From Lytechinus pictus (taxonomy: Eukaryota), in the NCBI RefSeq assembly GCF_037042905.1, contig NC_087251.1, positions 47,432,001 to 47,496,000 of the forward strand: a DNA stretch of 64,000 nucleotides, in the 5' to 3' direction. Made by a program: the position numbers and the translations under genes. Shown piece by piece: positions 1 to 64,000 of this stretch (position 1 is its first letter; each line of letters opens with the position of its first letter). Below the pieces are notes generated by a model that was given only the letters and a program-made list of their open reading frames with translations, ran no database searches and was not told the origin of the DNA.

Positions 1-2309
1 TAACAAGATATTGCAGGAAATTTCATAAAAACTTTGATTCAAATTTATATAATTACTATTTTAACAGTTCCGTAAATATAACCTATTGTGATCAGATGAA
101 GAGTTTCCTATCGTCAAATCTGCAAAGAATAAAAAACAAAATGCCACAAAAAATAGAAACGAATGTGATGTGAGTGACAACTCTAATTTGCATATCATTG
201 TTTTCTGTATATGACTGTTTTGAGTAAAAACAACAAGGGAAATTACTCTATTCAAATAATTTTTAGTTGATGTGGACTTGACTTTTAACTCTACCCCTCC
301 CATCCCAAATAAGAGTAGAAATAATCTAATCAAGAACTTGAAAATCAAAAGCAGCAATTAAGAAGCAAGATTTGATAAATACAGGTCTGAATAGAATTTC
401 ACAAGAAAATAAAAAGAGAAAAAAGATGGGTAGGGACGGGGAAGGAATAAACAAAAAATACCATACCCAGAAAAAAAAAATCCGAGTTTCGAACCAGGGT
501 CCTCGCACATGACAAAACAATGGCCAACGCATTTGGCCACAGACCATCGCCCTAACGGGAAAGCATTTTTAAGATATATGAAAGAAAGTCCGCTCGCCGC
601 TGTTTCCTAATAATGCTTCGGCAATTCAACTGCAATTTCAGTCATTTCGCGATGGATATTGCCGTGTTTTTTTTGTGGTTCCTGACTTTGCTACTTAATG
701 AAATTTCATAATTTTTGTTCAGTCATAAAGAAGAATGTCTATGCTTTATATTGATTATAACATTAATGTGACGCAAGTGTGATTTCTACGTGAAAATATG
801 CTTTGTTTATTCACATATATTTCTTGAAAAAAAAAAATTCTAAGCTAAATATCGGTTACCAAAATATGTTAAATGTGCACTTTTTTTCACTGTTCAGTAA
901 ATTCAAACTTTTATCTATATAACAAGACCAATCTTAAGAGGAATAAACAATTCTAAGAGCAAAAAACGCTGATTGGAAAGATCGTCTCCAATGGGCTGCT
1001 GTCAGCTCAGCTGCTCACTGCTCATTGTGTGACGTCACTCAGCTGGAGCTCGCAAGAGGACCGGTGGAAGGCAGAAATATGGCATGAAAATAAATCATTT
1101 TTGAGAGCTGATTTCTGCAATCTCTGATCACTATTTTGAAAAGTGAAGTTATATATCTGATTAGTAATACTTCCCCTTTACAATGATGACCACATAAAGT
1201 CATTATAAAATACTTTTGATTCTTCGGATGTATACTTTAAGTTCTATTTCTCCTTTTCTACTTTGATCGTGTGTATTGGACAATCTTTTATATATTATTA
1301 TTTTCAATGGCTACTTTTCACAATCTAATGCCGAAATCTGCAACATTGGAAAAGCTTTAAAATTGCAGTGTGAAACTGCCCTGAGCCCCGAGTAATGTTT
1401 TCCCTGATGTACAATAGTGCACTTTTTCATTCATTTCATATTGAAGATATATCACCATATATTTTGTATTTCAACTCTACCTTGATATAGGCGGTTGATA
1501 TGGTCCTCGATGCTACTCCATTCCTTGGAAACCAACGCTCAAAGAGGTGGGTATCAAAAGAAACTCAGTTAAATCAATGCTCGATGTGTGTAGCCAAATT
1601 TGACATAAAATGAGGTGTCGGGATAAACTTAACCTATAAAGGGAGAACAAACTGACCGACACTTTGTGTGATCTCTCATTGGCTGTGTTATAAATAGCTA
1701 GTCCTGGCATAATACTGATTGAGATTATAGAGAATGGATTAGCCTAACATTTTATTTGTTTGGAGAAAATAAACATGTTTGTAGAGGAAAAGTACTTGTT
1801 TTGCTACCTGGTAACATACATAATTACTGTGGTATGATAGTATCGAGTCATGAATTAGTGTGTCATCACTTAATTGAGCCTATATTATAAGACTACACTG
1901 CTGAGAATGATGCATTATGGGTTAGGAACCTGGCCGGATTTGAGTAGTCGAGGGCTTTAGATGGCGCTAAACAAGGTTGCTTGATCGTATTTGCTTGATA
2001 ATCCAAAATGGTAGTCACTTAATATTTTTCCTTGGAAGTTTTTGTATTTTATTTTTTTATGAAAGCAAGTTATGAGATTGCAACGCTTTCTATTTGCTGG
2101 CCAGGGTATTTTTAATTTTGATGAGACCGCTAAGCTGTTAAATAAGCATCACATGTTCAGTGTGCAAGACCTAAAAAAAATAATAAAAATATATAAATTT
2201 CTTTTCAGATCGAGTGTGTGATCTTGAATCACTTGGTTAAAAGTTAATTTATTTTTTGGGGTTATGAAGCCATTTATTTAAATATGCTCATATTTTTTGT
2301 CTTTACCAG

Positions 2310-2415
2310 ATATTCCCTGGTAATCAAGGATGGTAAGGTGACGGCAGTCAATGAAGAACCAGATGGAACCGGTTTGACCTGCAGTCTGGCTGACACAGTG
2401 CTCAATCAACTGTAA
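2310..2415 (+). CDS. PRDX5: Peroxiredoxin-5 (atypical 2-Cys Prx), terminal coding exon; upstream exons lie before the window
   Basis: Acceptor ttttttgtctttaccag|A, then YSLVIKDGKVTAVNEEPDGTGLTCSLADTVLNQL*. This matches the PRDX5 C-terminus (EPDGTGLTCSLA, containing the resolving Cys). AATAAA follows at ~2428 and ~2654. Confidence 0.92.
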
Positions 2416-4605
2416 TGAATGAAATGAAATAAATGAAGTCTCTCTTTATGAGTCAATGAGAGTATATCAGTGTAAGCCAAATGAAAATGAATTTATTTCA
2501 TTCCTATCACATTGAGTATTTTATTTACCACCATAGTGAGAAGACAATCATGTTCCTAGATTTTAACTGAAATTTGTCTAACATAATGAGTATTTTAATC
2601 CTGTAACGGATCATCCTTTAGAAGAATTTTCTTTCTGGAATTGCCATGAATGTAATAAAATGATTTGAAAGGTAATATTCAGCGCATAAGACACAAGTTT
2701 CCTACCCGGAGTACAAACTTGTTTTGATTTCAATAGTTATATTGCTATTATTTGCTCATATTTCATTATCAATTCCAGATTCAATGGCTCTTAAATGAGA
2801 TGTAGTCTGCCTATAAACTCATCCTTCAAACTTTGCAATTCCAAACAGAATCAATAGCTTTCATAAATGAGGCATTTCTATACTTGTAATTTTATTAGTC
2901 AAATAGCAATTTTCTGACCAGATTATTTAAAACATTTCTCTTATTCACTTCTTAGAAGTCAAATTTTGCATTAGCTTTATATCTGGAATATATTTTTAAC
3001 CGCACAAAAGTGTTATAGTAAGCTGCCAAAGGCCTATACTAGTGAAAGAAGTTTATATGTACTAAGTTTGTATTAAGTTGTGGAATAGAAAATATTTTAT
3101 TTAATGTAGTATTATAGATATGACCAAAGAATGTCTAGATCATATTTTCCTTGCCCCATATATCCATGGTATAACATACAATACTGTGGAATATAAAAGC
3201 CTATTTGTCAATGCTGTCGGCATATGATAGGGAAAGATAAGGGTATTTCTATGTAATGATACATTAACTTTCACATTGTAGTAAATGGATATTTCATAAT
3301 TTTTCTGGTTTATGCGATACATCAATAATTTTGTTTTTATTTTAATTTCCAACAATCTACCCAGGTGGAAATTTCAGTGCTCTTGAACTAGCAGAACAAG
3401 AAAAAAATTAAACAAAAGTAATGACAATTTGCAGGATTAAAATAAAATAATGCAATTTATTCGAAAGGGGATAGTGTAGTGGTTGAGTACAGATGAATGT
3501 CTATTGATATATCAGTATTCTTTATTTCATTATGCAGAGTAAAATGTCTCCATACCTAATATTTATTCTGTATGTGAATAGTTGGATGACAAATGGTCTA
3601 TGAAATAGGCTATGAATGAATTGATAAAATAATAAAATCTTTAAATAATTCATTGATTTTCTGTGTTTGAATTTGAACTCCCTTTTGATAGAATCGATAC
3701 CAAATGAGAAAAGCATGAACGCCAATGGTTTGATAAAAATGAGCAGCTACCTTATTAAATTATCTCGACCTATGTAAATGTTCACTATAAATGTATAAGA
3801 ATTTGATCTTCACTCAAATTTAAAGTTGTACAGCTGCACAAATTAAACCTGGTAAATTGGAATTTGAATATTGACAAAAGAACCGTTTCATAATTGATCA
3901 TTGATGCTTTTACAGTTCTACGTTGCCAAATGGAACAGACACACTGTCCAATTCATTGAGAAAGTCTCCAGATAAAAAAGTTTGTTCATCCTCACAACCA
4001 AGTCTTTGTCTAATATGAACACGTCCTCAGTTTTTTGGTACACCCACATCTGACGGTCTGGAGAGATAACAAGTTCATGCTTTTATCACGTCTGCACATT
4101 ATACAATGGTCAATGCAAGGCTCCACATAAATTTTTTTTCTTGGTAGCCCGATCGGTCCACCAAAATCATCAATTTCATAGTTTTGGTTGCCCGGAAAGC
4201 AAATTTGGTGGCCCTAAAGCAATAGAAAACATTACATTTTATCAAAACTTTGGTAGCCCGACTGGGCCACTACTAATGTCAAGCCCTGGTAAATGAAAGC
4301 TAGAATAAATCAAGGATTGGTCTACAACTGGGTCCTTTTCATAAAGACTTGTTATAACAACAAATGCGCAATTTCGATAACAAATTTACCATCAGCCAGT
4401 CGCATACAAGGATTTCAGTAGCTTTTAACTGGTATTGCAAATTTGTTGTTATAGCAAGTTTTATGAAAAGGGGGTCCCTAGTCTGCAAGCAGACTCAAAT
4501 TTATTCCAAGACTAGACTCAAAACTTTGGTAGAAGCAGCCACAGTACACGAGTGAATCTAGTCTCACCACTTCAGACTCTGCATTATGTACTATGCAAAC
4601 ACCAA

Positions 4606-4989
4606 GGCCCGAATTCACAAAGGTGGTTTTGAGATCCCACGGTCGAGTTCATGGTTTATGCAGATTTTCTGTATAAATTACGTTTAATTAACGCATATAT
4701 TATAAAATTCCAATGCTGATGCACTCTTTTGTCAGTGCCAAATTGACGCCTGTTGCCATGGTTATCCATGCTATTTCATTCAGGAGTCCACTCTTCAAAC
4801 GTGGACTCATGAATAAAATAGCATATCTAACCATGGTAACAGGCGTCAATTTGGCACACTGACAAAAGCGCGCATCAGCATTGGAATTTTTTAATATACG
4901 CGGTAAAATAAGCGTAATTTATACAGGATATCTGCATAAACCATGGATTCAACCGTGGGTTTTCAAAACCACCTTTGTGAATTCGGGCC
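4606..4989. mobile_element. Palindromic MITE (PIF/Harbinger-like termini) inserted into another short repeat
   Basis: TIR GGCCCGAATTCACAAAGGTGGTTTT ... AAAACCACCTTTGTGAATTCGGGCC; CAA on both flanks. Confidence 0.8.
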
Positions 4990-6516
4990 CAAAGGTCTGT
5001 GCCTTCAGGCTAGTCTACGCTTGTTTCATCTACTTTCCTTTTGGTCTCATCCCACATGGTCTTATCCCGGTTTATCTATAATTATACTACCATTCAGCAC
5101 ACTCAAAATTTGGTCTAATTTCCAGTCAGACTATACCAATATCCACATGGCCTAACACCATCTAGTGTGTAGGTTACATGTACTATTTATCAATCTTTTT
5201 TTTTTTTTGACAAAGAGCAAAAGTAATTGGTAGACAAAGTAGAAATGAGATCATCTGAGCATTTGACCGAAAATGAGAACAAATTCATAGCAGACCAATT
5301 GGGTTTAGGTCATGTAGTATGACTACTTATGAAGTTGACCAACTGCTTGTAGACCAGTGAATATATAACAATTAAAAATTGATATTCCTCAGAAAATAAC
5401 AAAACAGTACACCAACTTCATTCATCATAATTCGATATATTTCCTGGGAAAATAATAGTGGCACAAACGTGAAACTGTAACATTGATACATGCATAGGCT
5501 CACAGTTTTTTTTATTCAAACACTGATTTATCAAGAATTCTCAACATTATGGCTTGAACGTATTATGTACAATTCCTATTCCATCCTTGGTCTTTGCTTA
5601 TGCCACAAAAACATATCAAGGCAAATCAAAATAACAAGCAAGCTCATCTACTGCTTGCAATGTTTTCATTATAAATCCTTCTACTGCCTGCATCTTGTAA
5701 CACCTACACTGTGACGCCATCTTCATTACTTTCCCTAATCAACCGAGCAACAAAATCCTATAATTATTACACTTTGTAAGCCCATTGAAACTAAACTTTT
5801 TTAACACAATTTGATTTGGCTATATACCACATTTTCCATAAACTCTAGCCCAGATATTTCATGCATAGGGCTAAATGTATCAAGTTTTTTTTCCATTTAA
5901 ATCACTTCTAGTTAGCAAACACTAATTATGAGCCTAACAATAGAACACATATTAAAGAGTACTGATTAATAATGCATTATGGTATACATTATTTAACGAT
6001 CGTGTGGTCATTCATTTCAACTTCTGCTCAAAATTGTAAATCTAGTACTCAAATTTTCACCACACAAAATGACAAAACCTGAATCAATATTAATCAATGA
6101 TGATAGAACTATTTTTCTTTTCCATAATTTTATCTTTAAAATGTCAACTAATCAAATTAGTGTTCAAACTATTAACTTTGCGTAGCTCTAAAATAATATT
6201 TTGAAGGTAATGTTGGAACTGATAACGACGGCATTTTGACATACACCAAACCACAGTAAAATGCTGGTAGGCCAACAGAGTACGACTGAATAATATTCAA
6301 CGTATCTTCATAGATATAACTATGACACTTATCAAGGTATGATTGTTAATAGTTTGCAAGCGAGAACTCAAATTTGACACAAATAATACCATGTCTAGAG
6401 CAGAGATTTAGACTCCAAACCCCATGACCAGTATCTCCAAAGAGGTTTCAATTGTATCATGAAACAAAACCATGGATGGTCCAGAATTTTGTACAGAATC
6501 ATGCCTATTTCATCCT

Positions 6517-7038
6517 GTATGGTTGGGGGTCCTAAAGCTACACGGGTCCTAAAGCTACGCACCACTCCAATGCGCATGCAATTTCAATTGCAAAATGCAC
6601 ACTCTGTATGTGGAGCTAGTGACTGCAGTGTGACGAACGATTCCTATTCACAGTTTTTTTCTACAGAGGCTGCAATAAATCGCTAAATACAGAGAAAACC
6701 AGCAACTGTTTGGAGTTATATCCACTTTGATTTCATATTTTCCTTTAAGAATATGAACATTATTTAGAAGTTTAGGCACAGGAAATACTTTTTCTTTGCG
6801 TGATAAATTGAATGCGTAGCTTTAGGACCCCTTCTATATCGGGCGGCGAAATCAAGAGGTGTTCGGAAAACACGGCGGGATTTTCGTATTAGTGAGTTTT
6901 GTGATATTTTCTTTTTGGTTATGAATCTTTACAATATTTAACACAAATTTGTGAAAGATGATTTGTTAGAATATAAAAATTGGCATAGTTTTTATTGTTT
7001 GTAAACAAAGTGCGTAGCTTTAGGTCCCCCCATCATAC
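6517..7038. mobile_element. Non-autonomous TIR element
   Basis: GGGGGTCCTAAAGCTAC repeated at the left end; inverted GTAGCTTTAGG(A/T)CCCC at ~6817 and ~7015. Confidence 0.65.
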
Positions 7039-10000
7039 ACTTGTATAAATCCAATTAAATGCACACTTTTGGCAAAGGATGCCATTGGGAAGCGCAAAAT
7101 AAGAGAAATCTGCATAAACCATGGTTTTGTACAACGGTACAATCGAAACCTCTGTCATGAATACAGGCCTATCTGTAGTGGCAGACACGGTAAAGAATGA
7201 ATCTAGTCTCACTACCTCCATCTCGGAATAATGCAAAACAAAAGTGGCTCCAGACTAGTACGGGAGCATGCTATGCTTTTACCAAGCAACGTTGATACCA
7301 TCTTACAAGCTCTCATACTCATTTGTTACTCTTCTTATAAAGTGTATTCAATATTCATGGGTCTCCAGGCCAAAATGATAGAAATTATTAAAAAAATAAA
7401 AATCACCAAAATGGATATCCATAATTTCCAGACGAGATGTCTTCTCCAATTAACAATGCTACAAGATGTGTTCAAGCTATGGCAGTAAACATCCTTTCCC
7501 ATCCCAACTACCGACATTTCAGAACACTAAATCATCCATTCAATAACTCTAAGCTATTCAACACTTGCAAAATACAGACTTCTATAATCACATATATACA
7601 AAATTAAGATAATTTCAGATTTTGACACATCTTGATATAATCACTGCATTGTATTGGCATTACATGCTCGATGCAATGATTCTATACATATAGGAAGAGA
7701 AAGGAAATAGCGTTTTGAGATCATGGTGGCTGTCTGCATACTTGTAATTGTAAAAATTTAATCCTGTCCTTGTTTGGAGTATTTTTCATGATCAAATATT
7801 GCTCAAAACTTATATTTATAAGGGGTTGATTACATGATTCCATGCAATGAGAAATCCACGAGCTGCAAAAATATGATTTTTTAGAAGAAATGAAATATGA
7901 CCGAAAGAAATGTATTTGATTATCTTTATCTTTGTGACATGGTATCTTTTAGATAAGGGTTGAAAAAGTGTGTGTGGAAAACTAAACCTTTTTTCGCCTT
8001 TCCCGCCCTGCGCTAAATCGACCTTTAAATTATATTACAAAATCACTATAATTCTTGAAAATCTTATTTTTTGTGCATTGGAATTTTTTTTTTAATTGGT
8101 TTATTGTCTAAGACATAACATAATGCACTGTAAAAAAAATGATTGCACTAAAAGAAATTTATACTGTCGTTAATAATGAAAGGAAAATAAATCCAAAGTA
8201 AAGTTTTTCATAAGCTACAAATACATTTTATTTCTAAAGGTATGTGAAGTCTAATCCTGAATCTTCATTCAACATGCTGTCTATACAACACACAAGAGAA
8301 AAATCACAGCCAGTGAACTTGGCACAACTTGAAAAAAAGTAACCAAAAATCAATTGTATCATCCCAGAGTATAGGAGTATAGGATACTTAAATAGGTCAA
8401 AGCCAGTTGAAATACATGTCAAAGCTTTTTAAGAGATAAATGCAACTTTGAGCCCTTTTGTTCCTTTCTTTCTTAATTAAATAAGTCTTAAAGAGTATAC
8501 TGAAGTTGGGTTTACTAGTAACTTAGACCATTGTCTAAGTCTGTCAAAAGTATGAGAAGCCAAACATTTCAAAATGTTGTTTACATTGCATGCACTAAGT
8601 TCACTGCTCTTTCCTAATTCTTTATTGGTAAAAACAACATCTTATTTATCATTCCCATACACTTAAGTATGATTTGAGTGTCAAAAGAGCTGATTCATTG
8701 TCTCTACTATTAGAGATTTATGTCACAATTGGCTATCCATAGTTAAACCACAAATTTCTACCAGAGTTTTGAAGTAACCCTGACTTCAGAATACGGGCCT
8801 ATATTTCAACAAATCTTACATGATTGAATAGTGGATACCCAATGTGGAATTCCTCTAAATAAGAACAATAAAATAGGATTGCAAGAACTCTTCACAAGTT
8901 CTACCATTCAATCAGGAACACAAAAGAATTTGGTCTGGTATATATGTGTGCTGTAGTACTGAATAATGTCTGCAAACATTCTTTACAAGATGATGCGGAA
9001 ACCAAAATCAAATTGCCCCCAAAATTCCTGACAAATGCAAGCAATCCTACATCTCTAAAGAAAACTTACAAAGCAATTTCATCTTTGCATATGATTTCAT
9101 ATTGGGCCTACTACAATCTTTCACCCAATGCCATGCAAGTTATTTACATTACAAAGATGCAGTTGGCATTTTCATCTTTCCAACTTGAAATGCTCTAATG
9201 GCCTGCACGACCGACAACAAAGAATGTGAAATGAAGCCAGGCAGTCATATCCTTGGTGTATAGAACTCAAGAAGATTTTTCCTGCTTCGCCTCATATCAC
9301 CTAAACCTTCACCAAATGTTTGTGCTTATTTACTTCAGCTGGTAATGCATTCATAACAGGTAGGTTTTGCCATCACCTTGGGAAAGCATGTATCATGCAG
9401 ATATCAATAACATAAAAGAAAGTGATATTTTTTTTTAACCAGACAATCTCCATTGCCATGCTTTTCTTTTTCATCATCAGATGCTAATCACTAGTTCAAT
9501 GAAGCGAGGAATATCTCTGAAAGCATGACAATCGATAAGTTTGGATAAGAATCGTTCCTGGGCAGGCCGAACCGTTCAATCTGATGAAATCGTAGACGTG
9601 TCACGATCGTCTAGCAGTGCACGAGTGGTATTGCATGTCTTACAGCACTTTATATTCAGCATCAAGTGCTCATTGTGCAGTGCATAGACATTTGTGCTAT
9701 CACTTTCAACATTCCAAATGTCAGTAATATTTTCAAATACATGTTGCTTGAAAAAAAAGAGCCGTTTCCTCCATTAATTCACACAATGGCAACAGGGTCC
9801 GACTGGTCCCTGATTTCAAGAAGTAGGAAGTTAAAAAAAATTGTCAGATCAGTACCAAATAATATCAAATCCAGTAACTACTACCAATAGTTAAGATTTG
9901 AACGTACATGTCACCGTCACCCGAGTGGACTATGTTCGACCAGAAAAAAAAAAGGCCTCACATTCCTTTAGCTATCAAAGAATAACAATACATTTATACT

Positions 10001-11262
10001 CAAAGTACAGTATTTCAGAAAAGGTTTGCAGCTTATGCTAATATCTCTTCGCAGTAGGCTTGAAAGTGGTTTGGCTACACAGGCGCATCACTATAGTATG
10101 CTCGAAACACCACAAATAACAATCACACAAGATGAAGTTTTCTTTTAATGACCAGAAAAGATTATGAAGAAAGCAAGGGGTATCCACGAACGAGGGTTAT
10201 AACCATTTACTGTAGACTTTTCCAAAATAAAGAGAAACAACACCAATATTGTAATGCAGTTTCAAAACAACATTCAAGAATTTATCTAACATGATGGATC
10301 ATAGCTCACAGGGGGATAATCACACAAGAACATTCTTACATTCCTATTGAACTATTGAAAATATCCTACACTAGTGGTTGACCAATCGGGATTCCATTGA
10401 GCTTTCTACAAGGATCTACAAACAATTTTGAATAAAAATTTATCAGGGCCCTGTCTTACAAAGAGTTGCAATTGATCCTATGGAAAGCCAGGAACATCAA
10501 CATATAAAATGCATGTTTGCTAATATGTTTTCTGAATATAATGATTAGTCAAACATTCATCTTTTGACATTTCAGTAAGCTCCTCCTGGTTAAAAAAAAA
10601 AGGGACATTGTGCAAATTTCCTGTATGAAAAGGTGAGACACTGGTGGACTTCCAAATAGATGAGGTTGATCCCATCAATCTCAGCTCATTCTTCATCTGG
10701 CATGATGAGTTCTGAGATCTGACAACTTTCCTTGATTTTGAATGGCTGAGAACCATTGGTGTTTGATTGTTACTATGGTAACTATCCAATGAAACAGACT
10801 TTGTCACACATGACATCAGTCCTTTGACGAAATGCACTCCCGCAAAATATTTCTTTTTGCAATACTTGCACATACATGTAATGCCTTTAATTCATGCTAT
10901 TAAATACCTAAAGCAATATGAAGCGAAAATGGGGCTGAAAATGCCCAATAGGGAATTCAGCGAGTTTAAAGACGGGGGGGGGGGGGGGGGGGGGATACAT
11001 ATGTACTTAGGTTAGAACACATTTCAATTAAGTAACAACAGTCACACAATAACTATCTTTTTAAGATAGTTTAACAACAGACAATACTTTTTACGATACA
11101 ATTTTGTCAAAGATAAACTCTGTTTGCATGGAAGATTTGCGCCACTAGAGATTTCGTCTCATTTAAAGTCTTTCTAAATACAGTACACAAGAAATCCACA
11201 CTGATATATATATATATTTATTTATATTCATTTTATAATACACAATATAGTAAGTATTAGAG

Positions 11263-11343
11263 CTAGTTTATTGGCTTGTACAAAAGAGATGTCACATATT
11301 TCTTTCGATAGCGATGTGTCGCACTAAGCACCATTACTCCATC
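11263..11343 (-). CDS. PRKAB: AMPK beta terminal coding exon
   Basis: DGVMVLSATHRYRKKYVTSLLYKPIN*; TTTTGCAG| acceptor. Confidence 0.95.
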   Translation of the reverse strand, partial: DGVMVLSATHRYRKKYVTSLLYKPIN

Positions 11344-14300
11344 CTGCAAAATGGATAAAATACAAAATAAAATGGTTATAAAAGACAATTTTTTAATAAA
11401 CATCATAATAATATAACATAAAACATTTGCCTCAAATAATATAACATATCATAAAATAACACTGGGCAGTAATCTGATAATTAAACCTAGTAGGTTTAAC
11501 CCTATTCTAAACTAGAATATTAAACCATACTTCTATGGAATGCTGGGCTTTATAACATCTCTTTCATATTCGTGGCAATTAAAATGTATTAATTCATTCA
11601 TCAAAATTTATGTATTTTCCTATTCTTCCCATTCCACGTCTCTCTTAAATTTTTACAACTTTTTTGTAGCATGACAATAATTATTTTAACTGGTGAATGA
11701 GTTGACCACTGTCACTCCATAAAAGCGTTGATCAAGTTAACCCAGCTTCAACTAAATCATGGCTTTCAGAATACCACCCATTGAGCAATACAAAATAATC
11801 CAGTCCCCCCCCCCCCCCCAACAAAAAAACATTTGAGCAATAAATTTATCAGAAGGGTGAAGCACTGAAAGAAAACACTGAGTTTTTTTTTTTTTTGCAA
11901 GATACACTCATTCTTATTCGTTGTAAAGAAAATTTTAAATTTTGATAAATTATCCCAAATCATTTCAATTCATTTAGAAAATATATAAATGTGAATGCCC
12001 TTATCAATAGTATCCAAAAATTCAAAATTCATATTTAATTTGAAAAAAAAAGAAGATAATTTTAACAAATAATCATAATGGATGGGAAGAAAAAATCTCC
12101 ACTACACTTTAACAACTTAGACTGGAGTTTTAAGAGAAAACTGGAGTGCGATTCACAATACTGACCCTGTACCAAAGTTTTAGATCAGCTTTAAAAGGTG
12201 ATAGGTGACATCTAACATAAAACAGAACTTGACCCAACATGGAAGTTTGCAAGAATGAATGAAGAAGTGGTATTATACCTGTTTATTTTTTTTATTATTT
12301 TTTTTAAATACATTAACTTATTACGTTATAACACATGGAAAACTAAACCTGACAATCAATTCCTCCAAGAAGTTCTTTGAAAACACAACTATCAATATTT
12401 TTCTTAGTTTTGTAAAATCAACTATCAATTTATTTGATAAAAAAAAGAAAAGTAGTAATAATTACAAATGAAGATTATTGGGTGTTGCAAAAAAAATTTT
12501 GCGATCAATAGCAAATTTCAGGTACAAGTTTACAAGTGATAGATCAATATTAACCAAAGCAAATCAATTAATACTTGTTGATGCAAGAAGGAGACTATCA
12601 ATCAATTGCAAAGGTCAATGAAATGCATGACATTGATTGATTTTAGGACCTGAAATTGACTTGCGATCAATTGCAAGTTTCTTGCAATCAATTGCAAGTT
12701 TCTTGCAACACCCCATTAGTTGATTAATTTGAACTTACTTTTATTGACAAGGCATACAGGTGATTCAACATAACATGGTTTGGTTCGGGCAATAGCGCTG
12801 GCTCATACTGAAAATCAATTAAAGATATATTTGTTTTAGCATTAAATTATGAAATGCTACATGCAAGAGAGATCAACAAAGCAATCCACTCTGTACTCTC
12901 CAAATAAGGAAATAATTCAGTTCCTGCTTACAAGTAGGTGGACAGCATGTTCATACTAACATGATCTTAAAATGGTTAACCACCCCCCCCAAAAAAAAAA
13001 AAAAGTAACATAAATTAAAATGAATAAATAAAAATATAAATGAATAAACAAATAATCAATAATATAAAGAAATAAAATAAAAAAGGAAAACAAATAAATG
13101 AATAAAAATGAGAAAAAAATGAGAAAAACAGAAAAAAAAACAATCCTTTTACTATTCACTATTTCCACAGATTCATTTTATCAATTCACATATTTATTCA
13201 TTTATTTTTTATATGAACAGAAGTTGGTAAAAGTTTCAGTAAATGAAATGGAATGTTTAAGATGATGGGACTTGACGAAAGCACGATATTCACAACATCA
13301 TTATTTCTTATAATTTTCTCTCACAGCAAGCGTAAATGGATTTGTCTGCAACGGCACTGTGCAAAAAGTCCAAGCTTTGCTTTCTTCACGTTGGATAATA
13401 CCGCATTATTATAAATATAAACAATCAGTAGGCTACTACCCTGCCCATCCCACAATATAGCCACTCACAATCAATAGCACATCAATTACCATCAAGGATC
13501 GCAAGTCTGAATGTTTATTTACTGCGAGTGGTGATCGATAACAAGTAACGCTAATGTCTGAATAGATATGTGTTCAATCAATTATAATAACTGTGCAAAT
13601 TTTAGATTGCGTGTAATGCCCCTAAATGCAGAGCGCGATAATTTGTGACGTGTGCAATGGGATGTATTATGCATTAATGCTTTCAATGAGTAAAAAAAAA
13701 AAGTGTTGATGTTTTAAATATGTTATTGATCACCTGTTCCAATCTCTTGGATGGAGTGATAAGGTGTGCACAACTCTTACTGATCACTATTGGTTATGAA
13801 CTGATAATGCTATCCATCACAAGTGGTAATAATATCTAAATGCAGCCTATATTGGCTAAACAATTAAACTATTCCTACATTCTACACAAGACAGCATCTC
13901 AATTTTCCCTAAAATTATCATATTAATATTGTCTAGAAAAGTTACTATTCAGTGAAATCGATTATAAAACCTTCCCCCAAAGTGGCGATAGAGGTTTGCT
14001 CAGCAACATACTGAGGTTTAAAGAACAGACAAAATTAATTGAAAGTGATTGTCAAATGACAAAAAACAAATGTAGAAAATTGGTTAATAGGAACAGCAGC
14101 TTCGTTTTAAGGTAAATATGTAGTATGCCAGAAATCAAGGACAAAGCTACCGTTTTGATTCACCAAATTTTCAATTTACTTCTTTGCTGTTCTTTATCGT
14201 TATAGGCATTTGACAATACATTTTCTATGTTCTTGATTCACCCATACATCGCTGAGTGTAAACTCTCAAATCTAATTTCATGAAACGTCATAAAATATTG

Positions 14301-17300
14301 TGTGCCTAGCCGAAAGGCATTAATCAGCCAAAGACTCAACTTGGATCAAGAATTGAACTTTGCATGAGGAATCCTCGCTGCTAGGTCAGGGATGGCTCTT
14401 ACCTGGGGTCCAATGTCCTTGTTAAGTATGACTTGTAGGAGCTGAGGGGGTAGGATAGGAGGACCGGTGGTACGTTGCTGTAGTTCTTGACTGGGGATCT
14501 CCTGGTTGTAGTCACCCGGAGGGGACCCTGACATGTCCACTCCTGTAAGATTTAATATCAAAAGGTTCATTTGAATAACTGATAAGATGCCACTGTAATG
14601 GTTTATATTCACCTGGTATCCAATCAGTTGGTCTACTTCTCAAGTAGTTTTTACCACATGGGTTGAAGTCAGGTTTAAAGTCCACCCCAACAAAAAGTTG
14701 ATATGAATAAAAAGAGAAAAATCCAACAAGCATAACACTGAAAATTTCATCAAAATCGGATGTAAAATAAGATATGACATTTTAAAGTTTCGCTTGATTT
14801 CACAAAACAGTTATATGCACATCCCGGTCAGTATGCAAATGAGGGAATTGATGACATCATTCACTCACTATTTCTTTGTATCTAATTAAATGAAATATTC
14901 TAATTTTCTCCTCATTGTCCTGTGAAACAAAGTTTTATTTCTCCCTGAACATTTTATGATTCAGTCAAGTTGGTCCTCATTGTCAAATTTGCAAAAATTG
15001 AAATAATGTATAATTCGAACAATAAAAAACAAAAGAAATAGTGAGTGAGGGTCATCGATTCTCTCGTTTGCATATAACTATTTTGTGAAAAATAAGCGAA
15101 ACTTTAAAATGTCATAACTTTCTTATTTTACATCTGATTTTGATGAAATTTTCAGCATAAAGCTTGTCCTATTTTTCTTTTTTGATTCAAATCAACATTT
15201 TTCTGAGGTGGACTCGACCTTTAACTTAGACCATGGTCTCACTCTGTGCTAAAATTATGGGAGCAAAAAACTAAAAAATTCTGCTTTATTATTTCATTTT
15301 GTTTAATTTTGCTTTCATAATGAAGAAACTACTTCAGTTATCATTCCGAGACAGTTATAAATGATTTGAGAGTCATAAGAGTTAATAAATTGAACATGTA
15401 CTAATAGAGATTTGTGTCCCATTTGGCTCTCCATAGTTAAACTACAACTTTAAACCAGGGTTTAATATAAACCAGAGTTCAGAATACCGGCCATATAGTC
15501 TACTATCAATATGCTCTAAATACTGTTTGGTCTACTTTAAACTCGGTCTATATCTCAGTTGGTCTTATACCCAGTTGGTCGAATTTCCAATATTTTACTT
15601 TTTTTTTTTACTTTGTCAAATAAAACTTGATTCGTACACAATTCATCTAATCATGTAGATGTTAGATGAAATGAGTAGAGCCAAACTGGAAATTAGACAA
15701 AATGGTAAATGGGATAAATGATATCGATTGATCCAAATGGTTACTAGATGACCTAGTTGCGAAAAGATTAGATTAGACCCACGTTTAATAGATAAGAACA
15801 AATGGAAAGTAGAAAACAATTTATCACAGAAATAGGATTTCAAATATGAAAGTCAACTGTCAACTAATAATTCATCATGCACTTTTATTTTGGTTGCTTG
15901 CTAAAATAATCAATACCTACCCTTTTCCCTCGATGAATCTATGGCAAGAGCCTCAAATACTTCAAAGTCAGACTTAGAGACATTGATGAAATTGTTGACA
16001 GTACCAAATGTGTTGCTCTGTAGAGGCTGTTCATACAATCACAAAAAGAACAAATAAAATCATAACAAAGGCATCATATGAAATTCACTTTTTAAACTAG
16101 TCTGAGCACGAACCAAACTAATACCTAAATGTACTATATAGAGCAAGATCTTCAACATCCCTAATATGACAAGAAGCAGAAACGGATAACTAAATTCCAA
16201 TGCTAGACAAGGCTATCATAACTGGAATATTATCAAGAACCTGCTACACACAAAGATCCTTCAAAAGCTAAAAAGTTCTTTGACACACACAAAAAAACAC
16301 AGAATGAAATATAATTCAACCAATGCCACAGAGAAATTCTGCCCCAAAGCTGTAAAAATACTCTTTTTAATAATAAGCAGTCATAAATGTTGTGCAAATC
16401 ACATGCCATATATAGCTGATGAAAAAAGTGCTTTCACCTAAAGTGTAAAAAAAAACATTAAAAGTGACAGATATGCAGCAGTAACTTAGGAAGTGAGATG
16501 TCTATTTCAAGTTCAAAATATTGACGTTGACCACGAGTCAAAAAAAAAAAAAAATACCAAACAATTTTTTTTACAAGTATGTCAAAGGGCAAACGCAGAA
16601 AGCAATATGAGGCATTCACAGAGTACATAAATGTATATAAAATCATGATATGTAATTAAAGCCACTACACAAATCTTTTTTTTTCTTTGGATTAGCAATG
16701 ACAAGACATTTTGCCCTGTGCAGTTAGTATGATAGGTGTGACTAGTACATGTAGTACATGAACTAGGAGTATACAATGACAGCCAAAACCATTTCAGACA
16801 TGATACGGAAATTACCTCACAAAAATGTGCGATGGTGAAACTTGACATAACATAGGCAATATTAGGTGGTAGTGATGGGGGGGGGGGTAGGTTGTTATGT
16901 GCAACAATAGCCCTGTGTATACTGATCCGTGTATCTTCCCAAACAAGGGTGGCGGTTCGATGTTTTAATAGAGGGGGGGGGGTAAGACGACCTTGAAAGT
17001 GACATCACATTCTTTTCCCAGTCGACCCAAAAGGGTAATTTGTTTTTATTCTCTTCATCCTTCCTTTTTCAAAATTTTCTTCTTTTCCTCCTCTTTCTTT
17101 TTCACTACTTGAAAAAAATCATAATCGAGTGGTCATCAGGGAAAAAATTACACAGGGGCTCCAAAAGAGGCCTGAAAAATGAAAAAACAAGTCCCCCAAA
17201 AGCCCCATTGACTGAATTGTAAAAGCTATCCAATGTTGCGGATTTTGGGACTAGATTGTGAAGAATAGCCCCCGAAAATAATGAAAGAAAAATTGCCTGG

Positions 17301-20300
17301 TGGACACCCCCTGCCCCCCTGTGGCACCGCCCCCTTTTCACACAGAAAAGTTAAGCATGAGTGTCTTTCTTTAAAGCCGTGCCTTGGCGATTCTTGGGAA
17401 GCAGTTTCCTGTCTCATGTCTAAATGGGACAAACAAAAACTTTTTGAGACTCTGGATGAACATCGCCAACTTACTTCTTCGGACTCGGGTGAGGTTCGCA
17501 TCTTCCAGAAGTGAAGAAGAGTGCATGAGAATCATAAAAAGCAAGATCCTTGTGAAGGAAAATGCACTCAAAATGCTAGCTGGAGGTGTGTGTGGATCAT
17601 TAAGATCATATTATATCCCTTTCTTTAAAAAAAAAATTCTACCCTACCTTTTTAAGTGGTATAAACTATCCAGAGTGCACAATTATTAGTAATCACTTAC
17701 CCATGCTCACTAAATTGTGTCTACAGGGATACACCTCTACACCCATTATAAAACTTGTTCATTATAATTACAAGAGACAAAAGGAAATGGAGATTCATCA
17801 TTATTTACAAAACAAAATAATACAATTCAATTGATTACAGGAGTGACGTATGCAAAATCATAAGAAAATTTTCATATTCAGCCTAATGAAAAAAAATAAA
17901 ATTGCTTCCATGAACAATCGAGCCTGGGGGTATATACAGAACCTGAAGCTGAAGAAGTCTGAAGGCACAGACCTTTGTTAGTCAAGATTGAGCATTGTCG
18001 GAGGTTTTTTTAAAACCTTAACCTTGTCTCAAAATTTATCAAGTTTGAAGACAGCTTAAGAGCTCTGCTATGAAGTTATGACAAAAGTAGCAGCTTTATT
18101 TTGCATAGAAAAAGCTCTTACAAGAATTTCAAGACTGTTTTCAAACAAAATGAGTTTGCAACCCTGCTAGTTTTTATATATTATATATAGTTTATATATA
18201 GTTTTTACGATCTTTCAAGAAATTGTTTTATTTTGAAAAACAATGTTTCGACAGCCCAACGATGATGCACAACTCAGGGTCGGATATGTTGCAAGATTTC
18301 AAGACTAAATTGTACTTGCTTCTGCCAACACTTGACAGCCCAGAGATTCCTTGATGATCAAGGACTTCCTAGATTTTTTTAAATAAAGAGTTGAATGAAG
18401 GATCTATACCAAGTCTGTGCCTAAAGACTATAAGCTTGAAGCGTGATAGCAACAATACTCTCAGCCCCAGAGATTCTATAATGTATGACCTTGACCAATT
18501 AGTTTCTGGCTTACCTGTCGTGGGTTGTGGATCCACTGACCGTCTACAAAGAACTTATATTCATGCTGACCCTCAGGAAGATTAACAATAGCTGTGAAGT
18601 CACCATGACTGAAATAAAGAGAAGACAGAGGATTTGCTTTGTTAAAGTTAGTCTGCAAGTACAGACTGTCAATCATATTTAATAATAATAATAATCCGCT
18701 TTTATATAGCGCTTAATACATCAGAGCGACGTCTATAAGCACTTTACAGATATTACCCCAATCATCGGATCCCGACATGCCCTCATACAACGTATGCACT
18801 TTCTCCACTCCCTGGGTAGCATTCTAACAAGAGTTCAAGACTCAATTGGAAGAGGAATACTACATATGCTTTCACACTCTACCAGGTACCCATTTAGCAC
18901 CTGGGTGGAGAGTGGCAAAGTCTGGATTGATGCCATGCCAAAGGCGTTAGGCCATAGTGGGATTCTAACACACGACCCTCTTATTACAAGGCGAGAGCCA
19001 GAACCACTACACCACGATGCTTCCACTTTGACACTTTAGACAATATATATACAATCTCTAGAATGGAGTGAACTCTCTGTCTGTGTAGAGTAGAGCCAGC
19101 CATAGTACATAGTGAATCTAGTCTCACTAATTCAGACTCTGCATAATGCACTATGCAAATTGCGAAAACAAGGGTCTGTGCCTGGAGACTAGGTTAAGGT
19201 TGCTCCAAATCCAAATAAATAGTACTACTTTGTATAAAACAGTTCCTTTTTTATTCAATTACAAAAATAGCTTTTTCCATTGAATTTCATAATTGTTATA
19301 AAGCTACTAAATAAGTCCATACATGTGTGCGCTTTTACAGAGAGAGGCAGTAAGGGAAAGAAAACTACTAACATTTTAAACAAACATTTACCTAGGTACA
19401 GATGAATAACATACATAAAAGTTATTTTTATTTAGTAATGATTAAGAAACAATATAAAAGTAAAGTACAGGTTGTGTGGTACAATGATTGATAAAAATCA
19501 CCCCAGAGTATTGGGTTCTTGGGGACGGGGGGGGGGGGGGGGGGGCAACGTTGGACAGTTCCTCATTCCTCTTTTAATCACAAACATGGACAGGCTTCAA
19601 GTTAATCACACATATAAAATATTGCACATTCTGGTAAACAGGAAGGATTCTCATATTTACCATTTGCATACCAAAAAAAATAGAATCACATCCCCCCCCA
19701 CACACAAAAGCTACTGATGCTCTTATTACAAATCTATGAAGCAGCAGTATCCAGTATACAAGTGGCATATCTCATTTATTAGAGAGAGTTTTTTTTAATA
19801 TGTTATAAAAATACTCTAGAATTGTCAATGTTGAATATTCTAGCATTTACACATTTCTGAGGCCCTTTATTTTGTATCATAGGACTTAAAATGATGTCCA
19901 CAGAGCATCTGCTACTAAATGCAGAACATATTCCATTCATTGACCCATTCTACCATTAAGATATATGTATCTAACAGTGCGGACTATTAAACTTTAATAC
20001 AGATTCAATGACGCTCATTAGTGCTAATACACCACTCCTCACACTAGGCATGCACACCGCACTGTTGCTGCAGATGAAACTTTGACCTTTTGTGAATGCA
20101 GGGTAGATAATCATAAATGAGAAAATGATCCACACCACAGATTACATTCAGTCTGAGCTGAATAGAGGGCCTTTGTTTGAACTAGACGTGTCAGCCTCAT
20201 CATCGGGTCGGTGTTTACATTTCAAATATGAACTGTTTGGATTAAGCTTTTGATTTCACCATACACAGGGAATGGTTGTAGACTGTACATGTGTAGATGT

Positions 20301-22753
20301 ACCAAGATGTACCTGCAGTTGTACAGTAGACTTACATAGAAACTGTCCTACGAGTCATTCATATTGCTTGATTCCTTCTCTATTCAATGATATCAAAATC
20401 AAGACCCCCAAAAAGGAATGTTTACTAAAGGTGATGAATGAGTAGTAATAAGCACTATCAACATAAATTCTTGAAGGAATATTATAAGTCCTAATTTCAT
20501 CCATATATGTGTATGTTATATTTCATTACTATGATTATGTCCCTTCTTTCTTGTTTCTTGCATATTATGCTGTGCACTGAGTGATAATTGATCAGAAAGA
20601 GCACAATGAAAATATTACTTATCGTTGATATTGTTGCTGTTTTTAACACAACTGTTGTGGTTTTTATTATCAATACCATTAAATCTAGTAGAGAAACCTT
20701 CACAATAATTAATAATGACTGAAAAAAAAAAACATTTATTTTTGATAAGCGAAACTTGTAAAAGCCCACCTCTTGATCATAGGAATCTTGGTGTTCCAGT
20801 TATTAAATGATCCAGCTACAGCAACGGACTTGCCTCCTCCTTCCCAACGAAACACCACAGGCAGCGCATTGGGATCCACGTAAGGCTGCTCTAACAGGGT
20901 TGCTGTGCGAGGCCGGCCATCGGGACCATCATCGCGCATCAATTCCTAACAATAGAAACATGAGAGATTTATAAACAAAATGTACAGAAACAAAACAAAA
21001 CAAAATCAAGGGATTCGAATCTCCAGACCACGCAGACTTTTCTCTTAATCTTGAGTAATACTATGACGCATGTTTGTTTTAAATACACTGATATTCAATA
21101 TGCTTGCTTGCATGAAAATTTAGTGGGAAAATTACACATTTTGTCAAAATCTGCATAAGTAACAAAATCAACATTCATGTATTTGATTGATTTCCCTTTT
21201 TTTTTAAATATGTTTTTTGGGGGGCATTTTCCTGCTTCCATGGAAATATACTATTAATGTCCATTAACATCAAGCAAAATCTAAACATGCTAGCTTTAAA
21301 AAAAAAGTCTCACATGTTCATTGTGATGACTCAGTGATTACATATAGCTTTTATTATTCACATTCAATTTTTCAAACAAAAAAAGTGTCCATGTGATTGT
21401 ATGTTGAGAGCATTCATGGATGTAAACAGGAACAAAAATCTCACACATTCTCAAGAGTAAGAAAAACCCTGATCCTTACCTTGAATTGAACCAAGGGCAT
21501 GACATAAAACTGAGATGCCAAAGGTTGTTTATGAGCATACATAAATTTTGAGCTTATAATATTTTCATTTCTCTATGACTGACAACTTGGTTGACTGCCA
21601 GGGTTTTATAATTTTGTAAAAACCTGCCTTTGTCGAGTTGAAAAGCAAACTACATGTACATGTATTTCAAATCCACTACAAATAATATGAAACTTTGCAT
21701 TACAAGAAAAAAAATACCCCCCCCCCCCCCCGCAGCAACGAATAACAAAACTAAGCGAATCCACTAAATTCAACATAAGTGAAGGTATAAAGACAATTTT
21801 AAAGGGGAATGGCAATGACCACAACTCAAATTCAAATGTTATTTATTTACTATGTCTAGGTGGGTTGACAAGGGAGCAATAAGAACCTACCCTTCCCCCC
21901 TCAAGTTCACCATAGCGGGAGGGGGGGGGGGATGGGGTACAGCACATTCTAATCAATCTATTGACTGTTCTTGGTGTTGAGATTGATGTGCACTTACTTA
22001 AATGCAGCTGGTACCATACTTACTTCTGGACACACTACACAAGCTTCCTGACAACTGTTTGTGAATCAATCACATATAATACGCAGGAATGTATTTCTGT
22101 GCTTTGCACCACAAACGGAGGACCCCTAAAGGGGAACGGATCAATAGGCTGCGTTGGGTTACATGAGACTCACGCTCGCCCTGAATCTACCTAGAGGCAG
22201 ATCTATACTGTCATCTGGTGAGTTGAATAATGGGGATCTTGCCCAGACCTCCCTACCTTTCTGCTTGAAAAATATGATTTTTTTCTCAAAAAAGGAAAGA
22301 AAATTATCAATAAGAAATAGGAAAATCCTGGTTAAACATGAGGTTGAGCGGTACAGGAGTGGTTAAAGGAAGCTCACCCTGAATCTACCTGGAGGCAGAT
22401 CGATACTGTCATCTAGAGATCTCTACTGGATGCAAAGACCTTCCAACCTTTCTTATTAAATATAAGGATTTTGCTTAAAAATGGGAAAGAAATTTAATTC
22501 CCCAGTGGAACACACAGTTAAACTATCGACACAAATTGGGAAATCGTATCTAAACAAGAACTTGAGTGGTACAAGAGTGGTTATAGAGGAGACTCACCCT
22601 GAATCTACCTGGAGGCATATCGATACTGTCATCCAGAGATTGCTGCTGGATGATGGGTATCTTGCCTGTCTTGAAATCAAAAGATGTGGACTCCTTGGTA
22701 GGAGACAGAGACGAGCCATCCTTACCGTCCTTCTTCGCTGCTGCGTTGCCCAT
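11263..22753 (-). CDS. PRKAB: 5'-AMP-activated protein kinase beta subunit, complete CDS, 7 coding exons, 273 aa
   Basis: Exons 22753-22598, 20945-20770, 18608-18515, 16026-15921, 14542-14403, 12807-12739 and 11343-11263 join in frame with GT-AG introns (phases 0,2,0,1,0,0). The protein has an N-terminal MGN myristoylation-type start, a CBM48 (FRWEGGGKSVAVAGSFNNW...YKFFVDGQW...FGTVNN), SGSPPG, PPILPPQLLQVILNKD, EPALLPEPNHVMLNHLYALSIKDGVMVLSATHRYRKKYVTSLLYKP. Confidence 0.96.
12739..12807 (-). CDS. PRKAB: AMPK beta coding exon 6
   Basis: YEPALLPEPNHVMLNHLYALSIK; TTTTCAG| acceptor, AAA|GTAAGT donor. Confidence 0.95.
14403..14542 (-). CDS. PRKAB: AMPK beta coding exon 5
   Basis: VDMSGSPPGDYNQEIPSQELQQRTTGPPILPPQLLQVILNKDIGPQ; TTACAG| acceptor, CAG|GTAAG donor. 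Confidence 0.95.
14674..15224. mobile_element. Palindromic MITE family with TTAA-type ends; further copies at ~24590-25940 (interrupted) and 33468-34073
   Basis: Shared CCACCCCA...GCATAAC.CTGAAAATTTCATCAAAATCGGAT arms and their inverse. Confidence 0.75.
15921..16026 (-). CDS. PRKAB: AMPK beta coding exon 4
   Basis: PLQSNTFGTVNNFINVSKSDFEVFEALAIDSSREK(G); phase 0 to phase 1. Confidence 0.93.
18515..18608 (-). CDS. PRKAB: AMPK beta coding exon 3 (second half of CBM48, 94 nt)
   Basis: HGDFTAIVNLPEGQHEYKFFVDGQWIHNPRQ; TTTCAG| acceptor, CAG|GTAAG donor. Confidence 0.95.
18678..19026 (-). mobile_element. tRNA-derived SINE
   Basis: Head TGGTGTAGTGG...GTTAGAATCC; core CTCTCCACCCAGGTGCTAAATGGGTACC; tail AAGCGCTATATAAAAGCGG(ATT)n. 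Confidence 0.8.
20770..20945 (-). CDS. PRKAB: AMPK beta coding exon 2 (first half of CBM48)
   Basis: ELMRDDGPDGRPRTATLLEQPYVDPNALPVVFRWEGGGKSVAVAGSFNNWNTKIPMIK(S); TTAG| acceptor, AG|GTGGGC donor. Confidence 0.95.
22174..22260 (-). other. Candidate 87-nt in-frame cassette exon derived from a partial duplicate of AMPK beta coding exon 1
   Basis: TTTTTCAAGCAG| KGREVWARSPLFNSPDDSIDLPLGRFRAS |GTGAGT; phase 0-0 with no stop. Confidence 0.45.
22378..22451 (-). other. Second partial duplicate of AMPK beta coding exon 1 (45-nt in-frame or 74-nt frameshifting pseudo-exon)
   Basis: Encodes RSLDDSIDLPPGRFR followed by |GTGAGC; possible acceptors at CAGTAG| (22422) or TAAG| (22451). Confidence 0.4.
22598..22753 (-). 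CDS. PRKAB: AMPK beta coding exon 1 (MGNAAAKKDG...SLDDSIDMPPGRFR); the exon starts at acceptor 22774 with 21 nt of 5'UTR
   Basis: ATG at 22753; donor AGG|GTGAGT; upstream acceptor TTTTTTGCTTTGACGCAG|. Confidence 0.9.
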
Positions 22754-24766
22754 CTTCTTGAAGATTTATTCAGCCTGCGTCAAAGCAAAAAATACAGAAT
22801 GAGCATTTCATCAACAGTTATAACCTGGCAAATTGTCGATTCTGACAACTTTCCTTGATATTGATTGGCTGAGATGCAAAGTTCCTCAGGTCAGATTAAT
22901 ACTGTTGGATAGATCATCCAAAAAGTCATACTCCCCAAATCTCTCACTTACATGAAGGGAACTTGACTACACTTGGAGGTTTTGATTAGATTGATATTTT
23001 TTTTCATGTTTTTAACAGTCATTATCTTTTTCATTTTGATTTTATAAATGTTTTTAAAATGTTCATTATCTTTTTCATTTTGTAGCATCTGATGCTAAGA
23101 TTTAATCAATTAAATTTACATAATCAAAGAAGAAAAATTGAATGAGTGATATAAAACTTCCATCTTCACATAATCAATTTTTCTGTTTTATGTCCAGATG
23201 CAATCGTTGATTGATATTAAAGATTCAAGCAGGACTTTCATTTCCAAACTTTTAAATAATTAGAGCATCTTAATAAACATGTACATGTATCAATATTGGG
23301 CTCAGGTCGCCATAAAATAAACAACTTGAACTTTGACAAATAGAGTACATGTTTATATAGTAAACTTAATTGTTTTACAAATAATTGGTATGGGATGGTC
23401 CGTCATTCCAATTAGAGTTCCTTTCAAATTATCAAAGAAAGATGAATCATAATCACACCAAGTACTTTCAAATGAGCTAATTTCAGCTAATATGAAAATA
23501 TTTGATCTGAATGAACTAATATCAACTAACAATTTAGAATTTACAAAAGCAAACGAAGAAAATAGGCCTGCATGTACAATAATGCAGACCAATTTTTGAG
23601 ATGTCAATATCATAAAATAATTTTATACAAATGTAATCACATGTCCATAGGAGGATCATAAATCATTGACCGACAATGCACCAACTGAAACACTGTACCT
23701 GCAGATGGATTTTGCATGGACACCAGATTGTATGTAAAACACTTTGCAATGCACTTGCAGGAAAAAAAATTGAAATGGTGAAGAGATAGTGGCATCATTA
23801 TGTATATGCCTAGCTACTCTGGAGAGCACTTAGGAGAAGGCTCTAAAGGGGGAGCAGTAGGTATCTCTGAGAAAAGGTGCTTTCAGACCGATTAAAAAAA
23901 GGAGAATACCAGGTTGTACAGGTCAGGTCTACATAAATACCAGGTATTAAATAATTTTTGCAAGTGTGATCATGATCAGCATATTTGTGATATTCTTAGA
24001 CAAAAATACCCGCTAATCAGTGGGTACTTTTTTAAATGACAAGAACTTTTGCATTGATTTTTCCACGGTTGCAGGTATTCTTGCAGTGTGAAAGCAATTT
24101 ACAAGAACTTTCCCAATGCTGGCATTGCAGGTCTGGTTCTGGTGGGTACGAATGCAGGAAATACTGGGTATTTTGGGACCTGAACAAGTTCTTGTAAATT
24201 TTGATCAAGTTGGTCTGAGTTCACCCTAAGACATCCCAAAACAGCAGCTGCTGTGAGCTGACATAATCCCCTGACTGAACCGATAAACCTCAAATATCTA
24301 GTTGAATACACAAACCATACATCCCAAGGAAAAATATAAGAGTTGAAAGATTATAGATCTGCGAATGTTTTTTTTTTTAAAGTCTTTCTTGATTGTAAAA
24401 TTGTAGAAAAGATGAGGAACATTGGCAATTACTTAATATATACATGTATAGGACCCCTTGTTTTTTTTAGGGCCATTATGCATGTATTTTTCTGCTTGTA
24501 CTGTTTATACAAATAGCACGGCCTAAATTAATACAAGGCCATGGCCACCCATGCCCTCAAAATCTGTCTTGATGGCCTTATGTACACTCATTTCATATTT
24601 CATATAATAAAATACAAAAGAAATAGTGAGTGTATGACGTCATCAGTCTCCTCATTTGCATACCAACCAGGATGTGCATACAACTGTTTTGTTTTGTGCC
24701 AAAGTTTAAAATGTCATAACTATATTATTTTACATCCAATTTTGAAGAAATTTTCAGTGTTATGCT

Positions 24767-25641
24767 TAGGCCCGGGACTTTTGGGTATTTTTGTGTTCGG
24801 GTACCCGCAGTATTTTTCGGGCGGGTACCTGAAAATCATGTCGCATGAAAAAGACTGGTGGAACAACCCCCATAACACAGAGGCATCTAGGTAACGTCAT
24901 CCAGTCACTGCCGCAAGCCAATTTATGAATGAAAATATAGTAAGCATGCGCAGTGCAACCCTCCCGTACCCCACACAATATTCCATCAAAACAAGTCTGC
25001 AATACTCTATAACCTCATACCAAAATCAACCTAGATTTCCACTTTCCTATTTTTTATATGAATTATGAAAGGTTTTCTCGGAGGATCGTTTTCTCACTGA
25101 TATCACACAGGTACAATGTAAGCAAATTTTGATTACTTCTTGCTTTTCCGTCAAAATCTTACGAAGTAGCGTCGTATTGCATCGTGTTCGTGAGTTTGTA
25201 GAATCTATAGCTACATGTACGTGCACAAAGTCAATTGATTTCCGTGTTTCGGAGCGTCGAATGCGCCAGCCAATCATGATCATGTTACCATTTTTCGGTT
25301 AATGATGAACTGAAAATGGTATCATGAATGTGATTGGCTGGTGCTTTGTATGCTCAAGCTGCAAAAGAAACATGGCGACGATTGAACGATCTCAGTCATA
25401 ACTTGAGAAACTTGTTGATTTATAGATATTCCATGGGTAATTGGTGAGATTCAAAATGAGACTTCTGTACTTTTGTGATGAGTTATAATCATATCGTACA
25501 CTATGCAATACAAATCATATACATACATGTACATTTAAGTTATATTGGTAAGCAATTTCGGGTATCGAGTATTGATTTTTCTACCCGGGTACCCAAGGTT
25601 TTGGGCAGGACCCAGGTACCCGGGCTTTAGTCTCAGCCCTA
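24767..25641. mobile_element. DNA-transposon-like element with GGGTACCCG subterminal motifs, nested in a MITE
   Basis: TAGG... CCCTA ends; the host MITE sequence (GTTATGCTT|GTTGGATTTTTCTC) resumes after it. Confidence 0.55.
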
Positions 25642-28213
25642 CTGTAGTTATGCTTGTTGGATTTTTCTCTTTTTATTCAAATCAACTTTTTGCTGTGGAC
25701 TTGTCCTTTAAAGGTCAAGTCCACCCCAGAAAAATACAAAAGAAATACAAGTAGTCAGTGTGTGATGTCATCAGTCTCCTCATTTGCATACCAACCCAGA
25801 TAGCTGTTTTGTGAAATTAGGCAAAACTTTACAATACCAAACTTTCTTATAAATTTTTACATCTGATTTTGTGCTTACATGTACATGTATGCTTGTTACA
25901 TGTAGATACATTTTGTTGTTAGGTTGGACGTGTTCCTTTTAAGTGCCCTTTTTACCCCTTTAAATTCTTAATTTGAGCCCTGTAAAAATAACACTTAGTA
26001 ACACTGTAAGAAAGATGACTGAACTAAGTTCATCTGTGGGTGTAAGTCTATTTGTTTACAGGCTAAGGTACACAAGTTCAATTTAAATACAATTTTTTCT
26101 ACATGTACATGTAGGCTACAGTGTACATGTACAGTAAGTCCTTTGAAAAAAAAAATGACTTAGAGCCTACTATAGTCAGTGTGTATTATATTATTCACTA
26201 AATATTATTTTCTACATGTATGGGCTTTATAGAGTGATACGATTTTCAATTGATCCAGTATTCAATGACTACAATAAGTGGAATCCAGTGTGCATACATA
26301 CATATGATTGCATTACATTGTATTCTACCTCACAGCTTTCACAAGTACTTCAAAACAAAAGAAACCTACATAGTAGTTTGATAAGGACACCATGAGAATG
26401 AATATCTCCATTAATTTTTCCCATAGTAAATATTCTTGATCTGTTATGCAGTTCTTTTTTTTTTTGGGGGGGGGGGTAATGAATGATTCATTTTATTTCA
26501 TGTACATGACTTGTAAAATACATTTTCCATGTATTGTACTCAACCTACAGTATGCATATCTAACCCATTATAGTGCATTGACTACTTGCATTAACAAAAT
26601 ATACATTGGGGAGAACATAAAAACACTATGTTACATTATATTGTTAGCAAATGAAATTCTGAATGGAATACAACTCGGCAGGATAGCATTTATTGCTAAA
26701 ATGAATGAAAACAAAGTCGTTGCAAGCAATAATTGCTCTAAAGACCTACTTGACTACAAGGACAATAGAATATGAAAGAGTCAATAATATACATCATAAA
26801 TGAATATTTGTATCTGATCTGAGCCTGAGGGTGCTGCACTCTTTTTTTACTGAAAAAAAAATACATTTAATTGAAGTTAAGTTGTTAACACATAATTATG
26901 TGTCAGGAAGATACTCAAAGACATTTGTACCACTTGAACCATGTTAAATATTTATCGCCATTTTTCAGACATGATATAGAATGATACTTGGCAGTTGTGT
27001 AAAATATGGAGTGACAAACAGGAATGATGCAATATAAAATGATGGCTGGTTATATTATGGATTATCAAAGTTGATTTTCAGTAATATTATGATCTACATG
27101 TAGGTATGATATCATAGCTCATTTATTTCCATGTCGTCAAATTATTATTCTTCAGTTTGTCAAATAAGATGATAGCCTTACTGGACTAACTGGAAATTAG
27201 ACAAAGGGGTAAATAGGCTAAATGGCGATGAGTCTAAATGGTTAGTAGACGAACAGAACTGCAAAACAATGTGAGATGAGATCAAAATGACAAGTAAACA
27301 AAGTGGGTGTAGACCAATCGGCACTTTACTTATGAATCAACTTTAGTTTCTGTTTCTTTTTCTATCTCTCCCTTCACCATCTCCAATTCTTCTTTCACCT
27401 TTCTCTCTCAAAATGTTGCTTTCTCTATCTCTCTCTCTCCTGATCGCTCACTCCGCCCTTTCGCCTCATTCACATTATTTCATTCCGATATTTCTTCTTT
27501 GATGTATATTCAGGGCCTACATGTATGTGTCGTCTGCAAGCACATACTCATATTTGACACTTTAATCAATAAAAGGTCTAGAGTACAGACTACACATACA
27601 TGTAGACGCCAAAGGCTCTGTCTGTGTCATAGTGAATCTAGTCTCACTAATTCAGACTTTGCATTATGCACTATGCAAATTGCGGAAACTAGGGGTCTGT
27701 GTCTGCAGACTAGCCTATGTGTACAAGCTTTGCTTTTTTTTTTAAGGTCCTTCCACTTAGAAGTATAGTATAGTATTCTATTTCTCACTTTTTGTTTCCT
27801 ATATTTAACCATTAGTGTACAACCATAATTTGACAATGTTTTCCATTGTCTTGCAAAAGTGGTAAATAAACTGAACTGAATTAATTAACTGAACTCTACC
27901 TTAGTCATTGGGACTATAGAATATCTGTCTGACATAGAAAAGACACAATTTTTTTTTAATAATCTGGTCTAAAATTTGCTTCAACTTTATAGCTGAAATA
28001 TTTTACTTGATATGGAAGATTTACTTACAAAGTTACCTGACCTGGTGGGTGTTTAAGAAAAAAGTTTTTAAGTTATGAATGGCTTTATGCATGACTGGTA
28101 ACCCTTTCTTGTGATACATGATATATTTCTATGTAGCTTAGTATCTAAGAACATGTTCCAGTCGTGATTAAGACAATGCGTAACTTTACAGACAGCTTTA
28201 AGAAACTCAAAAC

Positions 28214-28430
28214 CGGGGGTGTTTCACAAAGATTGAATTATAACTTAGAATCGCAATTAAATGCCGACGCATAAATGATATGCAACACGCAATCTTATTG
28301 ATCAATACGCAGTAGTGCGCATCCTCTCTTGGCATGATCTGACCAATGCTGCGATGCCTTTCATACTGCACGCAACTAGACATTTAAGTGCGACTCTAAG
28401 TCATACTTAAATCTTTGTTAAACACCCCCC
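28214..28430. mobile_element. Small MITE
   Basis: GGGGGTGTTTCACAAAGATT ... AATCTTTGTTAAACACCCCC. Confidence 0.65.
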
Positions 28431-28619
28431 CCCCCCCCCCCGGTGAGTGTTTAATAAAGCCATTTGTAAGTTACGAGCAACTTCACGATGACTGGTGATC
28501 CTTTCTTGTGGTAAATCATATATTTAGCGCACAAGAAATAATTACCGGTCGTTCGTAAGTTACAAAGAAATTTATGAAACACCTACTGTACCTGTACATG
28601 TATTGTGAAGCCTACTTAC

Positions 28620-28755
28620 CTGTAGGTATGAGGCTACAGGAGTGAGTTGCTCTCGGTGAAGCACCTCCCGTCTTCCACTCACAGGTAGGTACAGTGACCG
28701 GTGGCCACTTCTGGTAAAGCGTTGTGCTACAATGCGCCGTCGTGGTGACTGTCAG
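28620..28755 (-). other. Probable non-coding 5'UTR exon of AMPK beta
   Basis: GC-richer 136-nt island bounded by CTTTTCTCTCTTAACTTATCCACCGTAG| and CAG|GTAAGT; contains no ATG. Confidence 0.6.
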
Positions 28756-31229
28756 CTACGGTGGATAAGTTAAGAGAGAAAAGATATATTTAAAATTAAC
28801 ATTTAAAAACATTGAGGGATTCTTAACCTTAAAGCCAGATCAAGAATATAATAATGTGCCCATCATCAAAGTTTTAACAAAATCAATTATTGACCTGTGA
28901 GACCTTTGACATTGTGACCCCAATATATGCAGTTGTACTCAAGGAAATCACCACCAAAAAAAAATCCATCATGAAAGTAAATAAATTTATACTATTAGTT
29001 AGTAATTTTCTCAAAAAGACGATAAAATCTGATTGCAATAAATGTACATGTAGCAATCAGATCACAAAAATCATTTATTTGCAATATTAAAATGGAACAT
29101 TGAATTCTTATAAAAAATCCAATAATATAACCTGCCGGTGTTTGAATGTACATGTGTAATTATCGTGCCAGAAACAAGTTAATTTTGTTCATAACAAGTA
29201 ATACCCATGGCCATACAATCGAGGAGCTCAGATATATCTTCTCCAAATGCACATACTGTATGTGATAATTCTGTTGCTTGTGTTTAGAGCTTTTAATACA
29301 TGTATGCCATGTTTAGTTCATGAATTCGACTAATATGTACAATGGTTTATTTGCCTATTAGAATTGAGGAATACATTGTAAATGTAGTGTATTCATTTTT
29401 TGGGATCTAGTTTATTACATGTAGCTGCTTGTGAATTAATGAACCGCAACAGTTTTAATCAAATTTGAATTGTTGCAATATCATGCATGCCTATTAGCTT
29501 TTAAAGGCAAGCTCCGTTTTCACGGAAAAATTGTAAAAATCAAACCCATTGCCTATTGGAACCCAATGTCCCTGTACAAAACCTCTGCAAATTACAGACT
29601 TCATTTAACAGGCTAAACCCGTCTCATCATGATTTGCATTTGGAAGAAACATAACTTCCCAAAATGTAAACAAATCTTGAACTAAACTTACTAAAGGGTG
29701 GCTAAAATCATACTAGCAAAAGTAGCATTCATATTTATTACATGTTCAGAAATCAGAATCTGTATCTCAAAGGATCATACAATACAATCTAACTTCCTTG
29801 TTTACTTCCACTTCCATATTACGAATATTAAAACAAGGTGTTACATTTCCTGCATGTTCATCAGTTCATGTACAGAAAATCTTAAGATGATTGCTGGGGA
29901 TGTCTGCATCGTTTAGATGAGATTCCTATCAAATGGTATTGCTAAATGAGGGTGATCAATAGACCAAATGAATTGAATTTCAAGTTCAAACTGCATTACT
30001 ACAGTCAGCTACAATTACAACTTGACCGATTTATTATTATTATTTATTTATTTGTTTATTTGTATCAAGCTGTCCTTATAAAAGTAGTTGATAGTTGTTT
30101 GGTTTTTGGCCTGCTCCAATGATCATCCATTGATTTTTTTTTACATTCAATTTAAGTTTGGCTCTGCCATGTGAAGATGACTGAATACATACATGCATCA
30201 TTTTATCAAATTTTATAGAAAAAGGGAGGTTAGCACCGGGAGAGGTGTGGGGGTGGGTGGAAAATAAGTCTCAATTTCATCATCTCAAAAAAATACTTTT
30301 CAAGCAAATGGGGGGAAAATACTGAATCTGAAAGTGATCAAACACACTGTCAGATTATCTGCCTTGAGACTTGAGTAGAAAGAAATGTGTGCAAGTTCTG
30401 AACACATGTCAACCGTGAATTCCAGAAAAACTCTGTTTGAAGTGAGTGCAACAGAAGACCCCATCGGTCAGTTCTGACCCAAGCTTTGAAAGTCATATTC
30501 CCAACATCATGCTGCGTAATCCCCAAGTCGTCCTATTCAATCTTTGCAATTTGCAAACAAACTGACTCTCAAGAACTTCACACATGTACAATTACGACAA
30601 GTACATCAAGAGCTAAGGCACTTTTTTTCATATTGGGTGCTTCCATATACACTCACATACTGAGTATTTCTGGAATTCTCTGATTGGGAAATTTGCCCAG
30701 ATCTACCCCGATAACCAAATACCAGTATTTTTACCAGTGTGACTGTAAATTACATTTAATATTCACAAAAAAATACCTACATGTATGTAGTAATGTTCCA
30801 AAATTATGAGCACTTTCAAAAGGACTTTTCCAATATCGAGAACTTTCCCTTAAAATGGTCGGTTTGGGTTTTATGAATGCGCAAATTAATTTTCAGATAA
30901 TATGACACTCAATCATGAAAGAAATATTAGATGCTTATAGATCTGAACAAGTTCTTATAAAATGATGAGTATTCTGGTAATAGAATCAGTTTGAAAACAC
31001 TTACATGTACATGTACATGTACATGTAAGATCTCTAATTTGATTCTTGTTAATTTTTCATCTTGATGACAAAAAAAACCTTTTTAGTCTAGGATCTGTCT
31101 TAGCAACAAATTTTTGTACAAATTATTTTTTAAGGTCCAACACAAACTAGACTTGAGCTTTCAAATGATATACTAAAAAAACAAAAATGATACACTGCTT
31201 GCTAATAATATATTTTTTTTCAAACAAAC

Positions 31230-31311
31230 CTTGAGATTCTTTCTGTCAGGAACTGCCGATCAAAGGCTCAGCTTTACATCAATCCGATGCTTGGATTAAG
31301 ATCCAGAATAT
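31230..31311 (-). other. Possible non-coding 5'UTR exon of AMPK beta
   Basis: GATTTGTTTCCAG| 82 nt AAG|GTTTGT; contains ATGTAA. Confidence 0.4.
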
Positions 31312-32221
31312 CTGGAAACAAATCAATCATAAATAAGACATATCAATCATAAATAAAACATAAATACTCAGTGAGTCATAAATAAATCAAACATGAATAC
31401 AAAGAAAATATATAAAGAAATATGAATATGAAACACTTATTCTCAACACTACACTAGATAATTGGGAACATTATTGGTGTAGCATGTAATGCCAGCACAT
31501 ACATGTAAAGGAGTATTTTTGGTTAAAACCTTGATTGCTTCGAAAAAATCCAGCAATATACCATACTAAGTCATGGTTTGCAACTTTCTTTATACTCTGC
31601 TGTAGCACAATAAACTCTGCAGATATTTTGGCATTATGCTCTCACAAGGGGCCCGTAACACAAAGCTTAGCAATAACTGGAGAAGAAATTATTTATGATT
31701 GACTGCATTGGGCACAATGTACAATCAATCATGAAAATCAAGCGTACGATCAATTGCTAACATTAACATTTGTGTTACGGGACTTAGGAGAGGATTTCAT
31801 AATGGCTGTTAAATGAATATACTGTTATTTCAGAATAATTTCAAAGATAGGCTGAGATTTTCACTTTTTGTAAGTATTCAGTAAATTGTACCTCTTAGTA
31901 CTAAACAAAATTGGATTAAAAAAAACCTGGTACCGTGCGCTCGATGGATTATATGTCTTATAGACCCTACATAATTACAAGTTTGGTTTAAATAGTGACG
32001 ATGATAATATTGACATATTAGAAATACTACTAAACAATAATATATTATTTGTAACAGTGAAATTTGCGGGACAGGTACTAGTATTTAATACTTGCTTCAC
32101 ATTTGTTTCCCTTTTACATGTATACTTCCACAATCTACACATCCATTGTCTTGATCTCATACTTCATTCCATCTCAACAATCCCCATACATCTCTGGCAT
32201 AGCAACATCAATCATGACACC

Positions 32222-32496
32222 AGGGCCCCGTCTTACAAAGAGTTACGATTGATCCAATCAATCGTAACTCTATGGAAATCCATCAGGGTCACAATTTTTT
32301 CTACACTAAATTTGCAAAATGCCTTTTTTAATCAAAGGAGAACACACCAAATTGTCAAGAAATCAATGAATTTATGGATATACATTCATAACTAGAATTT
32401 TTTTTGAACAAACATGCATTTTATATGTTGACTTTGCTGGCTTTCCATAGTTACAATTGATCAGATCAATCACAACTCTTTGTAAGACCGGCCCCA
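32222..32496. mobile_element. MITE family (GGCCCCGTCTTACAAAGAGTT TIR); other copies at ~10446 and 34222-34757 (the latter with an internal duplication)
   Basis: Inverted termini and a shared internal sequence across three copies. Confidence 0.75.
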
Positions 32497-32639
32497 GGTT
32501 CATTCCATTCCATTCACTCATTCATTTCCGTTACATTTCCCCTTTGTCATGCTTCTTATTTTTTCCCATCCCATTTGCCCTCCACATGGTCTCATCGTTT
32601 AATTCTCTGATTCAACTCATGATAGCCTTCTGTAGGCTT

Positions 32640-33463
32640 GGGCTGCGTTTATGCGACCTCAAGCCAGAATCATGATTTGAATCATGATTTGAATCATGAT
32701 TCAAAACACAAACATGAATCACAATATCACAGAATCAGCGTTTAGACGACCTTCATTCCAATGCTGTTTCTCCTCAGATTCGGGCCAATCCAGTGCGCAT
32801 CACTAGTGCGCAGTTTGACAGAGGAAGTTTTTCGCACGTGTTTCGGCTCTCGAAAAATCTTTTGCTTCCAGAATTCAGTCTATACCTCATTTTGTTTACT
32901 TCTATCATATAGGGTCCATATGCTTCTATTCATCTTGTTAGTTTATCCAAAATGGTGTTCGGAAGTGAATTTCAGCGTAGATCCAATTTAATATTGATAC
33001 TGTATACTCAACAACAACTGAGATCATTGTCTGTCCAGTTAATTCATTTACTAGAACTTGAAGTTGAAGACATGACCAAAAAATGAAAAGTAGTGGACGA
33101 TGGGATGACCAACACAGAACTTGAACGTGACAAGAAATGCATGCGTAGTACATAATCATGTACATACAATGAGCATATAGAGCGCCTTGAGCTTGGCAAG
33201 AGTCGAACCGAAAGTAGCCCGACACAACAGTGAGGTCATAGAATCATGATTGTAATCACGATATCGTTTAGTCGAACATTTTCGTACGTGATTCTGCAGA
33301 AACGTCTTTCCAAACGCCCTTTTTTTCGTGTTTCATGTTTGTGATTCTAATCATGATTATATTCAATTTCGACTAAACGCAATCGTGATTCTGCAGAATC
33401 ATGATTTGAATCATGATTCAGATCATGATTCTAGCGTAAAAAAGTGGCGGATAAACGCACCCC
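32640..33463. mobile_element. Non-autonomous TIR element with AATCATGATT subterminal repeats
   Basis: GGCTGCGTTTAT... ...ATAAACGCACCC; (GAATCATGATTT)n at both ends. Confidence 0.65.
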
Positions 33464-34911
33464 AAGTTTAAAGGTCAAACCCACCCCAGAAAAAAATGTT
33501 GCTTTGAATAAATAGAGAAAAATCAAACTAGCATAACGCTGAAAATTTCATCAAAATCGGATACGAAATATGAAAGTTATGACATTTTAAAGTTTCGCTT
33601 ATTTTTCACAAAACAGTGATATGCACAACTCAGTGGCATGCAAATGAGACAATTGATGATGTCCCTCACTATTCATTTTGTTTATAATGTTTGAATCATA
33701 CAAAATTTCATCTTTTACAGATTTGACAATAAGGACCAACTTGACTGAACCATAAAGTATTAAACAATGTTAATTCCACATGTTCAGGGAGGAATTACAT
33801 GTACCGTAATCATTGTTTCACTTGATAATGAGAAAACTAAAATATTTCATATTACATATAAAAAATACCAAAGAAATAGTGAGTGGGTGACGCCATCAGT
33901 CTCCTCATTTGTATATCGAACAGGATGTGCATGTACTGTTTGTGAAATTAAGCGAAAATGTCATAACTTTTTCGTTTTACATCCAGTTTTGATGAAATTT
34001 TCAGTGTAATGCTTGTTGGATTTTTCTCTTTTTATTCAAAGAAACTTTTGTTTGGGTGGATTTGTCCTTCAATTGTTTCTTATTTATGAATAGGGTTTGT
34101 TAATTTTGTGGACCATAGTCAAAATACCATTTCCTTATATCTGATTGGTTAATTGATAAAATATTAAATGTGGGTGCATTGTCCCAAGTGATATTATTGA
34201 AAAAGACAAGTCAGCGTTGACCAGGCCCCGTCTTACAAAGATTTACGATTGATCCGATTAATCGCAACTATGGAAAGCCAGCAAAGTCAACCTATAAAAT
34301 GCTTGTTTGTTCAAAAAAATTTATAGATATAAATGTATATCCATAAATTCATTGATTTCTTGACAATTTGGTGTTCTCTCCTTTGTTTACAAAGGACATT
34401 TTGCAAATTTCCAATTGGCCTATATAAAAAATTGAAATAATGAAAATTAAAAAAAAAAAAAAATTATGACACAAATGGATTTCCATAGAGTTACGATCGA
34501 TCAGATCACATGCAACTATGGAAAGCCACAAAGTCAACATGAGAAATGCATGTTTGTTCAAAACAGAATTCTAGATATGAATGTATATCCATACAGTCAT
34601 CGATTTCTTGACAATTTGGCGTGTTTTCCTTTGTTTACAAAGGACAATTTGCAAATTTCCTGTAGAAAAAAATTGTGACATTGATGGATTTCCATAGAGT
34701 TACGATTGATTGGATCAATCGTGGATCAATCGTTACTCTTTGTAAGACGGGGCCCCTGGACTTCATCTTGTTCTAATCTTAGTTATTATATGTTCACCCT
34801 TCTTCAGTTTAAATTAATTTATGTTGATACAGGTAGGAGAGCATTTTTTATTGGAACAAGAAAGCAAAGGAGACTGGAAAAAGTTATTTTGAGAGTGTTA
34901 CCAGTTGTTGA

Positions 34912-35157
34912 TTAATGATGATACATGATGATTGTTGAAGATGATGATGATGAAGATGATGATTGATACATAATTGGTAATGTTTGAAGATGATTGATGA
35001 CTAATGATGATGATGATTGATGTTGATGATTGATGGATGATAACGGTGATTGATGAGTGATGATTGAACTTTGAAGATTGCTGGTTGAAGATTGAAAATA
35101 ATGATGAAGATACCAATAATTAATGATACTTGATGATGACAATACAATTATGATGGT
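34912..35157 (+). repeat. Degenerate (GAT)n microsatellite
   Basis: gatgatgatgaagatgat pattern. Confidence 0.8.
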
Positions 35158-36151
35158 GGGCCCTAAGTCTGCGCACCTAACAATTTGAGTTAAGATTTAA
35201 CATGAATTTCTTCTTATTTCACAAAATCTTTTGGATAATAATGTTCCTTATATTATTGAGAGTAAGTATACCAAATTTCTCATTAAAAAATGAAAGAAAA
35301 TATAGGATTTTCTTGAAAAAACCTCGGGCAGTCATTTTCAGATTGAAAAAAAAAATGGTACCCCATGTCTGCGCACTCATTCACTTTGCACACGATTCGG
35401 GGATTTTGATGAGAAAGGCTGTATTTTGAGGCCGTCACATGAAATGCCCTGAATTCATTCTTTTTTCACCATTTTGAGTCGGATTTTTTTATAAATACCT
35501 GTCTATGTATTGCATGTGTAAAGTTCGTGCTCGTTGCGTATCTTCTTTTACTAGAATCGCGCAGATACGCGGGTGCGCAGACTTGGGAGACCGCGCAGAC
35601 ATGGGGGAACTGACCATACAATACTTGATGACTCATGATTATTGCCATTGGTAGGCCCTACTGATGTTTTATCATGACAAACAAGACAATTATTATTATA
35701 AAAAAAAAAAAAATACCTTTCAGGAGAGAGAATAGGCCTGAAACAAAGAGAGGGATTATCATTCAGACATCATCAAAAGGAAGACAGACAGACAAGTAGA
35801 TTCGAGAATCAACAGGGACACGATACTAGATCTAGTCAATATGACAATACTGTTACTAATTTTCTAGTCTAAATAAATGTTTGGTCCAATCTAAATCACA
35901 GTAATAAACAATAACAGAGATAATCATGATTATCTCTATTGGTATTTACCAGCCCAATTCTCTGACTCTGTTTCATGCATGGTTTTTATTTAATTTTTGC
36001 CTTTGCTCCAGTTAAAAGTTAGTTCATCAGTTTATCATGTTCAACTTTCGCGTTGACAATGGTCAATGTTACTTGTTAATGTTAGACTTAGTCTTAGAGA
36101 CATCGATCCATTTTCATTCTTATTTTTAACAATAAACACCTTATGACTCAC

Positions 36152-37060
36152 CTTTGTCAAATTTTGTGATCTATAGATGTACCTGTGAAGTGTAATCTGG
36201 AGCTTTTACTTATCAATGTCGATTTCCAAATCTTCGAAAACAACACATAAGTTAGGCTCACAGTCAGAGTCACTCACTCAGCTCAGCCTCAGACAAGTCT
36301 CGACTCGTGGCAGAATGTTTCAAATAACTCTACCTTAACGTTAGATCTATAGAATAATACCTGAATTCCTCTAAAATACTAAACTATAGCTGGATGACTG
36401 CAAAGTCAAATTTCATTCTACGGCGCCATAGTTGGTAATAAACAAACGAAGAAACGTGGTCCTCACAGATCAGAAATAAAACTTAGTCGCATTCCAAAGC
36501 CTAGTGCAATTTGCCCATATTGCACGTAGCATGCGCTAGCTATTTGCTCGTGACCCGATGACAACAAAAATGGCGGAACGTATGGGTTCTTTTACTTGTT
36601 CCAGGAGTGTAAGATCCCACGTTATTTTTATCTGATGAATTATACACTAGCCTATACGAATTGATAAATATTGTATATTTGATATATAGTGGTTGATTAT
36701 TTTAATCGAAATTATACGATCTATTAGGAATATTTAAGAGAATTCCTCGAATATCCCTATTAATTTTACCCTTTGAGCGAATGATAGAATCCATTTACTG
36801 ACCTATATACCAGATAGGTCAAAGTACCCCTGGACAAGAATTATTCATACACAAAGCCGCTTTATTTACAAACAAAAATTGGGGAGGGGCCGCTGCGTGG
36901 GATCGTATCTTCCGCGTTACAGTATTCGATACGTTCGGGCACGTGGGCTAATTCAGGCGGGGGAAATTTGTAGGCGCTGTCGCTGTCGCTATCACTTGTG
37001 GAAGCGGGGAAGAGATGGATTGACGGGGGTGGTCGATATTTTCACTATAACCTACGCTGT
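36152..37060 (-). promoter_or_regulatory. Probable promoter and first exon region of AMPK beta
   Basis: Strong donor AAG|GTGAGT at 36151; local CpG enrichment at 36400-37050; NRF1-like GCATGCGC at 36529; YY1-like AAAATGGCGG at ~36567. Confidence 0.45.
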
Positions 37061-37182
37061 TTTGAAGGGACAACTAATCCAAATAAACTTGAAAAAATAT
37101 ATATATATTTTTGTATTGTCGATCCCGAGCTCGATCCGTCCTGAGTTAGTTCAAAGACCTAAGCTAAAACCATGGAGCTACC

Positions 37183-37515
37183 CAGTGGCGTACCTAGGAT
37201 TTTCCACAGGGGGGGAAAATCGGCCGCCAAAAAATTTGACAAGCAAAAAAAAAAAAAAAAAAAGGTCTTCAATAAAAAAATTTAGGTTCTCGTACCATAA
37301 AATAATTTGACAAGCAAAAAAAAAAAAAAAAAAAAAAGGTCTTCAGGCTCTCTTCAGGGGGGGCATTAAAGGTCTTCAAGTTCGTCAGGGGGGGCAAGAA
37401 AGGTCTTTTAAGCTCGTCAGGGGGGGCAGGTATATTTCTTTTGTATGGGTTGTGGCTCGTCAGGGGGGGGGGCAGAGTGCCCCCTCTGCCCCCCCCCCCC
37501 GTAGGTACGCTAGTG
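37183..37515. mobile_element. hAT-like MITE with an 8-bp target-site duplication
   Basis: GAGCTACC|CAGTGGCGTACCTA ... TAGGTACGCTAGTG|GAGCTACC. Confidence 0.85.
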
Positions 37516-37672
37516 GAGCTACCACATCAGACGTACCCGGGGACTCGAAGTAAGTTACGATTACGTCATCATGCCGACATGCGAATTGTGCCACGCCCAT
37601 GCACGGACACACCCTCTCCGTACCATGTGTATAGCCTAAATATTCTTGGAAGATATGTGGGCCGTTTAAAAG

Positions 37673-39034
37673 TACGGAGCCTTTAAAGTGCCATCGACTT
37701 GACGACTTGGCGAGATACTATATCTTGCCATGTCGACATAATAACCTTATTATGTCGACATGGCGAGATACGTTATCTTACCAAATCGACTTATAAAAAG
37801 TTATGTGTCGACATGGCGAGATACATTATGTCGCCAAGTCGACTTATAAAAGGTTATATGTCGACATGGCGAGATAACTTATCTTGCCAAGTTGACTTAT
37901 GAAAATTTATATGTCAACATGGCGAGATATTTGATCTAGCCAAGTCGACTTATAAAAAGTTATATGTCAACTTGGCGAGATATTTGGACTCTCGCCGGGC
38001 CTTAGACACTTCATATCTCGCCATGTTGACATATAATGTTCTATAAGTCAACTTGGCAAGATAACATATCTCGCCATATCGACACATAAATTTTTATAAG
38101 TCGACTTGGCGAGATAACGCATCTCGCCATGTCGACATATAACTTTTTGTAAGTCGACTTGGCGAGATCTCGCCATGTCGGTATATAACTTTTAATAAGT
38201 CGACTTGGCAGACAAAAGAAAGTAAGAGAAAATGAAAGGAAGGAGAAAAAAAAGAAGAATGGAAGGAAGAGGAGAAGAAATGAATGGAAAAAGAATAAAG
38301 ATGAAGAAATGGAAGAAAGGGAAAAAAATGTGTATATGCATGTGTGTATATATATATATATATCTTGTTTACTAACACCATCTCCATGTCCATCTAACTT
38401 ACAACCTTGATTTAACAATGCACCATTTCATTTATTAAAGCCCTCATTTTGGATGCCCCCATAAATTTCGAATCATCCGAACCTCCCCATATCAAATTTT
38501 TTTTTTCTTTACAAAACAAAACGGACATACATGTATTTGATTGGTATATGCGAGATAATTTCACGGGAAAAGACTCTTTAACAGTTTATTTCTATATTTC
38601 TTTTCCGAGTTTCAAGACTATAGAGTATCCCAAAGGGAGCCCCCTGTCTACACCGGAGAGACAGGACGATGTCTGGACGGTGTCGTAAGAAGGGACGGGA
38701 TCATGCGGTAACCTGCAAGATACGATAGTCTTTATAATTATAATAATAATAATTTCAGCAGCTTCTTTTTGCCAATAATAATAATTAGAAGAAAAAAACA
38801 AAGAAAGGAGAGGAACGATTTTAAAGGAAACGTCGAAGAAAAGAAAGAAAATAATAGTTGGCCTAATGAGTTGGCGGTAATAGTCAAATATGACTGGTCG
38901 CCATTAATTTCCAACAAACAACAAACAACGATAACGTATCTCGACATGTCGACATAATAAGGTTATTATGTCGACATGGCAAGATAAAGTATCTCGCCAA
39001 GTCGTCAAGTCGATGGCACTTTAAAGGCTCTGTA
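37673..39034. mobile_element. Foldback-like element with long TIRs and ~44-bp internal tandem units (GTCGACATGGCGAGATA...)
   Basis: 37677 GAGCCTTTAAAGTGCCATCGACTTGACGACTTGGCGAGATACT is the inverse of 38988-39030; unit arrays run forward at 37700-37985 and reverse at 38010-38210. Confidence 0.8.
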
Positions 39035-39332
39035 TAAAAGAGATACTACGACTATTGCAACTTTGGCATTTATATGGCAACTACTAGTATCATTTCGTAA
39101 CAGTGCTCATAAACATTAACCAATCAAGTTTTCCACGGTAGTTTAAAATAATGGCAACTTTACAGCAGTTGTAAGCTTTACAAACGAGCCCCGGGCCAAA
39201 CAATGAAGAATCTGTTTCCCTAATCATGAAGGAATTGAATCCAGAAAATCGGATATGAGGAAGGAAATTTAGAACATTTTTTCTTTTCTCTTATTTTCAC
39301 AAATAGTGGTATGCACATCCCGGCCAGTATGC

Positions 39333-40718
39333 CATAGGCGGATCCAGGAGGGGGGGGGGGGCCGAAAAAAAAGGGGAAAAAAAATTAAGGGAAAAGAGAG
39401 GGGAAAAAGAAGAGAAAAAAAAGAGGAGGAAGACGAATGAATGAAATAATGTAAGGGGAAGACTTCGAGCTCGCATTGCATATTCGATTAGATATATCAT
39501 CTTGCTCGATAAAAAAGGCTGATATGGAGCTTAAAATATCAAGTTCTGAAGTCAATATACAAAACAGATTTCAGCTTGGACATCGAGCTTTATTACATCA
39601 ATAATAAGATTATAGTATTTTCATGAATTTGTAATAATAAAATTGTCCCCTCTTCAGAAGGGAATATCGACAAGCATTATCCCGCACTTAGGAAGAGGAA
39701 TTGGAAGATAGTCATCATTTTTCATATTATGTCCTTAGAATAACCCGGTCCTAGGTCAAAATGATAATAATAATAAGATCTCATAAAAATACCAACCCAC
39801 GCTTTGCCTCGAAATCCACTTCACAATTTTCCTACACAGTGATTGAATTAGTGCTCAAATTGACCCCATTTCAGATCGGAATATTAAATATTTTCAGCTC
39901 GCGCTTCGCGCACTCATTATTTGTTTTCATTATTAAAAAGATGTATTTAGAATGCCCAGATTCTAAATTTAACTCTAAAACACGCGATTCGCAGCTTGTT
40001 CTTTATTTAAAACATGCTTAAATTCCTCAATTATAGATCAGAACATCAAAATATTTCTGCGCGCGCTTCGCGCTCGTATTATCAATATAGGAACATACCC
40101 AATTAACCATCATTTTCATGATTTACAAAACATGTATATAATGTCTCGCCTTTAGGTCTAACTCTCATCTTTTTCCCGCTCACGCTTCGCGCTCGCATAG
40201 TTCTTGATTGCAAGAAGTGCTTAGAATGTCCATTTTTTAGGTCGGGATGTCATAAATTTTTAGCTCGAGCTTTGCGCTAGCATTATTTGATTGTTGAAAT
40301 ATGTATCGTATTCATGGCTAACTGAAAACAGTCCTTAACAGGTCCCTTTTCGATCAGACCAGAACGTAGGCCAATATGAAAAATTTCTGCTTGCGCTTCG
40401 CGCTCGCAGAAATTAGCCTATATAGTTATGTACGCATCTTTTGTTCAGGATCACAAACATTGCCAAGAATGTTCAATTTTCAGGACAAAATACATGAAAT
40501 TTCAAAAAAAAAAAAAAAAAAAAAAAAATCGCTTGCACTATTCAAATAGGGCTTATGAGATTAGTATATATCTATGTTGTTTAAATAGCTAAGAAGTGAC
40601 TGTTTAGACTACCTCTACAAAAAAAAAAAACAATTTCAAGCGGCCAATAGGGGAAAATATGACTGAAAAAAAAACATTTCGCCCCACCCCCTATTGGTGA
40701 AGGATGGATCCGCCCCTG
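39333..40718. mobile_element. TIR element (GGCGGATCC termini) with internal GCGCTTCGCGCTCG repeats, inserted into a MITE fragment
   Basis: CATAGGCGGATCCA ... TGGATCCGCCCCTG; TATGC on both flanks. Confidence 0.7.
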
Positions 40719-41558
40719 TATGCCAATGAGTGAGTCAATACAATGATAATATGTTACACACTGCTTCTTTGTGAGGTGGAAATTTGCATTTTATATAAAC
40801 TTGATGACAAAACGAATCTAAATACAATTCTTATTCTCTGTATCACTGGTTTGGGGGGAATCGAATGATTAAAAAAAGTGATCTTATCAGAAGTTTAGAT
40901 GGTTTGCACGTGTATCCTCTCTTTTACTGTCCTTTAACTCTTCCATTTATGACAGTATATCTAGTGAGGTACAGATATTGTTTGCAATTTTGAAAAAAAT
41001 GATTGAAATATTCAATTTTCAGGTCAGAATATCAAAAATTTGATGCACTTTCTCGCTCGCATTATCCTTTTCATGAATTCCTTAATAAACGTACTAAATT
41101 CATCTTTTTCATGTTATTTTATTTAAAAAAAAATCGCGCTTGACGCTTGTACCATTTATTCAGTCCATATGAAACTATCTTAGTTTGTAAAAAAAAGGTA
41201 ACATCCTCACCTTTTAAAAATATTTTTTAGGGAGCTCAAGGTGTGTGTGGGGGGGAAGGCTACCCCCTCGTACCAGACCCGCCCTGCTTATATGATCTCA
41301 TATAAGCTATCGTGTCGCCGTTTGCAGCTTCACAGCAAAGAAAATAAAGCAGCTACAGAAAGTTGCATGATTGATCAGGCCTACCCGCTCTTCGTATTCA
41401 TCTTTACTAGTAAACCTTTATTAAACACAAATATATTACCCGATGAGTTAATATTTCTGGAAACCGCTGTTTACCTTCAAGTTACATGCACATTCCTGAA
41501 TATTTAAGCTCTTATTTACCCCGGTATTTACCATACCTCATATTGTATCCATCGAAAG

Positions 41559-42118
41559 CCCCATTCCACGGAGAGCAAGATCTCTGAAAGACTGAAGTAA
41601 GACCATGAAATTTGTTTAATCTTTCAAAGATCTTTCAGTGAATTTTTAAAGATATCCGAGGTTTTTTACGATCTTTCAGTGGTCTTCGTGAAACGGTTCA
41701 AAACAGTGTTTCAGCGGTCTTTCAAGAAAAGGGTATTTTGGTGGTCTTTCAGCGGTCTTTCGATGAACTTTCAAAGTTCTTATTCGTATTTCCATGATCT
41801 TTCGACAGTCTCTCAAGATTTTTGCGGAGATCACTGCAAGACTCATAAGAGATTATTGAAAGATCATTCAAAGACCAGGCAAAGTCCATGGAATGAATTC
41901 TGAAAGATCCCTTGTTGCAGAAAAAAATCTCTGATTGAAAAATATCTAGAAGACAAGCCTAAGCCCAGTACCAATCACTTTTTGGAGCTCTTTGAGGGGT
42001 CTTTCTGAGCCATTTCACAGGGATGACAAATTTCAGTGATCTTGGAGACTATTGTAAGACTTTGCCAATTTTTGGTCTTTGAAAGGTCCTTCAAAGGACT
42101 CCCCTCTGTGGAATGGGG
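41559..42118. mobile_element. Non-autonomous TIR element
   Basis: CCCCATTCCACGGAG ... CTCTGTGGAATGGGG. Confidence 0.65.
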
Positions 42119-44759
42119 TCTAAGGCCCCCATAATAACACAATATTCCATATTTTATATAAGCTCGGGTTCTATCTCTCTGAAAAATAATCAAGACAATT
42201 ATATAAATTCAAATTCATATTTATCAAAGGTAATAATTGATACAGGGCTATGGGAACGATTTTTTAGTGGGGGTGCTGATGTAAATTTGAAAAGCAAAAA
42301 AAAATAATAATAAAAAGAAAAGGGTTTTCACCACAAAATATGGAGGTCAAATTGGTCCCGAGAAATCTGAAAAGCAAAAAAAAAGGGTTTCACTACGAAA
42401 TGGAGGTCAAATTATCCCCGACAAATTTGAAATGAAAGAAAAAAAAGAGGGGGGGGGGGTTCACTGCAAAATGAAGGGCATTTTAGTAACATTTTTCAAT
42501 TTCTACACATCTTCCAAAATACCTGGGGGTGCTGCCTATGGAGAATAATACACGCAGCGCCTCCAAGGAATTTTTCCAAGGCCATGGATCGATACGATTT
42601 TTTTTTTTTTCCTTCTTTATTTGGGATATGTACATTTTTTACGTGAGCTCCATTTTAAAGTATCTTAAGTTTCATTAACTAAATATATCTACAATTATTA
42701 TCATCTAAAAATCATTATTATTTCTAGAATGAATATTATCATCAATATTGTTATTACATTATTATCATTATTGTTATTATTATTTATATTATGGTCATTA
42801 TTGTTATCATCATCATCATTATCGTTATTATTGGTATAATTTATGAAATGTTTTTATTTTAAAGTGGAATGAAATGAATCACCACAAACTGTTTTACTTT
42901 TATGAAGTCTACCAGATAGGGTTTAACGTTTCAGGTGGGCGTTTCTTCAAGCTTTTTGTAAAGTGAATCTCACGCATGACTGGAATGTGTTCTTCGCTGC
43001 CAAGTCAGCTACAGAGGAGTATAGCTGTCGGATCTATTGCACTTTTACTTTCAACCAGCATAAATGAGATGAAACAGTACAGGATATACAGTTCATATAA
43101 TTGAAGATGATGAATAAGTTGATAAAGACAAATGGTGACTGTAAATAAACTCTGCAAACTGATATGATCTTCTGTAGCTCTAAAATCTTATCTCCAATCT
43201 ATCTTATCCAAACTGACCCGAGTTCATAAATGCCCTTTTTTTCTGGTCAAGACTCTCTACAGCCAGACAGCTGTGGTTCAGCCTTGAGTAGTTGGGAGTT
43301 TGTCCATAACTGTACTTCATAATTTTACTCTGAATTGGGAGGAGTGTATGCATAGGAGTGGGCCAGTTGGTGAGGAGGAATGTAGTGAATAAATAACCCC
43401 ATAAAATGTGTGTGCGTCAGAGGTTTAGCTCGAAGGAGTAATACTTTCTGAAGAAAGTTGGAGTCGGTAAACAGATGGTTTCCTGTTATACTTCCTGTAT
43501 ATATTAATGAATATATGAGATATGTCTAATATCATCACATAGCAATACCATTTAGCATAAGGGTCACCAGTCAACCGTATAGTCGTTTGTGCAAGCTTTA
43601 TGAAACACCTCTACCAGAATCAGTTTGAATAATCTATGGAATGTCAGGTAGGTGTATCATACCAATGTTGACTTTACATATAGACTGGTGACACATTCTC
43701 GTGCTAAATAATATATCCCTAAATGGAACTGAATGAGCACCCAAGACATTTTTCAGTCATGCAAAGTTGGGCTAACTCCCGGGAGGGGGGGGGGGGGGCT
43801 ACTTAGCATAAATGTATGATACGTATGTGCCGTGGTTGAGACCCCCATTTTCAGCCTAAATTCCCATTCCAGAGCATCACCAATTTAGAAAGACATAGAA
43901 ATTCCTATTTTTCCCCGTTCCAGAGACCCTCAAATTTGTGGTTTCTCGTTCCAGTGTGCGCCCATCATGAACTACTCAGCCAGTCAGGACGGCGAACTCG
44001 ATCGACGAGAGTCTCTAGTGTTCCAGAGACGCCCATTTTTGATGCGATCAGTTTCAGAGCAATGCATTTTTAGCAATCAAGGGCCGTTCCGGAGACCCCC
44101 ATTTTAAGGACCAATATTTAGTTCCTGAGCCCCCTATTTTCGACTTTGGTGTGGCACATAGGTATCATGTTATAAATCGGGGGGGGGGGCTAACTTTACA
44201 ACAAGCATTATAAAACACTTACCAGGAACCCATTGCAGAAAGTGATGCGATCAAATGCAATTCTAATAATCAAACACAACTTTAGTTTTAACCAATGATT
44301 AACGGATATTAGGGATTTCAGCTTGATTTTTGTAAGCGCGTTTGAACAAAACTCTTTCTAAAACGGGTCCAAGACACTGAAATTCAGAAAGAGTTTAAAT
44401 AGGTTATGAATATAAGCAATTTCAATACAATATTTGAAATAAATAATACAGTAATGAACTTGTTTGACTCAGTAAACATTCTTACAACTGCAGGGATGTC
44501 AACCCATTATCAAAATGATGCAGTATTTTGAGGGATTATAAAAAAAAAGGATAATTAAGGGTGCAAACAGAGTATTTTAAACTTTCTCTCGAGGGCATCT
44601 GCATAATATGATTTTGAGAATTCGTTTTTTCATGAAAGCTACAGTATTTTCATTAAAAGGGGGTAAAATACTGCAAAAAGGAACAGTTGGCATCTCTGCA
44701 ATTGTGCGAACATGTGGAAATGAAACAATTCACAAGAAATGAAAAGACCGTTCAAAAAC

Positions 44760-45828
44760 AATAACTCATTGAATAACATTTTATTGTGGGTATACATACA
44801 AGGTACTTCATTAGCTCAAAATCAATTCAGTATTTTTTTTTATCATTTTCAATTATATTTTACATTCGATTGTGCAAGTTTTACTGTTCAATATATAAGC
44901 ATGTAGAATGACCAAGGCATGTAAACATTACAAGTACACTTTCATTTGCTGTGTTATTGCAAATTTACAGACAGAAATGCACTGTGCATCGTGCTACAGA
45001 CAAAAGCAACCAACACATACTGGTATGATAGCACTAACTGTTATTGCTAAGATACCTTAACCTTATAATCATAAGTCTACATGAAGCAAAGGAACAGAAG
45101 TGAAGGTTTGGGATTTGACTGGAAAAGCACACAAAAATTGCATAATTTCTAGGAAAAAATCATATGATTTCTAGGAAAATTGTCAGCTATCTTTTAAGAA
45201 GTAATATAATCGAAAGCAAAGTCTGTTTGCTATCCATACAAACTCATATGATGGTTCTTATGTCTCAATGCATACCAACCCCCTTTCCATTTACTTGAAT
45301 ATCAAGAATTGGAACCGATTGTAACAAATTGCAATCCTTGTAGATAGCAGTCCTCGTGAAAAGTAAAATAATCCAAACATACATGCATGGACTGGTCATG
45401 TACAAATACAACATATATATATCATCCAGCTTACACGTTTCCATTTCTCAGACAAGAAACTCATTCTCTTGCAAAAAAAATTAACACAAAACATAGAGTT
45501 ACTGGTAACCATTAAAATGACAATATATTTTTTCCTGAATTTAGGTGTTAGGATGGTGGTAGATTGCTTGTGACTGTAGATATTTCTACCTGCTTCTCTG
45601 CATATATATTTTTCTGTAGAGAGATTAAAAGAAATGCTTAAACTAATACAAAAGTCACACCACTGATAGATGCAGGAAAGATTGAACATATACTAATAAA
45701 AATAAACAAATCAAATCAATTGTCTGATGATTCATTTGATATGTCGCATAGCTGATTCTCAGAATCTATTTGCAATATCATGAAGTAACCAAGTTATAAA
45801 TCATTGGTTTTTTTTATCCAGAACATTG

Positions 45829-45881
<53 letters not shown>

Positions 45882-48335
45882 TGATATGTGGATGGAATTA
45901 GGTAGATGGGCGGAGGGGGAGGTGGGGGGGGGGGGGTTAATAGAGGGGAATACATAATACAAATACATTGTACATTACACGGTATCAAACAATAAAAAGA
46001 AAATCAGATATTTGCACATGGTGATCACGAGTTGTCCGAATTTGGCTAAGAAAAATAATAGAGGCAAGAATCTATGAATCAAAATAGACAAAACTAAACT
46101 GTATCTGATGTCTGCTGAGCTGACGATATTAAAAAATCAACAACCCTAAACAGTATTTTATGATGATTTCTGAGATGCAATCAAATTGATTGTACGGATA
46201 TAGCATATTACATTAAACACGAAATATAAACAGTATTTTATGATGATTTCTGAGTTGCTATCAAATCAATTGTACGTATAATGGCATTTCCATGTAGGCT
46301 TTGGCTGTTTGGCAAGGCACTATACATAGCACACATTGTTGATGATTTGGTTTGTAATGTAAATTAACATGGATGATACAAAAACACAATACAAAAAAAA
46401 CCAGCACGTTCTGATTCTTGGCTTCTGGCTGCCGTGTAGATCAAGGCACGTGGAACTAAAAAATGGCGACCCTGGGTTTGTTGTTTATTGCTAATACCAT
46501 TTGGTGATCAAAATAATTCATAACCACATTTCCTGTCTGAATAGGTGATTAAATAATAATCAGACTATTTTTCAACTTATATCTCTTTTTCTTTTATGAT
46601 TTTCTGCTGCAATAGATTTAAAACCTCCCACAATGATGGTCATAAACATTAGATCATTTAAAGAAAGACATTTGAATGTCCACTAATTCCCTGCACATTT
46701 AATGTAAAAACCGCAGAGTACAATCAGACTTTGTTTTGAAATATCACTTGATTATTAAAACAAGTCTTTTGTTAAATCCTTTTGTTAAATCGTGAATTTT
46801 GTTTCCATAAGCATATTTTTTGTACCAATTCTGCCATCAGAAATAATATGTAAAATACACTTTGCACTTTGATGACAATTTTTTACATCCTTAAAGAACT
46901 AATGCTGAATGTGAGTTGATATTCATTTCATTACAAAGTTACAATGCATTAACAAATACAAAATACATCACACAGGCACTTGGATGTATGCAGATTCTTA
47001 CTGTTTGAAATAATTGCAGTGCTTTTGCAAATGTCGTCAAAATACTGAATTACAAATTGTTTTCAATGAACTACACCTACTCTAAATACAATACCAGCTA
47101 ATACCATCTACCATAAACGCTACTAAAAATAATCATTTAAATAGAAAAAAAAAATGCATGTATACATAATAAATGATTACACCAAACAGTACAATTAAAA
47201 CAATTTATAAATATAACACTTTAAATGTGTATATGCAAATTAAGGTGAACAGAGATACATTGAGGGTTAAACCTTCAAACCATAAATACATCATTTTTGT
47301 TCCATTTGTTCCTGGCTAAAATCATTTCTCATACATAAACAATAAAATCATAATAATACCCAGCTTGCTAATGTGAAATACCAGCATTTCGACTAAATTA
47401 CCCAGAAGGCAGTCTTCAAAAATCATAGACTCGGTAACAATCGACATCATCAAAACATAACCCCTACCTACCTCCATGAAGTATGAAGCTCTCCAACTCA
47501 AATTTACATTGTTTTTGAAGAGTTCTTTATAAATAATTCTCCAGCTCAAAATTTTGAAGCTATAGATCACATTGGAATATCCAATGCTTCGATATTACAC
47601 AAGCTAAGCATATACAATCTCACTGGCCAGTTAAAGCAAAGATTCTTATCTTATGCACATGCAGTACAAGGCTCACATAACATTACCATTCTGATATCTT
47701 ACAACATTTGTAATCATTATGCACATCATTTTTTGGACATAGTTGATCATCAAAGCTTCTTTCTTTCTTCAAGCCATGACAGGATTTTAGCTTTTCATAA
47801 CTTCATGCTATCACTATTATCCAGACTGGGATAAAAGCAAGATATCTATAGAAGTAATAGCAACAGGTCATGACCCTTACATAATATTACATTATATTTG
47901 TTGCAAAATAACTGTACATTTGGGAATCATTTCAAATATTCAATTGATTAATCAATATTACTTGGATTTACAATGGATATATAAAAAGAGATATAAAGAA
48001 TACATGATTTTCTTCTTTTTTTCATGCTGTATCTGTAGCAGTGGCTTCGAGGAGGCATGTTTTTGAAACCTCTGATCTACAAAATGAACACATATCATTT
48101 CATGAATGTTTTATTTAACTGCACAGCCATAAATACAAGGGAATGACTGGAAATAGCATCCAACTTTTTTTTTCTCTCTCCATTCCAAATGAATGGCGAA
48201 TCGGTTCCCACATTCTTTAAACATAAAATTCTAGCGTTAGTTACAGTACAGGACCAAGCGGCTGTAGGATTCCATGCAGCTGATCAGCAAAGAAATTTAC
48301 AGACGTTATAAACTCTACGACCGATGGTGTTGCAT
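44760..48335 (-). other. Probable ~3.6-kb 3'UTR of the CBM48 gene
   Basis: I recognised no MITE in this stretch after the stop codon; minus-strand AATAAA at 44780-44785 (and another near 48110). Confidence 0.45.
45829..45879 (+). repeat. (GA)n microsatellite
   Basis: Direct reading. Confidence 0.95.
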
Positions 48336-48386
48336 TCATGCCACAGTTACGGTGTTGTTCAGACCGAGCTCGCCTTCTACGGTGGC
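48336..48386 (-). CDS. CBM48-protein terminal coding exon
   Basis: ATTTTCTCTTTCAG| ATVEGELGLNNTVTVA*; matches the final CBM48 strand (AMPK beta FGTVNNFINV). Confidence 0.87.
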   Translation of the reverse strand, partial: ATVEGELGLNNTVTVA

Positions 48387-51300
48387 CTGAAAGAGAAAAT
48401 TATGGGAATAAAGATTGAAAAAAAAGTTATAACTGGTCATGATATATGAAGAGAGGACCACATAACACAAACCTTAGTAATCAATCATGGGCTGATTTCT
48501 ATGATCAATTACATTGATAATTGTGAATAATCAATTGTAAAAATTAGCCACGCAATCAATTGCTAAACTTAATGATATAGGCCCGTACTCTGAACTCGGG
48601 TTTAAATCAAACCCTTGTTTAAAGTTGTGGTTTAACTATGGAGAGCCAATTGGAGCACAAATCCCTAACAGAACACTAACTCATATGACACCCAAATTGT
48701 TCATAAATGTCCGGGAATGATAACTGAAGTATTTTTCTTCATTATGAAAGCAAAAGGAAACAAAATAGTAAACATAAGAAATATACAATATGAACAGAAT
48801 TTTTTAACTTTTGGCTCCCCATAATTTTAGCACAGTGTTAAACCATGGTCTAATTTAAAAAAGACTTCAGAATACGGGCCATAGGGTGTTTCATAAAGGA
48901 CTTTTAACTGTTGTAACTTTGCCATTATCGTAACTACCATGGTAACCTTGATTATGATTGGCTGCTGAGCCCTGTTACCATGGTAGTTGCCATAATGGCA
49001 AAGTTACAACAGTTGTAAGTCCTTTATGAAACAGGCCCAAGGTCATGATAGATAATGAAAGGTTTACATCCCGATGGACAGCATTGTACAGCAACAGTAA
49101 CTCGGTACATAGCATTTCAATATTTCTAAATTCTTGGGGACATTTCATAAAAGTCGCCAACATTGACTATACAGCTTGGGAAATCATTATTAGACCTTGC
49201 TGAATGAGAGCTTCGTAGGCAAATAAATTATTTGAATTTATTCGAATATTGACCCTCTGTATTTTAATTTTCTGATTGTCTCTATATTTGTATGCCCAAC
49301 GGGTCGTGTGGTCCAGTGGTTAGAGCATTGGACTCATAATCGCAAGGTTGTGAGTTCGAATCCCAACTCTGCCATTGTCTCCACTTTGATAAAAAGGCCC
49401 AAGAGTGATATCTGTCGTCTATTACGTCAGCCACTATGACTGATTAACCTAGACGTAAAATGTTTCCAAGGTAATTGGTTATATACCAGCTTGGCGTTTA
49501 CCAGCAAAAAATGCTGTCCTGCCGAGTTCCTACGGTAGTTACCACAAACAGAAACAGAAAACAGAATTGTTGTGATATTTTCATTTTCATATTCTTTATT
49601 GTTCTTTTCTTTGCTAATAGTGCTTTGCAACTTCTGTATAAAGCACTTTATGAATTTTGTACATTATTATCTAATAATTATTTCCCAAACTGTATTATAA
49701 ACTTTGACAATATCAGTGAAATCCTTGATTTCTGACTGTTCTGATTGTCAGAATAGGACAATTTGTCAAAGCTGACAAGCTTCATTAAATAGTGTCCAGA
49801 TCCAAACTATTTATATTTGATGGTTTTCTAATGCATCATAACTCCTCAAATTTTCCTAGATCTATATGTTTCATGATTTTTTTCCTCTCTTTCTTTTTGT
49901 GATTTAAATGTAATCAATTTTCACTGCAGACAACAAGAACACGCTTCTGGTACATTTAAGTTACAAAACGTTCCTCACTATGTTGAAACTCAAAGCGTAA
50001 CACAAGACAAAAATCTTTGAAGTATACAATTTCTAAATAGAAAATGAACAAAGTATAGCACCACTGCAATCACGGACCCAAATAAAAATGCAAACAAAGA
50101 GAATGAAAGCCAATAATTTAGCTGACCATTAAATGTTCATGTCTGTATCACACAAAGATGATTTCATAAACGTGTAATTTCTAAAATTATGTTGTGAGAT
50201 AAAATATGCATGCACATCAAATATAGAAAATACAATATCAAAATCTCGGATTGCAGTTTGAAGACGATATAAAGCTATGAACCAGAAATATATCTACATT
50301 TTCATGCACATATCAAAACACACAGAGGTATAACTCCTCTGATAATTTTTATATCAAAAGACTATTGTAACCCTGGTTATCATCTGTGTCTTTAATACAG
50401 ACAGAGCTCAAAATTTGATGATAGCCAATCAATGTCTTACAATTTGGGGTCACTTTCCACTCTATTCATTATTTTGTTCTGTTAATGCGGAAATTAAACT
50501 TAACATGCCTTTCTCATTGTTTATGCTCTTTTGTGAATCTAGAGGAACCAAGATGAAATTGCAAAATTAAGTAAAAAAAAAAAATTAAAAGGAAATAGGT
50601 GAGAAAACAAGAGCTTGACATTATCAATGTAATTTTGAAAAAGAAAACACTTTGAAATTAATTTAAGCATATTGAGTAAAATTACGTAAGCAATACAGCA
50701 AATGATTCCATACAAATATTAAAAAAAAAACAATTGATGCTGATACTACCTGATAGGCCTAAATTCAACATATAAAATACATTCTTCTGAATAATTCCAT
50801 GAAATAACTATCTTTTTTGTAGTATGTTCAATCCCATTTAGATAATTTTAATATTTCGATGAGTCAGCACAAAATGAAGGCCAATCCTGCTACGAAGGTC
50901 TCATATCAGATACTTTATAAAATTGCCCTTCTTCTTTGTCTACTTTGGAAACACCTGCATCCTTTACTGCTGAAGATTCTTGCAGATTCTTAAAAACATA
51001 TGGAGTATTTCATGAAAAAAAAGGAATTTCACGGAATATTGTTTATAAAAATCCTTGCATATCTGATTGGCAAAAAGCAAATTAGTCATAAAACTTTTCA
51101 TGAAACACTCTAAATGTTTGACCTGAACTGCAGGATAGCCAGAAAACCAATATCGTTGGTTTGCTGTCAAAAAGTTTTGAGGACAGCCCAGGAAAAGTTG
51201 CATTTTAGAATCATGGTAATGGCAGCAACCCCCCCCCCCTCCCCCCGCTTTCTGAGAACGTAAGTCTACCAATTCCTGTCAGGAACTCTTACAAGCTAAT

Positions 51301-54300
51301 AGACGATTACACCTATGCTTCAACTCTAAGATATAGCTTTTTTTGAGCTGTCTTCCCTTTTCTTAAGTTTTGAGAAAAAGGGTTTTAACAGCTCAAGAAC
51401 TGGATTTGGTCACAAGGAACAATACTTGACCAACACACCACAGCAATAAACAACTCTTGCCAGAATGAACAGGTAAGGAACAGCACATCAAAATGTGAAC
51501 AGCGCCCCCTTCTGGCAGGCATCTGCCATGCTTCTCACCTGCTTGGAGTCTACCTTGTCTTCACCATCGACTACAAACTTGTAGCTGTAGTCTCCTGCAA
51601 GGAGGTCCATTTTAACACTGAAGCAGCCATCACTGTAAGTGTGTATGTAGTGGAATGAATGGGGTTATAAGATATTCATAAAAAAAACTTGAGGCAAGGC
51701 TGGGGGAGGGGATGAGAGAATGTAATAATGCTGCCTGCATAGTGCATACCAAGGTCGAGGAGGATACTTTGCTGATTATATCATTTGCATAGATTTACTG
51801 GATTAATCAAAAGAGATGATCCTTGCAAATTCTGATTTAAATTTTACCAAAGGAAACAAATAGCTTTTATTTAAAATTCAAAGTCCTCCTTCCTGTCCCC
51901 TCCTATGCAGGAAACATCATCCGTTCTTCTCATCACAAAGTTTGATACCATCATTCCATGCTCATTCCTGAATTGATATTCTTCAAGAGGAATTTCATTA
52001 CCATTATTATGCCCCACTCGCACGCACCAGCAAAACTAACTCCAGACCGACTTATAATATGCCATTGAAAATAATGCAAAAGCTTTGGCCGGTCTGGAGT
52101 CGGCCTCGTTGGTGTGATTGTCCCATTTCAAGCATCACCAAATACGGATCAAGGCCGGTGGTCCCTTTATCAATGTCTACGGGGATTCCGAGGATAATCA
52201 TCCAACGAAACACAGATGAGCATGAAGCGATGTACCAAACTCCCCTCCAGGCAAGCCTTCATTAAATACACAAACATACAAACTGTTGCATCTTGTTACC
52301 TGTTTCATACTCGTCTTCCACTCGCCGTCTACGATAAACTTGTATGTCCATTCCCCGGGGCCAAGGGACAGCGTTTGTGCAAACGTGCCTTCCTCACTAC
52401 CTCATTAAAATAGGGTATGGAGTAGGGGTGGTAGTAGTGGTGGTGGAAGTAGTGGTAGGGAGAATAGCAGGAGGGTATGAAGAAGTTAGTAGTGGTAGTA
52501 GTAGTAGTAGTAGTAAAAGGGTATGAAATAGTAGTAGGAGTTATCATACAGGTTAATAGTGAGGCAGAGGGGATATGTATTAGTTATATAAAAAGTTTAA
52601 TCAGTTCACATTTTTCATTTCCAATTTAGTATGAATGCAACACGTGGATTGGAAGTGCGCATATTATTTTGGTTGGTAGATGAGGTATGTGTGAGAGAGG
52701 ATTGATATATTTCAAAGGAAAAATCATTCAAAAAATGAATGAATTCAAAACCATGCATGACGTGACCAACAATGAATGACATTGTATACAAAGAAATTGC
52801 AAGGGGGAGGGTGTCGTTTGTTTGTTTGGTGTTTGCACAGACATGAATTCATTTGATTGAAAGAGATTTTGCCATTTTATCATTTGCAATAAAGGTTTGT
52901 AAAAAAGTGCAAATATTTGTATTCAATAAAATTGAGCAAAAAATTAAATCCAATCAAACCACAGCATGCAGTATTTTCAAATATGAAAAAAAAATAATAA
53001 GATTGTGAATTATAATGGATAGAATGGGGAAATAATTTTTTCTAATGAAAATTGAAATGAAAAAAAAAATAAATTAAAGGTTTGATCAAAAATGAAAATT
53101 GAAAGAAGCAATTAGAGGTTAGACAGAAAATGAATGTGAGGAAAGACAAAATACAAAACAAATAACAAATGAGACACAAATACATCTTATTCCAAATAAA
53201 CAAGTTTAAGGAGGTAAATGAAAAAGGCATGCAGCATGCAGTACACCTCCATGTATTTCAAGCCATTCTGACTTCACAATCTGTGACTCCAATATTGAAC
53301 ATGTCACATATAGGTATTCAGTCAGTAAGCTGGCCCTGATAAAAAGTAGCTTCTTTCATCAGATTGATATTCATGATTAGAGTGGTCTTGCATATTTAAT
53401 GAGCTTAATGCTGACCAAAACACCTCTTTTAATTTGTTCATTGCTGCTCTAAATATTTATGGAATTCATTATTTTGGTATCATTGAAAAGAAGAAGAAAC
53501 ATTCTTTCGGGTCATATGTTTGAATTTATTTAGAAATTTTGCAATGTTGTTGAAAATTTTGATCTAAAACATGCTAATTTTTTTTTTTTTTCACCTTACA
53601 AAAGGTCATATTCATATTTGTTTGAGCCAAAATTATTTTTAGATCATAATAAAGCTGAATATGTTAATGGTATAGGTTTCAAGAGAAGAATTGGTTTAAT
53701 TGGGTTGAGATCACACTTTTCATAGGCCAAGTAAATTTATCAGCTTGAAAATAAGAACACTGTGCACTCTGATTGGTCAAAGAGACTACACACCCAGCCA
53801 AATTCAAACTGTTTCCATACTGGGGCCCTTCCAAGGTCACACTCCCCATGTGGAAATCTCTTCAAATTAACCTCGCCAGTTGTTCTGAAACCTTATCCAG
53901 CCAATCAGAACTCTGGATTTCATGCATGCAACTCAGAAATTTTAGAAATCTTGTCTTTTACCTTGGTGAGAAAAGTGTAATCTTGACCCGATCAAAAGGT
54001 GACACATATAAGAGTGGCAGTGTAAGAAAGTACATATTTTCAGCTTTGTGATGATTTAAATATGTTTGAGGCTCAAAATAGTAAATTTTGCACAATTTGC
54101 AAAAGAAAACAGAAGAAACTCAATTTTTGAGGCATCTCTTCAGGTCTGACATTTACTCTATCAAATGGTGCAATAATATTTAATTTGACCATAGGATAAA
54201 GTGGTTAAGTTCTTAGAGAAAGAAATCTCATGATTCATGAGATTTTGCATGGAGGATTCAGCCACAAGATGATTTGGATGAATCTGGCCAATTTGCTCAT

Positions 54301-57300
54301 TACCAAAGGGACCTATGGCCTGACTGTATTTGCTATGAACATCAAGTGATATTTGTTTTAAATCTCATGAATAAATGTAGATATCAACTTCAATTAAAAA
54401 AAAAAGAAGATTAATTACAAGCCTTTAATTTGTAGTAAAAGGTTAGTTCAGTGCTATGGCATCACCAATACTGATTACGCTTTTTTTTAACTACAAGAAG
54501 AGGCTGGCTGATTATTCAGAAATTTGGACAATAGAATTTTCTACATTTGACTGTTCATATCAAATGCAATGATAATTTGGTTAAAAAGTGACAGTTTGTA
54601 GAGTGTGCAGAGGGACTACTATTCAACGCAATTTCAAATCTGCAACAATTATTTCATATTTGTCCAAATTCTTGCAGATGAAGTTGTGCAATGGGTGTAG
54701 CCAACCTTTGCATTTTGGCAAATATAGGGGTTGTTCATAGGAAAAGAGCAACTTGGGGAATTGTCCTAGATCCCATTGCATAAAAGTTACTATTACAGTA
54801 AATTGGTCATCCAGTAGTAACTACTATGGTAACAATGCTCATCAGCCAATCAAATTCAAGAATAAGCCCGTTCACGGTTAGCTCATGATCAACTTTTCTC
54901 AAATGACCTTTGTGATTTTTCATTAGGATAAGCACTATCATTTTCAAATGTAGATGTTGTGTAAGCTTTACCAGTAGAGTATTCAAATTATAAGAACAAA
55001 AGGCATTGTATAGACCAGGTGACTAGAATAGTACATCAGGGATAAACTTTGGAAATCTGTTTTATTGTCTGCCTTTGGCACATTTGACTATTGTTTAGGC
55101 TACTGTCAAATACCAGTGATTATGAAGGCTCTATTTATTACTCTTCAGCTTGGATGTGATAAAATGAATATTTTGAAAGGAATACATGAATAATCATAAA
55201 ATCACAAATGCCTATGCCAGTGAATTTGAACGCCACCTTCATGGTTTATCTCAAATGACCTTTTTCTGCTCGTGCACAGTTTACAACCGTGAACAGGCTT
55301 ATTCCATGGAAGATACCAATGGAAGACAAAGTTACAATAATCATATTTTTTATGCAACAGGGTACAGGTTGGGGTAAAAAAAAATAATAATAATATTAAT
55401 TGTCAGGGAAAACGGGTTATTTTTCAAATGGGCAATGTCCATGGTCATGGTCTAAGGGGCATACTTTCTAAGAACTAGTTATGAAGATTAATGTCAGTCT
55501 CAATATGTAATGAGGGGAATGAAGCAACTATTTCTAATCAAGAGGTATCAGCATGCATCGAAGGAAATGTGACCAATAATTTTGAGAAATCATCTATTCT
55601 TATTTAAAGATACACGTCATATTAATCATACTGATATCCTTGACAGTAACTATCTTACACAACAGCTACTGATAAATGTTCTCATGTTTGGAATTGATAT
55701 ATTAGTCAGTAATATGCTTTTCACACTGCATTTCCTTAACCCCGGTCTATCCGTAACCCCAAACTATCCTTTTTTCTTTGTTTCGCACTGTCTTTCTTAA
55801 CCCCATACTATTTGCTTAGCCGGGGTTAGCACCTTAACTCCCGACTATCGCACAGCTCATGAATATTGATGATTTTACCATACAGAGTGTGATTAATGTG
55901 CAATTTCGACTTCTGTGATTGGCTAATGCTTCGCCTCACTTTTCCTTAGTCCATTTTTGTTTCACACTGCATCTCTTCGCACCGCAATTGTGGTGCTAGC
56001 ACCAAAAATAAGCCGGCTAACCCTGCTTTTTTGCAAGGCCAGATAGTACCATACTATTTACCGTGCTAGCCCACTTTGCTAAAACGTAGTGTGAAAACGA
56101 AGTGGGCTAAGCTCAACCCCGGAAAATTGGTGGGGCTAAGACCCCTCCACACACCAATTTCCCTGGGTTAAGGAAAAAGTGCAGTGTGAAAAACATATTA
56201 GGTACTTGTCAAAAGTCAGAGCCCCTTCTTTGCATGGGAATCCCGCAAGCGGCCTTTCATTACGAAATCTCAAACTTCATCTTACACAAACAATATGGAA
56301 TGCAGGAAAGCCACTATGAAAAGATGCATAGTGCCTTTATTGCGGAATTCCTGCTAAAAGTCGAGGCAGAGACTTATGAAAGGGTACCTCAATTATTGGG
56401 AACAATGATGCATCTACTCTTCCTAAAATCCCTAGCATGGGAATCCTGGCTCTAGGTCTTGATAGATATATTGCTCTTTACACAAGAACCCTGATAAGAA
56501 CGAGTTAATGGTGAAAAATACTCACACTTGCGTTAGTTGCACTCTTTCTTTCCAGTCATTGAAGCTACCGGTGACAAAGACATCCTGTCCACCCTCCTCC
56601 CAGCGGAATTCAACAGACGTCTTCTTCTCCTCTGTGGGTTGGTCTCCCGATGGTCCATCTAGATGGTCAAAAAGAGGAGTAGTGAAATTATTAGGAACCA
56701 GTTAAGAGTGCTTCATGAAACACCTCGTCAGTGATACTTACCAAAAATTTGCTCTGAGCCAATCGGATGCAAAGGTTTCAGTAGCGTATGATTGTTTCAT
56801 GAAATGCTCCCCTGTGAGATTTAGGCTCCCCCCAAAAAAAAAATCCCTAAAAACTGCCATAATTATTAGTGTATCATTAAGTTTGCCTGAAAAACCAATA
56901 TCTCATAAATCTCCAGACACTACGACTGAATAGCTTACAAATCTCAGGTGATTCCTGTCTGACCTAAAGGTTTGCTATTATGATTATATATATCATTAGC
57001 TGCAAGAGATCCTGAATGTAGTTTAAGACCAGGAAACGTGTTGATCTACTGATCCCAAAATCTTTGACTTGGCCTTTGGTTGATGTCCCTGTCTTACTTG
57101 TAATTGCTGATTCTGATACAGGACTGTCATCGGCCTCTTTGGCTTCTACCGCTGCGGTCTCCTTGGATGGTTCCTCTGGAGCTGGTGTCTCAGCTGGCTG
57201 ATCGGCCTCAGGGGCGGCATCTCCGTTCACCTCTGGTGCGGTGTTCTCGGAGGTCGCTGCTGGCTCGGGTTCTGCAGCAGTCTCGGGTTTGGCTGGCTCG

Positions 57301-60300
57301 GGTTCTGCAGCAGGCTGTTATGAATAGAATAATAGATATATTCAACATAAGAAAAATGGTGAGAGATTCATTTGCTATCCACAGCAAAGGAAATGATCAA
57401 TATCTGGGAATACCATAGGAATTCATTCTCAGGCAGAGAAGTCTTGGCAATTATAGATTACATGTCAAACATTATGAAAGAGAGCTCAATATCGGAAACA
57501 AACCTCAACCGGTGTTTCTGTCAGTGTTTCTGCTGGTGTTTCAGCTGGTGCTTCTGCCGGTGTTTGAGCAGGTGTTTCTGCCGGTGTTTCAACTGGTGTT
57601 TCTGCTGCTGTTTCTGCTGGTGTTTCTGCTGGTGTTTCAGCTGGTGCTTCAGCTGGTGTGTCAGCTGGTGTGTCTGCAGGTGTTTCTGATGGTGCTTCTA
57701 CGGGTGTTTCTACTGGTGCTTCTGCTGGTGTTTCAGCTGGTGTTTCTGCCGGAGTTTGAGCAGGTGTTTCTGCCGGTGTTTCTGCCGGTGTTTCTGCTGG
57801 TATTTCTGCTGGTGTTTCGGCTGGCGTTTCTGCAGGTGTTTCAGCTGGTACTTCTACCGGTGTCTGTAGTAAAATATCACATTAATTATATGAATAATTC
57901 AATAATAACCTTAATCTTTTCAATATTACATGTTGAAACAATGGTTATCACTGCCACTACTACTTCTACTAACACTACTAAGACTCCTACTAATGGCAAT
58001 AAAACATCGAGCATAACAATCCGACATTATTCAATACTTTCTAAGTCAGTCCCTCTCTTCAACATGCTATTGTACTTGATTAGCTACTTTCTACTGTATT
58101 TTCATTTCCTGACATCAGATCGTTGCAAGGAAATCATTTTGCACCACACTAAATCTACATGTATTTCTCCTCTCATTTACCACAGAAGAGTCAATTATTA
58201 CTATTTCATACCAATCATGTCATTCACTGATATGATGCCATAAAATTCATGAGTCTTTAATAGCTTCTGTGTAGCTCAAACACATCACATTACAAATTCA
58301 TATCTTATTTTTCAATCACAGTACATATAGACAAAAGGACTGTAACAAATCATGAATTGAATTCAAGTCAACATAGAAATTGACTCTATTCCATATAAGT
58401 ATCAGTTTCATAAATACCAAGTTTAATGAATATATGCTAAATAACACAAGCATGATAGAAGATTGCATCAAAAAGGTTTCAGTTTACAGTAGTTTGTAAT
58501 CTAAAACTAGGTCAGTCCTGTTATGAAACTTGTTAATACAATACACTGTGGCTAGACTATTGAATACACTTTTATATTTCCTTTCACTCTTTTTAATCTA
58601 TCATCTTCACTTTCCACATTCCTCTATTTCAAAAGTTTATGTTAATTTCACATTTGGTGGAGAGACTTAAAGCAGATATAATACAAGCTAAGTATGCCAA
58701 TGAAAACGCAAGGGGTGTAAATAATACAAAGGAACAAAAGGTCCAGTCAGGTCCAGTCACCATTTATAAATAACTTGTGTCACTTTGGGTATAGTTTCAA
58801 AGTCTTGGAGACCTGTTACAAATGAACGGCTGTTCAAACCCAAGATGATTAGTTCTCCTTTATGACCCATATATTATTGAACCTTGACTAAACTAGGCTA
58901 TTTGGCACAGAACGCAGGAAAGGGGGGTTTACTAATATCCCTTTTGTCTATGCCAAGCTTAAAGAGGGTCAATACCAGATTAGTAGATTTTTTCATCTCA
59001 AATATTGCCACTCTTTGTAAAAGTAGCAATATATGTTTATATTTGTAAATGATTTCAATGGTTTCTACCTGCAATCTGCTTTGTGTCAGATAAATAAAGG
59101 CTAACTAGCTATGCTAGGTGCAAGTATTCCAGATAGAAGACTTAAGACAGGAAGGAAACGCACATTAGGGAAGATGGTCTTTATTCCTCGTCCAATATAC
59201 ACTTTACATTTAGGTATGGGTGTGCAAATAGTGCTCAACGATGCTTTGAGGGAAGGAGTATAAATGGATTATACTGAAACATTGCAAGGTCTAAAAGGAT
59301 TGCAACATAATTCTATCGAAATAGAAACATAAACCTCAATTACCTCCTACCCTCATCCATTCCCCCCCCCCCCCAACAAAAAAAAAATTCAGAAATCTAC
59401 CGTAACAGTACTGCTTAGATGGCTATCCCCCCGAACCCCCACACCCCAAGGGATTGGAGACCAAGAACCCCGGGAGCTGGTTGACCCCTATGTTACAGTA
59501 ATACTGAAGCAAACACTTCTTGGGCAACATACTGCTCACCACTGAAAGACACTGCACTGGGAAAATTACCCTCATAACTATCAATTGATGCATGCCCTTT
59601 AAGCTGATTATCTTCCTAGTAGCTTAAGATTATTCTTGGAAAATAACAATGTTTTATAGCTGTGTGGGAGGAAACTGGGAATTTGTCCAAGAGATATCTG
59701 TTCACAATTTACATTTTCAGAGGATAGTGCATCTTCCCTACCTCTGAAGGCGTCTCTACTGGTGCCTGAGCAGGTGTTTCCACTGGAGCTGAAGGTGTTT
59801 CTACTGGTGCTTCTGATGGTGTTACGACAGGTGCTTCTGATGGAGCTTCCATCGGTGCTTCCGATGGTGTCTCAACCGGTGTCTCTGAAGGAGTTGTAAC
59901 TTCTGTTGGTTCTGAAGGCTCTTCTGCTTTTGGTTCCTAATATTGGAAAAGAAGAACAAATAGTTGGGATTCAAATGAAGCAGCTTTAGCTATGTTTAAA
60001 ATATAGTTTATATTATAAATATCAGTTGAGGTGTGCAATTTGAATACTAAACAAAAATGCCAGAGAGAATTCTGTCCAAAGTGCAGTGCATTGAAAATTT
60101 TGTGTGACAAAAGAAAAAGACCATGCCCAATAATACATCTAAAGGAGTGAGTTAACTTTGACTTGATAAAAAGGAGAAAAACATGTGGATAACTTTGCAT
60201 CATCAGTATACCTCCACTGAATCTGTTTGTGCAGGTGCAGGTGTGGGTTCTGGAGTGGGTTCTTGGGAAGGTTCTACTACTGGTGTTACTGGTTCTGGTG

Positions 60301-63300
60301 TTGTTTCTGGTGCAGGCTCTGGAGTGGCTTCTGATGCTGCTGGTTCAGGTTCTGGTTGGGACGGTTCCTCGGGTGCACTTTCAACTGGTGCAGGGGGTGC
60401 AGGTGAGGGCTCTGCAGGAGCAGCAGCTACAACAGGTGCAGCAGGTGTTGGTTCAGGTTCTGACGGTACCTGCTCTGGTTGGGATGGTTCTGAAGGCGCT
60501 TGTTCTTTGACGGGTTCAGGTTCTGCTGATACAGGAGCAGGCTCATCTGGTTGAGTTGATGGTACTGATGATGGTTCCGATGGTTCGGTTGGTACAGCTT
60601 CAGCAGCTGCTGGTTCCGTTGATACTGGTTCTGGTGATGCTGCTGATTCTGCTTTAGGCTCCTCTGATGCAGGTTCTGATGATTTTTCTTCAACCTTTAA
60701 AAAAATACAGGTAACAAAAAAAAATGTTAATAAGAAAATGACCCCAAAATCATTCAATCTTGTATTAAATACACGCAGCTGCTGCCTCAGCTCCCCAACG
60801 GCAGTAGCTACACATTATCTATTGTAGTGGACGCGCGTACAGACAGTATTCACTGCAGTGTCAGTGCAAAGTAAAGGCGGTATTTTCATGGAAATGAAAT
60901 TGATCGATTGGCAAAAACTGTTGGATAATTTACATGTGTACCTGCTAAAATGGTTGAGGTATACATCGAGCATACCTCGAAAGAAAGAGAATGACTCGAT
61001 GAAACAAAGTTTTACAATTAGATCATCGCGGCGGGTATTGCAGCTTCGCAATGTCAGCCATTGTTATACTGACTGTAGGTTCAAACATGATAGATAGCGC
61101 TGTCCATATTGAGGCCTAGTGTTAGCTAGCGAGACATGAGCTGTTTTTCTTGGGAAACTAAAAGAGAATGTGATGAAATGTTTGCGCTGCGCCCTGATTT
61201 ACTGAAAATTATCCTGCCTAAGTTCTTTCTGTGATTTGGGTGGGATATTTTCATGAAAAATAATGTTGTTGTATGTAGACTATATTGGAAAATATATGTA
61301 ATCAAAGTGAGTTTGCGTATAGGATTGAGTTTAGATTAAAATCTCATTTCCTCACGTACTAGATTGAATTGAAAAAAAAAATCTAGGCAAGAGTGCGTCC
61401 AGATAATAGAGAGATCCGGATAAGGGGAGGCAGGATAAGAGAGGTCGGACTGTATATTTTGCTATCCTCAACCCAGGTGAGTTGATTGATGCCAGGCAGG
61501 ATCAATTCCTTGAATAATGTGTGCCGATAAGAACGCAGTGTTTTGTATCAAGGACCACTATACATGTAAATGTTACTGATTATTATTACCATTACCATTT
61601 TCACTGGTACCTTTTCTTCATTCTCATTCTTGTTAAAATTATATCAATTAAAATTATAATTAAAAGAAGAGGAATGCCTCTGGCGGTCTCACCTGCATCA
61701 CACGATTCAATACAGCAGCAGTGCTGACTTTGAAAACTACTATAAAATAATTATTCACAAAAACACCATTCATATGATACAATACTACGTTCATTGACAT
61801 TTGACCTTGATCATGTGACCTAAAAATTGTCAGTGATACTTGATTACCCCTATATCCACATTTTATACACTGTATCTATAAACTTTGAAAGTTATGACAG
61901 CAATCTAATAATTACCTCTAAAATGGCCAAAGTTCAATGACCTTAAATGACCTTTGACTTTGGTCATGTGACCTGAAACTCAAGCAGGATGTTCAGTAAT
62001 ACTTGATTAACTTTATGTCTAAGTTTCATGAATCAGATCCATAAACTTTCAAAGTTATGATGGTAATTCAACAGATACCCCCAATTTGGCCAAAGTTCAT
62101 TTACCCTAAATGACCTTTGACCTTGGTCATGTGACGTGAAACTCAAGCAGGATGTTCAGTAATACTTGATTAACTTTATGTCTAAGTTTCATGAACTAGG
62201 TCCATATATTTTTCTAAGTTATGATGACATTTCAAAAACTTAACCTTAGGTTAAGATTTTGATGTACATGGTCTAAGTTCATTGACCCTAAATGACCTTT
62301 GACCTTGGTCATGTGACCTGAAACTCAGGCAGGATGTTCAGTAATACTTGATTAACCTTATGGCCAAGTTTCATGAACTAGATCCATATACTTTCTAAGT
62401 TATGCTGTCATTTAAAAAACTTAACCTTCGGTTAAGATTTGGTGTTGACGCCGCCGCCACCACCGCCGTCGGGAAGCGACGCCTATAGTCTCACTCTGCT
62501 ATGCAGGTGAGACAAAAAACCTATCACATATCATGTCAGTGCACGAATGCCCTTGGCTAAATATTGCGCACCCCATCGGTGCAGAAATGCCCTAGACAAT
62601 GCCCTTTAATATGCGTGCATGCGATGCACAAAAGTGTGGTGTTATGGGTGCCTTCCATTGGCACAACAATATTTCTTAGCTGTAAATATCAAAGCTACTA
62701 AAAGCTTGTCAATATCTGCCTGACATTCTATTGGGTTCAGTTTGACACAGTAATCGATTCGCTAATTGCAAATCATTAGATAGTAGTTAAAAGTCCAGAA
62801 TATCATAACATTTCTTCACCTCTCAATTTCATAAATGAAGCATGGAGGAGTCAGTAGTGCAGATATTTCTCACTGTATACATTATGTTTTCTCATGCATT
62901 ATATATTTCCCTCACGTCACAAATTTCATACTTCTGCTGGAAGTTTCCATGGTGACTTAAAAAAAAAATTATTTGATTGTGTTATAACCAAACTGGTAGC
63001 TACTGTAAGAAGATCAATACCTTTCTTATGTTGACTACTAACGGTTTGAATTTCAAGTAAAATGGCTTTGGTGTGTTTTTTTTACCACAAGAATGCTCTT
63101 TTAAGCTGCCAAGTCCTTCGAAGGGCTGTCATATTACAAAGATTTCTTTTATTCTGCTTACAATGAAAGTCCTTCAGTAAATAATGATGCAATGTGAATT
63201 GATTTCAATTCTGAAGTTTCAAATATTTTTTGCTTCATAGAATAGTACCTGTTATCTGAGATTTACCATCATAAATATCACCGAAGTTCTAATCAGAAAA

Positions 63301-63530
63301 TATATGGAACCAATTTTGAAGAAATGCTTATGGGGGGGGTTGGGGAGGAAAGGGTTGATGCACATGCATATTCTACAATGTTTAATTGTTTCTTGTGTAA
63401 CGCTTCCAGTTCATAATTTTTCGAGCGATTATTTTTTTTGCTGAATACTTACGGCTGCTGGCTGAGGCTCTGCAGCCGGAGTTTCCTCTTTGGTAGTAGT
63501 TTCTTCTGCTGGCTTCACTTGAGCTGGTTC
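48336..63530 (-). CDS. Uncharacterised protein, 5'-partial (>=536 aa in window): long acidic P/E/A/T low-complexity region plus C-terminal AMPK-beta-type CBM48 glycogen-binding domain
   Basis: Exons 63530-63453, 60694-60212, 59936-59742, 57863-57504, 57314-57098, 56658-56526, then 52396-52300 OR 51632-51539, then 48386-48336. They join in one open frame with GT-AG introns. CBM motifs: FRWEEGG..VFVTGSFNDW, YKF.VDG, LG.NN. Confidence 0.88.
48580..48880. mobile_element. MITE (GGCCCGTA.TCTGAA TIR, ATA flanks); related copies at ~8495-8800 and ~14660-15492
   Basis: GGCCCGTACTCTGAA ... TTCAGAATACGGGCC with a 3-bp ATA duplication. Confidence 0.75.
49301..49566 (+). mobile_element. tRNA-derived SINE
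   Basis: A box TGGTCCAGTGG, B box GTTCGAATC, poor acceptor stem, unique body and (ACAGAA)n tail. Confidence 0.7.
51539..51632 (-). CDS. CBM48 second-half exon B (94 nt, phase 2-0; mutually exclusive with A)
   Basis: DGCFSVKMDLLAGDYSYKFVVDGEDKVDSKQ; acceptor CTTACAG|, donor CAG|GTGAGA. Confidence 0.88.
52300..52396 (-). CDS. CBM48 second-half exon A (97 nt, phase 2-0; mutually exclusive with B)
   Basis: EEGTFAQTLSLGPGEWTYKFIVDGEWKTSMKQ; acceptor GAGGTAG|, donor CAG|GTAACA. Confidence 0.82.
55711..56199. mobile_element. MITE with TTTCACACTGCA TIRs
   Basis: AATATGCTTTTCACACTGCATTTCCTTAACC ... GGTTAAGGAAAAAGTGCAGTGTGAAAAACATATT. Confidence 0.7.
56526..56658 (-). CDS. CBM48-protein exon: first half of CBM48 (phase 1-2)
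   Basis: (N)GPSGDQPTEEKKTSVEFRWEEGGQDVFVTGSFNDWKERVQLTQ(V); donor GT|GTGAGT. Confidence 0.92.
57098..57314 (-). CDS. CBM48-protein linker exon (217 nt, phase 0-1)
   Basis: PAAEPEPAKPETAAEPEPAATSENTAPEVNGDAAPEADQPAETPAPEEPSKETAAVEAKEADDSPVSESAIT; donor A|GTAAGA. Confidence 0.85.
57504..57863 (-). CDS. CBM48-protein exon made of 30 tandem 12-nt units encoding (T-P-A-E)-type tetrapeptides (360 nt, phase 0-0)
   Basis: CTACAG| TPVE VPAE TPAE TPAE ... TLTE TPVE |GTTTGT; third-position variation between units. Confidence 0.88.
59742..59936 (-). CDS. CBM48-protein low-complexity exon (195 nt, phase 0-0)
   Basis: EPKAEEPSEPTEVTTPSETPVETPSEAPMEAPSEAPVVTPSEAPVETPSAPVETPAQAPVETPSE. Confidence 0.88.
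60212..60694 (-). CDS. CBM48-protein low-complexity exon (483 nt, phase 0-0)
   Basis: VEEKSSEPASEEPK...PAPAQTDSVE; TTTTTTTAAAG| acceptor, GAG|GTATAC donor. Confidence 0.88.
61664..62519 (+). mobile_element. Helentron/HINE-like non-autonomous element with internal tandem array
   Basis: Sub-terminal IR GTCTCACCTGCAT (61686) / ATGCAGGTGAGAC (62501); 3' hairpin 62488-62513; about four TGACCTTTGACCTTGGTCATGTGACC units. Confidence 0.7.
63453..63530 (-). CDS. CBM48-protein low-complexity exon (78 nt, phase 0-0)
   Basis: EPAQVKPAEETTTKEETPAAEPQPAA; CTAG| acceptor, |GTAAGT donor. Confidence 0.8.
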
Positions 63531-64000
63531 CTAGACAATTAAATAGACAAACAACTCTTGATAAACCATTAAACAGCTTGCATAATATGGACAATACAAT
63601 CAAAAGTAATTCTGACATATGTGCATGGTATCATTCACCATTTCACTCATAAATCTGATTAATTTTCCCTGCATAGTAGTTAGTACATATCAGATCAAAG
63701 AGTCAATTTTTATCCATTATCTTATGTATGGAACTTTTATTGTTTTTATCTAAGATAGAAATGTTGGCTGTCTGAATTCACAACTTGAATTTTATACATA
63801 GGTCAATATCTCAAATTATGTACCAGTAATTAAATTAATCAAAATATTGGCATGAATTTTTACACCTGCAAATGCTTGTACAATGTACAGTGAAAACGTT
63901 ACCAGTTATTTCATAAGAACTTTGCAGAATATTCTCCCTCTCCATTCCTTTAACTTTATTTCCAAGGTAAGAAGGGTCGACACAAATTATGAAATACACC

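Follow-up and report, generated by a model that had tools for sequence, protein, structure and literature searches.

The β subunit of AMPK (PRKAB1/2) carries a glycogen-binding module (AMPK1_CBM, PF16561; CBM48) in which W100, K126, W133, L146 and T148 have been described as sugar contacts, mutation of which markedly lowers glycogen binding (PMC2642990). Modules of the same type are found in the yeast proteins Atg45 (Yil024c), Crp1 and Mdg1, which are described as non-AMPK proteins with PF16561 as their only recognisable domain; Crp1 and Atg45 co-localise with glycogen synthase, and Crp1 is found at the cell periphery (PMC11145338). In plants, adaptors of the PTST/FLO6 type have been presented as lacking catalytic activity and as recruiting a partner to the glucan granule, with their CBM48 at the C-terminus (PMC4339375), and mouse Stbd1 has been reported to be a transmembrane protein of the endoplasmic reticulum that is N-myristoylated (PMC5358331).

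A stand-alone AMPK-β-type CBM gene is encoded in the 64,000-nucleotide stretch of Lytechinus pictus DNA analysed here (the window), where it occupies 48336-63530 of the minus strand and extends upstream beyond the window. It is a genuine spliced and expressed gene, and the part of its product encoded in the window consists of ~450 residues of disordered Pro/Glu/Ala/Thr-rich sequence followed by a complete AMPK1_CBM module (Table 1). Seven GT-AG junctions, all on the minus strand, were identified using stranded RNA reads and transcript contigs: four of the seven have raw reads in both RNA runs (range 6+12 to 17+33, the first figure being run X19 and the second X20), joint 59935>60211 has 12+11 raw reads, and joints 48385>51538 and 60692>63451 are supported by contigs only, which come from two further runs (X1 and X15). 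The RNA signal is strand-specific in both raw-read runs, a single open frame runs through all exons, and ~860 nt of the transcript sit upstream of the window. The TGA stop directly follows the last CBM strand, and a search with Pfam profiles found no AMPKBI domain (PF04739) on this gene, whereas the neighbouring AMPK β gene matches it (E 2.7e-7); the protein therefore cannot join the AMPK heterotrimer. The CBM matches go beyond chance, since a six-frame scan of the whole 811.7 Mb assembly with PF16561 gave only five exon matches, all five in these two genes. All of the sequence statements of a preliminary description of the locus held, including a stand-alone CBM behind a long disordered region, a chain ending right after the CBM without an α/γ-binding domain, a position upstream of AMPK β on the same strand, and an upper end at 63530, which is a true exon acceptor; the junction check by RNA that it had called for is provided by the seven joints. 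It had also failed to recognise a described animal gene, and a search of the full-text literature for an animal description of such a gene found none.

Table 1. Features of the stand-alone CBM gene and of the neighbouring AMPK β gene, in window positions.
Feature	Position	Strand	Evidence and remarks
AMPK β gene	12727..22753	-	ATG at 22753; runs at least to the AMPKBI exon
AMPK β, AMPKBI exon	12727..12846	-	Pfam AMPKBI, on the fourth exon with a match
AMPK β, CBM exon	15921..16026	-	AMPK1_CBM match 15913-16038
AMPK β, middle CBM exon (94 nt)	18515..18608	-	AMPK1_CBM match 18479-18712
AMPK β, CBM exon	20770..20945	-	AMPK1_CBM match 20739-20945
3' UTR, ~3.5 kb (approximate lower end)	44770..48335	-	Continuous contigs 45943-48389 and 44791/44770-45824, runs X1 and X15; raw RNA depth 2.4-7.3 on the gene strand vs ~0
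Exon C, last coding, final CBM strand	48336..48386	-	16 codons and TGA stop (48336-48338); acceptor and frame read; profile 62-85, by homology with the AMPK β exon; joint 48385>51538 (cut +1, CT..AC), one contig each in X1 and X15, no raw reads among the listed joints
CBM exon B2, 94 nt, phase 2 to 0	51539..51632	-	AMPK1_CBM E 2.2e-6, 28.2 bits, profile 32-63; joint 51632>56526 (to exon A), raw reads 9 (X19) and 19 (X20), and contigs
CBM exon B1, 97 nt, phase 2 to 0, alternative copy	52300..52396	-	AMPK1_CBM E 1.9e-7, 31.6 bits, profile 32-66
CBM exon A, 133 nt, phase 1 to 2	56526..56658	-	AMPK1_CBM E 1e-8, 35.7 bits, profile 2-30; first CBM strands, motif EFRWEEGG, W100-equivalent Trp
Disordered-region exon, 217 nt	57098..57314	-	Joints 56658>57098 (17 and 33 raw reads) and 57314>57504 (6 and 12); Pfam search, no family above cut-off
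Disordered-region exon, repeat (E-T-P-A)n	57504..57863	-	RNA joints, spliced ORF; Tandem Repeats Finder on 57509-57863, period 12 nt, 29.6 copies, 79% matches
Disordered-region exon, 195 nt	59742..59936	-	Joints 57863>59742 (12 and 13 raw reads) and 59935>60211 (12 and 11)
Disordered-region exon, 483 nt	60212..60694	-	Open frame; joints 59935>60211 and 60692>63451 (cut +2, contigs only)
Disordered-region exon, 78 nt, most upstream in the window	63453..63530	-	Contig joint 60692>63451; acceptor AG 63531-63532, phase 0
Two inferred exons beyond the window	Window-equivalent 73247-73417, 110723-110869	-	Inferred from sequence

The middle CBM exon is present twice, B2 at 51.5 kb and B1 at 52.3 kb. 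B1 carries the motif YKFIVDGEW and retains the second sugar-stacking tryptophan (the W133 equivalent), and B2 carries YKFVVDGED, with aspartate at that position. B1 is flanked by AG/GT and its phases match those of B2; in a frame test, inclusion of both copies or of neither led to an early stop, and the two are probably mutually exclusive. The use of B1 in transcripts is supported by this frame logic together with depth arithmetic, the exon-B junctions among the listed RNA joints being those of B2. Strand-specific raw depth in the bin containing B1 is 1.77 and 1.36, compared with at most 0.6 in the five pure-intron bins examined, and reads across the A>B2 joint amount to 9/17 and 19/33 of those at the next junction upstream. 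In the contigs, depth over exon A is 54.5 in X1 vs 12.8 for B2 plus ~36 for B1, and 312.7 in X15 vs 200.8 plus ~134 (the B1 values being obtained by arithmetic on depths), sums that are compatible with B1 and B2 together approximating exon A. The second copy had been at most hinted at in the preliminary description ('either isoform'), which had not seen the part of the transcript beyond the window; new here are the RNA-supported junctions, the two exon-B copies, a putative myristoyl-basic first exon, mollusc proteins of the same layout and a census of CBM20 in the genome.

Exons A, B2 and B1 all score above the PF16561 cut-off of 26.8 bits. The β-sandwich fold of the AMPK β CBM was tested on P0015, a relative of the same architecture, in place of the window's own spliced protein. 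P0015 matches the CBM chains of AMPK β2 and β1 among solved structures (E 2.2e-17 and 1.5e-15) and more weakly the structure of plant LSF1 (E 4e-7), the animal AMPK β CBMs being its best solved relatives. In its AlphaFold model, residues 281-363 have a pLDDT of 92-98, and the modelled CBM is nearly superposable on the sugar-bound β2 CBM (top match 4yee_A: TM 0.95, normalised to the target; rmsd 0.8 Å; 44% identity). When the sugar contacts were aligned, the equivalents of W100, K126 and L146 were found in both forms of the L. pictus module; the B1 form keeps four of the five contacts, T148 being absent, and the B2 form three, with Asp at the W133 equivalent and T148 again absent. The W133 equivalent is also present in all four complete relatives aligned. 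The equivalent of Ser108 (numbering from chain 6b2e_B) is Val, as had been claimed. With no W133 equivalent in B2 and no T148 in either form, the main form may bind glycogen weakly or not at all.

At the other end of the protein, which the preliminary description had placed beyond the window, a candidate first exon of 49 codons starts MGKIFSKK, with A at -3, G at +4 and a phase-0 GT donor; it lies 47 kb upstream of the most upstream exon in the window and was found by motif search. The protein would thus begin with an N-myristoylation and basic motif, a lipid anchor suggested by the motif search and by the starts of complete, transcript-derived relatives, MGGKSSKQKK in P0015 and MGNKSGKQK in P0028, P0076 and P0101; the neighbouring AMPK β starts MGNAAAKK. 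Including the two inferred exons, the predicted protein has 642 amino acids, a computed pI of 4.05 and a net charge of -109, and the aromatics in its 564-residue disordered region are limited to F5 and Y11. Residues 1-280 of the P0015 model show no secondary structure (block-mean pLDDT 41-65). A search of a protein atlas with the disordered part gave no usable match, and no hydrophobic transmembrane segment was found in the predicted protein.

Such a chain might instead organise membranes, as an acidic protein of the BASP1/MARCKS/GAP-43 kind whose CBM fold binds a protein or another ligand rather than glycogen. A putative myristoylated start with a basic cluster, and after it a long acidic stretch poor in aromatics, would suit this reading, as would the absence of the key sugar-stacking Trp from B2 and of T148 from both forms; for that protein group N-terminal fatty acylation, a cationic effector domain and membrane binding have been described, BASP1 and MARCKS being myristoylated (PMC6478813). 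This is nevertheless unlikely, given that three sugar contacts are retained in both forms and W133 in B1 and the four complete relatives, and that the P0015 fold fits the sugar-bound β2 CBM so closely. We likewise regard as improbable a soluble competitor or regulator of AMPK-glycogen sensing, the decoy of the preliminary description, whose free CBM would occupy the glycogen sites of AMPK β or bind partners of the CBM such as debranching enzyme. The module is of the same type as that of AMPK β, with the β2 and β1 CBMs as best solved relatives; the two genes adjoin on one strand; the protein has no AMPKBI and cannot enter the kinase; and debranching enzyme is cited as binding β1 residues 68-123 in vitro (PMC6274970). 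However, a competitor requires neither the ~560-residue spacer nor the lipid-anchor motif, both of which are common to the mollusc-type proteins, and in B2, the isoform whose junctions are listed, the second stacking Trp is missing.

The AMPK β gene lies ~22 kb downstream on the same strand, head-to-tail, and none of the 56 intervening ORFs of at least 70 aa reaches a curated Pfam cut-off. The two genes agree in the position and phase (2 and 0) of both CBM introns and in the 94-nt length of the middle exon (B2 in the stand-alone gene), as had been reported. The proposal of an origin by local duplication of AMPK β was not borne out as worded. The stand-alone CBM is 37-38% identical to that of its neighbour and 38% identical to cnidarian AMPK β, so that it is no closer to the former, whereas the neighbour and cnidarian AMPK β share 55% identity and pair in the tree (95/90, starred). 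Six proteins of the same layout were found (P0015, P0028, P0076, P0101, P0033 and P0199), two of them with a named source. The gastropod Plakobranchus ocellatus supplies P0033 (GFO48696.1), which carries the label 'AMPK subunit beta-2', and the bivalve Tegillarca granosa supplies P0199 (KAJ8308510.1), listed as a 'hypothetical protein' and sharing a 90% cluster with P0101. In these relatives, as in the L. pictus protein, the CBM stands at the extreme C-terminus after a long acidic disordered region, with chains ending 0-5 residues past the last strand, and the motif EF(R/K)WEE(G/A)G is common to all in the alignments; PF16561 is the sole Pfam domain of P0015, P0028 and P0101. In the best tree the stand-alone gene groups weakly with the same-architecture proteins, six family rows forming one side of a branch (63/79, unstarred), and in 99% of 200 bootstrap trees these rows stand apart from 12 β proteins labelled as carrying AMPKBI. 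Identity of the CBM to the mollusc-type proteins is 37-50%, and that of the neighbouring AMPK β to the same proteins 40-48%, so the stand-alone CBM is no closer and the case for orthology from sequence is weak.

The tandem arrangement thus stands. As proteins of this layout also occur in molluscs, the gene is probably a member of an old family rather than a recent local duplicate. The tree test did not reject a clade joining it to its neighbour (AU p 0.31), so that truncation may have happened independently in the two phyla; the duplication would then be old or the copy fast-evolving, with a tandem position that is possibly ancestral. A lineage-specific AMPK β duplicate undergoing functional decay, its mollusc resemblance convergent, would account for the tandem position, the identical introns, the unrejected clade, the high divergence of the CBM and the loss of the W133 equivalent in B2, yet it is very improbable. 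The ten predicted exons (two inferred upstream exons included) keep an unbroken frame and have canonical splice sites; two RNA runs show steady, strand-specific expression and two more supply contigs; both exon-B copies have stayed intact; and proteins of two mollusc classes share the acidic linker, the terminal CBM, EF(R/K)WEE and the start motif.

The distribution of the family also bears on whether the protein serves as a glycophagy receptor in place of STBD1, its CBM holding glycogen and the rest linking to autophagic membranes, as in yeast Atg45 and vertebrate STBD1 (CBM20). Atg45, a stand-alone PF16561 protein, has been shown to be a glycogen autophagy receptor (PMC11145338), mouse Stbd1 is reported to be N-myristoylated (PMC5358331), and STBD1 loss has been proposed in echinoderms (PMC12913940). 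An exon-by-exon search for CBM20 (PF00686), which a diverged gene might escape, detected no STBD1-like gene in this genome and a single CBM20 exon, belonging to a GPCPD1-like gene. However, the Atg8-binding motif [WFY]xx[LIV] does not occur in the 564-residue disordered region, its sole match in the protein falling within the CBM, nor outside the CBM in P0015, P0028, P0101 and P0199, and lophotrochozoans including molluscs are stated to retain STBD1 (PMC12913940) although molluscs have this family, which argues against a simple replacement. A receptor of this kind is decidedly unlikely.

We consider the chances about even that the protein works outside the kinase as a lipid-anchored tether, keeping glycogen at membranes with a sugar affinity that is tuned by splicing. 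It is preferred over a decoy or adaptor because of the putative N-myristoylation and basic start, which is common to the mollusc-type proteins. The ~640 residues would form three parts: an anchor start, in which Met-Gly with Ser at 6 and Lys at 7-8 would direct the protein, through N-myristoylation and basic residues, to the cytosolic face of acidic membranes; a middle of ~560 residues, rich in Pro/Glu/Ala/Thr/Ser, very acidic and aromatic-poor, that would act as a long flexible spacer repelled by the membrane; and a terminal CBM48 that would bind α-glucan on glycogen particles, which the lipid anchor would fix to the membrane. The B1 form would have both sugar-stacking tryptophans, whereas from the B2 form, with Asp for the second, weaker or different glycogen binding would be expected, and the choice of exon would thereby tune tethering. 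The family may have arisen from an AMPK-β-like ancestor that lost everything after the CBM and grew its linker. If the tether reading is true, glycogen would be placed or retained at membranes independently of AMPK, with affinity set by exon choice.

Compared with known systems, the likeness to BASP1/MARCKS/GAP-43 is one of layout only. BASP1 has a long acidic disordered body poor in aromatics, and proteins of this kind, unlike the present one, are without a carbohydrate-binding module. Plant PTST/FLO6-type adaptors are alike in their non-catalytic, C-terminal CBM48 and in bringing a partner to a glucan granule. They carry coiled coils and plastid transit peptides, whereas in the P0015 model no helix precedes the CBM, and the best solved relatives of its CBM are animal AMPK β and not plant proteins. 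STBD1 is alike in its working logic (membrane anchor, disordered middle, terminal glucan-binding module), but has CBM20 instead of CBM48, and the L. pictus protein lacks its transmembrane segment and has no Atg8-binding motif; STBD1 is unrelated in sequence and is an analogue, not a member. Yeast Atg45, Crp1 and Mdg1 share a stand-alone AMPK-β-type glycogen-binding module, a likeness known from the domain alone, whereas it is the animal proteins that have a myristoyl-basic start and carry the CBM C-terminally, and the L. pictus protein again has no Atg8-binding motif. AMPK β itself shares the PF16561 module, the positions and phases of the two CBM introns, the 94-nt middle exon and, as predicted for the L. 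pictus protein, a Met-Gly-x-x-x-(S/A)-K-K type start, and the P0015 CBM is 44% identical to that of human β2 by structural alignment. The stand-alone protein differs from it in lacking PF04739, in having Val at the Ser108 equivalent, in a linker of ~560 acidic residues (in solved full-length β chains the CBM begins at residue 78, after ~70 residues), and in a middle exon that is duplicated, with alternative copies.

Pfam searches place two genes with an AMPK-beta-type CBM (AMPK1_CBM, PF16561; cut-off 26.8 bits) on the window's minus strand. Scanned in six frames, the complete assembly (811,721,768 bases in 368 contigs, the window being C7:47432001-47496000) yielded at least five exon matches to this profile (such counts being lower bounds), all of which fall in the same two genes. 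The first of these, the CBM-tether gene, is a real, expressed gene that ends in a complete module of this type and lacks the kinase-docking domain. Its expression was followed across 44001-64000 using stranded RNA-seq raw reads from two runs (X19 and X20), alongside contigs from two further runs (X1 and X15) whose RNA nature is only guessed. Seven joints are consistent with one minus-strand transcript, with all seven reading CT..AC on the plus strand and GT..AG on the minus strand, and the raw depth of the exons is strand-specific (first mate on plus, other strand about 0). Joined by their coordinates, the exons give a single open frame, of which the in-window part encodes approximately 450 residues rich in Pro, Glu, Ala, Thr and Ser; one exon of 360 nt is built from a 12-nt unit repeated 29.6 times and encodes (E-T-P-A)n. 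The three CBM exons close the protein, with the stop (48336-48338) directly after the last CBM strand, and contigs run unbroken from the stop to about 44770, which defines a 3' UTR of approximately 3.5 kb. The preliminary description had drawn the gene accurately: of its limits, 48336 matches the stop exactly and 63530 the acceptor of the furthest-upstream exon inside the window, the splicing it assumed is seen in both RNA reads and contigs, and the protein does stop right after the CBM without an alpha/gamma-binding domain.

Features of the CBM-tether gene: module exons, splice joints and exons proposed upstream (window coordinates; window-equivalent coordinates beyond 64 kb)
Feature	Position	Strand	Details
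Exon A, open stretch	56525-56701	minus	AMPK1_CBM E 1e-8, 35.7 bits, profile 2-30
Exon B1	52300-52396 (97 nt)	minus	AMPK1_CBM E 1.9e-7, 31.6 bits, profile 32-66
Exon B2	51539-51632 (94 nt)	minus	AMPK1_CBM E 2.2e-6, 28.2 bits, profile 32-63
Joint	48386/51539	minus	contigs only
Joint	51632/56526	minus	raw reads 9 and 19
Joint	56658/57098	minus	raw reads 17 and 33
Joint	57314/57504	minus	raw reads 6 and 12
Joint	57863/59742	minus	raw reads 12 and 13
Joint	59936/60212	minus	raw reads 12 and 11
Joint	60694/63453	minus	contigs only
Inferred exon	73247-73417 (57 codons)	minus	same composition, phase-0 AG/GT flanks
Candidate first coding exon	110723-110869 (49 codons)	minus	MGKIFSKK start, A at -3, G at +4, phase-0 GT donor

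Several further observations concern the introns and spacer exons. The internal exons of the disordered region, of 171, 78, 483, 195 and 360 nt (57504-63530 together with the inferred upstream exon), all begin and end in phase 0; each could therefore be skipped in frame, and the length of the spacer could vary by splicing. The intron between exons 60212-60694 and 63453-63530 holds a tandem repeat with a 163-bp unit (3.2 copies, 82% matches) at 61874-62419 (wider limits 61343-62676), over which RNA is very deep and strand-specific, with raw depths of approximately 790-863 in X19 and X20 and a contig word depth of up to 230,932. The many loose ends and odd joints of this signal point to a plentiful repeat-derived RNA that originates at many loci; the repeat has no Rfam match, and neither does 44000-64000 as a whole. 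Two intronic stretches, 48003-50003 and 54673-55339, do not belong to the gene; RNA covers them deeply on both strands and differs from the window at many fixed sites, and they are probably transposable-element copies expressed elsewhere. Elsewhere in the assembly, histone genes occur in tandem units of approximately 7.46 kb (C57, C66, C76, C95, C101, C225 and others, e.g. L016). H1 matches number at least 150, H2A, H1 and H4 lie on one strand, and the arrangement fits the early histone repeats of sea urchins; the H1 protein has no exact match among the 15 billion proteins of the collection searched.

The X1 contig carries about 860 nt of 5' sequence beyond what the window holds, which places the N-terminus outside it, and 60 kb upstream was examined for the missing exons. 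The lengths of the two exons proposed there fit these 860 nt, provided that the 5' UTR measures approximately 545 nt; none of the 35 ORFs (≥90 aa) in these 60 kb has a Pfam match at E ≤0.001. With both exons included, the predicted protein has 642 aa, a pI of 4.05 and a net charge of -109, with a composition of E 18.1%, P 18.1%, A 16.8% and T 11.2%, and its sole aromatics ahead of the CBM are F5 and Y11. Gly2, Ser6 and Lys7-8 of the predicted start form what we take to be a good N-myristoyltransferase substrate pattern, and the Lytechinus pictus protein may, judged from this sequence, carry a myristoyl-basic anchor. We infer both glycogen binding and membrane tethering by the predicted protein: the N-myristoyl/basic anchor, the acidic entropic spacer and the terminal AMPK-beta-type CBM would together make a lipid-anchored tether, which would position glycogen particles at membranes without involving the kinase. 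A membrane-glycogen tether with a splicing-tuned module has, in our judgement, an even chance of being the right reading. The protein could instead be soluble and compete with AMPK on glycogen, which we regard as unlikely. It could also act as a glycophagy receptor; the predicted 642-aa protein holds no Atg8-binding motif ([WFY]xx[LIV]) outside the CBM, which lowers this reading to one of little promise.

The middle CBM exon of the gene exists in two copies, B1 and B2, which have equal entry and exit phases, AG/GT flanks and 54% DNA identity. Inclusion of both copies, or of neither, leads to an early stop, so exactly one must be used. Among the joints listed there are B2 junctions only and no B1 junction; B1 is probably used as well, for which the indirect support is good. 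The 667-base bin holding B1 has strand-specific raw depths of 1.77 and 1.36, compared with ≤0.6 in five purely intronic bins, and the joint from A to B2 takes 9 of the 17 and 19 of the 33 reads found at the next junction upstream. Contig depths are additive, with exon A at 54.5 against 12.8 for B2 plus about 36 for B1 in X1, and at 312.7 against 200.8 plus about 134 in X15 (the B1 values being our own arithmetic, bin depth x 667 / 97). Finally, the X1 exon-A contig stops three bases beyond the A/B boundary, as assembly graphs do at a branch.

The two alternative exons differ at a known binding residue (numbering from chain 6b2e_B). PMC2642990 reports that W100, K126, W133, L146 and T148 make the sugar contacts of the rat beta1 structure and that glycogen binding drops markedly when any one of them is mutated; PMC6274970 states that W100G and K126Q abolish binding, whilst W133L partly disrupts it. 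By alignment, the equivalents of W100, K126 and L146 are present in both forms of the CBM-tether module and that of T148 in neither, and the equivalent of Ser108 is Val, as had been read from the sequence beforehand. The W133 equivalent is Trp in B1 (YKFIVDGEW) and Asp in B2 (YKFVVDGED), and the Trp is kept in all four complete relatives aligned. Under the tether reading, the mutually exclusive exons would keep or remove one of two sugar-stacking tryptophans and so switch glycogen affinity; a pair of alternative exons differing at a residue that mutagenesis has shown to matter for binding is a ready-made experiment. A rival reading, in which the protein is a membrane organiser like BASP1/MARCKS and the CBM fold binds something other than glycogen, appears improbable to us.

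Relatives of the gene were sought in several protein collections. An exhaustive HMMER search of 1.84 billion representatives with exon A (44 aa) found 75 proteins at E ≤0.001, none of them identical, so that the CBM-tether protein itself is absent from this representative library. Word-index searches scored none of seven candidates with exon A, six proteins with the CBM of a relative, P0015, and 476 proteins at E ≤0.001 among 7999 candidates with a family alignment (A1). The best 120 of the 476 comprised 117 multi-CBM proteins of approximately 380-520 aa, the named ones bacterial, and three of the family type (P0028, P0101 and P0015); this collection is apparently poor in annotated animal proteins, and missing names there say little about novelty. 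Protein-atlas searches gave generic PF16561 clusters only (best score 0.89) or nothing. The complete, transcript-derived relatives are P0015 (363 aa, starting MGGKSSKQKK) and P0028, P0076 and P0101 (326-348 aa, starting MGNKSGKQK). To these are added P0033, a fragment of the same layout from the gastropod Plakobranchus ocellatus (GFO48696.1, labelled 'AMPK subunit beta-2'), and P0199 from the bivalve Tegillarca granosa (KAJ8308510.1, 'hypothetical protein'), in the 90% cluster of P0101. The four complete relatives and P0033 have an acidic disordered body (pI 4.05-4.13), a CBM that lies 0-5 residues from the protein end and a common EF(R/K)WEE(G/A)G motif. Compared with P0101, the P0199 gene model leaves out the first two CBM exons and continues from the linker directly into the final one, which reflects either a mistake in annotation or a natural isoform without the CBM. 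These public labels, together with the CBM-skipping bivalve model, show that the family is currently mislabelled. A further non-AMPK architecture was seen in the eukaryote-like proteins P0049 and P0078 (956 and 1219 aa) and P0063 (91 aa), which have several AMPK-beta-type CBMs in a row.

The fold evidence comes from the relative P0015 rather than the window's own spliced protein. P0015 matched the AMPK beta2 and beta1 CBM chains at E 2.2e-17 and 1.5e-15, and yeast SIP2 and plant LSF1 near 3-4e-7. Its AlphaFold model (alignment A2, 16 rows) has no secondary structure over residues 1-280 (block-mean pLDDT 41-65) and a pLDDT of 92-98 over residues 281-363; the modelled CBM superposes on the sugar-bound beta2 CBM 4yee_A with a TM of 0.95, an rmsd of 0.8 A and 44% identity.

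The second CBM gene, further down the strand, has PF16561 on three exons, a start at 22753 (MGNAAAKK) and an AMPKBI domain at 12727-12846 (E 2.7e-7), which identifies it as the AMPK beta gene. None of the 56 ORFs (≥70 aa) between its start and the 3' end of the CBM-tether gene reaches the Pfam curated cut-off (three weak matches, E 0.0025-0.006, fall below it); this makes the two genes immediate neighbours in head-to-tail order, approximately 22 kb apart. The CBM introns lie at matching places in both, phase 2 after the third strand and phase 0 before the last, and the middle exon is 94 nt in each (B2 and 18515-18608), exactly as the preliminary description had noted. Its proposal of a local duplication of AMPK beta is not borne out in that form. 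CBM identity between the CBM-tether gene and its neighbour is 37-38%, compared with 38% to the cnidarian AMPK beta P0024 (Clytia), 47-50% to P0015 and 37-44% to the mollusc proteins, whilst the neighbour and Clytia beta share 55%. A maximum-likelihood tree was built from 34 CBM rows hand-chosen from the matches (83 columns kept), with four bacterial domains as outgroup and the remaining bacterial multi-CBM matches excluded. The neighbour pairs with Clytia AMPK beta (95/90), and a branch with a support of just 63/79 sets off the six family rows; in 99% of 200 bootstrap trees these rows stand apart from the 12 betas that we labelled as AMPKBI-bearing. Tree and identities together argue that the copy is not recent, and recent local duplication is lowered by both, though forcing the CBM-tether gene and its neighbour into a clade costs 10 log-likelihood units and is not formally rejected (AU p 0.31). 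That the gene is a decaying, lineage-specific duplicate strikes us as very unlikely. The mollusc proteins and the gene probably share common descent, given their shared architecture, but this is not proven. Overall, what had been observed from the sequence is confirmed, and the interpretation placed upon it is supported in part.

A wider reading, which we put forward as doubtful, is that of an overlooked bilaterian family of lipid-anchored glycogen tethers, with its origin in an ancient tandem duplicate of AMPK beta, that would place glycogen on membranes without the kinase and whose affinity would be exon-switched in this species. It is highly improbable that vertebrate BASP1-type acidic myristoylated proteins are a remnant of the family after loss of the CBM exons; this corollary builds on a likeness of layout and of the last residues, and the P0199 model already provides a CBM-skipping form. 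If the family reading is true, a conserved kinase-free protein would join a lipid anchor to the glycogen module that AMPK uses. For glycogen-rich invertebrates, with their eggs, embryos and bivalve storage tissue, it would add a new factor to the positioning of glycogen. Studies of AMPK-glycogen sensing would have a natural competitor to take into account, and the protein would show how a kinase scaffold subunit can become a structural adaptor.

The position of glycogen in cells is controlled, and its known placers are STBD1 (CBM20), PP1 targeting subunits and AMPK beta itself; to our knowledge, few animal proteins are known to have this role. The genome's sole PF00686 (CBM20) exon match scores 25.4 bits, and a GDPD-domain exon that follows on this strand, 22 kb downstream, marks the gene as GPCPD1-like (sites C15:13254942-13255070 and L011:6933-7220). 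This exon-wise scan picked up no CBM20 gene resembling STBD1 or laforin, and the candidate tether thus occurs in a genome without a detected STBD1-like gene. PMC12913940 gives GPCPD1, laforin and STBD1 as the animal CBM20 proteins and proposes STBD1 loss in echinoderms, ecdysozoans and cnidarians. The searched full-text literature holds no animal protein that combines anchor, spacer and CBM48, in agreement with the earlier impression that this is not a described animal gene; the family may already carry automatic names in annotated animal proteomes, and the searched passages of a preprint surveying AMPK in 210 species have no such protein. In yeast, PMC11145338 describes three non-AMPK PF16561 proteins, among them the glycogen autophagy receptor Atg45 and also Crp1, which is found with glycogen synthase at the cell periphery, and mouse Stbd1 is reported to be N-myristoylated (PMC5358331). 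Stand-alone modules and lipid-anchored glycogen binders are therefore known kinds; what is new, as far as the searched literature goes, is the layout of lipid anchor, spacer and CBM48 module in animals, assembled from familiar parts.

Follow-up and report, generated by a model that had tools for sequence, protein, structure and literature searches.

The closest described counterpart of the domain considered here is the carbohydrate-binding module of the AMPK beta subunit (CBM48; PF16561; rat beta1 structures 1Z0M/1Z0N and 4YEF), which belongs to the same family. Mutants in a single tryptophan are the standard laboratory means of detaching AMPK from glycogen. For rat beta1 it was reported that substitutions W100G and K126Q abolish binding by the module, while W133L disrupts it only partially; with W133A the effect of glycogen on AMPK was lost, and the residue beside W133 (T134 vs V) was discussed as a determinant of how far beta1 and beta2 favour branched sugars (PMC6274970). 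A natural module of the AMPK beta type devoid of this tryptophan is present in yeast Sip2, which has Leu in the same column (2QLV, chain B) and for which glycogen binding in vitro was nevertheless reported (PMC4033248). There it is paralogous genes that vary and not splice forms, and Sip2 is a full beta subunit.

Stand-alone PF16561 modules also exist outside the kinase complex, as in yeast Atg45 (Yil024c), Crp1 and Mdg1, the first of which is described as a glycogen receptor for autophagy (PMC11145338). STBD1, the mammalian CBM20 glycogen receptor (PMC11145338, PMC7393401), and PTST1, a plant adaptor with a C-terminal CBM48 (PMC6322578), are likewise non-catalytic, with a C-terminal glucan-binding module as the sole folded part; proteins of this type are reported to position glycogen or starch, or their partners, in the cell (PMC11145338, PMC7393401, PMC6322578). 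STBD1 differs from the protein described below by its CBM family, and PTST1 by kingdom and domain partners (coiled coil). For the three yeast proteins alternative exons are reported in none, and the likeness is drawn at the domain level only; to our knowledge, neither STBD1 nor PTST1 toggles a binding residue by splicing.

Mutually exclusive exons retuning a binding site are classically represented by FGFR2 IIIb/IIIc and PKM exons 9/10. The pair considered here, exons A and B, is of this known kind, but lies inside CBM48. As in FGFR2 and PKM, tandem duplicated exons that share the phase and nearly share the length, exactly one of which is used, change ligand-contact residues; the differences are that the module concerned binds carbohydrate and that the exons have a length of 3n+1. 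Our search of the literature found no report of a CBM48 with mutually exclusive exons, nor of CBM-only paralogues of AMPK beta in animals.

Exons of the gene and its relation to AMPK beta

The following features were delineated on the minus strand of the window (the whole stretch of DNA analysed, 64 kb), the last two serving as comparators.

60212..60694, minus strand: exon E-4, 483 nt, phase 0-0, Pro/Glu/Ala/Ser-rich; inferred from ORF and splice sites
59742..59936, minus strand: exon E-3, 195 nt, phase 0-0, Pro/Glu/Thr/Ser-rich; inferred from ORF and splice sites
57504..57863, minus strand: exon E-2, 360 nt, phase 0-0; boundaries inferred from sequence and splice sites
57098..57314, minus strand: exon E-1, 217 nt, Pro/Glu/Ala-rich, phase 0 to 1; from its joint to U and contig pieces
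56526..56658, minus strand: exon U, 133 nt, constitutive first half of CBM48 (...EFRWEEGGQDVFVTGSFNDWKERVQLTQ) with the W100 equivalent; PF16561 36.6 bits
52396..52300, minus strand: exon A, 97 nt, EEGTFAQTLSLGPGEWTYKFIVDGEWKTSMKQ; variant middle CBM48 exon with K126 and W133 equivalents
51632..51539, minus strand: exon B, 94 nt, DGCFSVKMDLLAGDYSYKFVVDGEDKVDSKQ; variant middle CBM48 exon with the K126 equivalent and Asp at W133
48336..48386, minus strand: coding part of terminal exon T, ATVEGELGLNNTVTVA, then TGA stop at 48338..48336
47700..48335, minus strand: 3' UTR with AATAAA at 48115..48110; from the depth table
20770..20945, minus strand: first CBM exon of canonical AMPK beta (...VVFRWEGGGKSVAVAGSFNNWNTKIPMIK); 20945 is the ORF end, not a mapped acceptor
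18515..18608, minus strand: CBM exon of canonical AMPK beta, 94 nt, Trp kept (...KFFVDGQWIHNPRQ); 42.4 bits

A long acidic region rich in Pro, Glu, Ala and Thr precedes the C-terminal CBM, and within it E-2 is a tandem repeat (TRF) in which a 12-nt unit, coding for (P-A-E-T)n, recurs ~30 times. The gene runs upstream past the window edge: an additional Pro/Glu/Ala-rich exon-like ORF is present in L006 (~9250-9430), and a first coding exon of the MG type was found neither in the window nor in 20 kb upstream. At the other end exon T supplies the equivalents of L146, G147 and N150, finishes the CBM and ends the protein with a TGA stop 16 codons into the exon. Depth in the 3' UTR is 12.9/14 over 48026-48351 and then 2.0/3.9 over 47700-48025; the X1 contig, which covers the region of exon T from below 47700 up to 48389, indicates a longer 3' UTR form extending past 47700.

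The preliminary description had taken the AMPK beta subunit itself as the frame of reference, and this premise had to be replaced. The gene is not AMPK beta but its tandem paralogue without the AMPKBI domain, and it encodes a CBM-only protein that stops right after the module. The canonical AMPK beta gene lies ~25–30 kb downstream of it and contains both genome-wide matches of AMPKBI (PF04739) above the cut-off (window positions 11272-11349 and 12736-12810). PF16561 exon matches across the 812-Mb genome number five, all within this window. Taken alone, exons U, A and B each score above the PF16561 gathering cut-off of 26.8 bits (A with 31.4 bits at model positions 33-62, B with 27.2 bits at 34-62), and the intron positions and phases of A and B are identical to those of the canonical CBM exons. 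In the canonical exon 20770..20945 the last two bases belong to the codon equivalent to S108; the S108 equivalent of the CBM-only protein is Val. Unlike AMPK beta, this protein ends after the CBM, has a long acidic low-complexity region and possesses the middle CBM exon in two alternative versions, one of them without W133. Devoid of AMPKBI/ASC, it cannot scaffold alpha and gamma as AMPK beta does.

Exons A and B are adjacent homologous exons of the same phases and near-equal length, each flanked by AG before and GT after, and lie between the same U and T, with a spacing of 667 nt in a single contig. When the 64-kb window is searched in six frames with exon A as the query, exon B is found with E 1.4e-6 and 14 of 31 amino acids identical, a homology far above chance. 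At the nucleotide level 46 of 93 positions coincide, the differences falling 12/12/23 on the three codon positions (pS 0.91, pN 0.41), so that synonymous sites are saturated. A and B are old duplicates.

Both exons start with T|GA, and the first base of each is the third base of a codon opened in exon U. The frames of U+A+T and U+B+T are open through to ...NNTVTVA*. If both exons are included, an immediate stop occurs at the TGA with which B opens, 94 nt ahead of the last exon junction, while joining of U directly to T leads to a stop three codons on. Thus, owing to the 3n+1 lengths, the frame itself enforces exclusivity of A and B. In this respect the preliminary description, which had given coordinates, strand, translations and frames of the two exons and had argued that exactly one of them is needed, was correct throughout.

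Joining of A and B in RNA

In RNA both A and B are joined to U and then to T, and their mRNA levels are comparable. In two stranded RNA-seq runs, X20 and X21, the U>A joint (52396 to 56526) was registered by 15 reads (8 starts) and 10 reads (7 starts), and the U>B joint (51632 to 56526) by 9 reads (7 starts) and 19 reads (17 starts), respectively. Contigs of two further runs, X1 and X5, which are only presumed to be RNA, contain the same two joints, so that these occur in all four runs examined. The joints are of the GT..AG type on the minus strand, and exon reads have a single orientation. For the joint of E-1 to U (56658 to 57098) 17 reads were counted in X20 and 33 in X21. Since the summed reads of U>A and U>B (24 and 29) match these values, little room is left for skipping of both exons.

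Continuation into T was seen in assembled contigs, namely those of X1 and X5 for the A>T joint and that of X5 for the B>T joint (to 48386), and it rests on these contigs, with raw-read rows absent among the 15 of 122 joints listed. In X1 the joints U>A and A>T have a common depth of 107.7, and in X5 the joints U>B and B>T have a common depth of 299.9; as the depth is shared within each pair, each most probably represents one contig, U-A-T in X1 and U-B-T in X5. All four junctions that had been proposed at the outset are thereby accounted for, 56526>52396 and 56526>51632 in both stranded runs, 52300>48386 and 51539>48386 in contigs. Neither an A>B nor a U>T joint is among the 15 of 122 joints listed, which leaves space for their low-level occurrence. 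The pair is real, expressed and mutually exclusive.

The balance between the two forms may vary from run to run, but the difference in read counts falls short of demonstrating regulated switching. Contig depth for B and A was 85.4 vs 107.7 in X1 and 299.9 vs 69.9 in X5, and the A:B ratio of reads was 15:9 in X20 vs 10:19 in X21 (Fisher p = 0.056, sample types unspecified). Docking/selector RNA pairing was not supported by a crude test with ungapped helices in 400-nt intron flanks (6 flank pairs, 15 shuffles): the longest flank helices had 12–15 bp against shuffle means of 12.3–13.9 and shuffle maxima of 13–18. Four of six pairs stayed below the shuffle maximum, downB/upT reached it (15 vs 15) and downU/upB surpassed it by 1 bp (14 vs 13).

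One could suppose that A and B do not share a transcription unit and that the assembly has collapsed or misjoined two gene copies, or two haplotypes, from which they originate. Two haplotype groups do exist in the data, X20, X21 and X5 sharing 7 of the 8 3'-UTR variant positions listed and X1 corresponding to the reference. However, both exons are joined to U at 56526 in all four runs, that is in both haplotype groups, they are separated by only 667 nt of one contig between common neighbours, and the genome search found no further copies of PF16561 exons, which makes this origin hardly credible.

Sugar-contact residues and relatives of the two isoforms

After splicing the modules of the two isoforms correspond to the family equally well (99.0 bits for isoA and 99.7 bits for isoB with a profile built from 10 other CBMs). 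The second Trp of exon A falls on W133 of the rat/human AMPK beta1 CBM chains, and exon B has Asp there. Isoform A thus possesses equivalents of W100, K126, W133, L146, G147 and N150, and isoform B those of W100, K126 and N150 with Asp at W133. Alignments to AMPK beta1 therefore agree with the earlier assertion that A keeps W133 and K126, while B keeps the Lys and has Asp for W133. The replacement of W133 is not alone, since 17 of the 31 positions distinguish A from B, including the loop LSLGPGEW vs MDLLAGDY. The top PDB match of exon B is Sip2. Among 256 other domain rows from 98 proteins the W133 column contains W in 169, a gap in 38, Y in 13, F in 7 and other residues in 29; Asp occurs there only in P0001, which is a relative's copy of exon B.

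P0001, a genomic ORF of a close relative, keeps 22 of 24 exon B residues, Asp included, and was the one of seven candidates that passed in the homologue search with the exon-B ORF. Proteins built alike, with an MG... start, an acidic region and a C-terminal CBM ending in NNV[IL][TV]VA, are P0021, P0029/P0071 and P0034, the latter from the sea slug Plakobranchus ocellatus. The N-termini of P0021 and P0029 are MGGKSSKQKK and MGNKSGKQK, and P0021, P0029 and P0034 all have Trp in the W133 column. The disordered part of P0021, inspected by eye, contains no aromatic residue and hence no Atg8-interacting motif. A homologue search with exon U for longer proteins gave one candidate and none that scored; that with the CBM region of P0021 gave 27 matches, mostly multi-CBM48 proteins, P0021 itself being the only orthologue-like one; a metagenome scan with the U/P0006 alignment gave eight loci, consisting of microbial-type intronless CBM48s and the chance match L013, with no orthologous locus. 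In these protein homologue and metagenome searches a B-type exon was found in very close relatives only and in no distant species. As a separate lead, not evidence, the ESM Atlas (scores no higher than 0.83–0.86) contains a cluster of AMPK1_CBM proteins of ~349 aa, mostly without AMPKBI, in which the phylum is recorded for one member, Mollusca.

The Trp of the three orthologue-like proteins from other organisms, as well as the lack of a B-type exon in any distant species searched, would be expected if exon B were a tolerated neutral or decaying duplicate and its inclusion were splicing noise. This is nevertheless improbable, because inclusion of B is as frequent as that of A (9 vs 15 and 19 vs 10 reads, with contig depths likewise), and because, although synonymous sites between A and B are saturated, the frame of B has stayed open, neither of its splice sites is lost, its fold residues (F, L, G, YKF and VDG) persist, and its spliced form gives 99.7 bits with the independent profile. 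The ORF P0001, with its Asp and 22 of 24 residues kept, testifies to the same. The earlier suggestion that both exons are maintained gains support from the preserved fold residues under synonymous saturation and from the equal profile scores.

Proposed explanation and its consequences

The explanation that we prefer has, taken as a whole, a probability of roughly 0.6. The minus-strand gene would be a tandem partial copy of the adjacent AMPK beta gene, and its product would consist of an acidic Pro/Glu/Ala/Thr-rich disordered stretch followed by a C-terminal CBM48 of the AMPK beta type, with nothing beyond. The middle CBM exon was presumably duplicated long ago, giving rise to A and B. Judging by the frames, productive mRNAs should be those with a single inclusion, and mRNA containing both A and B would be a target of nonsense-mediated decay. 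Isoform B may bind glycogen or alpha-glucan more weakly or with another preference, and the choice made in splicing would then set the fraction of the protein engaged with glycogen. It is plausible that splicing lowers or retunes glucan binding in this way; an on/off switch is not implied, since the loss caused by W133L is partial and Sip2 with Leu is reported to bind glycogen.

The same observations on W133L (PMC6274970) and Sip2 (PMC4033248), together with the discussed role of T134 vs V beside W133 in branched-sugar preference (PMC6274970) and with the 17 differences between A and B, which extend over the loop, are in line with another possibility, namely that both isoforms bind glycogen about equally and that the exons differ for the sake of another property, such as branched vs linear preference, stability or a protein partner that touches the same CBM face. 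We regard it as possible, if on the whole unlikely. Replacement of a stacking aromatic residue by the acidic Asp is more drastic than replacement by Leu, the sole Asp at this position among 256 other CBM48 rows is that of the relative's exon B, and W133A was reported to abolish the effect of glycogen on AMPK (PMC6274970).

Returning to weaker or altered binding by isoform B, it can be extended to a reading of the family that we put forward as a speculation and rather doubt. The proteins may be animal glycogen tethers of a kind not yet described, fixed on the membrane by a myristoylated polybasic N-terminus and carrying a C-terminal CBM48 of AMPK beta origin on a long polyanionic spacer, with the ancient A/B pair of the present lineage turning the grip on (Trp) or off (Asp). 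If so, splicing, not phosphorylation, would control the location of glycogen particles or the competition with AMPK for glycogen.

In the paralogue devoid of the kinase-scaffolding half, an equivalent of the laboratory Trp mutation is apparently made by splicing. If the two forms are equal in binding, the locus adds one more well-documented pair of mutually exclusive exons. If they differ in glucan binding, it would provide a natural experiment on a free CBM48 in animal cells and a handle on glycogen handling in invertebrates.

Duplicate middle exons and the reading frame

The preliminary description placed two homologous CBM48 exons, A and B, between an upstream exon U and a terminal exon T, and held that exactly one of them can be used. 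Both were found at the same positions, with frames as claimed and homology above chance.

Exons of the A/B gene (window positions)
U: 56658..56526, minus strand, ends in ...GSFNDWKERVQLTQ plus two bases of a codon
A: 52396..52300, minus strand, 97 nt, encodes EEGTFAQTLSLGPGEWTYKFIVDGEWKTSMKQ
B: 51632..51539, minus strand, 94 nt, encodes DGCFSVKMDLLAGDYSYKFVVDGEDKVDSKQ
T: starts at 48386, minus strand, encodes ATVEGELGLNNTVTVA and then TGA

A six-frame search of the entire window with A returned B with an E value of 1.4e-6 (14 of 31 residues identical), as well as a third relative at 18604..18515. Taken singly, A and B matched the same positions of the profile PF16561 (AMPK1_CBM) with 31.4 and 27.2 bits, respectively, the Pfam gathering score being 26.8 bits, and U covered the first third of this profile with 36.6 bits. 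The pair is therefore confirmed as described, both by its mutual similarity and by the score of each exon. AG precedes and GT follows each of the two. Upon joining of exons by script, U+A+T and U+B+T gave open frames, U+A+B+T ran into a TGA made by the first bases of B, and U+T stopped three codons on. Since both exons are 3n+1 in length and both start with T|GA, exclusivity of their usage, as judged from the joined sequences, is enforced by the reading frame. The stop in an mRNA with both exons would lie 94 nt ahead of the last junction, so that nonsense-mediated decay would be expected.

Expression and maintenance of both exons

Stranded RNA-seq raw reads of runs X20 and X21 (approximately 6 in 100 of each run) and contigs from the older runs X1 and X5, presumably derived from RNA, with X5 representing a second organism, were considered for the region 47700-57450. 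All joints found were of the GT..AG type on the minus strand. E-1 is the exon upstream of U.

Joints of exon U in four runs
U>A, 52396->56526: X20 15 reads (8 starts), X21 10 (7); contig depth 107.7 in X1, 69.9 in X5
U>B, 51632->56526: X20 9 reads (7 starts), X21 19 (17); contig depth 85.4 in X1, 299.9 in X5
E-1>U, 56658->57098: X20 17 reads, X21 33; contig depth 239.4 in X1, 370.3 in X5

Thus, the joints 56526>52396 and 56526>51632, proposed earlier for counting, were present in all four data sets, and those leading from A and B to T were found in contigs. There is one transcription unit, in which U is joined alternatively to A or B, and both mRNAs are present at similar levels. Since E-1>U counts (17 and 33) are close to U>A plus U>B (24 and 29), double skipping cannot be common. 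The depth of the A>T joint in X1 (107.7) equals that of U>A, and the depth of B>T in X5 (299.9) equals that of U>B (A>T in X5 is 101.9), which suggests that single contigs hold U-A-T and U-B-T. Among the 15 of 122 joints listed, A>T and B>T come from X1 and X5 contigs with no rows for raw reads, and neither A>B nor U>T appears; rare double inclusion or double skipping may occur. The difference in the A:B ratio between X20 and X21 is suggestive (p = 0.056).

A single read orientation was registered in the bins of exons A, B, the 3′ UTR and upper E-1; both orientations were present in the bins of exon U (56502-56827) and lower E-1 (56828-57153), where they are attributed to repeat-derived reads of adjoining introns. 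The intron stretches 48352-49655 and 53568-56175 showed deep two-strand coverage, with many reads merely 90–95% alike and "opposite strands" joints at 48617/48863 and 53721/53926. Such features suggest that repeats or fragments of transposons, with arms in inverted orientation, are transcribed here. In the 3′ UTR (48041-48255) X20 and X21, which bear the label of the reference's organism, agree with the X5 variants at 7 of 8 positions listed and, together with X5, a 4-base deletion at 48110, X1 being identical to the reference. This pattern implies that two divergent haplotype groups or close taxa were sampled, and both of them make both isoforms. Docking/selector pairing in introns was unsupported by a crude test: the longest helices had 12-15 bp versus shuffle maxima of 13-18, and one of six flank pairs went beyond its maximum, by 1 bp.

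The assumption that both exons are maintained was supported as well. A and B are identical at 46 of 93 aligned bases, with differences distributed as 12/12/23 over codon positions; pS estimated by Nei-Gojobori is saturated (0.91), which makes the duplication old, versus pN of 0.41. Despite this age B retains an intact frame, its two splice sites and the residues that define the fold (F, L, G, YKF and VDG), and the spliced products isoA and isoB scored alike (99.0 and 99.7 bits) with a profile of 10 other CBMs built without rows from the window. The only database match to the exon-B frame, P0001, which is an ORF of a relative's genomic contig running into the intron, kept 22 of 24 residues, Asp included. 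A search of more distant species gave no orthologous genomic locus. The A/B pair is real and expressed, and our confidence in its alternative splicing is about 0.95.

A CBM-only neighbour of AMPK beta

The third relative is part of a canonical AMPK beta gene (11272-22765), which looks complete and lies on the same strand, in tandem downstream of the A/B gene; its CBM intron splits the codon of the S108-equivalent Ser (AG|T).

Exons of the canonical AMPK beta gene
Near 22.7 kb, minus strand: first exon, MGNAAAKKDG...
Ending at 20770, and 18608..18515, minus strand: CBM exons
11272-11349 and 12736-12810, minus strand: AMPKBI (PF04739) exons

Its CBM introns have the codon positions and phases of U|A/B and A/B|T, and its middle CBM exon is 94 nt long, as is B. 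All five PF16561 exon matches found in the 812-Mb assembly fall in the window, and PF04739 gave nothing above cut-off in this assembly outside the canonical gene. That the A/B gene encodes an AMPK beta subunit was rejected: its frame ends after 16 codons of T, at the last CBM strand, and thus is devoid of the alpha/gamma-binding domain. Together with relatives of the same architecture this identifies it, at the level of sequence, as a CBM-only paralogue of AMPK beta. Such relatives were three of 69 phmmer matches to exon U among 1.84 billion representatives: P0021 (363 aa), P0029/P0071 (326/331 aa) and a fragment, P0034, from the sea slug Plakobranchus ocellatus, annotated there as an AMPK beta subunit. 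The full-length ones have K-rich starts MG(G/N)KS..., making a lipid anchor possible, a long acidic stretch of low complexity and, at the C-terminus, a CBM that ends in ...NNV(I/L)(T/V)VA.

Upstream of U the gene has four phase-0 exons whose translations abound in Pro, Glu, Ala, Thr and Ser, E-1 being the one with read support; the gene extends past the window.

Exons upstream of U
57314..57098, minus strand: E-1, backed by reads
57863..57504, minus strand: a 12-nt unit repeated about 30 times, predicted from open frame and splice consensus
59936..59742, minus strand: predicted likewise
60694..60212, minus strand: predicted likewise

The phase-0 exon 57504-57863 (360 nt, (Pro-Ala-Glu-Thr)n; TRF period 12, 29.6 copies) is likely a length-variable coding minisatellite. 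Another tandem repeat (163-nt unit, 3.2 copies, 82% matches) occupies 61874-62419. The first exon was not found in the window or 20 kb upstream. The adjoining 10-kb stretch L006 (C7:47496001-47506000) has at ~9250-9430 on the minus strand, 9 kb past the window, one more Pro/Glu/Ala-rich exon-like ORF, GGKAEEGQTTAGEESKPTESPAEPAAAAAASPAPQEAGGES..., resembling the region of P0021 just past its N-terminus; the 5′ end of the gene is still further upstream.

The W133 column and glucan binding

On the solved AMPK beta1 CBM (rat numbering) Lys of YKF in exon A corresponds to K126 and Trp of GEW to W133. In the domain alignment both isoforms have W at W100, K at K126 and N at N150, and the W133 column has W in A and D in B, in agreement with the residues initially assigned to the two exons. 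Among 256 other domain rows from 98 proteins, a sample gathered by our own searches and hence not unbiased, this column contains W in 169, a gap in 38, Y in 13, F in 7 and other residues in 29, mostly from multi-repeat proteins; Asp is found only in P0001. Protein P0002 (1812 aa) contains 18 or more CBM48-like repeats in tandem, nearly all without Trp in this column, which shows that CBM48 proteins with multiple repeats tolerate free variation there.

According to PMC6274970, the beta1 CBM loses its glycogen binding in the mutants W100G and K126Q and part of it in W133L, and W133A removes the inhibition of AMPK by glycogen. Of the two tryptophans, W133 is less critical. A strict on/off switch between A and B is disfavoured by yeast Sip2, the closest PDB match of exon B, which has Leu in the W133 column and, together with Gal83, is said in a review (PMC4033248) to bind glycogen in vitro, and also by the 16 other positions at which A and B differ. 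The predicted change in binding between isoforms, as read from these residues, has chances slightly better than even.

Mutually exclusive tandem exons retuning a binding site are a known phenomenon; searches of open-access papers and bioRxiv gave no report of a CBM48 with such exons, nor of CBM-only paralogues of AMPK beta in animals. As stand-alone glucan-module proteins, mammalian STBD1, plant PTST1 and yeast Atg45/Crp1/Mdg1, whose PF16561 domains are outside the Snf1 complex (PMC11145338), resemble the A/B protein, which by this analogy would be a putative glycogen adaptor or tether. Isoform A is predicted to be a competent glycogen binder, and isoform B to bind more weakly or with another preference; the A:B ratio would then set the share of the protein residing on glycogen.

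Follow-up and report, generated by a model that had tools for sequence, protein, structure and literature searches.

An unusually long AG-free zone precedes the first of two alternatively used duplicate exons of a gene encoding an AMPK-type glycogen-binding domain

The gene considered here lies on the minus strand of the window, the whole 64,000-nt stretch of DNA that was analyzed, and encodes an AMPK-type glycogen-binding domain (AMPK1_CBM, PF16561). In transcript order, Pro/Glu/Ala-rich exons (57.1–63.5 kb), which probably extend past the window edge, are followed by exon C1, exon A, exon B, and a last exon (Table 1), with an AMPK beta gene further downstream. Exons A and B have the hallmarks of a duplicated exon: lengths of 97 and 94 nt, the same phases, the same Pfam stretch, and RNA coverage of both. 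The reading frame stays open when C1 is joined to the last exon through either A or B. Inclusion of both places a stop at the A–B junction, 94 nt before the last junction, and skipping of both leads to a stop inside the last exon. Under the 50–55 nt rule of nonsense-mediated decay, transcripts containing A and B together would be expected to be decay targets and to be removed. Between B and the last exon, a strong acceptor-like site (50538–50640, minus strand) with a long U tract and a 73-nt AG-free zone is followed by five phase-0 codons and a stop, a candidate alternative last exon.

Table 1 Features of the exon A region, in transcript order.
Feature	Position	Strand	Remarks
Exon C1	56526..56658	-	First CBM half, ends in phase 2; PF16561 positions 2-30, E 5.5e-09
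Tandem TGCATG (RBFOX-type)	53228..53240 (53228, 53235)	-	About 50 nt upstream of antisense element
Antisense element	53136..53179	-	Predicted pairing with 3' end and donor of exon A or exon B
CTAAC (53122-18, branch A 53119) and CTAAT (53115-11, branch 53112) with U-rich tract	53044..53122	-	
Lone AG	53042..53043	-	Strong acceptor look; no exon after it in RNA
AG-free zone	52403..53041	-	639 nt, 3' tail of C1-A intron (4.1 kb)
TGCATG	52965..52970	-	Within zone
TGCATG	52752..52757	-	Within zone
TACTAAC, candidate branch point (-90)	52485..52491	-	Inside CUA/CCA repeat
Acceptor GAG-G-TAG of exon A	52397..52403	-	TAG keeps frame, GAG leads to immediate stop
Exon A	52300..52396	-	97 nt, phase 2 to 0; second CBM half, PF16561 33-62, E 2.2e-07
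Exon B	51539..51632	-	94 nt, paralogue of A, same phases; PF16561 34-62, E 4.4e-06
Predicted last exon, coding part	48336..48386	-	In frame after A or B

Protein searches returned nothing that qualified as a close orthologue (0/1 candidates), and the highest identity among 69 matches was 64%. Three sequences from other organisms (P0020, P0028, and L001) share the architecture of a long acidic linker with a C-terminal CBM; no second-exon DNA was obtained from them. A degenerate pattern for exon A gave 0 matches in metagenome stretches, and 32 related loci contained neither a duplicated exon nor an AG gap above 158. In L001 (584–1385), a phase-2 intron apparently lies at the same place in the CBM. 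The N-termini of P0020 and P0028 begin with MG followed by a basic stretch, which we take to be a myristoylation-like motif.

Two raw RNA runs carrying the same species label (X21 and X23, of which ~6% each was used) were aligned to 51400–53450 and covered both exons, on the gene's strand only. Depth was about 20 over B and about 11 over A in X21, and about 34 and about 4 in X23, giving A shares of 0.36 and 0.11; the difference between runs has P 0.02 on depths and 0.1 with overlapping mates halved. These gene-strand reads bear out the original prediction that exon A is functional, and the exon is variably included. In X23, 32 reads join the start of exon B (51632) to the 3' end of C1, which fixes the phase-2 donor of C1. 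No A–B joint was listed at a threshold of three reads, with A depth only 11 and 4, and no exon A junction reads occur among the 24 of 308 loose ends listed, so the choice between TAG and GAG at the exon A acceptor rests on the reading frame. GAG and TAG do stand 4 nt apart there, as had been noted, and the in-frame TAG is the putative acceptor. Over 52435–52986, neither run has transcript-strand depth except 0.26 in one bin, and the two runs yielded no lariat or intronic reads in the zone. A G>A change (plus strand) at 51546, replacing Ser by Phe near the end of exon B, is present in 22/22 reads of X23 and 0/17 of X21; of the two samples, X23 also has the lower A share.

A recount upheld the claim that plus-strand CT is lacking from 52403 to 53041: the minus-strand AG count is 0, with no plus-strand CT between those at 52401–02 and 53042–43. 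This is the longest AG-free gap on either strand of the window, where the runner-up measures 278 nt and the plus-strand maximum is 165 nt. From the composition of the zone, 15.6 AG would be expected. Zero AG was reached in 0/20000 shuffles at each of four block sizes (639, 100, 50, and 25), and in Markov simulations of the window (150 runs each) the longest gap was at most 227 nt (order-1) or 252 nt (order-4). G content of the zone is only 8%. Its CUA/CCA low-complexity 3' end (52403–52530) accounts for only 0.5 expected AG, and the other 511 nt still hold 0 AG against 15.7 expected, so the low-complexity end explains nothing. Taken as far as 53186, the 784 nt from 52403 contain one AG, at 53043.

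By Gooding's rule the AG-exclusion zone of the exon A acceptor is 643 nt, compared with 22–62 nt for eight other acceptors of the gene and 73 nt for the candidate extra acceptor, in agreement with the earlier statement that the zone is unusually long; the lone AG at 53043 has an AG-free zone of 142 nt. An AG-exclusion zone (AGEZ) is called at a length of at least 100–150 nt ending at a used acceptor, and that of exon A ends at an exon covered by RNA. The AG-free zone is thus real, and its length is far beyond chance and stands alone among the 10 acceptors examined for the gene. A coding reading of the zone was rejected, its sole long minus-strand frame being of low complexity and devoid of RNA depth.

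In a related species (organism B, runs X9 and X13), contigs could be aligned to most of the zone, with divergence near 6% (36/586 in X13), similar to the A–B intron and exon A together (49/818 in X13). Alignment at this divergence marks the zone as unique sequence of some age rather than a recent repeat. Some 13% of possible substitutions in the zone would create an AG, and about 4 such gains are expected from the 32 or so differences relative to organism B. None of the seven indels listed for 52633–53060 creates one (12 of 25 indels listed), and the 40 of 227 substitutions listed include none from the zone. TACTAAC at 52485–91 falls under the repeat mask in this comparison. Further upstream, 53082–53182, holding CTAAC/CTAAT and the antisense element, shows 1 difference in 101 nt in X13 (P 0.02 against a 5.8% background), and 53082–53247 shows at most 3 in about 166 nt (P 0.014); the limits of this block are set by contig ends and it comes from X13 only, the X9 contig spanning 53069–53450 having 19 differences. 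The antisense element lies in the stretch least changed in organism B, with at most 1 change in X13. Around AG 53043, 13–14 of 135 sites differ from organism B (X9), and this AG may be lineage-specific.

Within 80 nt of the exon A acceptor, no strong branch motif with usable spacing was found. The acceptor had been described as having no adjacent U-rich tract; a U tract is indeed absent, although positions -30 to -11 hold 16/20 pyrimidines and are C-rich. CTAAC and CTAAT, at -723 and -716 from the acceptor, are together with their U tract the best distal branch-point candidates. They are present as first reported, but upstream of AG 53043 and so outside the AG-free zone. Weak TTCAT/TTCAC motifs at 53058, 53046, and 53006 are the only ones consistent with Gooding's 5'-edge rule, by which the zone has a branch motif and pyrimidine tract at its 5' end or no more than ~15 nt before the first AG; their use would leave no far AG to skip. 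The perfect TACTAAC of the original prediction is also in place, followed by 21/25 pyrimidines and predicted unpaired at 0.99. We judge it somewhat better than an even bet that branching occurs close to the zone's 5' edge, several hundred nucleotides upstream of exon A. The CUA/CCA repeat (52420–52515, minus strand) is complementary to the exon A acceptor region in several registers and is predicted to pair over the TAG, with 7/200 shuffles as good.

Branching at CTAAC/CTAAT would place AG 53043 between the branch point and exon A, at 69–76 nt. This is beyond the 12–18 nt limit of steric bypass given in the portions consulted of PMC5378181, so scanning would have to skip the AG. Its G is predicted to be paired (unpaired 0.01–0.04) in weak A–U helices, and the hairpin predicted over it reaches -1.7 kcal/mol, with 22/200 shuffles as good. 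The yeast COF1 and UBC13 introns, as covered in extracts of PMC3239191, offer a precedent in which structure masks an AG between branch point and acceptor; their stems are stable and tested, in contrast to the weak helices predicted at AG 53043, and scanning does not occur in yeast. Re-splicing at 53041, in which the last GU of C1 followed by AAAA would form a donor, was discarded on sequence reasoning as it breaks the frame.

All four minus-strand TGCATG motifs that had been listed (52752, 52965, 53228, and 53235) are present, but two of them lie upstream of AG 53043, outside the AG-free zone. Their number upstream of A compares with 0.44 expected (P 0.001, for a window chosen after the fact). 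ACTAAY, a QKI site, occurs twice against 0.44 expected (P 0.07), and TACTAAC once (P 0.06, inside the CUA repeat); neither is clearly enriched. Two more TGCATG copies, at 50209 and 50303 (minus strand), lie about 1.3 kb downstream of exon B, and the A–B intron has none. UGCAUG is the RBFOX site (PMC2777236, in the passages available), and a layout of four copies upstream of A and two downstream of B would favour B in the presence of RBFOX protein. The alpha-actinin NM/SM pair, according to the same passages of PMC2777236, likewise has several (U)GCAUG in the intron upstream of the first of two duplicated exons, in a repressing position. Unlike alpha-actinin NM/SM, A and B have no steric block between them. 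Steric exclusion of the tropomyosin type does not hold for this pair: A is the upstream exon, and the 668-nt A–B intron contains 35 AGs with a 53-nt zone. Steric hindrance of the tropomyosin 2/3 kind was rejected for this locus on the same ground, since it needs an AG-free intervening intron in which the branch point of the downstream exon sits close to the donor of the upstream one. The exclusivity of A and B is better explained by frame and decay.

Inspection of a fold brought out an antisense element just upstream of CTAAC. Its predicted partners (for 53179–53136) are the 3' end and donor of A (52325–52286) and the 3' end and donor of B (51568–51529), and a further predicted helix, 53126–53120, covers the start of CTAAC. 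The predicted element–A duplex has 38 pairs, 29 Watson–Crick and 9 G–U; within a fold of 52300–53250 (z -3.6, 20 shuffles), an unbroken 17-pair helix (53167–53151 with 52310–52294) crosses the A donor and is extended on both sides. Over the exon–intron boundary 34 consecutive target bases are paired, 14 of them intronic (tail-only null 6/3000), and the B donor pairs with the four bases that bulge out when the element is paired with A. Among 5329 tiles the element is the best partner of the A donor region (-38.2, next -29.7); in the reverse scan of 7994 tiles of the window, its top partners are the A donor region (-38.5) and the B donor region (-31.6). Shuffles matched the pairing in 0/2000 cases for A, 10 and 12/2000 for B, and 361 and 182/2000 for C1, and variants with the same protein and a random donor tail matched it in 0/3000 cases for A and 261/3000 for B; against these variants the B pairing does not stand out. 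At synonymous sites the B pairing shows no fit (1682/3000). The energy ratio is 0.52 for the A donor and 0.28–0.39 for seven other donors of the gene. By this ratio 22/618 random tiles have an equally good partner, of which 21/22 also score at least 0.45 on the opposite strand, as DNA inverted repeats would; the A donor scores 0.41.

Other measures were less favourable. In an unbiased length-penalised scan the duplex is not outstanding: its score of -12.8 places it at rank 6 within the 2-kb region, and the null best is -13.8 +/- 2.0. The whole of exon A or B against 53120–53200 was not significant (171–438/1000 shuffles). In 1.8-kb folds the element holds the A donor and partly covers CTAAC; with the A donor forced open, it moves to the B donor and CTAAC opens. 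With A masked, the B donor is also paired, in a local hairpin; since B predominates in the RNA, masking is overcalled by these folds. A long hairpin at 52959–52851 was dismissed, being no better than shuffles (25/200) and the same on the other strand. Rfam gave 2 matches, both far below the gathering score. We give the element–A duplex about even odds of being functional. A fuller proposal, in which the element would consist of side-by-side antisense copies of the two donors and act as a two-way mask, is doubtful. Paired with A, such a mask would hide the A donor and a branch point 720 nt away, and paired with B it would hide the B donor and free A; we think this toggling unlikely at present.

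In the mechanism that we propose, AG was probably purged from the zone because the spliceosome probably finds the A acceptor by scanning, starting at a branch point that lies several hundred nucleotides upstream. Branching would take place near the 5' edge of the zone, either at CTAAC/CTAAT with AG 53043 skipped or at one of the weaker sites (53058–53006). The element, transcribed first, is modelled as pairing over the A donor and the beginning of CTAAC. This pairing would make exclusion of A the default and favour B, the major form. When the A donor is occupied, the element would switch to the B donor and CTAAC would be freed. The upstream RBFOX-type sites may add to repression of A, and transcripts with both exons would be lost through nonsense-mediated decay.

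The chief alternative to an edge-proximal branch point, which we rate as possible yet clearly less probable, is that the productive branch is TACTAAC at -90 (or a site at -157, -184, or -205) and that AG is lacking upstream for another cause. Cryptic acceptors may have been selected against within a pyrimidine-rich platform for regulators, or the distal branch sites may be non-productive and serve only to delay splicing until exon B is made. The match to TACTAAC is perfect, the motif is predicted to be exposed and leads into a pyrimidine-rich run, and there would be no AG to skip; distal sites moreover are reported to be accompanied in most cases by a proximal one, their main effect being to delay splicing (Taggart et al., PMC5378181, as excerpted). 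Yet it sits inside a CUA repeat, where such a motif arises easily, and alone it leaves 550 AG-free nt upstream unexplained, and in two vertebrate cases, PTB exon 11 and GABBR1 exon 23, splicing needs the site at the zone's 5' end while nearer high-scoring sites are dispensable (PMC1431707, in the parts available). A further reading makes CTAAC/CTAAT, the U tract, and AG 53043 a second acceptor that extends A by 645 nt and exposes the product to an early stop and decay. The anatomy of AG 53043 is that of a textbook acceptor with an AG-free zone of its own, and the extended product stops 657 nt before the last junction. We nonetheless hold this to be improbable: the extension from 53041 has no RNA depth beyond the single low bin already noted, 53041 is not a loose end among the 24 of 308 listed, and the extension gives no reason for the lack of AG. 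Least probable by a small step further, and very unlikely in our estimate, is that the zone is a compositional accident of G-poor, U-rich, repeat-ended sequence. Low G, low complexity in the last 128 nt, and a microsatellite within the second-longest gap speak for an accident, as does a repeat-caused 369-nt zone on record (Gooding et al., PMC1431707, in part). The local shuffles at all four block sizes and the AG-free 511 non-repeat nucleotides speak against it, as does the exact coincidence of the zone's 3' end with the acceptor of an exon that is used alternatively.

For the antisense element, an explanation that falls only a little short of an even chance is that 53179–53136 is conserved as a U/G-rich protein-binding site, of which CELF and ELAV sites are types, and that its complementarity to the donors is fortuitous. 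G–U pairing with purine-rich exons and the paralogy of A and B would help such a coincidence, and the discovery by fold inspection, the rank in the unbiased scan, and the indifferent synonymous-site result for B are in line with it. The composition-matched shuffles for A, the run of 34 paired bases with its tail-only null, and the energy ratio of the A donor relative to the seven others weigh on the opposite side.

Exon A can be compared with the vertebrate AGEZ exons (PTB exon 11, nPTB, GABBR1 exon 23, and tropomyosin exon 3). They have in common with A a long AG-free tail that runs to the acceptor of an alternative exon, begins on its 5' side with branch motifs and a U tract, and contains regulator motifs. 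Distant branch points have been mapped 100–400 nt upstream, with AG bypass within 12–15 nt, and zones of 381 nt (PTB), 438 nt (nPTB), and 1126 nt (an unmapped human case) are described (Gooding et al. 2006, PMC1431707). The zone of exon A exceeds those of PTB and nPTB and is shorter than that one human case. It differs from the vertebrate exons in having an AG between its best 5' motifs and the zone, in belonging to an invertebrate-type gene, and in a branch point that is only a candidate. By analogy, exon A is a candidate distant-branch-point exon of the vertebrate kind. Among the papers listed by the literature searches, none dealt with sea-urchin AG-exclusion zones, which is weak evidence of absence.

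The predicted pairings recall ATE1 exons 7a/7b, where, in the excerpted text of PMC7797038, a single element can pair at either of the duplicated exons, with one partner in each case, and the pairings hinder a splice site; ATE1 R3 hinders 3' splice sites, whereas the targets predicted here are donors. In Dscam docking/selector systems, the selectors expose an exon (PMC6071210, in extract), in contrast to the masking predicted for exons A and B. Relative to both systems, the present element differs in its position, which precedes exons A and B alike and adjoins a candidate distant branch point, and in its partners, which are exon 3' ends and donors; it is also a prediction only. Ivanov and Pervouchine (PMC6071210, same extract) propose that exon duplication creates competing RNA pairings; the predicted pairing with A and B fits this duplication model, but with donors as targets. 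Neither a single element masking two donors nor mutual exclusion by donor masks with an ultra-distant branch point was found among the papers listed and passages searched, again weak evidence of absence, and the excerpts of PMC4691838 and PMC12772994 contain no such donor-masking case.

The part shown is a long example of a known layout before a regulated exon. Should the branch point lie at about -650 to -720, scanning would cover a distance much greater than the roughly 400 nt known from mapped vertebrate cases and would run past an AG, with consequences for views of the reach and strictness of spliceosomal scanning. The predicted donor-masking element is a new lead, absent from the original prediction; if it works, it would provide a small two-exon test case for the step from duplication to competing pairings, in an unusual donor-masking form.

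Several smaller features were recorded nearby. The second-longest AG gap of the window (278 nt, 45766–46046, minus strand) comprises a C run and a TC microsatellite, with no exon evident after it. A local antisense to the B donor lies 45–70 nt downstream of it (51468–51493, minus strand), with a predicted hairpin over the donor; this segment includes the only CTTACCTG on the minus strand of the window, and the organism B changes listed comprise none in 51463–51477 and six flanking it. The A–B intron also carries an inverted repeat (51711–51742 with 51903–51934) that overlaps the C-rich 51700–51740, which can pair with a G run at about 51246, downstream of B. An organism B change at 51739 breaks a pair of this inverted repeat.
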